This document shows positions 1 to 64,000 of a stretch of 64,000 nucleotides of DNA, one piece after another. The position numbers and the translations under genes were made by a program. The stretch is from Heptranchias perlo (Eukaryota). Each line of letters begins with the position of its first letter. Positions within the stretch are counted from its first letter, which is position 1. The notes beneath the pieces are model-generated. The model worked only from the letters and a program-made list of their open reading frames with translations, had not been told where the DNA came from and did not search any database. The stretch covers positions 13,640,001 to 13,704,000 of the forward strand of contig NC_090351.1 in the NCBI RefSeq assembly GCF_035084215.1, written 5' to 3'.

Positions 1-256
1 CAACTCTCCAGGATTGTCCCGAATTAAAGATTAATCTCCTTGCCACTGCTGCAAGCAACCCGGGAGAAAAATCGTTGGAGCATTTAAAAAAAGTGTGTGC
101 TTTCTTTCATTTTCTTTTGTTTATCAGTTATAAAAATATTGGAGGGGGGGGGTGGGGGGGGGGGGGGGGGAAGAGCTGTTCGACTGGGCGGGGAGTTGGA
201 GGCGGGAGGTCATCGATGAAACCTCCAGGAATACATCTGACCAGAGTTGTAAACCC
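1..256. mobile_element. Degenerate non-autonomous DNA transposon remnant (hAT-like), cut by the window edge
   Basis: Starts caactctccaggat and ends ccagagttgtaaaccc, resembling AGGGTTGCCAAC-type termini. Confidence 0.35.
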
Positions 257-1310
257 GAAGGCTCCAACTGTTGACCCTATCCAGTGATCTGTGCTGGAAA
301 GTCTGTGCGTGTGGGTGTCTGCTGAGTACATGATCACGTTTGGCTCTAGTCCTGATCCCCATCCTGTCAATGAATAGCCTCATTGTCAAGGTTCACACAT
401 GAACAACGGTCACTTAGCTGACCAGGGAGTGGCCAGTGCCTGTGGAACCATACCTAGTAAGAGTCAACACCTTCAGGAAAGGAAGGAAGAAATTTGTAAA
501 ACAAATTCTTAGACCCTGCCCCCTTTCCTTAACTTTTCAGTTTCCAATAGGAATAGATTTACCTTCCTCAGCCTCTCTTTACAACTCAGCAACCTGAAAC
601 CTGGAACCAACCATGTCGTGCGAATTCATGATTAGGTATCGGTGACTTGTGTTGAAAGGAGAGTGTGCACGTGGGGGGTGTGGGGGGGAGTCCACCTCAG
701 GCTGCGAAGAACCTTTTCATGGCAGACTACTTACGAAAAGCCCAGGAGGATTTATGCTTTGCCGTGCAGGACCCTGTAAAATCTACAAGAGAGAGTCAAT
801 TCTCTGCGATTTTGTCATGCAATGCTGGCCTCAAAGATGTTCAAGAATCTTGCGGAATTTTTTTACAAGGAGTTACTGAGTTGGGCGAGGAGGAGAAGGA
901 AGTTGAGGATTACCCCAGAGTGACTATGTAGACATGGCATGTATATAGAACTGGAAAAATAACTCGGCAGTAGCTGCATTTTTTTCTAGTGCAGGATTAC
1001 TGGGTCTCAAACCTCATGCAGTACAAGTGAGTGGCTTGAATTTTGTTGTAAAAAGACATTGAACAAGTCTCCCCTGAGCCCTATATAGAAAAAAAACCAA
1101 CTGCAGAGAGAAAAAAAACATTCCTTCTCTCCAGGGATAAAAACATTACCCACTTTAATCAACTAGGTCAGTCTCTACGTCCTCCTGCATTAAGGAAAAA
1201 CACCTTGTAAACGCTGTTTTCATTTTTATTGCAGTTAATAAAAGGCTTGAGCTCACAGCAACTTCCACCCTTATCTCCTTATCTCCTCCTCTGCATATTT
1301 CTCTCTGCAG

Positions 1311-1528
1311 AATTCCTTGCGGTGGGCTTGGCCACAGAGTGCAGCAGCATCGAGGGAAAGCACTGCCCACTTGTCACCCTCGATGTTGCCCCGTGTCCTG
1401 TTCTGTTACTATATGATGGATGGGTTAGCCATGTGCGTGTAGTTAGTGTTATGCTTGCCCTCTAGGCGCTTACAACTGTATGAAAGCATTAGACTCCCAG
1501 CACCAAGGACACTGCTGTCAACAAAAAG
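1311..1528 (+). other. Candidate upstream exon of the tetraspanin gene (5' UTR or N-terminal extension)
   Basis: Long pyrimidine tract ending ctctctgcag at 1310, and a consensus donor AAG|GTAAGT at 1529. The phase is compatible with the exon starting at 24076. Confidence 0.5.
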
Positions 1529-2034
1529 GTAAGTTGAACTGGATGTAATTTAGCTGTGAAATATCATGCATTTGTAATAATCTATTTTTCTAAAGCTATT
1601 GGGATTTTACTGGTATATAAAATATTGAATGTATGAGAGGTACTTGTGTGAACTCTGAGTCTGTGACTTCTGAAAAGGAACACCCTGTATCAACTAAAAT
1701 ATTCCCTTTATTCTACTATTCCTATTAATCAAATATTGTAGAATGTACAGGGATTTTCTGCTGATTCTGTTACCTTTATAATTCATGGCAACTAATTTTC
1801 TCAAAACCTTTCCCCAGCACAAACTTGTACTTGTAGGTTTGCTCTGCAGACAGCATTAGCAATATTTCCTTAACTGCCAGTGTATCAGATTCAAAAAGTC
1901 TGGGACGGAGAGTTGAGTTGGGAGGGTGAGTGCAGGGATGTTGCGCAAGTTAACCTATTTTAGTGATGCAAGGATCAAAAATTACCAGTGCCTGAAAATC
2001 CTTGCAGTGACTGCTTCGAGTACTGTCATTTACA

Positions 2035-2088
2035 TGTTATAAAATTGTTTACAATTGTCAACCCCAGTCCATCACCGGCATCTCCACA
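2035..2088 (+). mobile_element. Short 3'-end stub of the Penelope-like hammerhead family
   Basis: aaaattgtttacaattgtcaaccccagtccatcaccggcatctccacatca is identical to the end of the 61.4-kb copy; flanked by the direct repeat TCATTTACA (2026-2034 and 2089-2097). Confidence 0.85.
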
Positions 2089-2794
2089 TCATTTACAACA
2101 TCCACTGTTTGCTATCGGTGACTGATAGGGTGTGAAATCCCTGTGTTGTGAATGCTGGTCACTGAAGCAATCACTGCTGATTTTAATAGTGACATCTGGA
2201 GTCTTGCACTACTGAGGGATGAATGTTTATGGCTGGAAGTTGTGGGGCTGTGCATTGGGTGGGAAAATTACAAGTGCTGCGATTACACGGTGAGAGGTGC
2301 AGTTAGACAGCTCTCTTTTTAGGCGATAACATAGCACAGCTGTGCTCAAACACATGTACTTCCGCAGGGGTTTTAGCAAAATTAAAATAGGTCATCAATA
2401 ATTGATGTAAGAAATCAATATTTGGAGGTAACTTCACAACAGGCAGAACTCTCTGTGTGGGGCTGAGGGCAATCTGCATGACCAGAAGTGAAAAGATTAA
2501 ATGCAACTGCTAGGATGTTCAGTGACAGTGACATCTCATGCTGGTTTTTGGATGTTGTTATGTAATGATGGGCACCTCTCGACTAACACCGCTGTATTAA
2601 TGAAGTGTTAGTACCTTCATCGTAACCACATAGGAACCCTGTCTAAAGTTTCCCACTTTATAATTGTCACTGCAATTGATTAACTGCCCGTGTTTCTGTT
2701 CATATAAAACTCGACCAGTGGCCTCTCATTTGTTCCTTTCTAAAAGCATATCTGGATAAGTGATTCAAAGGAGAGATTATATTAGAGTAGGTCG

Positions 2795-3012
2795 AGGTTA
2801 AAGATCCCATGGCATTATTTGAAGAAGAGCATGGAGTTCACCTGGTGTCCTCTCTTACCCACCATCAAAGACTGCTATTCATCTCGTTGTTGGTGGGATC
2901 TTGCTGTGTGCAAAATGGCTGCTGCATTTGCCTAACAGTGACTGCATTGTAATTCATTGTATGCAAAGCGTTTTGGGATTTTCTGAGAGATATGCTGTAT
3001 AAATGCAAGTCT
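2795..3012 (+). mobile_element. Deu-domain SINE 3' fragment
   Basis: aaagatcccatggcattatttgaagaagagc...tataaatgcaag, shared with the full copies at 17891 and 25863. Confidence 0.75.
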
Positions 3013-3382
3013 GTCCAATGTGCGGCTTGCACTGGCACAGGCATAATAGGCTGACTGGGTTCCTTCTGTGCTGAAATGCCAGTGGTTTTTGTGTACAGTA
3101 TTGAGTTTGTAAAAACATTTGTACAAACTAGTCCTACTCACTATGGTTGAATGGAACGATGGATTGTGTTCCCTAAACCTTCACCTCATTATCATAACAA
3201 ATAACTCTTATTGGTCAGCTTGGCTACATACAGCTGTGGGATCAGCAGCTGGTTATAAAGTGCCATCACATAGGGTCTGGGAGCAGTTTGCCTGCCTACC
3301 TTGTGGACCTGGTAAAGGCACAGTAAAACATAAAAGAAGGGAGGAGGAGGAATGTATATTATTTTTAAAAAGATGGGATAAA

Positions 3383-3790
3383 AGGGCTCAGTGGGTAAAT
3401 GCACCATTGGCTGTGAACCTGAACCACACAAACCCGAAAGGCCCCAGGTTGGTTCGATCCCCAGTGTGCACTGAGTTATCTGATCCTAGCTAGGTTCAAG
3501 GTACAAATTATCCTCAATTAGTGGGCCACGAGCTGTCGAAGTGTCCAAGGTTCATGCTCCTGATTGCTTTCTGATAACCTCCCCCACCCCCCCTCCACAA
3601 CCCCCACATGTGTGGACATCAGGCAGGGACAGGAACGAGCTCGGTTGTGATGCACTCCATGGTTAAATAGCCTGCTGACACTCACTGTGCAGACTTTCGC
3701 ATGAAGAATAGCCCCTTGGATGAGGTGTACTGGAGCAGAACCAGCACCGGTAGAGCTGTACTTCAGCATGAGTCAGGAGGGAAGGGGATA
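3383..3790 (+). mobile_element. Old tRNA-derived SINE-like family; related fragments near 276-490, 18870-18970, 28400-28490, 37230-37400 (-), 55340-55615, 59200-59430, 62720-62980 (-)
   Basis: A-box-like GGCTCAGTGG and B-box GGTTCGATCC; recurring body motifs (tacaattggcctcag, ccagtgacccctgctggaaagtg, catgaagaatggccacttgg) across the window. Confidence 0.55.
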
Positions 3791-4077
3791 TGTGAGGGAT
3801 CAAAAAGGTAAAATGACCTTTAAGTAATTAAATAAGAAATGAGTCTTTGGGTATATTCTGTTCCATTTGCTAATGATAATGAGAAAGTCGGTGTGAACGT
3901 AAAGCAGGGAAGCCCCATGTTAATACTAACACTGACTTCCCTAATGTTAGTGAATGGAAGGAAATGTCCCCTTCTAGGTGCAGCTCTTCATTCCTGAGGG
4001 CCTGGTACCTTGGACCGCTGTCTCTCAATCTCCACTACCTGCCCTTGGTTCGGAATTACTCCTTTTGGAGGAACATG

Positions 4078-4284
4078 ACCCTCAACCAACATCACTAAAA
4101 AACAGATTATCTGGTCATTATCACATTGCTGTTTGTGGGACCTTGCTGTGCGCAAATTGGCTGCCATGTTTCTTACATGACAACAGGGACTACACTACAA
4201 AAAGTACTTCATTGGCTGTAAAGCACTTCGGGAGGTTCTGAGGTAGTGAAAGGCGCTATATAAATGCAAGTCTTTCTTTCTTTC
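4078..4284 (+). mobile_element. Deu-domain SINE 3' fragment
   Basis: ccctcaaccaacatcactaaaaacagattatctgg...ggcgctatataaatgcaagtctttc. Confidence 0.8.
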
Positions 4285-4816
4285 TTAAATGTCTCCCAAA
4301 TAACCGAACAATAACACATTAACAAAAAATGAAATTTAACGTTCAGAATGGTGAAGTATATTCGTTGTTTAACAAAGTGCGATTCAGTGTCAGGAGAAAC
4401 TAGACTGGAAAGAAAACTTAAAAACCGGCCCTCAGCATTTCCCAATTTGCCTGCTCAGTGGTTATGTGCAGACTGGAAACATTTAAATATGATTGTTTTC
4501 GATATCTTGATCTATGCATCTACATAATGGAATTATATTGCTCCATCTCTGCCAAAATCTGAGGCTTTGATTATTTCAAGCTTTTGAAATATAATATATT
4601 CAGTCTGAAAGGCACTGTAGAACTGGAGTAAAATAAGCTCCCCAGGCACTGTTACCAGCCTAAATAAATGGCTACAATAGTCGTGCATGCCAAATTCACA
4701 AAGGCTTGAGCCAAAACAGTTATCCCATGTAAACAGGTTCCATTTCTTTCGCAGGCAACAATAGGGAATAGTAAGTACAAAGTGTAGATGGTCTCTGTAT
4801 GTTTGATAATAAGAGC

Positions 4817-7800
4817 AGAAGAACATAAGAAATAGGAGCAGGAGTAGACCATACGGCCCCTCGAGCCTGCTCCGCCATTCAATAAGATCGTGGCCTCAAC
4901 TCCACTTTCCCGCCCAATCCCCTTATCCCTTGATTCCCTTAGAGTCCAAAAATCTATCGAGCTCAGCCTTGAATATACTCAACGACTGAGCATCCACAGC
5001 CCTCTGGGTAGAGAATTCCAAAAATTCACAACCCTCTGAGTGAAGGAATTTATAGACTTATAGAAAGGTTACAGCAGGGAAGGAAGCCATTTGGCCCATC
5101 GAGTCTGTGCCGGATCTCCTCATATCAGTCCTAAATGGCCAACCTCTTATCCTGAGACTATGCCCCCTAGTTCTAGACTCTCCAGCCAGTGGAAACAGCC
5201 TCTCAGCATCTACCCTGTCAAGTTCTCTCAGAATCTCATATGTTTCAATGAGATCACCTCTCATTCTTCTAAACTCGAGAGAGTAAAGGCCCATTCTAGT
5301 CAATCTCTCCTCGTAAGACAATCCTCTCATCCCAGGAATCAATCTAGCGAACCTTTGTTGCACCGCCTCGAAGGCAAGTATATCCTTCCTTAGGTAAGGA
5401 GACCAAAACTGTACACAGTACTCCAGGTGTGGTCTCACCAAAGACCTATATAATTGCAGCAAGACTTCCTTACTCTTGTACTCCAACCCCCTTGCAATAA
5501 AGGCCAACATACTATTTGCCTTCATAATTTCTTTCGATACCTGCAGGTTAACTTCCTGTGTTTCATGTACAAGGACACCCAATTCCCTCTGAACACCAAC
5601 ATTTAATAGTTTCTCACCATTTAAAACAATTCTGTTTTTCAATTCTTCCTACCAAAGTGAATAACCTCACATTTTCACAAAGTGAATATACTCCATCTGC
5701 CACCTTCTTGCCTACTCACTTAACCTGTCTATATCCTTTGCAGACGCTTTGTGTCCTCCTCACAGCTTACTTTCCCACCTAGCTTCGTATCATCAGCAAA
5801 CTTGGTTACATTACGCTCAGTCCCTTCATTAAGTCATTGATATATATTGTAAATAGCTGAGCCCAAGCACTGATCCTTGCGGCACCCCACTAGTAACAGC
5901 CTGCCAACCTGAAAATGTCCTGTTTATTCCTACTCTCTGTTTTCTGTCCGTAAACCAATCCTCTATCCATGCTAATATATTACCCCCAACCCTAGAGACT
6001 TATCTTGTGTAATAACCTTTTATGTGGCACCTTAACGAATGCCTTATGAAAATCCTAATATACTACATCCACTGGTTCCCCTTTATCTACCCTGCTCGTT
6101 ACATCCTTAAGAAGCTCTAATAGATTTGTCAAACACAATTTCCCTTCCATAAAACTATGTTGAGTCTGCCTAATCATATTATGATTTTCTAAGTGTCCTG
6201 TTACCACATCCTTAATAATGTATTCCAGCATTTTCCCGATAACTGATGTTAGGCTAATTGGCCTGTAGTTACCCGTTTTCTCTCTCCTTTTCTTGAATAG
6301 CAGTGTTACATTTGCTACCTTCCAATCCACTAGGACCGTTCTAGAATCTAGGGAATTTTGGAAGATCACAACCAATGCATTGACTATCTCTGCAGCCACC
6401 TCTTTTAGAACCCTAGAATGTAGGCCATCAGATCCAAGGGATTTGTCGGCATTTAGTCCCATTAATTTCTCCTGTACTTTTTCTTTACTAATTTAATAAC
6501 TAAGTTGCTCACTCTAATTAGCCCCTTGGTTCCCTACTATTTCTGGTCTTTTTTTTGTGTCTTCTACTTTCATATAAAGACAGATACAAAATAGTTGTTT
6601 AAAGTCTCTGCCATTTCCTTATTCCCCATTATAACTTCTCAGCCTCTAAGGGACTCATGTTTACTTTCGCTGCTCACTTCCTTTTTATATACTTGTAGAA
6701 GTTCTTACAATCTTTTTATATTTCCTGCTAGTTTACTCTCATATTCTATTTTCTCCATTTTTATTAGTTTTTTGGTCATCCTTTGCTGGTTTCTAAAACT
6801 TTCCCAATCCTCAGGCCTACTACTCTTCTTGGCAACATTATAAGCCTCTTCTTTTAATCTAATACTATCCTTAACTTCTTTAGTTAGCCATGGATGGATC
6901 ACTTTTCCTGTGGAGTTTTTATTTCTCAATGGAATATATATTCGTTGGGAATTATGAAATATTTTTTAGATGTTCGCCATTGCTTATCTACCCACCATTT
7001 CTTTTATTCCAATCTTTCCCAATTTACCTTAGCCAACTCATATCTATGTAATTGGCTTTGTTTAAGTTAAAGACTCTAATTTCGGACTTAAGTACATCGC
7101 TCTCGAACTCAATATGAAATTCTATCATATTATGATCACTCTTCCCCAGAGGATCCCTTACTATGAGATTACTAATTAACCCTGTCTCTTCACACAAGAC
7201 AAGATTTAAAATAGCCTGTTCCCTGGTTGGTTCTATGATGTATTGTTTTAGGAAACTGCCTCGAATGCATTCCATGAACTTGTCCTCCAAACTACTTTTG
7301 CCAATTTGATTTGCCCAGTCTATATGGAGATTAAAATCCCCCATGATTATTGCATACCTTTGTTACAAGCTCCTCCTATTTCTTGATTAATACTCTGTCC
7401 AACAGTATAACTACTGCCTCTTGTTATTCTTATCTCCACCCATACTGATTCTATATCCTGATCCTCCTTGCCAAGATCCTTTCTCACTACTATTCTTATG
7501 TCATCCTTTATTATCAGTGGTACACCCGCTCTCCTTTTCCATTTTGTCTGCCTTTTCGAAAAATCAAGTACCCTGGAATGTTTAGTTCCCAACCTTGCTC
7601 ACCTTGCAACCATGATCTAGTATTGGCTACTAGATCAAACCCATTTATCTCTACTTGTGCCATTAATTCGTCTATCTTGTTACGAATGCTTCATGCATTC
7701 ATATAAAGCGCCTTTACTTTTAACTTTTTACTATTTTACTATTCTTACTATTTTTCCCTGATTTGACTTTATTCACTGATGCACTATTACCATTAAACTC

Positions 7801-9030
7801 TCTGTCCCTTCCTGTCACACTCTGCTTATCTTTACCCAAATCGCTACACTGCTCCATGGCCTTGACTTTTCTCTTTAGATTTACAAATTTCCCCTCACCT
7901 GAACCCTCCCCCCACTTTTAGTTTAAAGCCCTATCTACAGCCCTAGTTATATGATTCGCCAGGATACTGGTCCCAGCTCGGTTTAAGTGGAGCCCATCCC
8001 AACGGAACAGCTCCCTCTTTCCTCAGTACCGGTGTCAGTGCCCCATGAATTGAAATCCCTGTCTTCCACATCACTCTTTGAACCACGCATTTAACTCTCT
8101 GATCTGTTTGTCCCTATGCCTATTTGCGCGTGGCTCAGGTAGTAAACCCGAGATTATTACCTTTGAGGTTCTGTTTATTAATTTGGACCCTAGCTCCTCA
8201 AACTCCCCCAGTAGAACCTCGTTCCTAGTTGTACCCATGTCATTGGTTCCTACGTGGACCACGACAACTAGATCCTCCCCCTCATGCTCCAAGTTCTTTT
8301 CTAGCTGCGAGTAGATATCCTTAACCCTGGCAGGCAACACAGCCTTCAGGACTCCCGGTCGCGGCTGCAGAGAACAGTATCTATTCCCCTGACTGTACTA
8401 TCCCCTACCACTACCACATTCCTTTTTACTTCCCCCACTTGAATGGCCTCCTATACCATGGTGCCGTGGTCATTTTGCCCATCCTCTCTGCAGTCTTTGT
8501 TCTCATCCATACGGGTAGCAAGTACCTTGTACCTACTGGACAAGGTCAAAGGCTGAGGCTCCTCCCTCGTACCTGCCTGAGTCACAGTCACATCCTCCTG
8601 TCCCTGATCACTAACCAAATCTAAACTGCTACCTAAGCTAAGGGGCGTGACTGCCTTCTGGATCAAGGTGTCCAGATATGTCTCCCCCTCCCTGATGCAT
8701 TGCATTGTCTGCAGCTCGGACTCCAGCCCAACAAGTCTGAGCTGAGAAGTTCCTCTCAAGTTGCAGACACTTATTGCAGATGTGGTTGCCTGGGATCACG
8801 CTGGTCTCCACAAATTCCCACATGCTGCCGTTACGACATATTACCTGCCCTGCCACCTCTGTCTAACCTTCTTTTATATGTTTAATTAGTTAAAATTTTT
8901 ATTCATTTAATATTTTTAGTTTTATTAGCTCTTAGTTTAACCCACTGCCCTAGTTTAGGGAGAAATAAACGGTAATATTCACCAACCAGTCAGCTACCTG
9001 CTGTCCTGTGACGTCATTCCTTGATTATTT
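4817..9030 (-). mobile_element. Near full-length, decayed CR1 LINE (ORF1 with Zn-finger and SGNH esterase; ORF2 with APE endonuclease and RT)
   Basis: ORF fragments: C..CSMWE...HICNKC (8638-8856), VVHVGTND...IISGLLP (8071-8340), MGDFN...SDHN (7024-7344), GNYRPISLTS (6055-6462), LVRPHLEYCVQFWSP (5058-5642); CR1 3' tail at about 4817. Many stops and frameshifts. Confidence 0.92.
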
Positions 9031-9244
9031 TTTTCTCCCTCCGCTGCTCCTTTATATCCGGCCGCTGGGGGGGGATTCCTGGCCACTGGGAGGGATTCCC
9101 GCCTGCTGGAGGGGATTCCCATGCTTTCTCATAATAGAGTTTTGGAGAAAATCATTTCAAAATTAAGAAGAATTAAGAAAAACTAAAGATTGTGTTAGCA
9201 AATGCACTTTCAACAGGGGATAATTGGAAATATATTCAATAGAA

Positions 9245-11146
9245 TAGCTACAAAAATAGAGTATGAAAAGAAACTTGCAAGGGATATCAAAACCAATACG
9301 AAGAACTTTTAGTTACATTAGGAAAAAGAGGGTGGTCAGGAGCAGTGTTGGCCCCTTAAAAACTGAAAGTGGGGATATTGTCATTGACAATAGGGAAATG
9401 GCAGACATGTTGAACAATTACTTTGCGTCAGTATTTACAGTAGAAAAAGAGGATAGCATGCCGGAAATCCCAAGAAAACTAATATTGAATCGGGGATAGG
9501 GACTCGATAAAATTAACATAAGTAAAGCAACAGTAATGAAGAAAATAATAGCACTAAAGAGTGACAAATCCCCAGGACCAGATGGTTTCCATCCCAGGGT
9601 TTTAAAGGAAGAAGGTGAGCACATTGCAGATGCCCTAACTATAATCTTTCAAGGTTCTCTAGATTCAGGAACTGTCCCTCTAGATTGGAAAATTGCACAT
9701 GTCACTCCGCTTTTTAAGAAAGGAGAGAGAGGGAAACCAGGGAATTATAGACCAGTTAGCCTAACATCTGTTGTGGGGAAAATGCTGGAGTCTATAATTA
9801 AGTATAGGGTGACTGAACACCTCGAGAATTTTCAGTTAATCGGTGAGAGCCAGCATGGATTTGTGAAAGTTAGGTCGTGCCTGACAAACCTGATTGAATT
9901 TTTTGAAGAGGTGACTAAAGTAGTGGACAGGGGAATGTCAATGGATGTTATTTATATGGACTTCCAGAAGGCATTTGATAAGGTCCCACGTAAGAGACTG
10001 TTAGCTTAGATAGAAGCCCATGGAATCGAGGGAAAAGTACGGACTTGGTTAGGAAGTTGGCTGAGCGAAAGGCGACAGAGAGTAGGGATAATGGGTAGGT
10101 ACTCACATTGGCAGGATGTGACTAGTGGAGTCCTGCAGGGATCTGTCTTGGTGCCTCAATTATTCACAATATTTATTAACAACTTAGATGAAGGCATAGA
10201 AAGTCTCATCTAAATTTGCCGATGACACAAAGATTGGTGGCATTGTAAGCAGTGTAGATGAAAACATAAAATTACAAAGGGATATTGATAGATTAGATGA
10301 ATGGGCAAAACTGTGGCAAATGGAATTCAATGTAGGCAAATGTGAGGTCATCCACTTTGGATCAAAAAAAGGATAGAACAGAGTACTTTCCAAATGGTAA
10401 AAAGTTAAAAACAGTGGATGTCCAAAGGGACTTAGGGGTTCAGGTACATAGATCATTGCTGTGTCATGAACAGGTGCAGAAAATAATCAAGAAGGCTAAT
10501 GGAATGCTGGCCTTTATATCTAGAGGACTAGAGTACAAGGGGGCAGAAGTTATTCTGCAGCTATACAAAACCCTGGTTAGACCGCACCTGGAGCACTGTG
10601 AGCAGTTCTGGGCACCGCACCTTCGGAAGGACATATTGGCCTTGGAGGGAGTGCAGCGTAGGTTTACTAGAATGATACCCGGACTTCAAGGGTTAAGTTA
10701 CGAGGAGAGATTACACAAATTGGGGTTGTATTCTCCAGAGTTTAGAAGGTTGAATGGTGATCTGATCGAAGTTTATATGATATTAAGGGGAACAGATAGG
10801 GTGGATAGAGAGAAACTATTTCCGCTGATTGGGGATTCTAGGAGTCGGGGGCACAGTCCAAAAATTAGAGCCAGACCTTTCAGGAGTGAGATTAGAAAAC
10901 ATTTCTACACACAAAGGGTGGTAGAAGTTTGGAACTCTCTTCCACAAATGGCAATTGATACTAGCTCAATTGCTAAATTTAAATCTGAGATAGATAGCTT
11001 TTTGGCAACCAAAGGTATTAAGGGATATGGGCCAAAGGCAGGTATATGGAGTTAGATCACAGATCAGCCATGATCTTATCAAATGGCAGAGCAGGCATGA
11101 GGGGCTGAATGGCCTACTCCTGTTCCTATGTTCCTATGTTTCCTAT
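9245..11146 (+). mobile_element. 5'-truncated CR1 LINE (RT region, disrupted)
   Basis: KSPGPDGFHPRVLKE, GNYRPVSLTS, DFQKAFDKV, FADD, LVRPHLE; 3' tail (ttcctatg)n. Confidence 0.95.
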
Positions 11147-11162
11147 AAAGCCAAGGATCTCA

Positions 11163-13971
11163 GGTACATGGGAATGTATTAGTGAGAATAGTGGGTACCT
11201 GGGATTGTATTAGAGGGAATAGTGGGTACCTGGGATTGTATTAGAGGGAATAGTGGGTACCTGGGATTGTATTAGAGGGAATAGTGGGTACCTGGGATTG
11301 TATTAGAGAGAATAGTGGGTACCTGGGAATATATTAGAGGGAATAGTGGGTACCTGGGAATGTATTAGTGAGAATAGTGGGTACCTGGGAATGTATTAGA
11401 GGGAATAGTGGGTACCTGGGAATGTATTAGAGGGAATAGTGGGTACCTGGGAATGTATGAGAGGGAATAGTGGGTACCTGGGAATATATTAGAGGGAATA
11501 GTGGGTACCTGGGAATATATTAGAGGGAATAGTGGGTACCTGGGAATATATTAGAGGGAATAGTGGGTACCTGGGAATGTATTAGAGGGAATAGTGGGTA
11601 CCTGGGATTGTATTAGAGGGAATAGTGGGTACCTGGGAATGTATTAGAGGGAATAGTGGGTACCTGGGAATGTATTAGAGAGAATAGTGGGTACCTGGGA
11701 TTGTATGAGAGGGAATAGTGGGTACCTGGGAATATATTAGAGGGAATAGTGGGTCCCTGGGATTGTATTAGAGAGAATAGTGGGTACCTGGGAATGTATT
11801 AGTGAGAATAGTGGGTACCTGGGATTGTATTAGAGGGAATAGTGGGTACCTGGGATTGTATTAGAGAGAATAGTGGGTACCTGGGAATATATTAGAGGGA
11901 ATAGTGGGTCCCTGGGATTGTATTAGAGAGAATAGTGGGTACCTGGGAATGTATTAGTGAGAATAGTGGGTACCTGGGAATGTATTAGAGGGAATAGTGG
12001 GTCCCTGGGAATGTATTAGTGAGAATAGTGGGTACCTGGGATTGTATTAGAGGGAATAGTGGGTACATGGGAATGTATTAGAGGGAATAGTGGGTCCCTG
12101 GGATTGTATTAGAGAGAATAGTGGGTACCTGGGAATGTATTAGAGGGAATAGTGGGTCCCTGGGATTGTATTAGAGAGAATAGTGGGTACCTGGGAATGT
12201 ATTAGTGAGAATAGTGGGTACCTGGGAATGTATTAGAGGGAATAGTGGGTCCCTGGGATTGTATTAGAGAGAATAGTGGGTACCTGGGAATGTATTAGTG
12301 AGAATAGTGGGTCCCTGGGATTGTATTAGAGAGAATAGTGGGTACCTGGGAATGTATTAGTGAGAATAGTGGGTACCTGGGAATGTATTAGAGGGAATAG
12401 TGGGTCCCTGGGATTGTATTAGAGAGAATAGTGGGTACCTGGGAATGTATTAGTGAGAATAGTGGGTACCTGGGAATATATTAGAGGGAATAGTGGGTCC
12501 CTGGGATTGTATTAGAGAGAATAGTGGGTACCTGGGAATGTATTAGTGAGAATAGTGGGTACCTGGGAATGTATTAGAGGGAATAGTGGGTCCCTGGGAA
12601 TGTATTAGTGAGAATAGTGGGTACCTGGGATTGTATTAGAGGGAATAGTGGGTACATGGGAATATATTAGAGAGAATAGTGGGTACCTGGGAATGTATTA
12701 GAGGGAATAGTGGGTACCTGGGAATGTATTAGTGAGAATAGTGGGTACCTGGGAATGTATTAGTGAGAATAGTGGGTACCTGGGAATGTATGAGAGAGAA
12801 TAGTGGGTACCTGGGAATGTATTAGTGAGAATAGTGGGTACCTGGGAATGTATTAGTGAGAATAGTGGGTACCTGGGATTGTATTAGAGGGAATAGTGGG
12901 TACCTGGGAATGTATGAGAGGGAATAGTGGGTACCTGGGATTGTATTAGTGAGAATAGTGGGTACCTGGGATTGTATTAGAGGGAATAGTGGGTACCTGG
13001 GAATGTATGAGAGGGAATAGTGGGTACCTGGGAATGTATTAGAGAGAATAGTGGGTACCTGGGATTGTATTAGAGGGAATAGTGGGTACCTGGGAATGTA
13101 TTAGAGAGAATAGTGGGTACCTGGGATTGTATTAGAGGGAATAGTGGGTACCTGGGATTGTATTAGTGAGAATAGTGGGTACCTGGGAATGTATTAGAGA
13201 GAATAGTGGGTACCTGGGATTGTATTAGAGAGAATAGTGGGTACCTGGGATTGTATTAGAGGGAATAGTGGGTACCTGGGAATGTATTAGAGAGAATAGT
13301 GGGTACCTGGGATTGTATTAGAGAGAATAGTGGGTACCTGGGATTGTATTAGAGAGAATAGTGGGTACCTGAGATTGTATTAGTGAGAATAGTGGGTACC
13401 TGGGAATGTATTAGAGAGAATAGTGGGTACCTGGGATTGTATTAGAGAGAATAGTGGGTACCTGGGATTGTATTAGAGGGAATAGTGGGTACCTGGGAAT
13501 GTATTAGTGAGAATAGTGGGTACCTGGGATTGTATTAGAGAGAATAGTGGGTACCTGGGATTGTATTAGTGAGAATAGTGGGTACCTGGGAATGTATTAG
13601 AGGGAATAGTGGGTACCTGGGAATGTATTAGAGGGAATAGTGGGTACCTGGGAATGTATTAGAGAGAATAGTGGGTACCTGGGAATGTATTAGAGGGAAT
13701 AGTGGGTACCTGGGAATGTATTAGAGAGAATCGTGGGTACCTGGGAATATATTAGTGAGAATAGTGGGTACATGGGAATGTATTAGTGAGAATAGTGGGT
13801 ACCTGGGAATGTATTAGAGAGAATAGTGGGTACCTGGGAATATATTAGAGAGAATAGTGGGTACCTGGGAATGTATTAGAGGGAATAGTGGGTACCTGGG
13901 AATGTATTAGAGAGAATAGTGGGTACCTGGGAATATATTAGAGAGAATAGTGGGTACCTGGGAATGTATTA
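11163..13971 (+). repeat. 31-bp minisatellite, about 90 tandem copies, consensus GGGTACCTGGGAATGTATTAGAGGGAATAGT
   Basis: Period 31 (ggtac at 11163, 11194 and onward); 2809 bp / 31 is about 90.6 units; substitutions at only a few positions. Confidence 0.98.
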
Positions 13972-14772
13972 CACAAAGACTAGTGGTCCTTGAGCATGAA
14001 TTGTACAGAAAACCAGTCAATCTTCAGTGGCATTGCTCATGGATAGAAATGAAAATAAGATTTGGTATCACTTCCTGTAACTGTCTCGCCTTCTCTCTTC
14101 CACTGTCTTTTTTTTCTGGCTTCCACATTTTATCTATGCCTTAATGCTCTCAATCACTTCCTCTAGTCTTCTCTGTACTTCTCCATTTGTCTGTAACACT
14201 TCTTTCTCTCTCCATTTCTCTGCAAGTCTGCCCTCCCCTTGGTCTCCTGTTGCTTTTCCCATTGTATCAGTCAGTATCTTACATGTGTCGCTTTTGCTGA
14301 CATCTAGGAATTATGTAACACACGCAGGTGAGAGAGAAACTAGGGGTATGGGCCAGTGCATGTCTGAAGATGGAGCGGAGAGGGAGCGCAGGAGGCCCAA
14401 GGCCTGAAGCTGGTATAGGAAGGAAGATGAGCTCGAGGGCCAAAGATGAAATGGAGGGAGGGGGAGGTTTTGTGACATTGGCCTCTGTGTTTGGGGACCA
14501 GGGGAGTGATGCCAGCAGATGAGGTGGGAGACATAGCAGGATACCACTGTTGACTGGCAGCAAGAAAGTTTTAAGAAGGCACACGGGCTCAGACAGTGTG
14601 GGGACAGTTTGTTCGACGGTGATTTCACAAGTGCTGAACCTGCTGCTCCTCGAACTTCACTTTTTAGAAGCAGCAGGTTGAGCACCCTGCAAATCCGCTG
14701 AACTGCCAGGACCGAGCCCACTTAAAATTCGCACGTGCGTGCCAACCACCAGCTTTGTAAACTTGCCAGTCT

Positions 14773-16433
14773 TGAGTGCAAAAGACAAGGCTGAAGTGTT
14801 TGCAACCATCTTCAGCCAGAAGTGCCGAGTGGGTGATCCATCTCGGCCTCCTCCTGATATCCCCACCATCACAGAAGCCAGTCTTCAGCCAATTCGATTC
14901 ACTCCACGTGATATCTAGAAACTGTAAGTGCACTGGATACAGCAAAGGCTATGGGCCCCAACAACATCCCGGCTGTAGTGCTGAAGACTTATGCTCCAGA
15001 ACTAGCTGCGCCCCTAGCCAAGCAGTTCCAGTACAGCTACAACACTGGCATCTACCCGACAAAGTGGAAAATTGCCCAGGTATGTCCTATCCACAAAAAG
15101 CAGGACAAATCCAATCTGGCCAATTACCGCCCCATCAGTCTACTCTCAATCATCAGCAAAGTGATGGAAGGTGTCGTCGACAGTGCTATCAAGCGGCACT
15201 TACTCACCAATAACCTGCTCACCGATGCTGAGTTTGGGTTCCGCCAGGACCACTCGGCTCCAGACCTCATTACAGCCTTGGTCCAAACATGGACAGAAGA
15301 GCTGAATTCCAGAGGTGAGGTGAGAGTGATTGCCCTTGACATCAAGACAGCATTTGATCGAGTGTGGCACCAAGGAGCCCTAGTAAAATTGAAGCCAATG
15401 GGAATCAGGGAGAAAACTCTCCAGTGGCTGGAGTCATACCTGGCACAATGGAAGATGGTAGTGGTTGTTGGAGGCCAATCATCTCAGCCCGAGGACATTG
15501 CTGCAGGAGTTCCTCAGGGCAGTGTCCTAGGCCCAACCATCTTCAGCTGCTTCATCAATGACCTTCCCTCCATCATAAGGTCAGAAATGGGGATGTGTGC
15601 TGATGATTGCAGAGTGTTCAGATCCATTTGCAACCCCTCAGATAATGAAGCAGTCCGTGCCCCCATGCAGCAAGATCGGGACATCACCAGGCTTGGGCTG
15701 ATAAGTGGCAAGTAACATTCACACCAGACAAGTGCCAGGTAATGACCATCTCCAACAAGAGAGAGTCTAACCACCTCCCCATGCCACTCAACGGCATTAC
15801 CATCACTGAATCCCTCACCATCAACATCCTGTGGGTCACCAGAGGCTGGGTATTCTGTGGCGATTGACTCACCTCCTGAATCTCCAAAGCCTTTCTACCA
15901 TTTACAAGGCACAAGTCAGGAGTGTGATAGAATACTCTTCATTTGCCTGAGTGAGTGCAGCTCCAACAACACTCAAGAAGCTTGACACCATCCAGGACAA
16001 AGCAGCCCGCTTGATTGGCACCCTATCCACCATCTTAAACATTCACTACCTCTACCACAGGGCACCATGGCTGCAGTGTGTACCATCTACAAGATGCACT
16101 GCAGCTACTCACCAAGGCTTCTTGTACAGCACCTTCCAAACCCTCTACTACCTAGAAGGACAAGTGCAGCAGACGCATGGGAACACCATCACCTGCACGT
16201 TCCCCTCCAAGCCACACACCATCCTGACTTTGAAATATATCGCCGTTCCTTCATCGTCGCTGGGTCAAAATCCTGGAACTCCCTTCCTAACAGCATTGTG
16301 CGAGAACCTTCACCACATGGACTGCAGCGGTTCAAGAAGGTGGCTCACCACCACCTTCTCAAGGGCAATTAGGGATGGGCAATAAATGCTGGCCTTGCCA
16401 GCGAAGCCCACACCCCATGAATGAATTTTAAAA
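14773..16433 (+). mobile_element. 5'-truncated non-LTR retrotransposon of a second (CR1/Jockey-group-like) family
   Basis: RT ORF 14951-15715 ([37 protein letters not shown]); 3' end gggcaataaatgctggccttgccagcga. Confidence 0.9.
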
Positions 16434-17890
16434 GTCAATGATTTAGCCCAAGTATGTAAGGAGTGACATTAATAATCAATGAAAATATAATAGATCACAA
16501 ACCCAGGCCTGGAGGCAGTCAGTCAGGTCAACCTGAGAGCACAAAATACAGCCTCCCACTCCTACAAACCATGTTTTTTGTACGTTTGATAGTGTTTTTA
16601 ATGATTGCAATGAAAAGGGTTTGTTATTTCCAGTAGAAGAAAATAAATCTTTTTGACAAGAGGCGAAAGAGCAGTATTGGCCAGAAATGACTGACAGTGA
16701 TAATAGGAGACGAATGCTCGACACGTTTGACTGACTTTCCTCTCTCTGCTAGTTTTATTGGAGGGCATTAATCCATTTGTTTTAACGAGGTTAACCCTTC
16801 TGTTCAAACAGAGGACAGAGGACCGTCAGATGAGTGTGTTAAGCAGTTATCCGCTATTATCACCAACTGTTTCAAGCCTCAACTGGTACCAAATATTTGA
16901 AATGCACAGTGAGTTGATCAGCATCTCGAAGGGGAAATGTTTGGGTGCGGCCCTTCACCAGAATTCCATTCCACGATTTAGTTTTAATGTTACTGACTTA
17001 CCCTTATCCCCCATCTGAAGGTACTTAAAAAATAAAAGTTGTTAATTTAAACTAGCTAAATCAGTACAGCCACAATTCCTGTAAACTCATGCCTGCCTCT
17101 GGGCTTCACTAGGGTCTGGGACAGGAACAAGGGGCAGATGTGATAGTGGTAAGACTTACTGGAGCCTGCATGGTTGTATTGAAGTCTGTACAACTACTTT
17201 TATTTTCATTTTCTTATTTAAGTTATCTGTAGCTCTTCCAGGAGAAATTATTTTTGGCAGAGTTACAGGAGGCTCCAAAATGTCAGAAAATGTATCAAAA
17301 TCTAAATTTTTTGGAGATGGTCCCAGGGCCCCCTGGAAAAGACATCTTTTGCCTTCAGCGCTCACATCTCCCTTCAGTAAGTTCTCAATCCACTACACTT
17401 TTCTGTTAAAAGTAATGGAATGTTGGCTGTAACGGCAGATCGAGTTATGATAAGCCTGTATCCTACTCCATTTTCAGTCTAACTCCTGGTCTTCATATGT
17501 CAGAAGGCCTATTCTTGGTCTGCCAGCCTTTTTTCTGGGGGCTGTCAGTTAGCCGATGCCTGTTTTCAAGGTTGGTGTGTATTTTTGTAGCCCTGGTCTC
17601 CTGCATCACCTGCTACACTTCCAGCTTGGGGAGAAGGGCTTGTGGCCACAAAGAGTAGCAGAGCGGGCACAGAACCTGGGATAGTGGCAAGGGATGACGC
17701 TGTTCCCATAACTACTGTGAAGGTGGGAGAGAGGCAGAGGGAAGCCAGAGCTGGAGCACTCAATATGGGGAGGGAGCAGAGGCAAGGCAGAGTGAGTGGG
17801 GGATTAATCAACCAAGGAATGGGGAGAATTATCACAGTGGGTCAAAACAATCTGTGGTGTAACCTGGATCAATAGTGAGATTGGATTGGA

Positions 17891-18357
17891 GTCAGCTGTG
17901 GCTCAGAGGGTAGCACTCTTGCCTTCTCAGTCAGAAGGTTGTGGGTTCAAGTCCTACTCCAGAGACATAAGCACAAAATCTAGGCTGACACTCCAGTGCA
18001 GTACTTAGGGAGTGCTGCACTGTTGGAGCTGCTGTTGTTTGGATGAGACATTAAACCAAGGCCTTGTCTGCCCCCTCAGGTGGATGTTAAAGATCCCATG
18101 GCATTATTTTGAAGAAGAGCAGGGGAGTTCTTCCTGGTGTCCTGGCCAATATTTATCCCTCAATCAACACCTAAAAAAACAGATTATTTGGTCATTATCA
18201 CATTGCTGTTTGTGGGACCTTGCTGTGTGTAAATTGGCTGCCATGTTTCCTACATAACAACAGTGACTACACTTCAAAAGTACTTCATTGGCTGTAATGC
18301 AATTTGGGATGTCCGGAGGTCGTAAAAGGTGCTGTATAAATACAAGTTCTTTCTTTC
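17891..18357 (+). mobile_element. Full-length Deu-domain tRNA-SINE (SacSINE1-like)
   Basis: tRNA head (TGGCTCAG...GGTTCAAGTCC), Deu-like core ggatgagacattaaacc...aaagatcccatggca...gtgtcctggccaa, L2-like tail tataaatacaag. Confidence 0.85.
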
Positions 18358-19779
18358 TCCTTTATACTAACAGCATGACACAGTGGACCAATATTGGCAC
18401 ACTACAATATTACAAAAATTATATACATAGATTGTAAATAAGAGATAATAGATACAAGTGAATTACACAGACAATGGATACCTGTGAGTACACTGTAAGC
18501 CTATTAGAGATGTGGGAGGAATGGGTCAGATTATATCACAAGTGAAACTTGAGTGATTATTTTAAAAACAGGATTTTTTTTTAGACGAGTGATTTATAAA
18601 CATCATATAAACAGTAAGATTGTTACAGCTTTGAAGTTACTCACTTTTATCTGCTTGAACGTCTGGAACCTTCTTTCTTCCAGAGAGGTGTTGGTTGGCA
18701 GCTAGCTTTGCAGCTATATAGGGGAGGGGGCACAGTAAGGGGGGGTTGCGAACCAAATTTTCCCCCCGCCTTTAAAAGGAACACGCAAGTGTGATGAGCG
18801 CGGAGGACAACAAAGTGCAGAGATAGAAAAGGACAGTCAAGCAGTTCCCCCAGTTTCTCACTTCATAAGGGTACCATGCAGTCAGAATGCTTCCGATTTA
18901 ATTTCCAGTCTCTGTTGAGCTAGCTTATCTCATCTAAGGCATCACTGAGGGACTACAATGATTCCAGGCCCCGATTTTAACTCTTCCTCCACCCCCCTCC
19001 CAACCTCCTGGCAGTCACTTGCCCCTTCTGGTCCCATTGCCTTCAAGCCGTGTCCCGATGTTAACCTGCTCCCCCATCACAATTAATCTTTTATTTCTAG
19101 GTGCCTATTTTCCAGCACTGAGAAAAGGAAAATAGGGGACAGAATGAAATGTGTCCATCCTGTTTATTTTTTCCCATTTCATTTTCTGCTCACCACATGT
19201 CCTAACTCCAGGCGAGACACTTGGGTAACCTGGTCCTCCATCACCACCAATGCTCCTGTGAACCAGCAGCCAGGGCAGGGGTGATCTTTCCTCCAATTTT
19301 CCCTCTCCCCCCATGGATATGGAACTGGGCTTTGCTTGTTGCTTCCCCAAAGTGACGAGCCTCTGTCTCACTGCACTGTGGTGCTGGGCTTCAGCAGGTC
19401 AAAGCACCAAGTCACCACACTGCCCAAGGAGTGAGTCTTTGGCTTAGGTAGTATACCTATTCCTAAATCAGAAGTCCAGACAGTCCTGGCGAGTGGAGAC
19501 TGGAGCTCTGGCTCTGAATTCTGTGTTGACATCCAGCGTGATACTTGTGTCCAGTGGGTGTGGATGGCCTCCCCTCATCGCATAGGTTGTGAGAGTCCAT
19601 AAAACCCTCCCGCTGTATAGGACTAACTACCCCAGCGGCTGGTGTAAAGATGGTTATGGCCGTGGTAGGTGAGGTCACATCGTGTCAGACTGTTAATCAG
19701 CCCATGAATCTTCACACTATGCTCCAAGGGAAGAGTGTGAAGATGTGAAAACATCAATCTGCTGACTAAAACCTCTTTA

Positions 19780-20180
19780 TTTACATATTGGGTCTGAGAC
19801 AAGACTCAACCTTCCCTCAGTTTTCAGGCTTTGAGGACTATGGAGGGAATTCACAAAGTTGATCCAGGTAACCTGTTCACCATGGTGAGGGGGAGGGGTG
19901 GGGAGAGGTGGGGGAGCGGGGGGAAGAGGCAGGGGAGGGGGGAGGTGTTCAAATACCAGGGAACACAAGTTTAAAAATTAGGAAGTTTGAGTAGGAAAGG
20001 AAGTCAAATGGGAATTTTTCACCCAAGAAGGAATTTATTGAGTCAGGCACTATAATGGGTTCTAGGTGCAATTAGATGCATTTCTAGAGAGAGAAGGGAT
20101 TGAAGTATATGGTGAGAGGCAGGTAGGTGGAACAAGCTTTTTGGGCCTTAATGGCTTTTCCCCGCTTCTAAAAATTTCTA
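19780..20180 (+). mobile_element. Highly decayed CR1 3' fragment
   Basis: accagggaacacaagtttaaa...ttttcacccaag...ttagatgcatttcta, CR1 3'-end pattern. Confidence 0.55.
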
Positions 20181-21404
20181 TGTTGCCTTCATAGGGTTCC
20201 CAAGTTTTTTGATTCTATTACTCAACGGATCACTATGCTGTGACTAGGAACACACACATCTTGTAATCACAAACCTCGACCACCACCCATTTGCAGAACC
20301 AGATAGACAATTTAAGCAGAACAAAAGCCATTTGTTGAGGAGTAACTTCAATGAGAGCAGCAGTTTGTGACACTTGAACTACAGTACAAATCTAAATATA
20401 AACCTAACTCAAATCCATAGAATCCAATATCCTTGTTGCACAAGAGGCAAAAAAGATTCTAACATTTTGCTAGCATAGATTTTATGAATTTAGATTTAGG
20501 GAGATCTTTGCACTTCATTTACAGAAGCAAATAGCTTCCAGTTTAATTAGTTCTGTTCTCCAGTGAAGAGTCTGCATTATCCTTTGCTCATCAATCAGAT
20601 TCTATGGATTTTTATTATGTTTTATAAGAGTGCTCCCTCATATTCTTCAAAATCTGTTTATAAAAGTCAAATTTCAACTTTCTAGAAGATACTTTTTGTT
20701 CATGGATTTATCTCCCTGAATGGTAAGAATTTATAGCCAGATATCTCTGTTCTTATGGTTTGCCTTTTATAAACTTTTTTACAGTTGCAATTCAGATCGA
20801 CTAACATTGGATGCAAAATATTTACATCAAAGCCACTTCAAGGAATATTTTAGCCTGTTAGTGAAAAAATAGGCTTCCCTGCTTTATAATTGCATCAACT
20901 TTTTTGCTAATGTTAGCAGAGGTAAATATACTCTTCAGTTATAACCCAAGAATAACGCTTCAAATCAAAGATAAAAATGAAGTATTTGCTTCTAAAACTT
21001 GGTCTTACTGAAGAATATGGTGATGGAGAGATGTGAGTGGTTATAACATTATGGCGGTATGATATGGAACGTTATGGTGAATCAAACCAAGGCTTCCTGC
21101 CTGTGCTCTGGTCCACAAGCTGCATAACTTCAGGGTCATCCCAGCACTTAGTGGGATTTTGTGACATCAGCAACACAGTCAGTGCTTTCCAACATCCCAG
21201 AATTTCCTGTGTGCACAGGAAAATGGTGCTGAAGATCTGCTCTGTACTCGGATAACACCAATACCCTACCAGCAACTTGAATTGGTACTCCAATTTAGGA
21301 GTGATGGGCTGCACACAGTCTGGAAGGGTGCGTTATTGAGTATCAATTAACTGAATAATAATCAGAAATGAAACAGACAGTTATATTTAGGAAAATAGCT
21401 CAAA

Positions 21405-22128
21405 GCTCTACCACCTCCCCTTGACATTCAACGGCATTACCATCGCCGAATCCCCCACCATCAACATCCTGGGGGTCACCATTGACCAGAAACTTAACTG
21501 GACCAGCCACAATACTGTGGTTACAAGAGCAGGTCAGAGGCTGGGTATTCTGCGGCGAGTGACTCACTTCCTGACTCCCCAAAGCCTTTCCACAAGGTAC
21601 AAGTCAGGAGTGTGATGGAATACTCTCCACTTGCCTGGATGAGTGCAGCTCCAACAACACTCAACAAGCTCGACACCATCTAGGACAAAGCAGGTCGCTT
21701 TGGCATTCCATCCACCACCCTAAATATTCACTCCCTTCACCATCAGTGCATCGTGGCTGCAGTGTGTACCATCCACAGGATGCACTGTAGCAACTTGCCA
21801 AGGCTTCTTCAACAGCATCTCCCAAACCCACGACCTCTACCACCTAGAAGGACAAGGGCGGCAGGCACATGGGAACAACACCACCTGCACGTTCCCCTCC
21901 AAGTCACACACCATCCTGACTTGGAAATATATTGCTATTCCTTCATCGTCGTTGGGTCAAAATCCTGGAACTCCCTACCTAACAGCACTGTGGGAGAACC
22001 TTCACCACACGGACTGCAGCGGTTCATGAAGGCAGCTCACCACCACCTTCTCAAGGGCAATTAGGGATGGGCAATAAATGCTGGCCTTGCCAGCGACGCC
22101 TACATCCCATGAACGAATAAAAAAAAAA
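21405..22128 (+). mobile_element. 3' fragment of the second LINE family
   Basis: Homologous to 15765-16430; ends cccatgaacgaataaaaaaaaaa. Confidence 0.9.
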
Positions 22129-22278
22129 GTTACAAAAACGTTTCAGGCTATATTTAGTCATTGTCCATATAAGGGGAGATGGTTGAAGCTTCACAGGAAT
22201 TTGTTGTTGAGGACGGAAACCGTGTACGACTAAAATTCCAGGAAACAAACTGATCGAAGCAGAAAGGAATGTTAAATT

Positions 22279-23042
22279 GGCTTAATATACGGTCCACAGG
22301 GTTGGCTTTCACGTGACCGCTTCCATCGAGCGGGAGGCGGATGGAGCGAGTGGAAGCAGTTCGACACCTGAGCCATTTTCATAGTCGGGCCTCATTAGCG
22401 TTCCATCTGTGAGCTGTTTACACTTTAGGGGGAGACGTGAAATCTGGCAGCACACCATGGAACCCAACCAGGCCAGGTAAGTTAAAGGGAGGTGGGTAGA
22501 GAGGCGATCCTGGGGAAGAGTCGGGCATTGGGCGGGGTGGGGGGTTGATTTGAAGCGTTACTCTTGGGTTATAACTGAAGAGTATATTTTCCTCTGCTAA
22601 TATTAGCAAAAAGCACTGCTCCTCTTAGCCCCACAAAAATCATTTAAAAGCCTTTTTCTAAAAAAAAAAATTCAGCGGCCTGCTGTGGCCCCCTTAAGGA
22701 CCGCTGGTTAGGCCATTCCACGTCAAATACCAATGTGAAGAGTGTGCCTGGTGCATGCTTCTACCATTGGTACCTTAATTGCATTAGGGTCCTATTGATG
22801 TCATCGGACCATGTTTCGAATCGGCTAATGAGGCTCCCACCTGTTCCCGACAGGCAGCTGGGCCGCCCATTTCAAGCCCCCCACCAAAATGGCGGCGATC
22901 CAGATCGCCGCCATTTTGGTGGGGGGCTTGAAATGGGCGGCCCAGGAACGGGGGCAGTAAATACTGTGCTGCTATTTTCATCATATTATAGCCCCGTCCC
23001 CGACCAGTGGGGAGCAGGGGAAGGGGGATGAAAATTGGCCCC
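22279..23042. mobile_element. Degenerate GC-rich non-autonomous DNA element (probably Harbinger-derived)
   Basis: Imperfect termini gggttggctttca and tgaaaattggccc; internal motifs shared with 30470-31410 and 42405-43308. Confidence 0.45.
22858..22945. repeat. Perfect 43-bp inverted repeat with a 2-nt loop
   Basis: ctgggccgcccatttcaagccccccaccaaaatggcggcgatc, then CA, then the exact reverse complement. Confidence 0.97.
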
Positions 23043-23203
23043 CATTTCTCTCTGGAGATGATCCACTTTTGGGGGAGATGGCTTGCCTCTTGTTTGGTTC
23101 CTTTGCTCACATTCTGCCTGAGATTAGGAACTCATTATATGGTGAATCATGGGCTGAAATCAATCGGCAATGAAATCCCTTGCCACAAGAACAGTATGAA
23201 GGA

Positions 23204-23388
23204 AAATCAAAATACTGCGGATGCTGGAAACCTGAAATAAAAACAGAAAATGCTGGAAATACTCAACACATCAGGCAACATCTGTGGAGAGAGAAATTAT
23301 TCTGACAAAGGGTCATCGACCTGAAACGTTAACTCTGTTTCTTTCTCCACAGATGCTGCCTGACTTGCTGAGTATTTTCTGTTTTTAT
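23204..23388. mobile_element. Older fold-back Penelope-like element remnant with a degenerate hammerhead core; related fragment at 55234-55317
   Basis: Arms tcaggcaacatctgtggaga and tctccacagatgctgcctga; core CTGACAA-AG-GGTC atc GACC-T-GAAA-CG-TT; degenerate flanking direct repeat. Confidence 0.65.
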
Positions 23389-24116
23389 AACAGGATGGAG
23401 GAGGCTGACTACCATTCAATCTGTGCCATTTAATTTATATTCTGAAGAACCAAAATCATCCTAACTTGACAAATAAATCACCTTCCATGTCTAGTACAAA
23501 ATCTGATAATGGAAAGTTTGTTTTGTGTTATCTGACCAACTGGCAGTCAAACATGTGGGGCCCACCTCTCCAATCTGATAGTGACCTGTGGTCCTAATCA
23601 CATCCACATTGTGAATACAGAGTCTTAGGAATAAGTAAGTACAACAAACTTTATTTTGTTATGTCTCAGGAGTATTAAGCAAAATTGGAGGCTGACATTT
23701 CCCAGCTTCAGGTTGTTTTCAGAAGTACTTTAGAATTGATGAAAATTATGGGATGATGGAGCTTTAAAAAGACTTTAAATTAACTTGGCATCATCCCTTT
23801 TGCGATGTTTTCTTTGGAATTTTGCCACCGACCAGCTGTCTGAAACAACCTTTTCAGCCCCATATCATATCCATATTCCTAACTGTATTGAAATTCATAA
23901 ATTAAAGGACAGTTTCTCTATTTATTTTTTGACCTGTTACGAATTGACTAGTCTTTTTACTATCGTGGTAATCCATTCACTAGGAGGTTGATTGTAAAGG
24001 CATTAACCTGAACTCAATTGGTAACTAAATGATTGCAAAGTATAAACTGCAACGTTCTTTCACTTATCATTTCAGACCGAAAGCTGTTTAAAAAGATTGA
24101 AACTACTGGATTCCAA

Positions 24117-24176
24117 ATGGAAAAATCTCGGACCTGTATCAAGTACCTCATGTTTCTGTCCAATAGTTTAATTTTT
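24117..24176 (+). CDS. TSPAN18: Tetraspanin coding exon 1 ([20 protein letters not shown]); acceptor AG at 24074-24075, exon starts 24076
   Basis: CxKYLMFxxN motif typical of tetraspanin TM1; donor GTAAGT at 24177. Confidence 0.92.
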
Positions 24177-27100
24177 GTAAGTAACTGGCTGGTCATATTT
24201 CTGGAGAGATAAGAATGGCTATTTGAATGGAGACAGGCACTTGGTAGAAAACTCTGGGAATATTCATGAGATTGGTAATTACAAGAGATGATATTAAAAC
24301 CTGTGTCTATGGCAACAGGCAATGTTATTCAATAACTTTAATCAAATACATGCCGTGTAATTTTATTAAAGTCTAGAATGCAGCTTAATTGTATTATGAG
24401 GTAAAGGGTACTTTATCTTAAAAACAGTCATGAAATAATATCCAGGAGCTGTGGAGATTATTGCAGGATTCTTGATGAATTTTAATGCAGGATGCTGCAA
24501 CTCACTGTAATAACCTTGCTATGGTCTGTTACAGGCAGGGGGTATTTGTCTGCTGGGAGTTGGCATCTGGGTTACAACCAACCCTAATGGCTTCAAGAAC
24601 ATTGTGACCGCAAACCCTTTGATCTATACTGGGGCTTACATCATCCTGTCAGTCGGGGTAATTCTCTTCTTCCTAGGGTTCTTAGGTTGCTGGGGAGCCA
24701 TCCGAGAGAGCAAACAACTGCTTATGACTGTACGTACAGCAACTTGATTCTTTCAGATTTTTTTTGATTGATGTACAGAGGTGTGAGAATGCTTAAAATT
24801 CAATCTTAATTTCCCACCCCCTCCCACCCCGAAATTTATAATCAATGAGATAAATTGCAAATTACTCCTTCAATAGGGTAACACCAACATGTGCAACACC
24901 CAATTTTCTCTTTTGAAGGTGCTAGGTTTCCAAGGGTATTGTTCCACATACGCCATCCGCCCTCCGGTCCCTTGCCCAGCTGGCCATTCGTCACATTTGT
25001 GCCTGGTGAGTGGCGGCAAGCATTTGGCCATGGGAGCATCATAGCCAAAACCCAATCAGGTCCAGGTCTGAAGTCTGCACCTTTGCACTTCCCATCAAGC
25101 ATTCACTGGGTAGCAAGGAGGACCAGGACCATGTGGCTGAGGTTTTCCCTCTCTGGTCCAGGAGCATTGAGGCTATTTGTAGTAGCTATGCTGTTGGCTC
25201 AGTACAGGCCTTGGTTCCAAATCAGTCTCGAATGCATCATTACCTCAGATAATCAAAAGGTAATGTAAGAACATTGCCTTTTTAAATTTAATTCAGATTC
25301 TTAACATACGAATTAGAATTATGTCAGGGATTAGTGTCTGCTCACCAGCCAATTGGACAAAATTATTTTAATAAATTAAAGGTGATTATGTAGTGTGCTC
25401 ATCTCTAGAAATACGAATCAATGCTGCACCATATTTACGTTTCACACTCCTTCATTCTAAGATGCCGCACACAACACGGATCTTTTCTGGTGGTCTGATA
25501 ATTGTTGAAAGTGGTGGCTTTCAAACTTTTCTGACTGGTGGACCCCCTGTAAAATATTGACACAATCCCAGTGACCCCTATAAAATATGGACAAACCACA
25601 AGAGCCCCCCAGTAAATATTGGCACATTTCCAATGACCCTTGTAAGATATGGACACACTCCAAGGGATACCCTGTAAAGTACTGACAAATTCTAAGGGGC
25701 CCCCAGTAAATATTGACTCACTCTCAGGGACCCCCTGTAATATGTTGGCACACTCCCAGGGAGACCCTGCAAAATATTGTCACACTCTCACGGATGCTCT
25801 GTAAATATTGACACTTTCAGGGACCCGTGTAAATATTGAAACACTCCCAGGAATCATCTTAAGTGTCAGCCTTGGCTCAGTTGATAGCACTGTCACTGCA
25901 AAGTTAGAAGGTTGTGGGTTCAAGACCCACTCTGGAGACTTGAGCATATAATCTAGGCTGACAATTCAGTGCAATGTTGAGGGAGTACTGCACTGTTGGA
26001 GGTGCCATCTTTTGGATGAGATGTTAAACCAAGGCCCTATCTGCTCTCTCAGGTGGATGTAAAAGATCCCATGACACTGTTTGAAGAAGAGCAGGGGAGT
26101 TCTCCCCGATGTCCTGGCCAATATTTGTCCCTCAACCAACATCACTAAAACAGATTACTTGGTCATTATCTCATTGCTGTTTGTGGGACCTTGCTGTGTG
26201 CTGCTGCGTTTCCTACATTACAACAGTACTTAATTGGTTGTAAAGTGCTTTGGAATGTTCTGAGGTCATGATAGGCGCTATATAAATGCAAATCTTTTCT
26301 TTTTCTTTTTCTTTAACAAATAACCAACTCTTTGAGACCACCTGTAACCTCCAGTTTAAAGACTTGTGCCATACTAGTTTTACAGATTTGCATTAGTCCT
26401 ATCTTTTTTGTAAGATTTGCCAGCCTTAAAGTATTTTTAAAGCCCCTTGTATCATAACTCCATATAAAGTGATGTTTCTTTATCAATGTGTCAATGTAAC
26501 TAGGATAATTTTTCCTTTGAACTTTCCGTTTGTGCTTATTTTAAAAACTGCAAATGAGCCGTCCCCACATTCTTTTCTACATCATCACTGTGTTGAAATG
26601 AAGACTTACTGCAACTTCTCCTACTCTTAATTCATTCATTCCCACTGCCTCAAAACTGTGGGACTCCTTCCCCTCCTGTCCCTTCAGTCTTCCCTTCCTC
26701 CTACAATCAACAAGCTTTTAAACAAAGTTTAACCAGCCCTTCTTCATTTTCTTTGTCATCTACTCTTTTCTTCTTTGGTGCTGAATTCTTCAGTGGCTCT
26801 CGACCCTTCATCCAAGGCCCAATATTATTACAAAATGAATTTGACTGAATAGCAAACCTGAGTAATTTGAAATTATCGAGCTCATGCGCTTACGTACTTG
26901 GGGGCTTGCCTTTACAAAGCAGAAATGCAAAGCTTGTCCTTGAGTGTATCAATGACCTAGGTTGTGAGCAGCTCCTGCTGGTGATTCCAGTTCATCCACA
27001 CTGTGTCTTGCTTCTCTTACACAGTATTCCATCCTATACTGAGAGAAACTTACTAAAAAAACGAGGATCACTTCCTTGCGTTTTCTAAAACTCACTGAGC

Positions 27101-30100
27101 TCAAGCCAAATTGTATATTTATGAATAAAAAAATGAATTCTGTGTGCTACGCCCATAATTCAATAATGTTCATGAGTTTGTTTTAAGTCCTCCCCTAAAT
27201 AAATGAGTAAATGTGACAAGGTAACTGCTAGTCAGTTTATAACTGAATTTCTCCAGCCTGGCTCGAACGCCTTCAGAATCACACAGCCTCGTGAAAATCG
27301 AAGGCAAGGCGCCTGTGTAAAGCATCACAGCAAATACCCAGAAACTAGAAGCAGTGCATCAGGTTCAATATCTCTGGTTTGAAGTGTCAGATTTTAGATT
27401 TCTGGTGTTAGTGAAATCGTAATTGCATATTTAAGACTTTGCTATAAATGGCAAACAGCGTAAATATTCCCCACATCGCGACTCGAACAGATAGTTAAAG
27501 GCATTAGGATTAATTGATTGTGTGCTGTTAATTGCAGTTTTTGCTGCTGATTCTGATCATTTTCATCCTGGAGTTGGTTGCAGCTGCCCTTGCATTAGTC
27601 TTCAGAAAGCAGGTAAGTACAATGACCAGAAATAAAACTGTTACTTTTCAGCTATTTGTTAGAAATTACCGTGCACCGTATACTAATACTGTCATTTATT
27701 TTCAGATAAGAAAGGATTATTTCTTAAAGGAATTGCAGATGAAGTATAAAGGAGACAATTCTACAGATGCCTTTTCAAAGACCTGGAATACCATTATGAT
27801 AGGCGTAAGTTTAAAAAAAAATTCTCTCCTTCCTCCTCACCACCCAAAGACACTGATTTATGCTGCCTATAGTTCCGCAGGCACCAGTTGCCAACTTGTG
27901 CCTCACCCAAGTGAGTGCTGACCAGCTAATTGGCCGTGTGATGCATCACAAGTGAGTGTCAACAGGCTGCTTGGCCGTGTGATGCATCACAAATGAGAGC
28001 CAACAGGCTGCTTGGCCGTGTGATGCATCACAAAAATGAGAATTGACAGGCTGCTTGACCGTGTGATGCACCACGAGTGAGTGACAACAGGCTGCTTGGC
28101 CACGTGATGCATCACAAGTGAGTGTGATTCTATATTCATTTACTCCCACACTTGTACTCTTCAGCAGGGTCACAGGATGGTGTGTTGGGGCAAGAACCTT
28201 TCTCTCTTCCCTAACACGGCAGCAGTGGTGCTGGTTGTAGCACATTGACTGATGCCTTGGGCAAGACCAACTAACTCAGTACTGCGTGGGTTTGAATCTG
28301 GATCTCCTTGACCTGTTGGCTCACCTATGTTAAGAGTCACAGGGTACACAACCTCGGGTACCTTACTGTTTATGTTGCAGAACCTCTTCCACTGGATTCA
28401 GTGTTATTATCCAGTGAGCCCTGCTGGAAAGTGCTTGTGTGTGGGTGTCGGGTGACAATAGAGTTGAACCCTGCTGTGGTACACGGCCTGACCAAGCAGA
28501 GAAACAGGCCATCCAGCCCATCAAGTTGTGTGCTGGTGTTTTTCTCCACCCAGACTCCTGCTTGCCTCCTGTACCCTTTAATGTTCCTTTCACTGTGAAG
28601 TAGAATTTGTATCAAAGACTTATTAGTATCAAAGTTGATGACTTGTCGTTTCAGTTTTCCTGCTGTGGTGTAAATGGGCCTCGCGATTTTGGACAGAATT
28701 CCACTTTTCACGAGCTTTTCCCCCGTATGCTATTACCTGAAGCATGTTGTAAGAGGAACAGCACAATCCTTGCGGAGGTGTTTCTAGACAAGAACAAATG
28801 TTTACAGGGAGACACTGGCTACATGAACAACAAGGTAAATGGAATATCTCCATGAAGCATTTGTTGTAAAGAGGCACTAATTCTTACCAAACAAGTTGGT
28901 AGGATTGTTACAAATCATACTGGTAGCTCCAACCAGTCAGATCTCAGGATTTATACGATGTGTTTATCTCTTAAATTATGTAAATATGATTACATTTTTG
29001 ATGGGGTTCAGTAAGCTAAGCAGGGGTCTATGAGACCAAGTTGGGTTCATAGAATCATACAACACAGAAGGAGGCCATTCGGCCCATTGTGCCTGTGCTG
29101 GCTCCTTTAAAGAGCTATCCAAATAGTCCCACTCCCTTGCTCTTTCCCCATTGCCCTGCAAATGTTTCCTTTGCAAGTATATATCCAATTCCCCTTTTGA
29201 AAATTACTATTTAATCTGCTTCCACCACCCTTTCAGGCAGTGCATTCCAGATCATTACAATTCACCGCGTAAAAGAAATTCTCACTTCCCCTCTGGTTCT
29301 TTTGCCAATTATCTTAAATCTGTGTCCTCTGGTTACCAACCCTTCTACCAGTGGAAACAGTTTTTCCCTATCTACTCTATCAAAACCCTTCAAAAGGGTT
29401 GTATGAAAGAATCTATCTTTGGTCTACATTACAATTGCCAGCATAGGAATATAGGAACAGGAGTAGGCCATTCAGCCCCTCATGCCTGCTCTGCCATTTG
29501 ATAAGATCATGGCTGATCTGTGATCTAACTCCATATACCTGCCTTTGGCCCATATGCCTTAATACCCTTGATTGCCAAAAAGCTATCTATCTCAGATTTA
29601 AATTTAGCAATTGAGCTAGTATCAATTGCCGTTTGCAGAAGAGAGTTCCAAACTTCTACCATCTTTTGTGTGTATAAATGTTTTCTAATCTCACTCCTGA
29701 AAGGTCTGGCTCTAATTTTTAGACTGTGCCCCCGACTCCTAGAATCCCCAACCAGCGGAAATAGTTTCTCTCTATCCACCCTATCTGTTCCTCTTAATAT
29801 ATAATCTTCGATCAGATCACCATTCAACCTTCTAAACTCTGGAGAATACAACCCCAATTTGTGTAATCTCTCCTCGTAACTTAACCCTTGAAGTCCGGGT
29901 ATCATTCTAGTAAACCTACGCTGCACTCCCTCCAAGGCCAATATGTCCTTCCGAAGGTGCGGTGCCCAGAACTGCTCACAGTACTCCAGGTGCGGTGTAA
30001 CCAGGGTTTTGTATAGCTGCAGCTTAACTCCTGCCCCCTTGTACTCTAGTCCTCTAGATATAAAGGCCAGCATTCCATTAGCCCTATTGATTATTTTCTG

Positions 30101-33100
30101 CACCTGTTCATGATACTTCAATGATCTATGTACCTGAACCCCTAAGTCCCTTTGGACATCCACTGTTTTTAACTTTTTACCATTTGGAAAGTACCCTGTT
30201 CTATCCTTTTTTGATCCAAAGTGGATGACCTCACATTTGCCTACATTGAATTCCATTTGCCACAGTTTGGCCCATTCACCTAATCTATCAATATCCCTTT
30301 GTAATTTTATGTTTTCATCTAAACTGCTTATAATGCCACCAATCTTTGTGTCATCGGCAAACTTAGATATGAGACTTTCTATGCCTTCATCTAAGTCGTT
30401 AATAAATATTGTGAATAATTGAGGCCCCAAGACAGATCCCTGCGGGACTCTACTAGTCACATGAAACCTTGTGGTCGATTTCCACGTAAGCTCGCTGCCT
30501 GCCTGTTGAACTTCTATGGAGTCCTAAACCATTTTCATGGTCAGGCCAAATTTTAATAATGCTCCACCTGGGCCCACAAAAATCATTAAATTAACTTGCC
30601 TTTGATGTTCGGATTTAAGGACCGCTAGTTAGGCTGCTCTACGTAGAGTTCCAATGGGTGGGGCTTGAGCAGCACACGTGTGCCCAATGGAACTCTAGAA
30701 TGGCATGCTCCATTTCCGGCTGGAGTCTTGGCTGCCTATTTCCCGGCCTGGACAAAATCAGGGGCAGGCCAGACGTCAGTGGCAACGGGGTGATAAGTCT
30801 TTTTACCGTTCCTGCTGAAAAAACAAGGCGGTAGGAGGATCAAAATTGGCATCCTTGTTTCTTCAATCAGAGGTGTAAAGTCCACTGATGTAAAACGAGC
30901 TGAAAATGGGCCCCATCTACTTCTTCGGGGGTGCTGCCGGCGCCTATTTCTCCTCCACGGGCAACTCGCCCCACAAGATAAAAGGGCCCTCATGTACATT
31001 TCGGGAGGTGGGAGGGGGTTTGGATCGGACAACTTGGGGGTGGATGGGGGGGCGATCACCAGGACTGCAGATTCGGGGGAATGCTCCTGCTCCTTCTGGT
31101 GCCACAGAAAGGTTTTTTAAAAAAAAAGTTTTCAAAACTCATGTTCCATTTGTGGCCGCAGGCCCCATGCCTGCCTCACTCTTCAGTAACACATTTTATA
31201 GAGGAGTACATCAACAGGTGTTAGTCCCCTTAAATATGATAATGAAGGGCCTAATGCCTGTTTTAGGCGTCTGCCTGGAACACTTAAAAAATTTTTTTAA
31301 ATGGTCCCCTCAAATTTAGGAGCGGGAGCAATGCCTGTGCAGATTGGGTGCAAGCCGTCCCACTGCTAAATTGGTATGCTTTGCACCCGTTTTACACCCG
31401 AAAATCTACCCCAATGAGTTACTCTTCTGTGGTTGCAGACAAATAGAAAGAAGGCCAGTATGAGGAGAGAAACAGCAGAAGAATAGTAATGAACATAACT
31501 GGAAGCACATACACGTTTGCAGGTAGAGACAGGAAGAAAGAAAATTTTACCTGCGGTTGTTTGATGACACTAGTAGATCTCTTGCGGCATTTCTCATGGT
31601 GAATTGGTGGGGGGGGGTCATACTTTTAGAGCAATGGGGGTATTATCAACAAAGTGTCGTGGGAAAGTCTTACAGGAAGTGTGACATATACAGGAAATGC
31701 TTGCTGTATTCAAGACTTTAAGTAAATTAGAGATTATAGCACAATGTTGACTCTTCATAGCTGTAGCTTTCATTCTCCTTTGTTGTTTCAGGGATGTTTC
31801 TCAATGATTGCAGAGAATTTTCGGAATTACGTTCATCTGATTGGAACGTTCAGTATAATAGTGCTTTTAATTGAGGTAAGGTCACATTTATGCAGATATA
31901 AAAACCTTGAAATGCTGCACAGATTAAAAGGAAAGTGGAAGATTTCCTCTGTTCACTGCTTGTCGTGAAACTGTAAGCATGTTTTTTACAAATACGTTTA
32001 CAAATGGCAAATGAGGAAATCTTTCTCCAAGGTGTTCTGGTATCACCATCATTGCATAAAAGGAGCTTTCCTGTTGCTGTCTAAACATGTACATGTTAAT
32101 CGTTGGGTGAGGAGGTCTGTACATGCACGGGCGGGAGAGTTGTGGTTTGAGTCAGGCAGTATAAATGGGGCACTGCCTGACTGGAAGCCTTATGGCACCA
32201 GCCTGAGACCAGTAGCCAAAGTATTAATGAACCAAAAGACCAACTCTGGACATCTGGGTTGTTTTGTCATGACTGTCACATCGAACAAAACTGTAAAAAA
32301 AACAATTGTGCAAAGTCCCTTGGAGGCATTTCTGCTCAAAGCACTTTCCTTCCAAATGTGCTTTAACAGCGGCGCCATAGAGATACCAGAGGATGGCTGC
32401 TGTTTGTGGAACTGCAGCAAGAGTTTGTGTCTTCAGGAGAGGATGGGAGAGAAATTGATTTATGCAACTATGAAATTGGTAGCTCCAAGCATTAAATAGA
32501 AAGGTCTCCCAAATAGAAAGGTGCCTGTAACTCAAACTGCTGTGCCTCAGTTGGGTGAATTTTTCCAATTCTACGTAGTAGACTGTGCAATTGACTTGCA
32601 CTATCTAAAGGGTTTTTTTTTTGTCCGCACTGTGTTTAAGTGACTTTTCCTGTTGGCAGATCACCTTTCAAGCAGGGGAAGGACAGACACAGGGAAGCAG
32701 ATCTTGACTTTATGCGATAGTGTAAGACGGGCGATGTCAGATCAGAGGACAAAGGAAATCTTCCCCTTTCCTTTCATTCTGTGCAATCTCTCCCTATTAG
32801 AGGAAAGTAAAATCAGGAGAGATGTATAACGGGCGGCTGATCAGATATTACCCATTTTACACTATCGTCCAAAATCAAACTTATCCCATGGTGAGAGAAA
32901 AATGGCAGGAAAAGATTAGCAATAAATTAAAATATAATAATCTCTGGGAAATTTGATGTTATGAATTCATTTTCAGAAAAGCACAATTACGTCCGATTGA
33001 GGTGCTCAGCTCCAATTAGATTGTGTGATGTGGATGCTTTGCCCCATTTTCTTCCTTCCCTATTTACTTCCTGTTATGCACCACAAACTGTACATCCCCT

Positions 33101-33245
33101 GTCCCCCGGGGAAGCAATGTGTGAGAAAAGTTCAATAACTCAGAGCAAACTTTGTGTTACGACGTAGAACAAATCCGGTTTTCCTTTTCCTTTGCAGCTT
33201 GGCGCTATGGCTTTTGCAATCTTCGTGTACCGGACCTATAACTAG
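24117..33245 (+). CDS. TSPAN18: Tetraspanin-18-like protein, 7 coding exons (24117-24176, 24535-24729, 27538-27612, 27706-27804, 28655-28834, 31792-31875, 33198-33245), 246 aa
   Basis: The spliced ORF is open with GT-AG, phase-0 introns: [32 protein letters not shown]...[53 protein letters not shown]...[20 protein letters not shown]...PEACC...C...NNK/GCF...[19 protein letters not shown]. It has four TM segments and a 6-Cys large loop (CCG, PxxCC, C, GC). Motifs (ANPLxxTGAY, CCGVNGPxDF) and exon sizes match TSPAN18 as I recall it. Orthologue versus paralogue is unresolved. Confidence 0.93.
24535..24729 (+). CDS. TSPAN18: Tetraspanin coding exon 2 (195 nt; end of TM1, small loop, TM2)
   Basis: ttacag acceptor, gtacgt donor; [13 protein letters not shown]...[16 protein letters not shown]. 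Confidence 0.95.
25541..25852 (+). repeat. Degenerate tandem repeat of about 31-32 bp, about 10 copies (GACCCCCTGTAAAATATTGACACACTCCCAGG)
   Basis: gtaaa(a)tattgacac recurs at about 31-32 bp spacing. Confidence 0.85.
25863..26314 (+). mobile_element. Full-length Deu-domain tRNA-SINE (SacSINE1-like), intronic
   Basis: Colinear with 17891-18357. Confidence 0.85.
27538..27612 (+). CDS. TSPAN18: Tetraspanin coding exon 3 (75 nt; TM3)
   Basis: ttgcag acceptor, gtaagt donor; [25 protein letters not shown] with the conserved TM3 Glu. Confidence 0.95.
27706..27804 (+). CDS. TSPAN18: Tetraspanin coding exon 4 (99 nt; start of large extracellular loop)
   Basis: ttttcag acceptor, gtaagt donor; [33 protein letters not shown]. 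Confidence 0.95.
27908..28127 (+). repeat. Tandem repeat of about 41 bp, about 5 copies, each with the palindrome TGTGATGCATCACA or a near match
   Basis: acaggctgcttggccgtgtgatgcatcacaagtgagtg repeated. Confidence 0.9.
28655..28834 (+). CDS. TSPAN18: Tetraspanin coding exon 5 (180 nt; CCG and PEACC motifs)
   Basis: tttcag acceptor, gtaaat donor; [12 protein letters not shown]...LPEACCKR...KCLQG. Confidence 0.96.
29048..29390 (-). mobile_element. CR1 3' fragment
   Basis: catagaatcatacaacacagaaggaggccattcggccc tail; homologous to 37631-38090. Confidence 0.85.
29442..30462 (-). mobile_element. 5'-truncated CR1, same young subfamily as 9245-11146
   Basis: ORF 29525-30460 ([13 protein letters not shown]) is nearly identical to the ORF at 10342-11055. 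Confidence 0.95.
30470..31412. mobile_element. GC-rich non-autonomous DNA transposon remnants (Harbinger-like)
   Basis: Terminus cgaaaatctacccc resembles the GGGTAGATTTTC TIR at 57194; ctcctgctccttctgg motif shared with other copies. Confidence 0.4.
31792..31875 (+). CDS. TSPAN18: Tetraspanin coding exon 6 (84 nt; GC motif, TM4)
   Basis: tttcag acceptor, gtaagg donor; [28 protein letters not shown]. Confidence 0.95.
32695..32887. mobile_element. Palindromic MITE remnant in the last tetraspanin intron
   Basis: Imperfect arms of about 50 bp: cgatagtgtaagacggg...gatcag and ctgatcag...cccattttacactatcg. Confidence 0.6.
33198..33245 (+). CDS. TSPAN18: Tetraspanin last coding exon ([15 protein letters not shown])
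   Basis: Strong polypyrimidine acceptor ttccttttcctttgcag; TAG at 33243-33245. Confidence 0.93.
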   Translation, partial: LGAMAFAIFVYRTYN

Positions 33246-34238
33246 TACTGACCATCGTCAGGAGGAAGGGGCAAAGACCCACTGGTTGTTGAACAAAATA
33301 AAAAGAAACAGGCAGCAAGAAACACCCTACGTTTGCTGGACAATGACTGGGTGGCTGTGCGTAGCCCGCAGTGATTTACTGAGACTGTATTCAAATAACG
33401 GCTAAAATCGGGTTTGAGAAGGAAAGACGCAAACTCCAACAAAGAAAAACACACAAGATAAAACCAAACCATTTTTATATTTCAGTCTACACATTTATAT
33501 TCTTTGTTTTAGCCCCATTAAGAATGTGCTACTTAACTTTTTGTGTTACTGGCCCTATTTAAATGGTTGTGTAGTGAGGCACTAATGTAATGTGGAGCTA
33601 ATTCTGTTTGAATATTTGTAATATCTCCATTGTATTTTTGACCTTAAACCTGAAAGTCTGTAGTGAAACATCTTTTTAAAGCTGCCCTTTTAATTTATTA
33701 TCCCCCTGTACTTTGCAACTTAGACCTCCCCTCTCTCCCTCCCCCCCGCAACAGATGACCAGCTCCCAGCCTTCTGTTTTTGAGGTGGTTATGAGAAGGA
33801 CACGGGTGATATGGGTCATCTTGTCCACTTCAGCTCCCCCACCACCCCTCCACCTCCCGGTGAGAGTTCAGCTTGGCAACTTCCCCACGCCAGCTTGCCT
33901 GCTGGGATTGGAGACTTGCCATTCCAAGAATCCCATCATACAGCCCGTGCACCATCACTCCGTGCTCGACAGTAACAAGCAGCAAGGACCCTACTTTATG
34001 TTTCCTACTGCCACTGTGGGAGCTGTGTTTTCCCATTGAGATTTTCTCTCAGTGCTAATGGAGAATTCTATTATTTGTTTCACACACTGGTTGTATTCCA
34101 TTGTCTTGGTTTGCAAACGGCTGAAAACTAGCTGTTGTGTAGAGTATATAAAAGCAGTAGAGGATAACACATTTTAAAACTAATTTATTATGCTATGCAA
34201 ATGGAACCTTGTTCCCAAGGCTGGAGAGCCCTCTGAGT

Positions 34239-34244
34239 AATAAA
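34239..34244 (+). terminator. Candidate polyadenylation signal of the tetraspanin 3' UTR
   Basis: AATAAA about 1 kb after the stop and before the next LINE debris. Other AATAAA sites exist near 33297 and 36145. Confidence 0.3.
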
Positions 34245-34479
34245 CGCTTTTGAAAATGGCTAGAAAATTCAGACCAGGGCATAATGAGGTAAGCATTCCT
34301 CTGGTCACCATGGGCAACAACATCAGAAATAGATTTGTGAAGATTTCCTTGTTATAATATTTCTAGTGACATCACAAATGTTCTTTTAGAATTCTTGCCT
34401 CAGTATTTTCTGATGACATGTACAGCGCAGCAAGGGCTCTCAGGTGTCTGATATCAGGGTTATCAATTGGATTTTTAAA

Positions 34480-35340
34480 AACTAACAGAACATACTGGAT
34501 GATTGTATCGTATGTCTCTTCTCTCGTAACAAGTTACCTATAACTGAAGTTAAACTCGTGGGCCTATAATTTTCCGATTGACTTATTGCCCTTTTTAAAT
34601 ACAGACATCACACGGCCTCTCTCCAGTCCAATGGAACAATCCAAGACTTTAGGGAGCTGTTAAATACATGAGCTGATGGCATGCATAATACAACCCCCAC
34701 TTCTTCGCGCACCCTAGGGTGAATACCGTCAGGGCCCAGCAGCCCGATCTGTTTTAAGAGCCCTAATTCTCACGAGATGAGAATTATTTCTACATCCACT
34801 TCTCCATATTAAATTTTAGCATCATCTCCAAGTACAGCACTGGCTCAGCATCATTCTTCAGTAGTGGAGACGGATACAAAGTTACCATTTATAACCTCAC
34901 CCATATAGAATCATAGAATCTTACAACACACAGAAGGAGACCGTTCAGCCCATCGTGCCTGTGCCGGCTTTTTGAAAGAGCTATCCAATTAATCCCACTC
35001 GCCGGCTCTTTCCCCATAGCCCTGCAATTTTCTCCCCTTCAAGTATGTATCCCTTTTGAAAGTAACTATTGAATCTGCTTCCACCACCCTTTCAGGCATT
35101 CCAGATCATAATTACTTGGGACTCGACCCAAATCTGCCCTGCAGAATCCTGCAGTGGACCTATACCATCCTTGATGGCTTTCTGACTCCTAACATAGCTC
35201 AAAAACATAGCTATCAATGCCATTCCTATCCACTATCTTCTTTTCCATTAATTTTTTTCACAAATCTGGTAACAGATTTTGTTGTCCTCAACTGAATCAG
35301 AATCCCATCCTTATTCATTTGAGAGTTGTTTACCTTGCAC
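34480..35340 (-). mobile_element. Old CR1 RT-region debris with a younger CR1 3' tail inserted (34902-35112)
   Basis: Minus-strand AAGPDGIHPRV near 34720; tail atagaatcatagaatc...gaaggagaccgttcagccc. Confidence 0.6.
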
Positions 35341-37630
35341 CTGATAAAATATTTCTATGTTAGTTTAATTAGTTTTGGACATCACTATTTAGCCATTTTG
35401 GTTTTGTCTTGCCCTTCTTTACTTTTCATCTGTGCTGCAATTATATCTATAGGATTCTCCAGCTGACCTTATTCAGAGTAAACCCCAAAATGTTACTTCA
35501 AACTAAATTATGAGAGTCGGATATGAGGATATAGGTTTGAACTAGTAAAAGGCAAATTTAGGAATGATGTCAGGAGGTATTTCACACAAAAAGTGCTCAA
35601 TCTGTATTGAATGAACAGCGACATATAAGAATCATTTCAGTCTATAAGATTTAGCATGCTATCGACTTCTTTAATGGTACATAAGGGGGCACTCATGGAA
35701 ATCATGTGCCAGCTTAATTTGATACATTACTTGCAAAAATTAAATTGTTGTCTAGCATTTGGCAAAGATAGAAGCTAAGTCATTCAATTCAAATACAAAC
35801 ATGTTGTGTGATTTGTTCAAATACATTACTGATTAACAGCTCCTTTTAATATTCCATTATTTAATTCACTGGGTCCCTGTTAATGCTTTTGAAAGTATTT
35901 ATCAACCTGTCTTTTTCAAATCAGTAAGTCCGCCTGGAACCTTCGAAGAGAGTTAATCAAGCCAGATAGTTTCCATAGATGGCGAGAAAAAGAGTGGAAA
36001 CACTATGTAAGGAAATTACTTTTATCATAGTTTCACACAATTACAAACTATTATATTTTACTATACAGGTGCTAACTAAGTTTAACAACAATTGTAAAAA
36101 TATACATTGTATTACTGCTACCATTCACGTGTTGTATTACTGTTTAATAAATCTGTTAAGCAGATAAAGTTTAAGTCAAATTATAGTGTAGTGTTATTCT
36201 GCTGCCTTCGGAAGGTATAGAAGATTTCGTGAAGGCACGGGATAGAATCAGGAGCTGAAGTAATCTGTAAAGGTTCTCTGTTCGTTACCATGAATAACTA
36301 CATACATGGAAGATACAACACAAGAGATGGTCACTCGGCCACTCAATCCATGTCTGCATTTACCTTCCATGCGAGTAAATAGTCCTGATCATATTTACCC
36401 ACCCTGTCCCACATCCCTTTAACCCCTTTTCCTTCATTCACCTAGCCAATCTAATTTGGAATGTTCTCTGGCCAGTGAAAATGGAGCTCTGTTTGTGCAC
36501 CCAAATGCCAATTAAACTGTAATGTTACCAGCGAGCCATTGGGTCAGCCAGCATTTTGCTAAAAGTAGACAGGTTAAAATGTTGTTTTAAAAAGTTCCTG
36601 GGCCTGGTTACACTGCAGTTGGTGTGGAGCACAAAGCCTTGCAGTACTGCCTAAACTTGATTTAGTGACTTCAAGCAAAGATGCTTTGGATCAACACAAA
36701 ATGTGCAGTATAATTGGCCTAAAAAATAACCATCACTCAGTTTATTAGTACTTATTGATGCCGTCTATTCTCACTGACAGCATCAGTAAGTATTACAGCT
36801 TTAAGCCCAGTATCTAACTTAACAGAAGTTGGCTTTGGTGAAAGCAGAGCTTTGTGTTTGTACTCAGAGCTATCAGAGCAGGGAAGTGTTAGGAGTGAGA
36901 TTTATGACCAGAAAAAAGTGGCATAGATAGTAGTCCCATTTACGCTCTGTTTAACTATGGAGTAATCTTCACTTTCCAGAGTGGGTTGAATATGGTCACA
37001 TTTAATAAATTCTCCCCTCTCCACTTTTGTGCCATCCCCATCTCTCCTGAAGATTTTGACTCCTTGCTCGGTAATAATTTCACAGGCTCCAGATATCTTC
37101 TGATAACCCGCCCAAGTGACCATTAATGTGTGAGCTTTGACAATGAGTGCCAACAGGCTATCCAACTTCTGGGGGGTCCCGTCCTCATCGGATAGCCACA
37201 CGGGCTTGCTTCCAGGAGAAGTCACACATTAGGATCAGAAGCGGGAATGCTGGCTGATATTCCCCTCTCTAATTGTAGCACCTTTATTGCTACCATAGCA
37301 GAGATCATCTGATTCACCATTGACTGGTGATTGAACCACAGATCTTCCTGGTCTCTATAATCCAGCTATTGGCTGGATAAACTCGCTGAGCCATCGGGGG
37401 AGTTAGACTCGTACTTTTAAAATGAGCAAATCTTACTCTGAATGCAAAAATTGACAAGTCTGGCTATTGCTAACTGGAAACTCTATATCCTTTTCTAGCA
37501 TAAGCAAAATCTCAATGTGACTAATGGAAGAATTACACCACCCTACAAGAGAACTGTAAAATAAGGCCATGATACTGCCATGTTAAACAAGTATAATTGT
37601 GACTTTTCACAATCTATAGATTTTAAAGTC

Positions 37631-38090
37631 TTGCAGGGATGAGGGACTTTGGTTATGTGGAGAGACTAGAGAGACTGAGATTGTTCTCCTTCGAGCAGAG
37701 AAGGTTAAGGGGAGATTTAATAGAGGTGCTCAAAATTATGAGGGATTTTGATAGAATAAATTAGGAGAAACTGTTTCCACTGGCAGGAGGGTCGATAACA
37801 AGATGACACAGATTAAAGATAATTGGCAAAAGAACCAGAGGGGAGATGAGGAGTAATTTCTTTTTTTACTCAGCAAGTTGTTTTGATCTGGAATTCACTA
37901 CCTGAGAGATGGTGGAAGCAGATTCAATAGTAACTTTCAAAAGGGAATTGGATAAATACTTGAAAAGGAAAAATTTACAGAGCAATGGGGAAAGAGCAGG
38001 GGAATGGGGTTAATTGTTTGGCTCTTTCAAAGAACCGGCACATGCACAATGATCTGAATGGCCTCCTTCTGCGCTGTATGATTCTATGAT
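37631..38090 (+). mobile_element. CR1 3' fragment
   Basis: LFSFEQRRLRGDLIEV-like segment; tail gtatgattctatgatt. Confidence 0.85.
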
Positions 38091-40694
38091 TTAGTATTCA
38101 CCTTTTACATCACAGGCTTCAAAAGGTGTTACACCTGAAAGTGTGGCCCCAGAGGCACTTTGAGTCGGAGACTAACTCAGCAATGCTACATTAATGAGAG
38201 CTTCATGGGATAAAGGGGTAGATGAAAACATTTTTTATAATAATAATGGAGAATAAAGAAGAAAGCCTGAGGAAAGAGGAGGGAAGAACAAACAAATTCT
38301 TGTATAATAAGCAAATGCTGCAAATCTACTGTGGGAGGTAGAATAATAACATTTTATAATGTAAATAACTCAGAATGAGAGGCTTTCGGGAGGGAAGAAG
38401 TGCTTTAGCTTTGCCTCCCTCCCAGAGTGCTTCAGCCTCCACTCTTTCCTATATCGCAGGCGCAACAAAGTGCTCCATCTCCTTCCCTCCCACCATGAGC
38501 TCTGCTCCCCTTCCCCAATTCAGCCCGGAGTCCAGCAGCTACATTCCTACCTGGCCTGGCCCGGCCCCAGCAGCAGTGCTGCCTCCTGATCCTGAATACA
38601 CCAGTGCAGCCAGCCTCGACCGTCCAGTCTGACTCTGAAGGCCGATGAATACTCATTTAAAATTCCATTGAAATGGGGCCATCGTTGACCTCCCTCTAGG
38701 TTGTGATCACATTTATGAAATTGATGACTCTGAATTCATTTCAGTAATTGCAATGTAATTTATAATATTTTTGGCTGTTGGTTAAAACAATTTATAACTT
38801 TGGAATAATTCAGCTATTCTGTACCTATCCATATATAAATAAAACACAATTGTCCATAGTTGTCCAATGTGTCCCAAAGGACTGATTGTCATGTGGTTAG
38901 CATGGACCAGTTTAATTCATCATTGTGCACATGGTTACCAGGGACCAATCCCACCATTCCCAGCCTGATTATCACATTCTCATCTCTCCTGCTTCCTTCT
39001 GTTCTGAGTCACAGCCCCTGATCCCCACCTCACACCCTCCAGGTCCCAAGTCCTGGACCCGGTCACATCCTCCGAACCCCAGTCCAAGTTCCAGCTCCCT
39101 CTAACCTCAGCTTCCCCTTTCGCATTCCACATTCTGGTCCAATCTCTGTGTGAAGATAACAATTTGACACGTTCCCCAGACCCTTGCCTCCAGACAGAGT
39201 CAGATCATTCCTGCTGTTTTCACAAGTTTGAAGCCCTAAAGTTGCATTCGCGTCTTCAAGAACAGTGAGAGGAAAAGGAGAGAATGTCAAATGTACAGGA
39301 AAAGAAAGAGACAAATATACAGAGAGAAAGTGAGGGGCAGACAAGAGTGCCAGACGTAGAGAGAGAAAGAAAGGCACACAGAAAGAAAGATTGAGCTGTG
39401 AAAGGCATACTGAGATTAAGAGGCCTCCAAAAGGTAAAGACAAGGAGAGACTGACACAAAGAATACATACCAAATGTCCGCTTTCTACATGGACATCAAA
39501 GCTCCTGTTTTAGCTGTCCAGTCTTGTGGGCCGAAATTAGCGGACAAGGCAAACTCCTCTCCCCCTCCACCCATCCTGCTCTTTTGGAGTCGTTTAGTGG
39601 CTAATACACTGGGCAGTCCCCATTCCTTCTCTTCATATGTTTCCAGCACTACTGGCCCTGATTCCCACCTCTGTATAGTGGAGATAGGAACTTACACAAG
39701 AATTGGAGTTCCCAGTCATACAGAGGTGGCAATCTGGGCCATTAGCTCTGGGGGCAAAGAGAAGGGGGGGTGCAGCTACCTGGTGCGTTAGCTACCAAAC
39801 TGTGGTCGGAGTGGGTGGGGGAAATAGATGCCAAGGGGAGGGAGGAGAACGTATGGCAAGGAGAGGAGTGGCAGAATTCAAGCTTACTTAGTGCTCCTAC
39901 GTAATAATTTATTGACATGTTTTTTTCCTCAAAGTGCAATGAGATGTTTTCCTGTACTTGAGCACTGCTACAGAAAGACAAGTTCTTTACATACATCAAT
40001 GTACTAGAAATGAATTTATTATATTGAGTTGCTTTGAAGCAGTGACCTTGATTGTACGCATTTATTCAGGGCCAGTGGCGGAGCCAGTGGGGATTCGGGG
40101 GGGGGGGGGTTCATAAACCACCCCCCTCCCCACAAACATGTTGAAGTCAGCTAATGTGACTTTGGATGGTCGCCTCCATTTCGCTCCCAGGTACCTCGAT
40201 CACCCGTCTTCAACCTCCAGGTTCAGCCTGCAAGTCTGTGCGGTTCCCGGCCTGGCCCACAGACTTGGTAAGTTGGCATTCCCCAGTTCCCCTACCTGCC
40301 ATATCTTGAGTTCCACAGCTTTTCCAAGGTTTGTAGGTTGGCATGTACATCAAAGGAAGAAAGAATGAAAATGTTTCATGAGCAGATACAGAGACAAGAA
40401 GAAAGTTTGAGAGAGGCTGAAATAAAGATGTCTGCGAGTAATGCTGTAGTTTATATAAACTTCACGACTGCCAACATTTCTGGAAGGGAATTCTTAGAGT
40501 TTCAATGTCTGTGTTACTAAGGGGAAGGGCTGAGTGGAATTTCCTTATGTTTGAAGTGCAGAACCATCTTCCAGTCATTGAAAGGCTGGTGGTGAAAAAA
40601 AAAATCATGATTTCATCTGCCAAGTTTGAGCTGGAGGAAATCCAGCAGGGGGCAGCCTGGTATCAGCCTGGCATTGTAAATCTTCCCACACCAA

Positions 40695-42013
40695 GGGCTC
40701 AATTTTAAAAGGGCAGCGGGATGGTGGGGGGGGGGGTTAATGGGCACGTGGCAAACCCGGTTAATAAAAACTTACCGTTCCCCTTGCGATTGCGACTTAA
40801 TTGGTGGCCATTAATCTTGTTTCCGAGTTTGCCATCCGAAAGCTGCGCAGTGGGCGAACTGCGCACCCGCGAGACAGACGGTCAGCTGGAGAGTCTGGAT
40901 TTAAAGGGCCATTGCTCCAATGGATTTTACTGGAGCAAAGAGCAAGACCACCCAATGGAGCAGCACAGGGGCAAGGCTGCTCCAAGATTCAGTGACTCCT
41001 CACTTGAGGTGCTGCTGGCCAGGGTGAGGAGGAGGAGGGAACTATTTTACTCGACTGACAGGAGGAAGTGCCCTGTGTCTCTGCCACGAAGGTCTGGCTC
41101 GAGGTGGCAGAGGAGGTGACCAGCAGGAGTAACATCTCCTGCATCTGGGTCCAGCACAGGAAGCGTTTCAATGAACTAACTAGGTCAGCAAAAGTGAGTA
41201 CACTTACTCATTCTCCTGCATTCCGTGCTGCACATCGCCCCCCCTCCCCAACAACTCATTCTGCACTGCCAAGACCACTCCATCACATCACTCCTCACAT
41301 CCACTTAAGGCTCATCCTCAACTTACCTTCACTTCCTCACCTCCGCATTTGTGACCCCACCACTACCACTCGCCCCAATCCTGATCCAATGTGATGTCTC
41401 TGTCTCATACTCACCCTCTGATGCACCTCTTTCACGGTCAACCTCAAAGGATGGTGATGTTCCTCATCCTCGGATGTACTGGTGAATGCTGCCATCGTGC
41501 CTCCCCATCCTGATGGTGTCAGTTTGAGGGGGTCCGAAAAGTTGGTAAATTTGTGCAACAGAACAATTCTGAGTGGAAACCAAGAATTTTCAGTCTAAAC
41601 ACAAAGATCTCCCAGCCAAAAGTTTGCCTTGCTGCAACTCACCTTTTATCCCCATCTGTCAAACAGGGATTTAAATGTCCAATTAGCTGCCGGCTGAAAC
41701 ACGACTCCTTCAACATGGCGTGTTTCACAGTACGGGAAACACGCTGAGGCAGCGTTGAATTCGCTTGCCAGCATAATTAATTACATTCATGCACATTTCA
41801 AGTACGTTAAATACTTGAATTGTTTGTTTAAATATCGTCCAGTCAGCTTTAATTGCCAACAGGACTTCTGGTGCGCACCCAGATGACTCTGGGTCGTGTG
41901 CATTCTTCAGCGTGTTGGAGCCAGGATTTCTGCCCACTCCAAAAAAACATGATTTTCTTTGCCCCCCCCCCCCTGCCCCAACGCACCTGGACTTTCATTT
42001 TAAAATTGAGCCC
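40695..42013 (+). mobile_element. Internally deleted PIF/Harbinger transposon with a Myb/SANT gene remnant
   Basis: Perfect 16-bp TIRs GGGCTCAATTTTAAAA (40695-40710 and 41998-42013); 3-bp TSD CAA; frameshifted Myb/SANT-like exon APRFSDSSLEVLL...W.EVAEEV....W.Q.RKRFNEL followed by a GTGAGT donor. Confidence 0.88.
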
Positions 42014-42899
42014 CAAGACTCGGTTCAAAGGATTTATAGCTTTATTGTCAGTAGTATGTTAGAAAGTTGCTGGTCTCATGTTAGAGCGAGACTTTGATCT
42101 TTTCTGCCTCCAGCCACGAAATGAGATGGATACCTTGACTTGGATTTGTAGCGTAATCAGCTTTTATCCTCCCCACCGGTTTACTTAGATACTAAAGGGA
42201 CACTGTCATCATGACAAAAAGGACTTTAGGGGCACTGACTCCTGCTGGGGTGTTGTTGTAACAAGCTACCTGGTGAGACACCTTATTGAATGCCTTCTGA
42301 AAATTCATTTACCCTACTTCATTCCATTTATATAGTCAGACACTTCTTCAAAATCTCCATCAAATTTGGCAAACATGTCTTGCCTTTAACAAATCCTCTC
42401 CTTAAGGACCGAATTTAACTCGGGGTGGGAATCGGGGGATGTGGGGGCCGAAGCAGACAACGGTGGGGGAGCTTGAGGCCCGGAAGATTTTAACTCCTGA
42501 GCCTCAGTTGCATGCCCTCTCAGTGGGAATGACGTCACTGCCAGCGGGCGGAAGCTCAAGCTGTTGCCGAGGACCCACAGATACGGACCCTGGTAAGTTA
42601 AGTAGGTATTGTGGGAGGTGGGCGGGTGGCGGGACGGCAAGTCCATGATTGGGGGAGGGGTGGGGAAGGCTGGAGTGGGAACGTCCCAAGTATCCTGCTG
42701 GGGCCTGGAGGAGAACTCCTGCTCTTCCTGGCCCACTAGGAGCCTTAGATAATTTTTTTTTTTTTTAAAGGATTTACCTGGGCCCGGACCCTCGCTGCGG
42801 CCAGTGTTAGCTGGTGGGCCAGAAACTGTGCAGCACACAATCGGCAACGCATCTGATCCCGATCACTGGCCAGTGAAATTGAAAAGAGTAGACGAGAAA

Positions 42900-43308
42900 G
42901 GCCTGGAAATTCAACCGTGCAGCACCTGTTTCTCAGGCACTAAACGGCCTCCAATATGGCGGGCAAGAAGCGCACGTTCATTAGGAGCTGGAAATGTACC
43001 ATCCACCATATTGGTGAAGGCCTAAAAAAAAAAAAAAAATTGGCATGCAGTGCCCACACCTGAAACAGGTGTTAGGCCCTTTGTATTTGCCGGTTCCACT
43101 CAGGAAATCCACGCGGCCCTTAAAAGGACCACTTGTTAGGCCGCAACCAAGGTAAGTTTGTCAAGATCTTCAACCACGCTTCGCCGGGTGAGCTCCTCTT
43201 ACTCCGCAGCTTCATGGAAATGAGGCCTGAGGCCCAAGATCGGGATCTCCTCGGGCCTCACAATTCATTCACAGGGATTGCACCCTGCACCGCCCAAATT
43301 TCTAGGCC
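42900..43308. mobile_element. Harbinger-type MITE
   Basis: TIR GGCCTGGAAATT / AATTTCTAGGCC (11/12 match), with AAA on both flanks. Confidence 0.6.
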
Positions 43309-43456
43309 AAAATAAAATCCAGTTATTTAAGATTCTCATCCAGGGACATCACTTCTACGTAAACCTTGATATTAGTGTAAAGTGGAGCCTACTAATCACA
43401 CGATTGTTAGTCACCACCATTTGGAGTATTACCAGCCCAGGGTACGCTGGATTTCA

Positions 43457-46400
43457 TTTTTTTTATTATTCTTTCATGGGATGCGGGTGTTGCTGGCAAG
43501 GCCAGCATTTATTGCCCATCTCGAATTACCCTTGAGAATCATAGAATCATAGAAGTTACAACATGGAAACAGGCCCTTCGGCCCAACATGTCCATGTCGC
43601 CCAGTTTATACCACTAAGCTAGTCCCAATTGCCTGCACTTGGCCCATATCCCTCTATACCCATCTTACCCATGTAACTGTCCAAATGCTTTTTAAAAGAC
43701 AAAATTGTACCCGCCTCTACTACTGCCTCTGGCAGCTCGTTCCAGACACTCACCACCCTTTGAGTGAAAAAATTGCCCCTCTGGACCCTTTTGTATCTCT
43801 CCCCTCTCACCTTAAATCTATGGCCCCTCGTTATAGACTCCCCTACCTTTGGGAAAAGATTTTGACTATCGACCTTATCTATGCCCCTCATTATTTTATA
43901 GACTTCGATAAGATCACCCCTTAACCTCCTACCCTCCAGGGAAAAAAGTCCCAGTCTGTCTAACCTCTCCCTGTAAGTCAAACCATCAAGTCCCGGTAGC
44001 ATCCTAGTAAATCTTTTCTGCACTCTTTCTAGTTTAATAATATCCTTTCTATAATAGGGTGACCAGAACTGTACACAGTACTCCAAGTGTGGCCTCACCA
44101 ATGCCCTGTACAACTTCAACAAGACATCCCAACTCCTGCATTCAATGTTCTGACCAATGAAACCAAGCATGCTGAATGCCTTCTTCACTACCCTATCCAC
44201 CTGTGACTCCACTTTCAAGGAGCTATGAATCTGTACTCCCAGATCTCTTTGTTCTATAACTCTCCCCAACGCCCTACCATTAACGGAGTAGGTCCTGGCC
44301 CGATTCGATCTACCAAAATGCATCACCTCACATTTATCTAAATTAAACTCCATCTGCCATTCATCGGCCCACTGGCCCAATTTATCAAGATCCCGTTGCA
44401 ATCCTAGATAACCTTCTTCACTGTCCACAATGCCACCAATCTTGGTGTCATCTGCAAACTTACTAACCATGCCTCCTAAATTCTCATCCAAATCATTAAT
44501 ATAAATAACAAATAACAGCGGACCCAGCACCGATCCCTGAGGCACACCGCTGGACACAGGCATCCAGTTTGAAAAACAACCCTCTACAACCACCCTCTGT
44601 CTTCTGTCGTCAAGCCAATTTTGTATGCAATTGGCTACCTCACCTTGGATCCCATGAGATTTAACCTTATGTAACAACCTACCATGCGGTACCTTGTCAA
44701 ATGCTTTGCTGAAGTCCATGTAGACCACGTCTACTGCACAGCCCTCATCTATCTTCTTGGTTACCCCTTCAAAAAACTCAATCAAATTCGTGAGACATGA
44801 TTTTCCTCTCACAAAACCATGCTGACTGTTCCTAATTAGTCCCTGCCTCTCCAAATGCCTGTAGATCCTGTCCCTCAGAATACCCTCCAACAACTTACCC
44901 ACTACAGATGTCAGGCTCACTGGTCTGTAGTTCCCAGGCTTTTCCCTGCCGCCCTTCTTAAACAAAGGCACAACATTTGCTACCCTCCAATCTTCAGGCA
45001 CCTCACCTGTCGCGGTGGATGATTCAAATATCTCTGCTAGGGGACCCGCAATTTCCTCCCTAACCTCCCATAACGTCCTGGGATACATTTCATCAGGTCC
45101 CGGAGATTTATCTACCTTGATGCGCGTTAAGACTTCCAGCACCTCCCTCTCTGTAATATGTACACTCCTCAAGACATCACTATTTATTTCCCCAAGTTCC
45201 CTAACATCCATGCCTTTCTCAACCGTAAATACCGATGTGAAATATTCATTCAGGATCTCACCCATCTCTTGTGGTTCCGCACATAGATGACCTTGTTAAT
45301 CCTTAAGAGGCCCTACTCTCTCCCTAGTTATCCTTTTGCCCTTTATGTATTTGTAGAAGCTCTTTGGATTCACCTTTGCCTGATCTGCCAAAGCAATCTC
45401 ATATCCCCTTTTTGCCCTCCTGATTTCACTCTTAACTCTACTCCGGCAATCTCTATACTCTTCAAGGGATCCACTTGATCCCAGCTGCCTATGCATGTCA
45501 TATGCCTCCTTCTTCTTTTTGACTAGTGCCTCAATCTCCCGAGTCATCCAAGGTTCCCTACTTCTACCAGCCTTGCCCTTCACTTTATAAGGAATGTGCT
45601 TACCCTGAACCCTGGTTAACACACTTTTGAAAGCCTCCCACTTACCAGACGTCCCTTTGCCTGCCAACAGACTCTCCCAATCAACTTCTGAAAGTTCCTG
45701 TCTAATACCATCAAAATTGGTGGTGAGCCGCCTTCTTGAATCCCTGCAGTCCGTGTGGTGAAGGTTCTCCCACAGTGCTGTTAGGAAGGGAGTTCCAGGA
45801 CTTTGACCCAGCGACGATGAAGGAATGGCGATATATTTCCAAGTCGGGATGGTATGTGACTTGGAGGGGAATGTGCAGGTGGTGTTGTTCCCATGTGGCT
45901 GCTGCCTTTGTCCTTCTAGTTGGTAGAGGTCGCGGGTTTGGGAGGTGCGGTCGAAGAAGCCTTGGCGAGTTGCTGCAGTGCATCCTGTGGATGGTGCACA
46001 CTGCAGCCACTGTGCGCCGGTGGTGGAGGGAGTGAGTGTTTAGGGTGGTGGATGGGGTGCCAATCAAGCGGGCTGCTTTGTCCTGGATGGTGTCGAGCTT
46101 CTTGAGTGTTGTTGGAGCTGCACTCATCCAGGCAAGTGGAGAGTATTCCATCACACTCCTGACTTGTGCCTTGTAGATGGTGGAAAGGCTTTGGAGAGTC
46201 AGGAGGTGAGTCACTCACCACAGAATACCTAGCCTCTGACCTGCTCCTGTAGCCACAGTATTTATGTGGCTGGTCCAGTTAAGTTTCTGGTCAATGGTGA
46301 CGCCCAGGATGTTGATGGTGGGGGAATTCAGCAATGGTAATGCCGTTGAATGTCAAGGGGAGGTGGTTAGATTCTCTCTTGTTGGAGATGGTCATTGCCT

Positions 46401-47535
46401 GGCGTGAATGTTACTTGCCATTTATCAGCCCAAGCCTGGATGTTGTCCAGATCTTGCTGCATGCGGGCACGGACTGTTTCATTATCTGAGAGGATGCGAA
46501 TGGAACTGAACACTGTGCAATCATCAGCGAACATCCCCATTTCTGACCTTATGATGGAGGGAAGGTCATTCATGAAGCAGCTGGTTGGGCCTAGGACACT
46601 GCCTTGAGGAACTCCTGTAGCAATGTCCTGGGTCTGAGATGATTGGCCTCCAACAACCACTACCATCTTCCTTTGTGTTAGGTATGACTCCAGCCACTGG
46701 AGTGTTTTCCCCCCGATTCCCATTGACTTCAATTTTACTGGGGCTCCTTGGTGCCACACTCGGTCAAATGCTGCCTCGATGTCAAGGGCAGTCATTCTCA
46801 TCTTACCTCTGGAATTCAGCTCTTTTGTCCATGTTTGGACCAAGGTTGTAATGAGGTCTGGAGCCGAGTGGTCCTGGCGGAACCCAAACTGAGCATCGGT
46901 GAGCAGGTTATTTGTGAGTAGAATGATGGGGCGGTAATTGGCCGGATTGGATTTGTCCTGCTTTTTGTGGAGAGGACATACCTGAGCAAATTTCCACATT
47001 GTCGGGTAGGTGCCAATGTTGTAGCTGTACTGGAACAGTTTGGCTAGAGGTGCGGCTAGTTCTGGAGCACAAGTCTTCAGCGCTACAGCCGGGATGCTGT
47101 CGGGGCCCATAGCCTTTGCTGTATCCAGTGCACTCAGCCGTTTCTTGATATCACGTGGAGTGAATCGAATTGGCTGAAGACTGGCTTCTGTGATGGTGGG
47201 GATATTGGGAGGAGGCTGAGATGGATTATGCACTCGGCACTTCTGTCTGAAGATGGTTGCAAACGCTTCAGCCTTGTCTTTTGCACTCACGTGCTGGACT
47301 CTGCCATCATTGAGGATGGGGATGTTTGCAGAGCCTCCTCCTCCCGTTAGTTGTTTAACTGTCCGCCACCATTCACGACTGGATGTGGCAGGACTGCAGA
47401 GCTTTGTTCTGATCCGGTGGTTGTGGAATCGCTTAGCTCTGTCTGTAGCATGTTGCTTCCGCTGTTTAGCATGCATGTAGTCCTGTGTTGTAGCTTCACC
47501 AGGTTGGCACCTCATTTTTAGGTACGCCTGGTGCT
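43457..47535 (-). mobile_element. Second-family LINE (43457-43538 plus 45718-47535), interrupted near its 3' end by a CR1
   Basis: RT ORF 46367-47581 ([27 protein letters not shown]); its 3' tail continues on the far side of the nested CR1. Confidence 0.9.
43538..45718 (-). mobile_element. Young 5'-truncated CR1 LINE with an uninterrupted 548-aa RT/C-terminal ORF (43619-45265)
   Basis: [46 protein letters not shown]; one in-frame stop at 45296; tail (ttctatga)n. Confidence 0.96.
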
Positions 47536-49321
47536 GTACAGTGATAGGTCCTTGTGAAAGAAAATGGGCCTCCAAACCCATGATTACACTCTGCCACTAA
47601 CAATTGTGGAGTGGGATTACTGATGCTCTGGAGTCCACTGCTTCAGAATCCTCAGGGTCAGCCAATTAGCATACTGTTAGCAGGTGCCCCTGCCAGTAGC
47701 CGGAGTGCCCTGGGGTAGTTTAGTGGGTGGGTGGGTGGCGCCAGGAACATGTGACTGTGGCCAGCTACTTGGTGGCAGAATCAGCAGGTGCAGTTAAAGA
47801 TTTTGGTAAAGGAAAGAAATTGGCCCTTTTCGAGGAAGGCTGCCACAACCCTGCCAAAATCTTCCTTGCTTAAGTGTGTCAGGCGTTGAACCTTGCAGAT
47901 GTGCAGAGGCGGGAATTCCAGCGGGTGACATTGTTCTGCCAGTCCCGCCTCCGTTCCTCACGTCAGGCTGTAAGGGGCGACTGCAAGAACCACCCACCCA
48001 ACCTTGACAGAGAACTCCAGTACATCACAGAATGGGGCGCAGTCCTGGCGTAAGTGGGAGCCCTCCAAATTTCCACCCTGCGCAGTCCCCACCCGCTCCA
48101 ATTGCACCCTGAATTTGTCAAAAACATTTGTGGGTTTTCAGGACCATTACCTTAGACAATAGAAGTGTTTCCATTTACATTCAGCTGGAGCCTGAGCATT
48201 GACCCAACAGGTGGAAGAACAGGTTTGCCAGGTGTAAAAAATCAACAGAAATCCTTATCCAAACTTAACAGGTTCTCAGCAAGCGCACTGTCCATTTCCC
48301 AGAATGCAGTTCTGTTTTTACTGTTCGAACTGTAATTTTCTGCAGGGGAAAAAGCACGTTTTAAAATGCATGAGCTTCCCTAATTAGATTCTAATATTCT
48401 TCGAATGATCTTATTTGCATACTGGCTAAGCGTTGCTATGGACCTTGGTACCTTGCTGAATCCCCAATTACATAAAGAAATCTCCCCACTCACACACCAG
48501 AATTAACAATGAGCCCGTGGACCAACCCACCTGAAATTTCAGAATATTTGACCTTCTTGCACCTCACGGGATGAGATATTTGAACGATGTTTAGTGAATT
48601 TCTGAGTAATTGAATTGGACACATGTACACCAAGAAATTCACCTGTCGCAAATGGTTTGGAGCTTTTAATATGAGAAGACCTTTCCTTGGTCTAATGGCT
48701 TTCATTTTTAAAAAAACTAAATGAGACTAAATTGCTGGCACATTTCAAAGTTAAAGCAGGATCATATTTAATTCATTCACCAAGATACCATTTGACTTAA
48801 TTTTTACTCTAGTCCCAGACATGCAGAGAGAATGTAGGTAATAGCAAGAGTAGTCATGATACAGCGTGGAATGAACCAATGTATTAAACTTGTGCATCGT
48901 TTTCTGAGGGCGGTTAAGTGCACACAGAGAGTTCTGTCTCACAAAATAAAATACTGTACCTTTAAATGAATGTCTGGAGTTATTAACCTTGACCACATTT
49001 ACTCAGGATGATTTGAATGCTGAAAAATATTTTCAACTTTTAAAATATTCATCTCTTTTCTTTCATACATTACATAAAAAATGATTCTGCAAATTTAATT
49101 AGAAATTTTAAAAGGTGGAATTAGTCAAATCCAAATTAATAAAGACTTCTGCCAATTAAAAAAAATAATTTTCGTTTTGTGGAGACGTGTTCTCACGGGA
49201 CCAATTTGACTGCAATTGTTCGCTGATTGATAATTCCACCGATAGTACCAGTTTATAGTCAGCCCAGTTAAATAGAGCTTGTTGAAAAAGAAGTGCCCTG
49301 ACTTCACTGAAATTTCCTAAT

Positions 49322-49525
49322 AAAGAAAGAACTTGCATTTATATAGCACCTTTCACAATCTCAGGAGTCCCAATCCACTTTACAGCCAATGAAGTACTTT
49401 TGAAGTGTAGTCACTATAGGAAATGCAGCAGCCAATTTGTGCACAAGGTCCCACAAACAGCAATGAGATAATGACCAGATAATCTGTTTTTAGTGGAGTT
49501 GGTTGAGGGATAAATATTGGCATTG
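49322..49525 (-). mobile_element. Deu-domain SINE 3' fragment
   Basis: Reverse complement of the SINE tail (cttgcatttatatagcacc...gagggataaatattggc). Confidence 0.8.
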
Positions 49526-49529
49526 GGAA

Positions 49530-50012
49530 GTTCAAAGCCATTGTCTTTGGTCTCCTAACCACCGATTCCATTCCCTTCACTGGCCACTGTCTCAGGCTGA
49601 ACCAGACTGTTCACAACCTTGGCGTCCCATTTGACCCGAAGCTGAGCTTCTGATCCCATATCCTATTCTTTACCAAGACCGCCTACTTCCACCTCCATAA
49701 TAAGGCCTGTCTTCGCCCCTCCCTCAGCCCATTTGCTGGTGAAACCCTCATCCATGCTTTTGTTACCTCCAGACTCAACAATTCCAGTGCTCTTCTGACC
49801 AGCCTCACATCTTCCACCCTCTATAAATTTAAGATCATCCAAAACTCTGTTGCCCGTATCCTAATTTGCACCAAGACCTTCACCCATCACCCCTGCGCTT
49901 GTTGGCCTACGTTGGCTCCAGGTCCCCGAAAACCTCGATTTTAAAATCCTCATCTTCATGTTCAAATCCCTCCATGGCCTCGCCCTTCCCTATCTCTAAC
50001 CTCCTCCAGCTA
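49530..50012 (+). mobile_element. L2 LINE 3' fragment
   Basis: ctcatccatgcttttgttacctccagactc (LIHAFVTSRL), homologous to 52310-52820 and 63440-64000. Confidence 0.8.
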
Positions 50013-52309
50013 TATTTGAAGAAGAGTAAAGCATGCTCCTGGAATCCTGGTCAGCATTTCTCCCTCAAACACCACCATTAATTATAGCAGATTGTCTGGC
50101 CATTCATTTGTTGGTTGTAGGACCTTGCCGAGTGCAAATTAGCTGCCATTTAAAATAATTTATTCTCAGGATGTGGGCATCGCTGGCAAGGCCAGCATTT
50201 ATTACCTATCCCTAGTTACCCTGCCAGCTAAGTAGCTTGCTAGGCCACTTCAGGGATAGTAAAAGATCAACCATGTTGGTGTGGGACTGGAGTCATGTAT
50301 AGGCCAGACCTGGTAAGGATGGCAAGTTTTCTTTGCCTAAAGAACATTAGTGAACCAATTGAGTTTCGACGACAATCCAGCAGCTTCATGATCACTAACT
50401 GGTACCAGGTTTTTATTTCCAGATTTTTTTTAAAAACTGAATTGAAATTCTCAAACTGCCATGGTGCGATTTGAACTCTCATTCTCTAGATTATTCATCC
50501 AGACCTCTGGATTACTCGTTCAGTAACATAACCGTTACACTACCGTGCTGTTTTTCCTCCGTAAACAGTGACTACATTTCAAAAGTATCACATTGGCTGT
50601 GGGCCCCCTTGGGATGTCCTGGGAACATGATGAGGTGTAAGTTCTTTCTTATGGCATCTTGAGTTATGTACAGTGACTACGTTCTTAATGTCAAGGTATA
50701 TTGTAAACTGCTGTTTATTCGCAGCTTGTGTAACATACTCCAGTGCTCTACATCAATGCAAGCATGAATGACTCCTCTATATAAGCATGTTTTATAACCT
50801 TAAGTTATAAAAATTGCTATTTTACAGGGTATTGTAATTGAATGAGATGATAAAGTTCCATATTGGTATTTCTAACAAACAACATCACCAACATAAGGAG
50901 ATTCAGCGACTAATAAATCCAATATGGAAAGTGTCAACACAATGCCATCATATTGACTAAATATTGATTAAGTGTTTGAGTACAGGGTGTCCTTTGCATC
51001 ATCTGCAATTTTTACTGTCGGGTTGAAGATCTATAGAAATGATTTGCTGCAAGTTTCTAATGCTGAATAATACAATAAGTTTCAGAGACCAGTGGAAATC
51101 GCAGTACACCGTAGAAGATAGCTTTAGTACAACAACACCATGCATTTATATAGCAGCTTTAACGTAGGAAACATCCTAGGAAGTCACGAGGGCGGAATTA
51201 AAGGACTGAATTATAGAACTGGATAAACATCCATTTTTTTTAAACCAAACTTCAGGAATTTAATAAAAATGAGCTCAACCCCCTCCAAGAATCTGAACCC
51301 AAGTTTTAGATTTGGGACATTGCTTCAGAAAGATCTTTCCAATGGATGAAAACATAAGATTACAATTTGGTTAAAGAATGTTTTTCATTCCAACCTAATC
51401 TATCTAGTTCCATCGTATATGCTGTCTATGCTATATCATTCCTATATTTCTTCATCTCCCTTTATGTAATCAGCTTGATTTTATAAATCGTATAACTTTC
51501 TTATATTTTGTTTCAATATAACATCTATCTATATTTAAATATTTAAAAGTCTTGTGCCTAGTGCTGTAAATCATGTCACGCCTTTCAAAGGGGTCACACC
51601 TTAGGGCGTCACACATCCGTGAGGCAAAAATTGGACCTTGACTGAAATGAGAATTAGTGGTCAAGTCACCAATCACATATTCAATTGAGTGAACGTGAAT
51701 GAATCAAACGCATTTAGATTCGGTTAGTAAGTACCGATGAAAAATAAGTAAGTTGCAGAAAACTGAGCAATCGCTCAATTTTTAAAATAAAATCTACCAA
51801 TCCTGAACTGGCAAGGAGCAGGAAGTGAGCAATTAGATTGTTTCAGAAAAGTGGTAACATTTGATTGAATCGCCATTTTGACCTTCTCCACCCCCCCCCC
51901 ACCCCAGCTGGAGTTTATCGGTAAAAATAACATTGGTAACATCAAAAATGCAATAAATTCAGACAAAATTGCTCACAGAATTTTCTATATGGTGCTACAA
52001 CTCCCTGGAAAACGTTTCTTGGATTGGCATGATCTTTCGTTGTGAGCTTGAGTCTGGAGTTTTAATTACTAGATTGGCCATTATTGTTGGTTTCTTTTGT
52101 AAGAGCCTTGGCTCTTCGCCACTTCTGATGACCCGACCAGCTCCCTGTGCCAACTGGAACAGCTCCCTGTTATTCCAGGCCTTTCCAGATCCCAAACTAC
52201 CCAGATTTGTTCTTGGCTCACTCTGACCCAACTCAAACGCTCTGACCCGAGTCTTTCTTCACTTGTGATTTTCTCATCAACTGTTGCAGGGTTTGTGTCT
52301 CTTACTGCA

Positions 52310-52820
52310 CTTGGCGACTATTCCAATGCTTTCCTGGTCAGCCTCCCATCTGCCACTCTCCATAAACCTGAGCTCATCCAAAACTCTGTTGCCCGTACCC
52401 TAACTCGCACTGTCCCATTCATCCATCACTCCTGTGCTCGCTGACCTACATTGACTCCCGGTCCAGCAACGCCTCAAATTAAAAAATTTGCATGCTTGCG
52501 TTCAAATCCCTCCATGGCCTCGCCCCTCCTTATCTCTCTAACCTTCTCCAGCCATACAACCCTCCGAGAACTCTGCATTCCTCAATTCTGGCCTATTGTG
52601 CATCCCCAATTTCCTTTGCCCCACTATTGGCAGCTGTACCTTCAGCTGTCTAGGCCCTAAGCTCTGGAATTCCCTCTCCAAACTTCTCCGCCCCCTCCTC
52701 CTATATGACACTCCTTGAAACCTACCTCTGTGACCACTGTCCTGATATCTGTTTAAGTGGCTCGGTGTCAAAATTTGTCTGATAACGCTCCTTACATTAA
52801 AGGTGCTATATAATTGCAAT
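52310..52820 (+). mobile_element. L2 LINE 3' end
   Basis: LELIQNS..R.LT...HITPVLADLH; tail taaaggtgctatataa. Confidence 0.8.
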
Positions 52821-53929
52821 TTGTTGACCATTTTACTGTGTATCCTGGCTGAGGGATAAAAATTAAATACATAGGTAAAGGAACACATAATAATAATGAA
52901 GGCCATTCATTTGCTATTTGCACAGAAAAATAAACAGTTGTGAAATGCGATCCCCAAAAACAGTAAAAATCTCAGAATACCATTTAATAAAAATGGAATT
53001 TAACTTATTCGGGCACTGTAACTCAGTGGGCCCGAGAAGATATGTGGGTCACATGGCAAAACACCCTTAATGTTGTATTAGAATATTCTGGAACTCATCA
53101 TAAGCATTGCTATGTCACTGGCAAGGCCAGCATTTATTGCCCATCCCTAATTGCCCTTGAAAATTTCTTGCAGCTGAATGCCTCAAATTTTCTTATTCAT
53201 CCAAAAGCTTCAAATCCGACCTAAAGAGATAGGAAATACAGCCTTCAAAAGGTGAGGAAAATTGCTATTTTTTGAAAATCCTTTTGGCTGTAATTTTGGT
53301 TTCTTCAAGCTGAAGACACTGCCAATAATAAGATTTGTAACATACGAAGAACATAAAATACAACAACCTTCATTCATATAGCACCTTTAATTCAGAAAAC
53401 TGTCACAAAATCTACAAGGTAAATGGTTAAACACAGCTTTGGAATCACATCAGCCATTTTAAAATGCTTCCAAAGACATTTTCCATCAGAGGACTGTGGT
53501 TTCTGAGAACCCTGAAGCTTACGTTTATGGGATACATCACTCTGTCAGCTCAAAAATAACCCCAAGATAACAGACTACAACTCCCAGTATTCCAGGTACA
53601 TGTGAAACACACAAATATTAAGTTCAGATCACAAAGGTGTCTATTATTGTTACACCCCAGGTTAGAAAAGCATAAAAGACTTGCATTTATGTTGCACCTT
53701 TCATGACTTCAGGCCATCCCAAAGCACTTTACAGCCAATGAAGTACTTTTTTTTTGAAGTGTAGTCACTGTTGTGTTGTAGGAAACATGGCAGCCAATTT
53801 ACACACAGCAAGGTCCCACAAACAGCAATGTGATAATGACCAGATAATCTATTTTAGTGATGGTGGTTGAGGGATAAATATTGGCCAGGACAGTGGGGAA
53901 AACTCATCTGCTCTTCTTCAACATAGTAC

Positions 53930-54234
53930 TGATGTGGAGATGCCGGTGATGGACTGGGGTTGACAATTGTAAACAATTTTACAACACCAAGTTATAGTCC
54001 AGCAATTTTATTTTAAATTCACAAGCTTTCGGAGGCTTCCTCCTTCCTCAGGTAAATGTTCAGGAGCTCCTTGAAGCCTACGCATTTATACATATACGTT
54101 CTATATGTATAAATGCGTAGGCTTCAAGGAGCTCCTGAACATTTACCTGAGGAAGGAGGAAGCCTCCGAAAGCTTGTGAATTTAAAATAAAATTGCTGGA
54201 CTATAACTTGGTGTTGTAAAATTGTTTACAATTG
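53930..54234 (-). mobile_element. Non-autonomous Penelope-like fold-back element (138-bp perfect inverted repeat, 12-bp TSD)
   Basis: Arms 53959-54096 and 54102-54239, loop CGTTC; TSD TCAACATAGTAC (53918-53929 and 54235-54246). Confidence 0.88.
54141..54181 (+). ncRNA. Minimal type I hammerhead ribozyme motif (mirror copy on - at 54017-54057)
   Basis: AUUUAC [CUGAGGA] A GGAGG-aag-CCUCC [GAAA] GC [UU] GUGAAU: stem I, conserved core, stem II, palindromic AGCU stem III. Confidence 0.75.
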
Positions 54235-57193
54235 TCAACATAGTACCACTGATTTTTTACGTCCACCTGAGAGGTTTAACGTCTCATCCAAAAGACAGCA
54301 CCTCTGATAGTGCAGCACTCCCTCAGTGCTGCACTGAGTGTCAGCCTGGATTTTGTGCTCAGCTCTATGGAGTGGGACTTGAACCCACAAACTTTCTGAC
54401 ACTATCATATAGTTACAAATTGGGGAGTATGGGCACACCTCAGAAGGAAGACACTCAGACCACTTACGAGAGTGACCAGCAACAAGACTATCAAAGCCAA
54501 AGCGCAAATTCATATTGGGGAGCAAGACTTGGAGTAAAACTGGTGGGCAAATAGCCCATTATCACTTTCTACTGGTATTTACTCATGTCCATTTGAGTGT
54601 AAAATTATTCCACCGAAAAAGTTAATTCATATTTAAATTAATTTTGAATTTATGAAACAGTTATTGGTAAAACTTACGTGAAATGAGAGGTGCCAAATGG
54701 TTTGAACTTTGTTGATGGGTTACATACTTTGAGGGGCAGGTTGTGCCTCTGACAATGTTGCCTTCCTCAAGATGGGATGCCCCAGTACTGCAAAGCATCC
54801 CAATTTTAGCCGAGCAGGACCAGTGAAACACACCCACTGCAATCAGCCAAGATTGAACATCAGAACTGCCAAACCAATTCTCAATATATAAAGTCACAAA
54901 TCTCAAAGGGACCACTTTCTAAGTGCTTCTAATTTGTGTTGAGATTTTAATTAATTACAAAAATCTGGAATCATTAGTAGCAATAAGAGATTTGGAGGGC
55001 CTCAGCACTTAGGGTAATGATTGGCAAATGGTGTTTAATGCAGATGAATGCAAAGTAACGGGTGTAGATGTGAAAGACATTAACTGTGATTACAGGATTA
55101 ATGATTTTACTTTGATGAAGTTACTGCAGCAGCAGATTGCCAGAGTGGGTTTAAAAATATAGTGGTATTCCAGTGTGTAAGTGCATCACCCAGTGTGGTA
55201 GCGAGCTGTACAGAGCAAGATGATATTTCATTCAAAAGCAAAATATTGCAGATGCTGGAGATCTGAAAGAAAATGCTGGAAAAAGCTCAGCAAGTGAGGC
55301 AGCATCTGTGGAGAAAAATATTCGATTCATCCTCCAGTCTGTCTGAGTTAACTGATCGCAGCCATGATAGCAATGGGGCTGTCAACTGGCCTCAGTGTGG
55401 GATCAGACAATGTTCCCAGAGACCCCTGCTAGAAAGTACATATGTGGATGGACAGGACCGGGCATAGCTGTGACTCTCCTCCCCCCCCCTCCTCTCCGAA
55501 TAGCTTGTGATACTGTTAGGTTCACACACGTTGAGTGGCCACTTTGGTAAAGTACCTGAGGATTACCAGAATCCATGGAACAATATTAATGAGTCAGCAT
55601 TCCCAGGGGAGAACCAGAATAAAAAAACAAACTTCAGTTAGAGTAAATGTTATGAAGTAACTGAATTCTCTATTTATTATTAAAAGGGCCGTATTTGTAA
55701 TATTGTAGTGAGTCTGTAATACTGCCATGATGTTGTGTGGTGACACTGAGCAAACAGATAGATGGAAAATATTTCAACCCATTTTTCTTTCTGTTAATCC
55801 CCCAGCCCAGGTATTTTACCCACTCTGCCCAGCTCTGCTCACTTCCAGGCCAGTGCTAAGTGATCCTGCTTTGCACCACTTCACACCCAGGCCCAGGTTA
55901 AGTGCTTCAATTCTGCACTACTCGCTCCCTCCCTACCGGGCACAACCTCAATGATCCTGCACTGTTTCTGCTTCCCCCTTCATCGAAAGCCTGCTCCCTG
56001 TGCTACAGCTCCGACCTCCCCCCTCCCCCCGGCAAACATTTTAGGAGTAGTCTTACTCCCTGCTGTACGTCATCACTTTGTTCCTGCCATTCTCTCTGGC
56101 TCCCGTCCAGCCCCACTCTTCACTGCCCAGGTCAGAGACAGAGCAGAGCTTTGCTGCAGACAGGATGCATGAGTTCTAAGAGGACAGACAGACTCTGTCA
56201 ACTTTAAGACCAGCAGATCAGCTGCACTGCTGAAGGCTGCTCCTGAACTTTGAATAGGATCAGTCGTCAGGAGATCGGCCAGTCCCAACACAGACTGAGC
56301 CTGTGCACTCTCTTAATACTTGTACTACCAGTTTATAGCAGGACGCTGCTCTGCCCCTAACTCAAATGCCCAAAACACTACCCTAGCCTCCAAATGTAAG
56401 ATGGTCGGCATCACAAAAGTTCTGTCTAGCCCTCCTCTCACCCTGTCTCACTCCTGCCTTTGGCGCTCAGGCCCTGATCTTCCCCTCCCCATTCCAGCTT
56501 CAGGCCCTGAGCCCCATCCTCCTCCCTTCTGCTCCAGCTTCAAGCCGCTTTGTGGATCTTTCCTGACCCACATTCAGGCCTTCGCAGTTCAGACCCTGGC
56601 ATCCACTTTCCCCAGGTCCACACTCCCGCTTTCTCTCACCCACGAGTGTTGTGGCAATTCCTAGACACATCAGTGTGGGGTCACAAATCTGGATCTATTG
56701 TGACATCAAGACCACCCAGCCTGGAGAGCAAGACCGCTGTTCCAGATTCACCATTCCCTCCCAGGCCAGAGCTGGCATATCCTGCTTCTTCTTAGCCCAG
56801 GCCCCCAGCCTGAAGTTTCTCTGATGTGCGCACCGCCCCTAATGGATGCCTCTCTCTCCAGCTGGCCCAGATCCCCAACCTCGACTAGGTACACTTTTGC
56901 TTTCGCCTTCCTGTGTGTCTCACTATTTATTAAAAAAGTACCAAAATAACAGTGATGCATAAGGACTTCTTCCATATCTAACCACTGTCATTTCACTGTG
57001 CTCAATGCAATACTCCTGCAGTATAGATAGCAGTATTACCTTGGAAACCAGCCAACACCTTTTTCCCTTTGCAGTGACAGGTGATGATTAATAAGACAAA
57101 CTGACAATTAGGCCGCATTTACAAGAAGAGATTCTAAGTCATTGTACTAAATCTCACAAAATCTGTGTAAAACATCATTGAGGTGACACTTGA

Positions 57194-57321
57194 GGGTAGA
57201 TTTTCTGAGTCCTTGCAAGGGGTGTGGGACCTGGCACAGCCCGAGAGCATACCAGGGTTTCTGCCAATCTTCTGCAGAAGTTACGGCTGGAGATTGGGGA
57301 ACCCCTGCAGAAATTCTACCC
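57194..57321. mobile_element. 128-bp Harbinger-type MITE
   Basis: TIR GGGTAGATTTTCTG / CAGAAATTCTACCC (13/14 match), 3-bp TSD TGA. Confidence 0.8.
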
Positions 57322-57592
57322 TGATATCTTCTGAGCTTTCTCTTTCAAACATATCAATCTAGTTTTCTCATATGGAATTTAGGTTCCTCATATGGAATGA
57401 ATTCTTTAATGTCTGGTGCTCATCGCCTGTTTCAAGATGTTCCCTCCATGATATGCCAATTTTGTCTTTAAATATAAGAGCAGTGGGAATTTAGACATGG
57501 TGACTTAGTCTATGGAAATCCTTTCTTACAGTATATTCTCTTCCCCCATTATTACATGCATAATTTCATTTCTAATTCCATTCGTGCTACAT

Positions 57593-57950
57593 CAATTATG
57601 AAAGGGTTTGATAGGGTAGACATAGAGAAAATGTTTCCACTTGATCGGGAAACCAAAACTAGGGGTCATAAAAATAAGACAGTCACTAATAAATCCAATA
57701 AGGAATTCAGGAGAAACTTCTTTACCCAGAGAGTGGTTAGAATGTGGAATTTGCTCCCACATGGAGTAGTTGAGGCGACTAGCATTGATGCTTTTAAGGG
57801 GAAGCTAGATAAGTACTGAGGGAGAAAGGAATAGAAGGTTATGCTGATAGGGTTAGATGAAGTAGGGTGGGAAGAGGCTCATGTGTAGCATAGACCAGTT
57901 GGGCTGAATGGCCTGTTTCTGTGCTATAAATTCTATGTAATTCTATGTAA
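57593..57950 (+). mobile_element. CR1 3' fragment
   Basis: MKGFDRVD...FFTQRVVRMWN; tail attctatgtaattctatgtaa. Confidence 0.88.
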
Positions 57951-58329
57951 TCCTGGTTAACATTTCTCTGTGCTAGTGCAGCATTTTTACAGCTCTACTT
58001 TCCCTCACATCCTGTCTTGCCACTTTGCAATAATGTTCATTCTTACACTTGTGATCTTTTTTAAGTTCGGAACCTTTTTGTGGGATCATCATCTGTACAG
58101 CCATCCGAGTGGTGGAGACAACGTTGATCCTCTCTGTGGGTATTGAAAGGACTTTTTTGTATGCTTGGGGGCTTCCTGTCCCATCACAAATACGTTTGTA
58201 TCACTCCATTGCTGTGCTTGCAAGGCCTCACTGCTAAACTGGCTTCTTCTCTTTTGGATCTCGGTTTGGTGATAGCAGGGAGCAGTAATAAACAAAACAA
58301 ACAGAATGCTTAGTTCTCTTGTTTGATCA

Positions 58330-58810
58330 GTTTAATAGAAGTTGGAAGATGTCCTGCTAAAGCTGTACAGTGCCTTGGTCCAACCTCACCTTGAGTGCTG
58401 TTTGATTCTGGTCACCAATAATGGAAAGCACTCAAGCAAAGAGCCACAAAGCTGATTGGTAGCATCTAAGAATTGAAATATGAGGAAAGGCTCAAGGAAC
58501 CAGGGCTCTTTAGTCTTCAAAGGACTGAGAGAGGATTTTGCAGAGATATATACAAGATAATAAATGGCACAGATAAGGTAAATCCACGGCACTACTTCCA
58601 GGTTTCTCAAGATTTAGGACAAGGAGCATAGATTAAAACTGATAAAAGGGAAAGTTAGAACAGATGTCAGGAAGCACTTCTTCAGGCAGGTAGTGGAAGC
58701 AAAAATCTTAGAGTCATTAAAAAGACAGATGACATGATGGGGGTGGTTGTATTTTTAAAAATCCTGGTTGGATGAGTTTAGATGGAGGGCTACATGATCT
58801 CCCTTATCTG
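58330..58810 (+). mobile_element. Decayed CR1 3' fragment
   Basis: LYSALVQPHLECC..FWSP-like sequence. Confidence 0.6.
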
Positions 58811-59440
58811 TACGTGACCAATCATGAATTTTTTTCTCCTTTGTTATCTCTCTAATAATAATACCATCTGTTCTTTTGACAAACCTGTTTTTCTGTATTT
58901 CAAGAATGTGCTTTCACTGTACTTCCTTACATGCACATATATCAGTTTTGATACTGTTACCGACTGCTTCCAGGATTTGCCTTAATAGCTTCTGAGTGAT
59001 AATCAAACTATAATAAATACAATGGAGCTCTTCAAAACTCTTTGTATTACATCATCAGTTAATCCTTCTATTCAAATCCCTTTCTACAAATTCCATTCTC
59101 TGTTCACTCCACTAAGCACCTTTTAAATCCTTTGTTCAGATCCAATTGGGCAGAATCTCTGGGCTCATGATGTTTTGTTCTGTAAATAACACTAGGCTTG
59201 AACCCAGGTCTTGGTTAAGATAGAACAATTGGCCTCAGTGTCTCTGGGCTAGGGAGAGGGAAAATCAATCAGGGTTTTTGCTCCTAATTGCCATCCAGAG
59301 ACCCCTGCTTTAAAGTTTATGTGTAGGACTATCAAGTAAAGGCAAGATCGGGTTTGGTTCTGATGCACTCCGTGGTCCAATTGCTTGTTGACATTCAGAG
59401 TTGAGGCTCACAGGTCTGGTGGAGGTACCCATGGACACTT

Positions 59441-60441
59441 GGGGGTGATTTTAGGAGGCAATTGTGGGTGCGTTGGGGGCAGGGGGGCTCTGAAAATTAT
59501 AGCTGGCGGGATGACAGTTAAAGAGCCCTCATTGAGGTACTTCAGGCACTATACCTGTGACAGATTAAGTCGTTAGAAAGATTTTTAACTTACCTGGGCG
59601 GCTTGCCCACCGCTTCTGATTCACACCTGGTGAAACCAGGAGTGAAGGGCCGGATCAGGGAACAAGAAACTAAATAAATTAAATTAGAAACCATGGAAGG
59701 AAGTGAAAACACTAAATGAACCTACCTTTGTATCCTGCTCCGATGTCCGAAGTCTCCCGCTCCGATCTCCCCCGATGTCCACCTCTTCACTCCCCTGATC
59801 TCCCCCTGGTCCCCCTCTTCAGCTCCCCCCAATGTTCCCCCCCTCCAACCGATGCCCCCCTCTTCACGTGCGATCTTTCCCCGATGTCCCCCTCTTCACC
59901 CCCCCGATCTACCCCCAATGTGGCCCTCTTCACCGCCCCGATCTACCCCCAACGTCCCCCACTTCATCCCCCATGATCTTCCCCCGGTGTCTCCCTCTTC
60001 ACCCCCCCGATGTCCCACCGATCATCCCCTCTCCCCCCTGATCTTCCCCTCTCCCCCCCAATCTTCTCCTCTCCCACCTGATCTTCCGCTCTCCCCACCC
60101 CCCCCAATCTTCCCCTCTCCCCCTCCAATCTTCCCCTCTCTCCCTCACTCCGGTCTCCCAGTCCAGCACTGGATCTTCCATTCTCCCCCCGACCGGTCTT
60201 CTGTTAAAGCGCCAGATGATGTCTCTCTCTCTCTTTCTCGCCACCCCCTGCCTCGTGTTACAGCTCCTGACGGCAGTCAGCCTGTCAATCAGGCTGGGTG
60301 CTGGGCGCGAAACCCGGAGAGGACGTTAATCATCATCAATCAACTTGCGATCGCGTCGGAAACGGTAAGTTTTGTTCATGCGGGTTCGCCACGCGCACCT
60401 TCACCGTGTCCCCCCCCCCCTGCCCACGCTGCCAACCCGCC
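59441..60441. mobile_element. GC-rich non-autonomous DNA element with an internal C-rich tandem repeat (59740-60190)
   Basis: Begins gggggtgatttt (Harbinger-like terminus); repeated ccccgatgtcccctcttcacccccgatct units. Confidence 0.45.
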
Positions 60442-60777
60442 TGGTGTCTGTGGAGCAATATCCAGTGATGAGTCAATATCTTCAGTAGAGGAGGGAAGAA
60501 AACTGGAGGGTGAGAGGAAGAACAAAACTGGAGGGGGAGTGGGGGAGAAAACTGGAAGGAATTGAAAGAAAGTGCTCTCCTTTAGAAGAATTAAAGTAAC
60601 TTGTGAAATATGGCTCTGGAGTTCACTACACTGTCCTGCAATTCACAGAAGGTGGTAATACAGAAATTGCAGTTACAAAGCAAAATTGCAGTGTTTTTAG
60701 ATCATAGTTTAGATTAGAATGTGAGCACAGCTCAAAATGCTTTGTTTTTCTCTTACAGCCTATTTATCGTTGAAGAT

Positions 60778-61482
60778 TGTAAACAATTTTACAACACCAA
60801 GTTATAGTCCAGCAATTTTATTTTAAATTCACAAGCTTTCGGAGGCTTCCTCCTTCCTCAGGTGAACGTTGTTGGAAATGAAATCCTCGAAATGAAATCG
60901 CATTTATAATTCACAGAACAATGCTTGGTGATTACAGACAGTTTTTTCAACTGCCCGTTGCCAAGGCAATCAGTGTGCAGACAGACAGGTGTTACCTGCA
61001 AGGTCTCCGAATATACAAATCACCAAAAAAAACCAAAAAAACAAAAAAAAAACAGAGATAGAGAGGTAGAAACATAGAAAAGACAGCAACTGACCACCAG
61101 CGAACAAATGTTATCTGTTTTTAATATAACGGGTCAGTTGCTGTCTTTTCTATGTTTCTACCTCTCTATCTGTTTTTTTTTGTTTTTTTTGTTTTTTTTG
61201 GTGATTTGTATATTCGGAGACCTTGCAGGTAACACCTGTCTGTCTGCACACTGATTGCCTTGGCAACGGGCAGTTGAAAAACTGTCTGTAATCACCAAGC
61301 ATTGTTCTGTGAATTATAAATGCGATTTCATTTCGAGGATTTCATTTCCAACAACGTTCACCTGAGGAAGGAGGAAGCCTCCGAAAGCTTGTGAATTTAA
61401 AATAAAATTGCTGGACTATAACTTGGTGTTGTAAAATTGTTTACAATTGTCAACCCCAGTCCATCACCGGCATCTCCACATC
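60778..61482 (+). mobile_element. Non-autonomous Penelope-like fold-back element (inverted repeat of about 320 bp, 12-bp TSD)
   Basis: Arms 60776-61095 and 61132-61447, 36-nt loop, unpaired 3' tail; TSD ATCGTTGAAGAT (60766-60777 and 61483-61494). Confidence 0.9.
61356..61396 (+). ncRNA. Minimal type I hammerhead ribozyme motif (mirror copy on - at 60827-60867)
   Basis: GUUCAC [CUGAGGA] A GGAGG-aag-CCUCC [GAAA] GC [UU] GUGAAU. Confidence 0.78.
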
Positions 61483-62165
61483 ATCGTTGAAGATGGCAGG
61501 GCAGATTGAGAAAGCGGTTAAAAAAGTATATGGGATTTTGGGCTTTATAAATAGAAGCATAGAGTACAAAAGTATGGAAGTCATGATGAACCTTTATAAA
61601 ACACTTGTTCGGCCACAACTGGAGTATTGTATCTATTTCTGGGCACCGCAGTTTAGGAAAGATGTGAAGGCCTTAGAGGGGGTGCAGAAGAGATTTACTA
61701 GAATGATTCCAGGGATGAGGAAGTTACTTGGATAGACTGGAGAAGTTGGGGTTGTTCTCCTTGGAACAGAGACGGTTGCGAGGAGATTTGATGGAGGTAT
61801 TCAAAATTATGAAAGGTCTAGACAGAGTAGACAGAGAGAAACTGTTCCCATTGGTGGAAGGGTCAAGAACCAGAGGACATAGATTTAAAGTAATTGGCAA
61901 AAGAACCAAAGGTGAAATGAGGAAAAACTTTTTTACACAGCGAGTGGTTAGGATCTGGAATGCACTGCCCGAGGGGGTGGTGGAGGCAGATTCAATCATG
62001 GCCTTCAAAAGGGAACTGGATAAGTACTTGAAAGGAAAACATTTGCAGGGCTACAGGGATAGGGCGGGGAGTGGGACTAGCCGGATTGCTCTTGCATAGA
62101 GCCGGCGCAGACTCGATGGGCCGAATGGCCTCCTTCCGTGCTGTAACCTTTCTAGGATTCTATAG
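61483..62165 (+). mobile_element. 5'-truncated CR1 3' fragment
   Basis: LYKTLVRPQLEYC, LEQRRLRGDL, FFTQRVVRIWN; tail gtaacctttctaggattcta. Confidence 0.9.
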
Positions 62166-63449
62166 TAGAAGCTTCTTAATATGTCTTAAACCCATTTGTA
62201 ACAAAATTATGGGGATCAGCAACATTCTCCTGTCCCTCCCCTCTCCTCCTTCCCCCTATCCCATCCTTTCCTCTCCTCTCCTCTCTCCTCCCTTCCCGCT
62301 CCTCTTATTCTAGTGATATTGTGCGTCCATGGCATGCCAACTTTAAAGATAGACTTAGTGTAGGTGTAAATATAAGGCCTGGTGTGAACCTAATGAGATA
62401 AAGGGGAGGCCTCTGCTCATCCACTTTAGAGGAAGAGAATTGCTGGATTGACCAAGAGAAGGGATACTTGTTATTGGTGATGGGAGTTAAGTGATTGGAG
62501 AGCCAATCATAGATCTTTGAGTATGTGCTTCAACCTTGAAATTCTCCAAATTTGGATTTAAGACAAAACTCTTTGTACATTTAGAAACCAAATGTTATGT
62601 CACTTTTTATTTAATCTTAGAGAGGCTGAAAGTTTTACCTTTATAACTGAAAAGTACATGATAACATGGGTTTTCATTTTTATTTTTACTCTTTTCTTGA
62701 TTATTTCCCCCTCCTCAGATCCGTTTCTCTAAAGGTGTTGACTCTTCATTAAGGGTATGTTTCCATGGTATTCCTCTGATGCCTCACCAAAGTGGCTATC
62801 ATTTATGCTCTGAGCGAGACTATCAGCGTTAGCCAGCTATTTGACTCCGAAGGCAACACAGCCAAGCCTGATTTTGTCATCACTCAATGTCCACATACGC
62901 GCATCTTCGAACGGGGGATGCTGGTTTGTGATCAGGAGTGGACTTAGCCGATTCGTTCCTTCCCTAACCTGGAGCGCTGAGGTTTGTTAACTTTCCGACA
63001 TTACAACAGTGACCACACTTCAAAAGTAATTCATTGACTGTAAAGCGCATTGGGACGTCCTGAGGTAGTGAAAGGCACTATAATTCTTTCTTTCTTTTAG
63101 CATAAACTGGGGATTGCAACTGGGAAATATTCCCAAAATGGCATTCTGTATAGAGGATCTCCAGCTTTGAAAGAGAAGAAGCAAAACTTCAACCCAAAGT
63201 GGCTGTTCAGCAGGTGTGTGTAGCTGATTATAAAGCCAAATTGCTTCAGCAAACTCTACTTCTCACAATAGTAGAGTTGCATAGAGTCCAATTCATGAAA
63301 GGTAAACTGTCAGCTCCTTGCATTCATTCATTTGTTTTTTCACCACCCCCCTCAAATTCCAGATCTTTTTATTACAAGTGTATCATCTGTTGATTAATAA
63401 TCTACAGGAGTGGACAAAGGTTGTGTAGTGATTACTGATCATGTTCTTG

Positions 63450-64000
63450 GGCATTCCGCCCCCTGTATCAGCTCATCTGTTGCTGAAACCCACATCTATG
63501 CCTTTTGTTACCTCTAGCCTCGACTGTTCCAACGCTCTCCTGGCTGGCCTCCCACTTTGCACCCTCTGTAAACTTGAGCTCATCCAAAACTCTGCTGTCC
63601 GTATCCTAACTTGCATTAAGTCACCCATCACCTCTGTGCTCGCTGACCTACATTGGCTCCCGGTCCGGCACTGCCTCGATTTTAAAATTCTCATCCTTGT
63701 TTTCAAATCCGTCCAAGGCCTCGCCCCTCCCTATTTCTGTAACCTCCTCCAGCCCTACAACCCACCGGGTTCTCTGCGCTCCTCCAATTCTGGCCTCTTG
63801 CACTTCTCCGATTTTAATCACTCCACCATTGGCGGCTATGCCTTCAGCTGCCTAGGCCCTAAGCTCTGAAATTCCCTCCCTCTCTCTGCCTCTCTCTTCT
63901 CCTTTAAGACACTCCTTAAAACCTACCTCTTTGACCAAGCTTTTGCTCACCTGTCCTAATATCTCCTTATGTGGCTCGGTGTTGAATTTTGTTTGATAAC
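63450..64000 (+). mobile_element. L2 LINE 3' fragment
   Basis: FVTSSLDCSNALLAGLP...LHWLPV...FKILILVFK. Confidence 0.85.

What the first reader, a model, noticed from the sequence alone, without database searches (positions are those of the whole stretch)
53918..54246. Perfect 138-bp hairpin retro-insertion carrying two opposed hammerhead ribozymes
Seen: a non-coding insert of about 305 bp inside a SINE, with a 12-bp TSD (TCAACATAGTAC). Positions 53959-54096 and 54102-54239 are exact reverse complements around a 5-nt loop. Each arm has stem I (AUUUAC/GUGAAU), CUGAGGA, an extra A, stem II (GGAGG-aag-CCUCC), GAAA, and a palindromic AGCU stem III. Predicted cleavage is after CUU (54175 on +). Established: Penelope-like retroelements carry such minimal type I hammerheads in their pseudo-LTRs, and 5'-truncated copies can have inverted ends. 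Inference: this is a young ribozyme-bearing mini-retroelement mobilised in trans, and its read-through transcript would be almost entirely dsRNA.
Basis: partly seen in the sequence, partly recalled or inferred. Interest (0 to 1): 0.8.

Follow-up and report, generated by a model that had tools for sequence, protein, structure and literature searches.

The report
Mirror-image stump of a Penelope retrotransposon
The perfect hairpin is real but ordinary: it is a short mirror-image insertion of the tail end of a very common jumping gene, and thousands of sister insertions in the same genome hint at how these elements copy themselves into DNA.

Summary
It is not a separate mini-element. Both arms are the 3' end of a 3.07-kb autonomous Penelope-like element (PLE); 9 copies with an intact 902-aa RT + GIY-YIG ORF were found. 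One arm carries the PLE 'tail' (167 nt, 100% identical to an intact copy), the other lacks it. This inverted pLTR + tail + TSD anatomy is published, as are hammerhead pairs on opposite strands. The family is huge (62,340 exact matches of a 31-mer), and about half of sampled insertions are such head-to-head pairs (35 of 67; 48 of 84). The hammerheads cannot dimerise in cis and are predicted to be buried in any read-through RNA. The family data add mechanism: either arm can be the longer, both arms share variants, and hairpin centres pile up about 30 nt after a TATA box (2,504) rather than at the ribozyme cut site (200). This fits priming from both nicked DNA strands on one RNA, an inference. 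New member of a known kind; modest interest.

The parts
53918..53929 (+). left target-site duplication (12 nt)
   Evidence: family TSDs are mostly 12-13 nt
53930..53958 (-). PLE 'tail' present only on this arm; in tandem copies it ends at the ATG of the ORF
   Evidence: the tail-less ends of the family lie 33-41 nt before the tail end
53930..54096 (-). tail-bearing arm: last 167 nt of the element unit
   Evidence: 167/167 identical to the pLTR + tail of L097, 166/167 to L105
54017..54057 (-). minimal type I hammerhead motif, minus-strand copy
   Evidence: mirror of 54141-54181
54097..54097 (.). single extra base at the head-to-head junction
   Evidence: matches neither arm's continuation in the reference unit
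54098..54239 (+). tail-less arm, 142 nt; 4 nt longer at its 5' end than the other arm; last 5 nt shared with the TSD
   Evidence: 141/142 to L105 unit, 139/139 to L097
54108..54113 (+). TATAAA box of the pLTR (mirror 54085-54090); putative start site about 54138 (inferred)
   Evidence: start site not measured
54141..54181 (+). minimal type I hammerhead motif, plus-strand copy; predicted cut after 54175
54186..54191 (+). AATAAA, possible polyadenylation signal of the pLTR
   Evidence: sequence, position map; function not tested
54235..54246 (+). right target-site duplication; first 5 nt continue the element sequence (microhomology)
53664..54400 (-). host tRNA-type SINE interrupted by the insertion
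   Evidence: emptied site aligns with copies at 17930-18352 and 25908-26306; box B at 54375-54385

Best explanation
A young, 5'-truncated, head-to-head insertion of the 3' end (pLTR) of an autonomous endonuclease-positive Penelope-like retrotransposon with a Neptune/Nematis-type linker. Shown: identity of both arms to the element's 3' end, one arm with and one without the tail, a 12-bp TSD, and the same anatomy in about half of sampled copies. Inferred mechanism: the element's GIY-YIG nicks both strands about 12 nt apart; each nick primes reverse transcription on the same element RNA, one at the tail end and one about 35 nt further in; both cDNAs stop near the same point and are end-joined, giving a palindrome. 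The hammerheads are passengers and are predicted to be inactive at this locus. Identity about 0.95; the two-primer, one-RNA mechanism about 0.6-0.65.
For: Arms 100% / 99% identical to ORF-bearing copies. 9 intact 902-aa frames in 8 loci, 98.3-100% alike, RVT_1 E 3e-10, GIY-YIG E 2.9e-4 on a fragment, just under the cut-off; DKG, YIDD, CX4CxxC linker, CxxxC between VVY and YIG. Head-to-head in 35 of 67 and 48 of 84 chains, tail-to-tail in 1 each; one tail end plus one tail-less end in 30 of 35 and 44 of 48; TSD 12-14 nt in 27 of 35, 12-13 in 33 of 48. Of 66 junctions: arms within 10 nt in 35, tail arm longer in 18, tail-less arm longer in 13, by more than 100 nt in 4. In 15 long pairs arms differ at 1.07 of 485 columns within a locus against 2.32 between loci; shared minor alleles sit in both arms in 11 of 13 cases (p about 1e-4 for the one 10-arm allele). 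A lizard PLE nicks and extends both strands in vitro and starts at two internal sites bounding the tail (PMC11167929).
Against: No biochemistry or transcript data here. Shared variants could come from two RNAs of one source locus or from later gene conversion. This insertion's arms end 36-40 nt upstream of the family's main stop point, so it is not a start-site run-off product; why both arms stop together here is not explained (broken RNA end or annealing at AT-rich palindromic words). Full-protein Pfam scan did not report GIY-YIG. No RT tree was built, so the clade rests on motifs. Samples overlap, come from one contig end and include a few duplicated insertions.
Confidence: 0.9

Rival explanations
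1. Same element, but the second arm arises by fold-back: the first cDNA snaps back and copies itself.
For: Arms share variants; 8 of 24 long pairs have near-equal arm lengths; centres favour short palindromic words, e.g. 19 of the 50 listed sit on the AAGCTT word.
Against: A tail cannot be copied from a tail-less cDNA, and a tail-less arm cannot be longer than a tail-bearing template; yet the tail-less arm is longer in 13 of 66 junctions (e.g. L242 3029 vs 203 nt, L046 2433 vs 1166, L164 1423 vs 872) and by 4 nt here. Fold-back may still make some of the symmetric copies.
Confidence: 0.15
2. Same element, inverted junction made by self-priming on an antisense RNA template, as proposed for rotifer Penelope elements.
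For: PMC3846280 discussion (passage seen) argues this from palindromes at head-to-head junctions.
Against: It gives no reason for the fixed tail / tail-less ends, which match two sense-RNA start sites in vitro (PMC11167929), nor for the pile-up 30 nt after a sense TATA box.
Confidence: 0.1
3. A discrete non-autonomous hairpin mini-element or retrozyme that is itself transcribed, self-cleaved and moved in trans.
For: Small size, intact hammerhead core, intact TSD; PLE-derived non-autonomous retrozymes exist (bioRxiv 10.64898/2026.07.22.740005); some junctions recur often at the main pile-up.
Against: This junction is unique among 8; no tandem array; arms are unmodified element 3' ends; recurrent junctions occur with different subfamily variants and different tail-less ends; hammerhead predicted buried; few centres at the cut site.
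Confidence: 0.04
4. Assembly fold-back artefact.
For: Perfect palindrome; no independent sample covers the locus.
Against: TSD on both sides, continuous host SINE, asymmetric tail, and the same anatomy at thousands of loci.
Confidence: 0.01

Closest known systems
EN+ Penelope-like element insertions with inverted 5'-truncated pLTR and tail (PMC3846280; PMC8557442)
   Same: Head-to-head inverted pLTR, 30-40-nt tail at one end only, short TSD, partial tandems, TATA-like motif in the pLTR (passages).
   Different: TSD here 12-13 nt against 8-10 in the rotifer paper; this copy has lost all coding sequence; very high copy number.
Minimal hammerheads of metazoan PLEs (PMC4209133)
   Same: Type I, extra base before stem II, G10.1-C11.1, palindromic 15.2-16.2 region; that paper notes pairs 100-700 bp apart on opposite strands, and no monomer and low dimer activity for a schistosome motif.
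   Different: Stem II 5 bp and stem I 6 bp here; N7 is G or C; in subfamily B an upstream leader is predicted to pair with the motif.
PAc, Poseidon element of the green anole (PMC11167929)
   Same: Tail bounded by two internal start sites; both strands cut and extended; ribozyme cleavage not needed for insertion.
   Different: Here the ORF starts at the tail's end rather than in the hammerhead, and the protein has the CX2-5CxxC linker that Penelope/Poseidon lack.
Non-LTR retrozymes (bioRxiv 10.64898/2026.07.22.740005)
   Same: Non-coding, PLE-related, type I hammerhead.
   Different: Retrozymes are head-to-tail tandem units with at least two same-strand hammerheads; this is a head-to-head pair.
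L1 twin priming (recalled; PMC2837659 seen only in a search listing)
   Same: Both nicked strands prime on one RNA and the cDNAs are joined head-to-head within TSDs.
   Different: In L1 the inverted part is a different, upstream stretch; here both arms copy the same stretch because both start near the tail.

Membership tests
EN+ Penelope-like element | Single ORF with RT and C-terminal GIY-YIG endonuclease in the parent element | tested here: met
   902-aa ORF, RVT_1 hit, YIDD, VVY..YIG, downstream R, H, E, N
EN+ Penelope-like element | DKG motif and two cysteines between GIY and YIG (CCHH finger) | tested here: met
   DKG at 296, CRKGC at 796 before YIG at 805; histidines follow in the sequence but were not aligned to a reference
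EN+ Penelope-like element | pLTR from partial tandems, inverted 5'-truncated copy, 30-40-nt tail at one end | tested here: met
   tandems L097, L105, L228; tail/tail-less pairs
EN+ Penelope-like element | RT phylogeny with PLE/TERT group | not tested
   no reference PLE proteins were fetched; PDB search found nothing
Neptune/Nematis clade | CX2-5CxxC linker between RT and EN | tested here: met
   CHGNLCKTC at 753; definition from PMC8557442. Neptune versus Nematis not resolved
Minimal type I hammerhead of PLEs | Conserved core with stems I and II supported by covariation | tested here: met
   22 hand-picked variants: 94.6% of cells paired, 4 of 11 pairs with two-sided change, 12 of 500 shuffles as high; relatedness inflates this, and core invariance is partly built into the search pattern (62 of 423 anchors unmatched)
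Minimal type I hammerhead of PLEs | Palindromic stem III region allowing a dimer fold | tested here: inconclusive
   AGCT invariant in the 22 rows; the double-hammerhead fold scores -19.1 kcal/mol against -27.9 for the best co-fold
Minimal type I hammerhead of PLEs | Self-cleavage | not testable with these tools
   needs an assay; few hairpin centres map to the cut site
Rfam hammerhead families | Covariance-model match | tested here: not met
   no hammerhead match at E <= 1
Non-LTR retrozyme | Head-to-tail tandem of units each with a same-strand hammerhead | tested here: not met
   no tandem array at the locus; arms are head-to-head
Discrete non-autonomous mini-element | Many copies with the same ends and the same internal junction | tested here: not met
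   junction unique among 8 hairpins with a centre in this window

The most novel reading that the evidence does not exclude
This genome records, at thousands of loci, that PLEs routinely integrate by double priming on one RNA: two nicks 12-13 nt apart start cDNAs at the two edges of the tail, and most short copies are run-off products from the RNA's 5' end, which lies about 30 nt after a TATA box and just before the hammerhead, like a strong-stop DNA. In subfamily B the sequence upstream of that start is predicted to fold over and silence the hammerhead, so the ribozyme could fold only in the 5' copy.
Probability: 0.5. Interest if true: 0.6.

Novelty: new member of a known kind. Interest (0 to 1): 0.3.

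Why it matters
The single hairpin matters little. The family matters more: how PLEs make inverted pLTRs and tails is stated to be unresolved (PMC8557442, passages), and here intact young ORFs sit beside thousands of dated products whose ends, TSDs and junctions constrain the mechanism. At least 2,504 short near-perfect palindromes could also feed dsRNA or small-RNA pathways or be fragile sites, and will be mis-called as microRNA precursors; neither effect was tested.

Tried and rejected
Rfam: no hammerhead; mir-3688 and other miRNA matches are below gathering score and reflect the hairpin. PDB search with the ORF: 0 matches. Sequencing runs: four holders of most of the stretch, all one sample and study, possibly the assembly source; no RNA holder listed. 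Laying contigs on the left flank plus one arm was swamped by repeats; no piece spanned the junction, so presence of an empty allele and expression stay untested. Hammerhead cut site as the usual 5' end of templates: rejected, 200 centres against 2,504 further upstream, and 19 of 50 listed include bases upstream of the cut. Apparent pile-up at this locus's own centre: rejected as a query effect (8 genome-wide). Leader-silencing as a family-wide rule: rejected; seen in most B variants, weak in two B variants and absent or weak in the 7 A-type rows of 22 folded. Host gene context: 35 of 78 long frames scanned gave only RT fragments (6 hits); short exons were not searched. Literature: a search for shark + Penelope + Neptune gave 1 unrelated paper; searches showed no paper stating the double-priming or start-site run-off model, but the library lacks most subscription papers (e.g. 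the 2005 and 2006 PLE reviews were not seen), and supplements were not read.

Full report
Observation. The inverted repeat, loop, TSD and hammerhead parts are exactly as described. Removing the insert restores a continuous match to two other copies of a tRNA-type SINE in the window (box B). The right arm's last 5 nt double as the start of the right TSD, the left arm has 29 extra nt at its outer end, and four of the five loop bases belong to the right arm. Rfam finds no hammerhead, only sub-threshold hairpin matches.

What it is. The window lies in a 3.25-Gb genome. Exact matches: 10,351 for the 39-nt hammerhead core, 563 for a 51-mer specific to this subfamily, B, 62,340 for a 31-mer near the 3' end. 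[quoted passage not shown] By the definitions in PMC8557442 (passages) this is an endonuclease-positive Penelope-like element of Neptune/Nematis type; no tree was built. The unit is about 3.07 kb and occurs in tandems; the ATG follows the tail directly. The left arm is the unit's last 167 nt (167/167 to L097); the right arm starts 4 nt earlier and stops 29-34 nt short of the end. The repeat content looks like that of a cartilaginous fish; this is recalled, not from a call. At 88% likeness the arm had almost no cover in runs of two other organisms and little in a third, while the SINE was covered in all four (summed contig depth, not copy number), in line with a recent, lineage-limited burst.

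How common the anatomy is. Regions around the first 100 matches of the core gave 84 chains, 48 head-to-head; the first 100 matches of the 31-mer gave 67 chains, 35 head-to-head, 4 touching a region edge; tail-to-tail occurred once in each. One tail end plus one tail-less end: 44 of 48 and 30 of 35. TSDs of 12-13 nt: 33 of 48; 12-14 nt: 27 of 35. The samples overlap, come from the start of contig C1, and include a few duplicated insertions; some 'single' chains are probably pairs with a short or separated second arm. In 55 TSDs A+T is 70%. A second palindrome of subfamily A lies in the window at about 60766-61494.

Mechanism. Of 77 junctions, 6 could not be refined and 5 had no clear tail side; of the other 66 (one is an internal junction of a complex copy) the arms start within 10 nt of each other in 35, the tail arm is longer in 18 and the tail-less arm in 13. 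A longer tail-less arm cannot come from simple fold-back of one cDNA. In 15 of 20 long subfamily-B regions (2 tandems and 3 with short or inseparable arms left out) the arms of a locus are closer to each other than to other loci (1.07 against 2.32 differences in 485 columns), and shared minor alleles are in both arms in 11 of 13 cases. Together with the in vitro result that a lizard PLE cuts and extends both strands and starts at two sites bounding the tail (PMC11167929, parts 1-2 of 4 read), the simplest reading is two priming events on one RNA followed by end-joining. This is inference; a common source locus or gene conversion would also give shared variants.

Where the copies stop. Genome-wide counts of hairpins whose two arms end within 16 nt beyond a 13-mer, by distance of that 13-mer from the tail end: 67 nt, 116; 88 nt, spanning the ribozyme cut site, 200; 103 nt, 386; 122 nt, 2,504 (36 of the 50 listed are B-type by my count); and B only, 152 nt, 66; 164 nt, 8 including this locus, with 7 different junctions. 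The peak lies just before hammerhead stem I and about 30 nt after a TATAAA at 160 (B) or 167 (A), suggesting run-off at the transcript's 5' end. Exact-match counts depend on local divergence, and the D. virilis promoter is reported as TATA-less (PMC2377424, passages), while a rotifer pLTR has TATA and Inr-like motifs (PMC3846280, passages). This locus is off the peak: its template reached past the TATA box.

The ribozymes. The motif folds into stems I and II alone (z -1.6) and variants keep the pairing (with the caveats in the membership table). In a read-through RNA of either strand the antisense arm comes first and the hairpin (-268 and -262 kcal/mol) leaves stem II probability at 0. Even one arm alone is predicted to misfold (stem II 0.01) because the 30-40 nt upstream pair with the motif; starting at TATA+30 restores it (0.99), and 1-3% of shuffled leaders do as well in the two commonest B variants, but the effect is weak or absent in A-type rows. 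No cleavage was tested.

Known versus new. Inverted pLTR with a 31-bp tail and 8-10-bp TSD is described in PMC3846280 (passages) and summarised in PMC8557442 (passages) and a curation guide (PMC8969392, passages). PMC4209133 (parts 1-2 of 4 read) reports minimal hammerheads in pLTRs, pairs on opposite strands 100-700 bp apart, and low activity. The retrozyme preprint (part 1 of 5 and passages) defines retrozymes as tandems, which this is not. Two unchecked notes from other genomes in this scan describe the same kind of palindromic stumps and the same clustering before the hammerhead; I saw them after my own counts, and they are not independent support. Look-ups by place and by sequence returned nothing.

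Verdict. Real, young, and explained: a new member of a known kind. Interest 0.3, carried by the family-level mechanism clues rather than by this hairpin.

Noticed in passing
window 60766-61494: Second head-to-head insertion of the same family (subfamily A), arms about 330 bp, tail on the plus arm, TSD of 11-12 nt; about 98% identity between arms.
   Followed up: partly
window 2035-2091: 57-nt 3' fragment of the element with full tail and a short direct repeat on both sides.
   Followed up: no
window 11163-13971: Minisatellite, 31-bp unit, about 90 copies, 93% matches, strong GC skew.
   Followed up: no
window 5061-6492, 9500-11052, 14912-15712, 29528-30523, 43622-47596: Several LINE-like RT fragments (Pfam RVT_1); 10116-11138 and 29442-30462 are 96% identical inverted copies.
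   Followed up: no
L214 (G000:C1:3119200-3129000), L228 (G000:C1:4460300-4470000), L226: Arrays of several full-length units in tandem and inverted, with intact ORFs; likely source loci.
   Followed up: partly
L214 junction, L054, L052, L170: Junctions hold short templated repeats of nearby element sequence, in L214 several slipped copies of a 9-10-nt word, suggesting repeated re-priming during joining.
   Followed up: no
subfamily B pLTR, e.g. window 54098-54200: Leader predicted to pair with and silence the hammerhead; released if RNA starts 30 nt after the TATA box. Not general in subfamily A.
   Followed up: partly
window 54235-54239 and family junctions: Short microhomology between target and element at the tail-less end: 5 nt here, mostly 1-2 nt in 55 other junctions (method inflates it).
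   Followed up: partly

Follow-up and report, generated by a model that had tools for sequence, protein, structure and literature searches.

The window, which means the whole stretch of 64,000 nt that was analysed, contains near 60 kb an insertion built as a large palindrome, and a LINE fragment begins at its right end. The unit consists of a tail-less inverted arm, a loop, a sense arm with a tail, and one hammerhead motif in each arm, and it is bordered by a target site duplication (TSD) (Table 1). The 12-mer ATCGTTGAAGAT was found at just two sites in the window, 60766 and 61483, and these are the two TSDs of the unit. The preliminary description had reported here a larger fold-back copy with arms of about 320 bp, a ribozyme, a 12-bp TSD and a 36-nt loop, and all of these parts were recovered. 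It had also placed the terminal tail on one arm only, which is matched with the 37 nt at 61446-61482 on the sense arm; the tail reaches 61483-61484 and overlaps the TSD by up to 2 nt. Differences between the arms had been described as lying mainly in A/T runs. We found all of them within simple-sequence runs, namely T6/T5, a C/A difference together with a 1-nt indel in A-runs, and a single AG unit.

TATA-like motifs face outward in both arms. On the strand of the inverted arm there is an X-box-like motif, a candidate by its sequence, to which presumably the label RFX belongs. Tail-less ends fall on the 3' side of the apical hairpin of the predicted 3' stem-loop. Immediately left of the TSD, at 60740-60760, a pyrimidine tract is followed by CAG, which is similar to a splice acceptor.

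Table 1. Coordinates of the palindromic insertion, its motifs, its target and related copies in the window
Feature	Position	Strand	Basis or remark
Left TSD, 12 bp, 60-kb copy	60766..60777	+	
Tail-less inverted arm, 318 bp	60778..61095	-	Arm comparison
Minimal type I hammerhead motif, inverted arm	60827..60867	-	Descriptor
Centre-junction microhomology, 2 nt, common to the inverted arm and the continuous sense sequence of the family	61094..61095	+	Contig loose ends
Loop, 36 nt, ordinary family sense sequence	61096..61131	+	Arm comparison, contigs
Sense arm, 314 bp, interpreted as 3' UTR / pseudo-LTR	61132..61445	+	Contig record 25 colinear over 61094-61396
X-box-like motif (candidate)	61255..61267	-	
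TATA-like motif, 41 nt upstream of the hammerhead; also in both 54-kb arms	61315..61321	+	
Minimal type I hammerhead motif, sense arm	61356..61396	+	Fold and descriptor
Predicted 3' stem-loop	61409..61472	+	z -2.6; 3/200 shuffles equally stable
One-sided tail, 37 nt (up to 39 with TSD overlap)	61446..61484	+	
Right TSD, also the first bases of the CR1-type fragment	61483..61494	+	
5'-truncated CR1-type LINE fragment, insertion target	61483..62164	+	Similarity to window copies with Pfam RVT_1
Sister (54-kb) copy: 12-bp TSD, 138-bp identical arms, 5-nt loop, one-sided tail	53918..54246	-	
Third copy: last 58 nt of the family (2035-2092), tailed, no long inverted arm; 9-bp TSD overlapping the tail by 4 nt	2026..2097	+	
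Copy of an older, unrelated minimal-hammerhead family, same build	23190..23402	+	TSD 12/14

Target site and other copies in the window

LINE fragments are plentiful in the window: of the 15 ORFs scanned, 5 matched RVT_1 (36 ORFs of at least 120 aa were listed). The target of the 60-kb insertion is one of these fragments, which we take to be CR1. In comparisons with 3 of 5 window copies, similarity to CR1 starts at the TSD start, or at most 1 nt from it, and none is present in the left flank; this agrees with the insertion into the first bases of a 5'-truncated CR1 that had been proposed. Landing on the first bases of an older CR1 fragment is unlikely by chance. A transduction driven by CR1 was considered as the reason why the CR1 start coincides with the TSD, and was rejected, as it does not account for the left TSD. 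The targets 60766-60777 and 53913-53922 before insertion contain the same 8-mer GTTGAAGA, which has 7 occurrences across both strands of the window and resembles the arm/tail boundary of the element.

The sister copy near 54 kb lies on the other strand and is identical to the 60-kb copy from 61360 to the tail end, as had been noted for the 3' end. The sequence upstream of the hammerhead differs between the two. The TSD of the 54-kb copy overlaps its tail-less end by 5 nt, and its tail has about 29-34 nt. In the third copy (2026-2097) the target equals the antisense of the first 9 inserted positions. This copy is possibly a degenerate form of an inverted one, with an arm of 6 bp lying within the TSD. 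A match of 9 was reached by 5 of 3000 random 30-mers, and 10 further, longer matches were taken as elements themselves. The three family copies thus have TSDs of 12, 12 and 9 bp and sense parts of 387, 172 and 58 nt, showing variable 5' truncation. The family sequence that continues upstream of 61094 in contigs (see below) has no copy in the window.

The copy near 23 kb belongs to an older family. The antisense arm carries its tail (about 33 nt), and the loop holds a decayed hammerhead oriented with the tail-less arm. Its TSD is a degenerate 14-bp repeat, and a match of 12/14 was reached by 1 of 300 random draws. Positions 55234-55323 hold a simple 5'-truncated tailed fragment of the same older family; it was considered as another self-inverted copy and rejected, since it is not palindromic. 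An inverted adjacent 5'-truncated copy is therefore present in 2 of 3 members of the 60-kb family and in 1 of 2 members of the older family in the window.

Two other repeats were observed. A GC-rich near-perfect palindrome of 88 bp (97.7%) at 22858-22945 is unrelated to the hammerhead families and has no other clear copy in the window. A long tandem array of 31-bp units (about 90) lies between LINE fragments from 11039 to about 14100.

Family in public contigs

Public contigs from 4 of 24 runs were aligned to 61040-61620; two of the four (X1 and X4) are one sample, from organism A, from which the window may itself derive. The numbers of aligned contigs, 45,712 and 26,286, include the CR1 part, and depth yields no copy number; they indicate that the family is abundant. 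Past the tail, 127 and 117 records enter unrelated flanks (agreement 0.36). In two runs this loose-end consensus starts with G, which would complete an ATG at 61483-61485; with an agreement of just 0.36 it is a weak hint of a start codon. In two runs, 91 and 54 records extend upstream of 61483 with sequence unlike the flank in the window.

Upstream of 61094 the records (85, 33, 4 and 2) go on with one consensus (agreement 0.83-0.98), so the loop of the 60-kb copy is plain family sequence. One frame of the 30-nt upstream consensus, read by eye, ends LGFMSRYT-stop just before 61094, and the loop starts about 4 nt past this stop codon. This reading suggests that loop, arm and tail together form a single uninterrupted segment, probably corresponding to the complete 3' UTR of a coding element. 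The peptide presumably resembles the C-termini of Penelope-like elements (PLEs); none of five short peptide strings sought in one supplement file was found there. In X5 and X6 the loose ends that lie before 61360-61361 are similar to the 54-kb copy in its upstream part, which means that there are at least two upstream variants with a common 3' module.

Runs X5 and X6 are from organisms B and C and also contain family sequence, with 104 nt identical at 61379-61482 in X6. We did not take these matches as evidence of spread between species: the shares are small (0.18 and 0.12), the element/CR1 depth ratio of X6 is like that of organism A, and trace DNA is possible.

Nine of the 15 contig joints listed (of 39) link the element to CR1. 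Four of them exit at the tail end (61483-84) and five exit earlier, at 61424, 61434, 61446, 61446 and 61448; these five may represent either arms of inverted pairs or plain insertions that lack a tail. Six of the nine enter CR1 at the AT-rich stretch 61541-61550 with different element ends, a possible insertion hot spot. By analogy, this entry point hints at a target preference like that of PAc (Poseidon of Anolis carolinensis). The 15 of 39 joints listed included no strand-change joint from another copy.

Hammerhead motif

The motif has a 6-bp stem I, the core CUGAGGA, one extra A, a 5-bp stem II, GAAA, and a palindromic GC remnant of stem III without loop 3, and the cut is predicted between 61390 and 61391. 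A minimal-hammerhead descriptor, composed after the motif had been seen, gave four matches in the window, which are the four arms, and none in 30 shuffles. With Rfam, no hammerhead was obtained at gathering score or among the 25 matches at E up to 10, all of which were sub-threshold hits to generic hairpin models. Hammerhead and tail patterns gave 0 loci in viral contigs, metagenome contigs and prokaryote genomes.

Stem I had been said to differ between the copies (GUUCAC and AUUUAC) and still to pair in both. The pairing stands, as stem I folds in the 60-kb and 54-kb copies, but the changes are not compensatory: they are wobble changes, G.U to A-U and C-G to U.G, on one side only, and there is no covariation between the two copies. 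Among 40 of the 51 contig variant rows listed, the sole variant in the core, stem II or GAAA-GCUU is at the free position N7 (61366). The change 61356 G>A preserves stem I. The change 61395 A>T, which makes up about 29% of the summed depth in X4, would remove the fifth stem I pair unless 61357 also changes, and no compensating change at 61357 was among the same 40 of 51 rows.

Both long copies span the intact hammerhead cut site, so the template RNA was probably uncleaved; copying of PAc also uses uncleaved RNA (PMC11167929). Minimal PLE hammerheads with the same features are expected to act as dimers and to cleave weakly, and pairs of the motif in metazoan PLEs occur 100-700 bp apart on opposite strands (PMC4209133). 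In Schistosoma PLE hammerheads stem I has 4-5 bp and stem II 7-8 bp, compared with 6 and 5 bp in the motif recognised here from sequence (PMC4209133).

Identity of the insertion

We place the unit among the PLEs by its combination of hammerhead, tail, inversion and TSD. The 60-kb unit is very probably a young, protein-less insertion of the 3' end (pseudo-LTR, pLTR) of an abundant PLE family, in the known form of an inverted copy plus tail. The parent of an endonuclease-positive PLE is expected to encode a telomerase-like RT and a GIY-YIG endonuclease in its ORF, and such elements also occur as partial tandem copies (pLTR-ORF-pLTR). No GIY-YIG domain was found among the 15 of 36 window ORFs (at least 120 aa) that were scanned, five of which gave RVT_1, and no PLE ORF was seen.

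It means that the insertion is not a new type of element, and both its architecture and an idea of the fold-back type are already published. In canonical PLEs too, the 5' end may carry an inverted copy that is itself 5'-truncated, and a tail of 30-40 bp is often confined to one end, according to passages of Craig et al. 2021 (PMC8557442). For rotifer PLEs, inverted pLTRs, TSDs of 8-10 bp, an optional 31-bp tail and a TATA box are described, and self-priming was inferred from palindromic junctions, in the part of Arkhipova et al. 2013 that deals with them (PMC3846280).

Formation of the palindrome

The hairpin had been attributed to fold-back or template-switch priming during integration. The data support formation at integration: the TSDs enclose the whole unit, the loop is family sequence, and no substitutions lie outside simple runs. 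Of the two routes, a template switch fits better than a spontaneous fold-back. The centre junction has 2 nt of microhomology and a forced DNA hairpin there costs +3.3 kcal/mol, so a jump held by the enzyme is needed in any model; in the 23-kb copy, moreover, the loop belongs to the tail-less arm.

We consider it an even chance that the 60-kb palindrome was made by priming of both target strands on RNA followed by a template jump, where we infer which enzyme acted, in what order the steps occurred and how many RNAs took part. The GIY-YIG endonuclease of a PLE would cut both target strands 12 bp apart. One strand would prime reverse transcription at a distal start site of the RNA and give the tailed arm, and the other would prime about 30-37 nt further in, aided by imperfect pairing with the RNA, and give the tail-less arm. 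Both strands would copy the same uncleaved RNA, or RNAs from one source. One cDNA end would then jump onto the 3' end of the other with 2 nt of pairing, and second-strand synthesis would close the head-to-head palindrome.

Several features were counted in support of two-strand priming: the published PLE pattern, the clustered tail-less ends, the in-register matches, the 2-nt centre and the 23-kb loop on the tail-less arm. Tail-less ends cluster at element positions 61445-47 and 61449-54 in the window, and 3 of the 5 tail-less contig joints, among 15 of 39 joints listed, are at 61446, 61446 and 61448. The tail of PAc is bounded by two reverse transcription start sites, and purified PLE protein cuts both strands and extends them from these sites on uncleaved RNA (PMC11167929). 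At the tail-less end of the 60-kb copy, the last 9 nt of the left TSD, read in register with the arm, match the element antisense at 7 of 9 positions (0.0016 of 127,983 window positions). At that of the 54-kb copy the target matches the element at an exact 5 nt in the same register (0.0009 of 127,983 window positions); the statistic was picked per copy post hoc, and swapped statistics give 0.05 and 0.07.

The first rival is a fold-back in cis, which we hold to be rather unlikely, clearly below two-strand priming. Here the tail-primed cDNA would snap back, or be gripped again by the reverse transcriptase, and copy itself, and the second target strand would anneal near the tail boundary. Relative to the arms the loops are short (5/143 and 36/350), with a probability of about 0.004 for independent truncations, and are thus coupled to arm length; fold-back explains this for free, and it was counted against two-strand priming. 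The arms of the 60-kb copy agree at all 21 listed family-variable places within the arm, as self-copying would give; with the short loops, this indicates that the two arms derive from a single RNA or a single source. In the 60-kb copy the loop extends the sequence of the tailed arm, and in the 54-kb copy it is unassignable, which again is what fold-back predicts and was counted against two-strand priming. In-register target matches fit annealing to DNA too, and initiation in the PAc study at a site not homologous to the cut DNA was also counted against two-strand priming (PMC11167929).

However, the 2 bp at the fold are unstable alone, and fold-back leaves unexplained both the clustering of tail-less ends and, in PAc, their coincidence with an RNA start site (PMC11167929). 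Nor can plain fold-back yield the 23-kb copy, since a folding cDNA copies only what it already holds, while two priming events can give it. That copy is single and old, and its loop could have flipped later. The A5/A6 difference between the arms, counted against fold-back, equals a family-wide indel found in 40 X4 contigs, though slippage would account for it as well.

In the rotifer proposal, self-priming occurs on an antisense transcript before integration, and the hairpin intermediate is then inserted by the endonuclease. It was inferred from palindromes at inverted junctions (PMC3846280), and the outward-facing TATA-like motifs in both arms would suit it; the centre junction here has no natural palindrome longer than 2 nt, and we regard this route as improbable for the present copies. 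Still less credible is a palindromic element of the MITE or retrozyme type that would propagate itself by being copied whole. The two long copies are palindromes that encode no protein and have TSDs, the family is abundant and at least two upstream variants sit on one 3' module, as such an element would allow. Against it, the two copies differ in centre and arm length, their ends are asymmetric and tandem units are absent, and the family sequence continues upstream of the loop with no turning back (85 and 33 records). An assembly or library artefact in the form of a fold-back chimera is hardly believable: no contig across the centre junction of the 60-kb copy was among those listed, but TSDs on both sides, the one-sided tail and three such units from two families in the window speak against it.

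Our preference for two-strand priming, at even chances against the clearly smaller ones of fold-back, is a lead and not a result, since it depends on two young inverted copies and one old one. Extended to inverted-plus-tail insertions of PLEs in general, the same route (distal and internal, pairing-guided priming of both strands on RNA, then an end-to-end template jump) is a tentative suggestion, with somewhat less than an even chance. No statement of paired two-strand priming for such insertions was found in the literature searched, which covered few subscription journals.

The 60-kb copy itself is a dead-end copy of a known class of retroelement, and its value lies in its data. The origin of the inverted repeats and the one-sided tail of PLEs is called unresolved in passages of two papers (PMC8557442, PMC11167929). 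A young and abundant family offers many junctions to separate fold-back from two-strand priming. If paired priming is true, junction statistics such as loop orientation, end positions, in-register pairing and allele sharing between arms would reveal a step of PLE transposition. Numerous near-perfect palindromes with outward TATA-like motifs might, in addition, give rise to double-stranded RNA and make the DNA locally unstable.

Comparison with known elements

In mammalian L1, twin priming uses both target strands as primers on the RNA, and the second primer shows microhomology. The segment inverted in L1 is another part of the RNA, whereas here the same part was copied twice.

The copies do not fit transposons of the MITE or foldback type, in which the terminal inverted repeats are symmetric and the internal structure is constant: their ends are asymmetric (one-sided tail), and centres and lengths differ between copies. 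Animal non-LTR retrozymes are similar in being protein-less, 300-400 nt long, related to PLEs and equipped with a type I hammerhead, but they form head-to-tail tandem repeats in the descriptions consulted (PMC7229834; bioRxiv 10.64898/2026.07.22.740005), and the copies here are single and head-to-head. Head-to-tail tandem units with hammerheads were found at none of the three window copies.

PAc shares with the present family a tail bounded by two ends near a stem-loop, and copies that span the intact hammerhead cut site (Frangieh et al. 2024, PMC11167929). AT-rich targets are found both for PAc (PMC11167929) and in the element-CR1 joints listed here. The ORF of PAc starts inside the hammerhead, while no start codon overlaps the hammerhead here, and priming of PAc needed no homology, while target-element matches were seen here (PMC11167929). 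Inverted insertions are not treated in the passages of that paper that bear on inversion (PMC11167929).

The closest likeness is with endonuclease-positive PLEs, as described in parts of two papers (PMC3846280, PMC8557442): an inverted pLTR with a tail at one end, TSDs around the whole unit, a TATA-like motif, a hammerhead in the pLTR and head-to-head arrangement are all shared. In contrast to the inverted insertions given there, the present copies have no ORF, no second direct pLTR and no long natural palindrome at the junction, and the TSD is 12 bp compared with 8-10 bp in the rotifer cases (PMC3846280).
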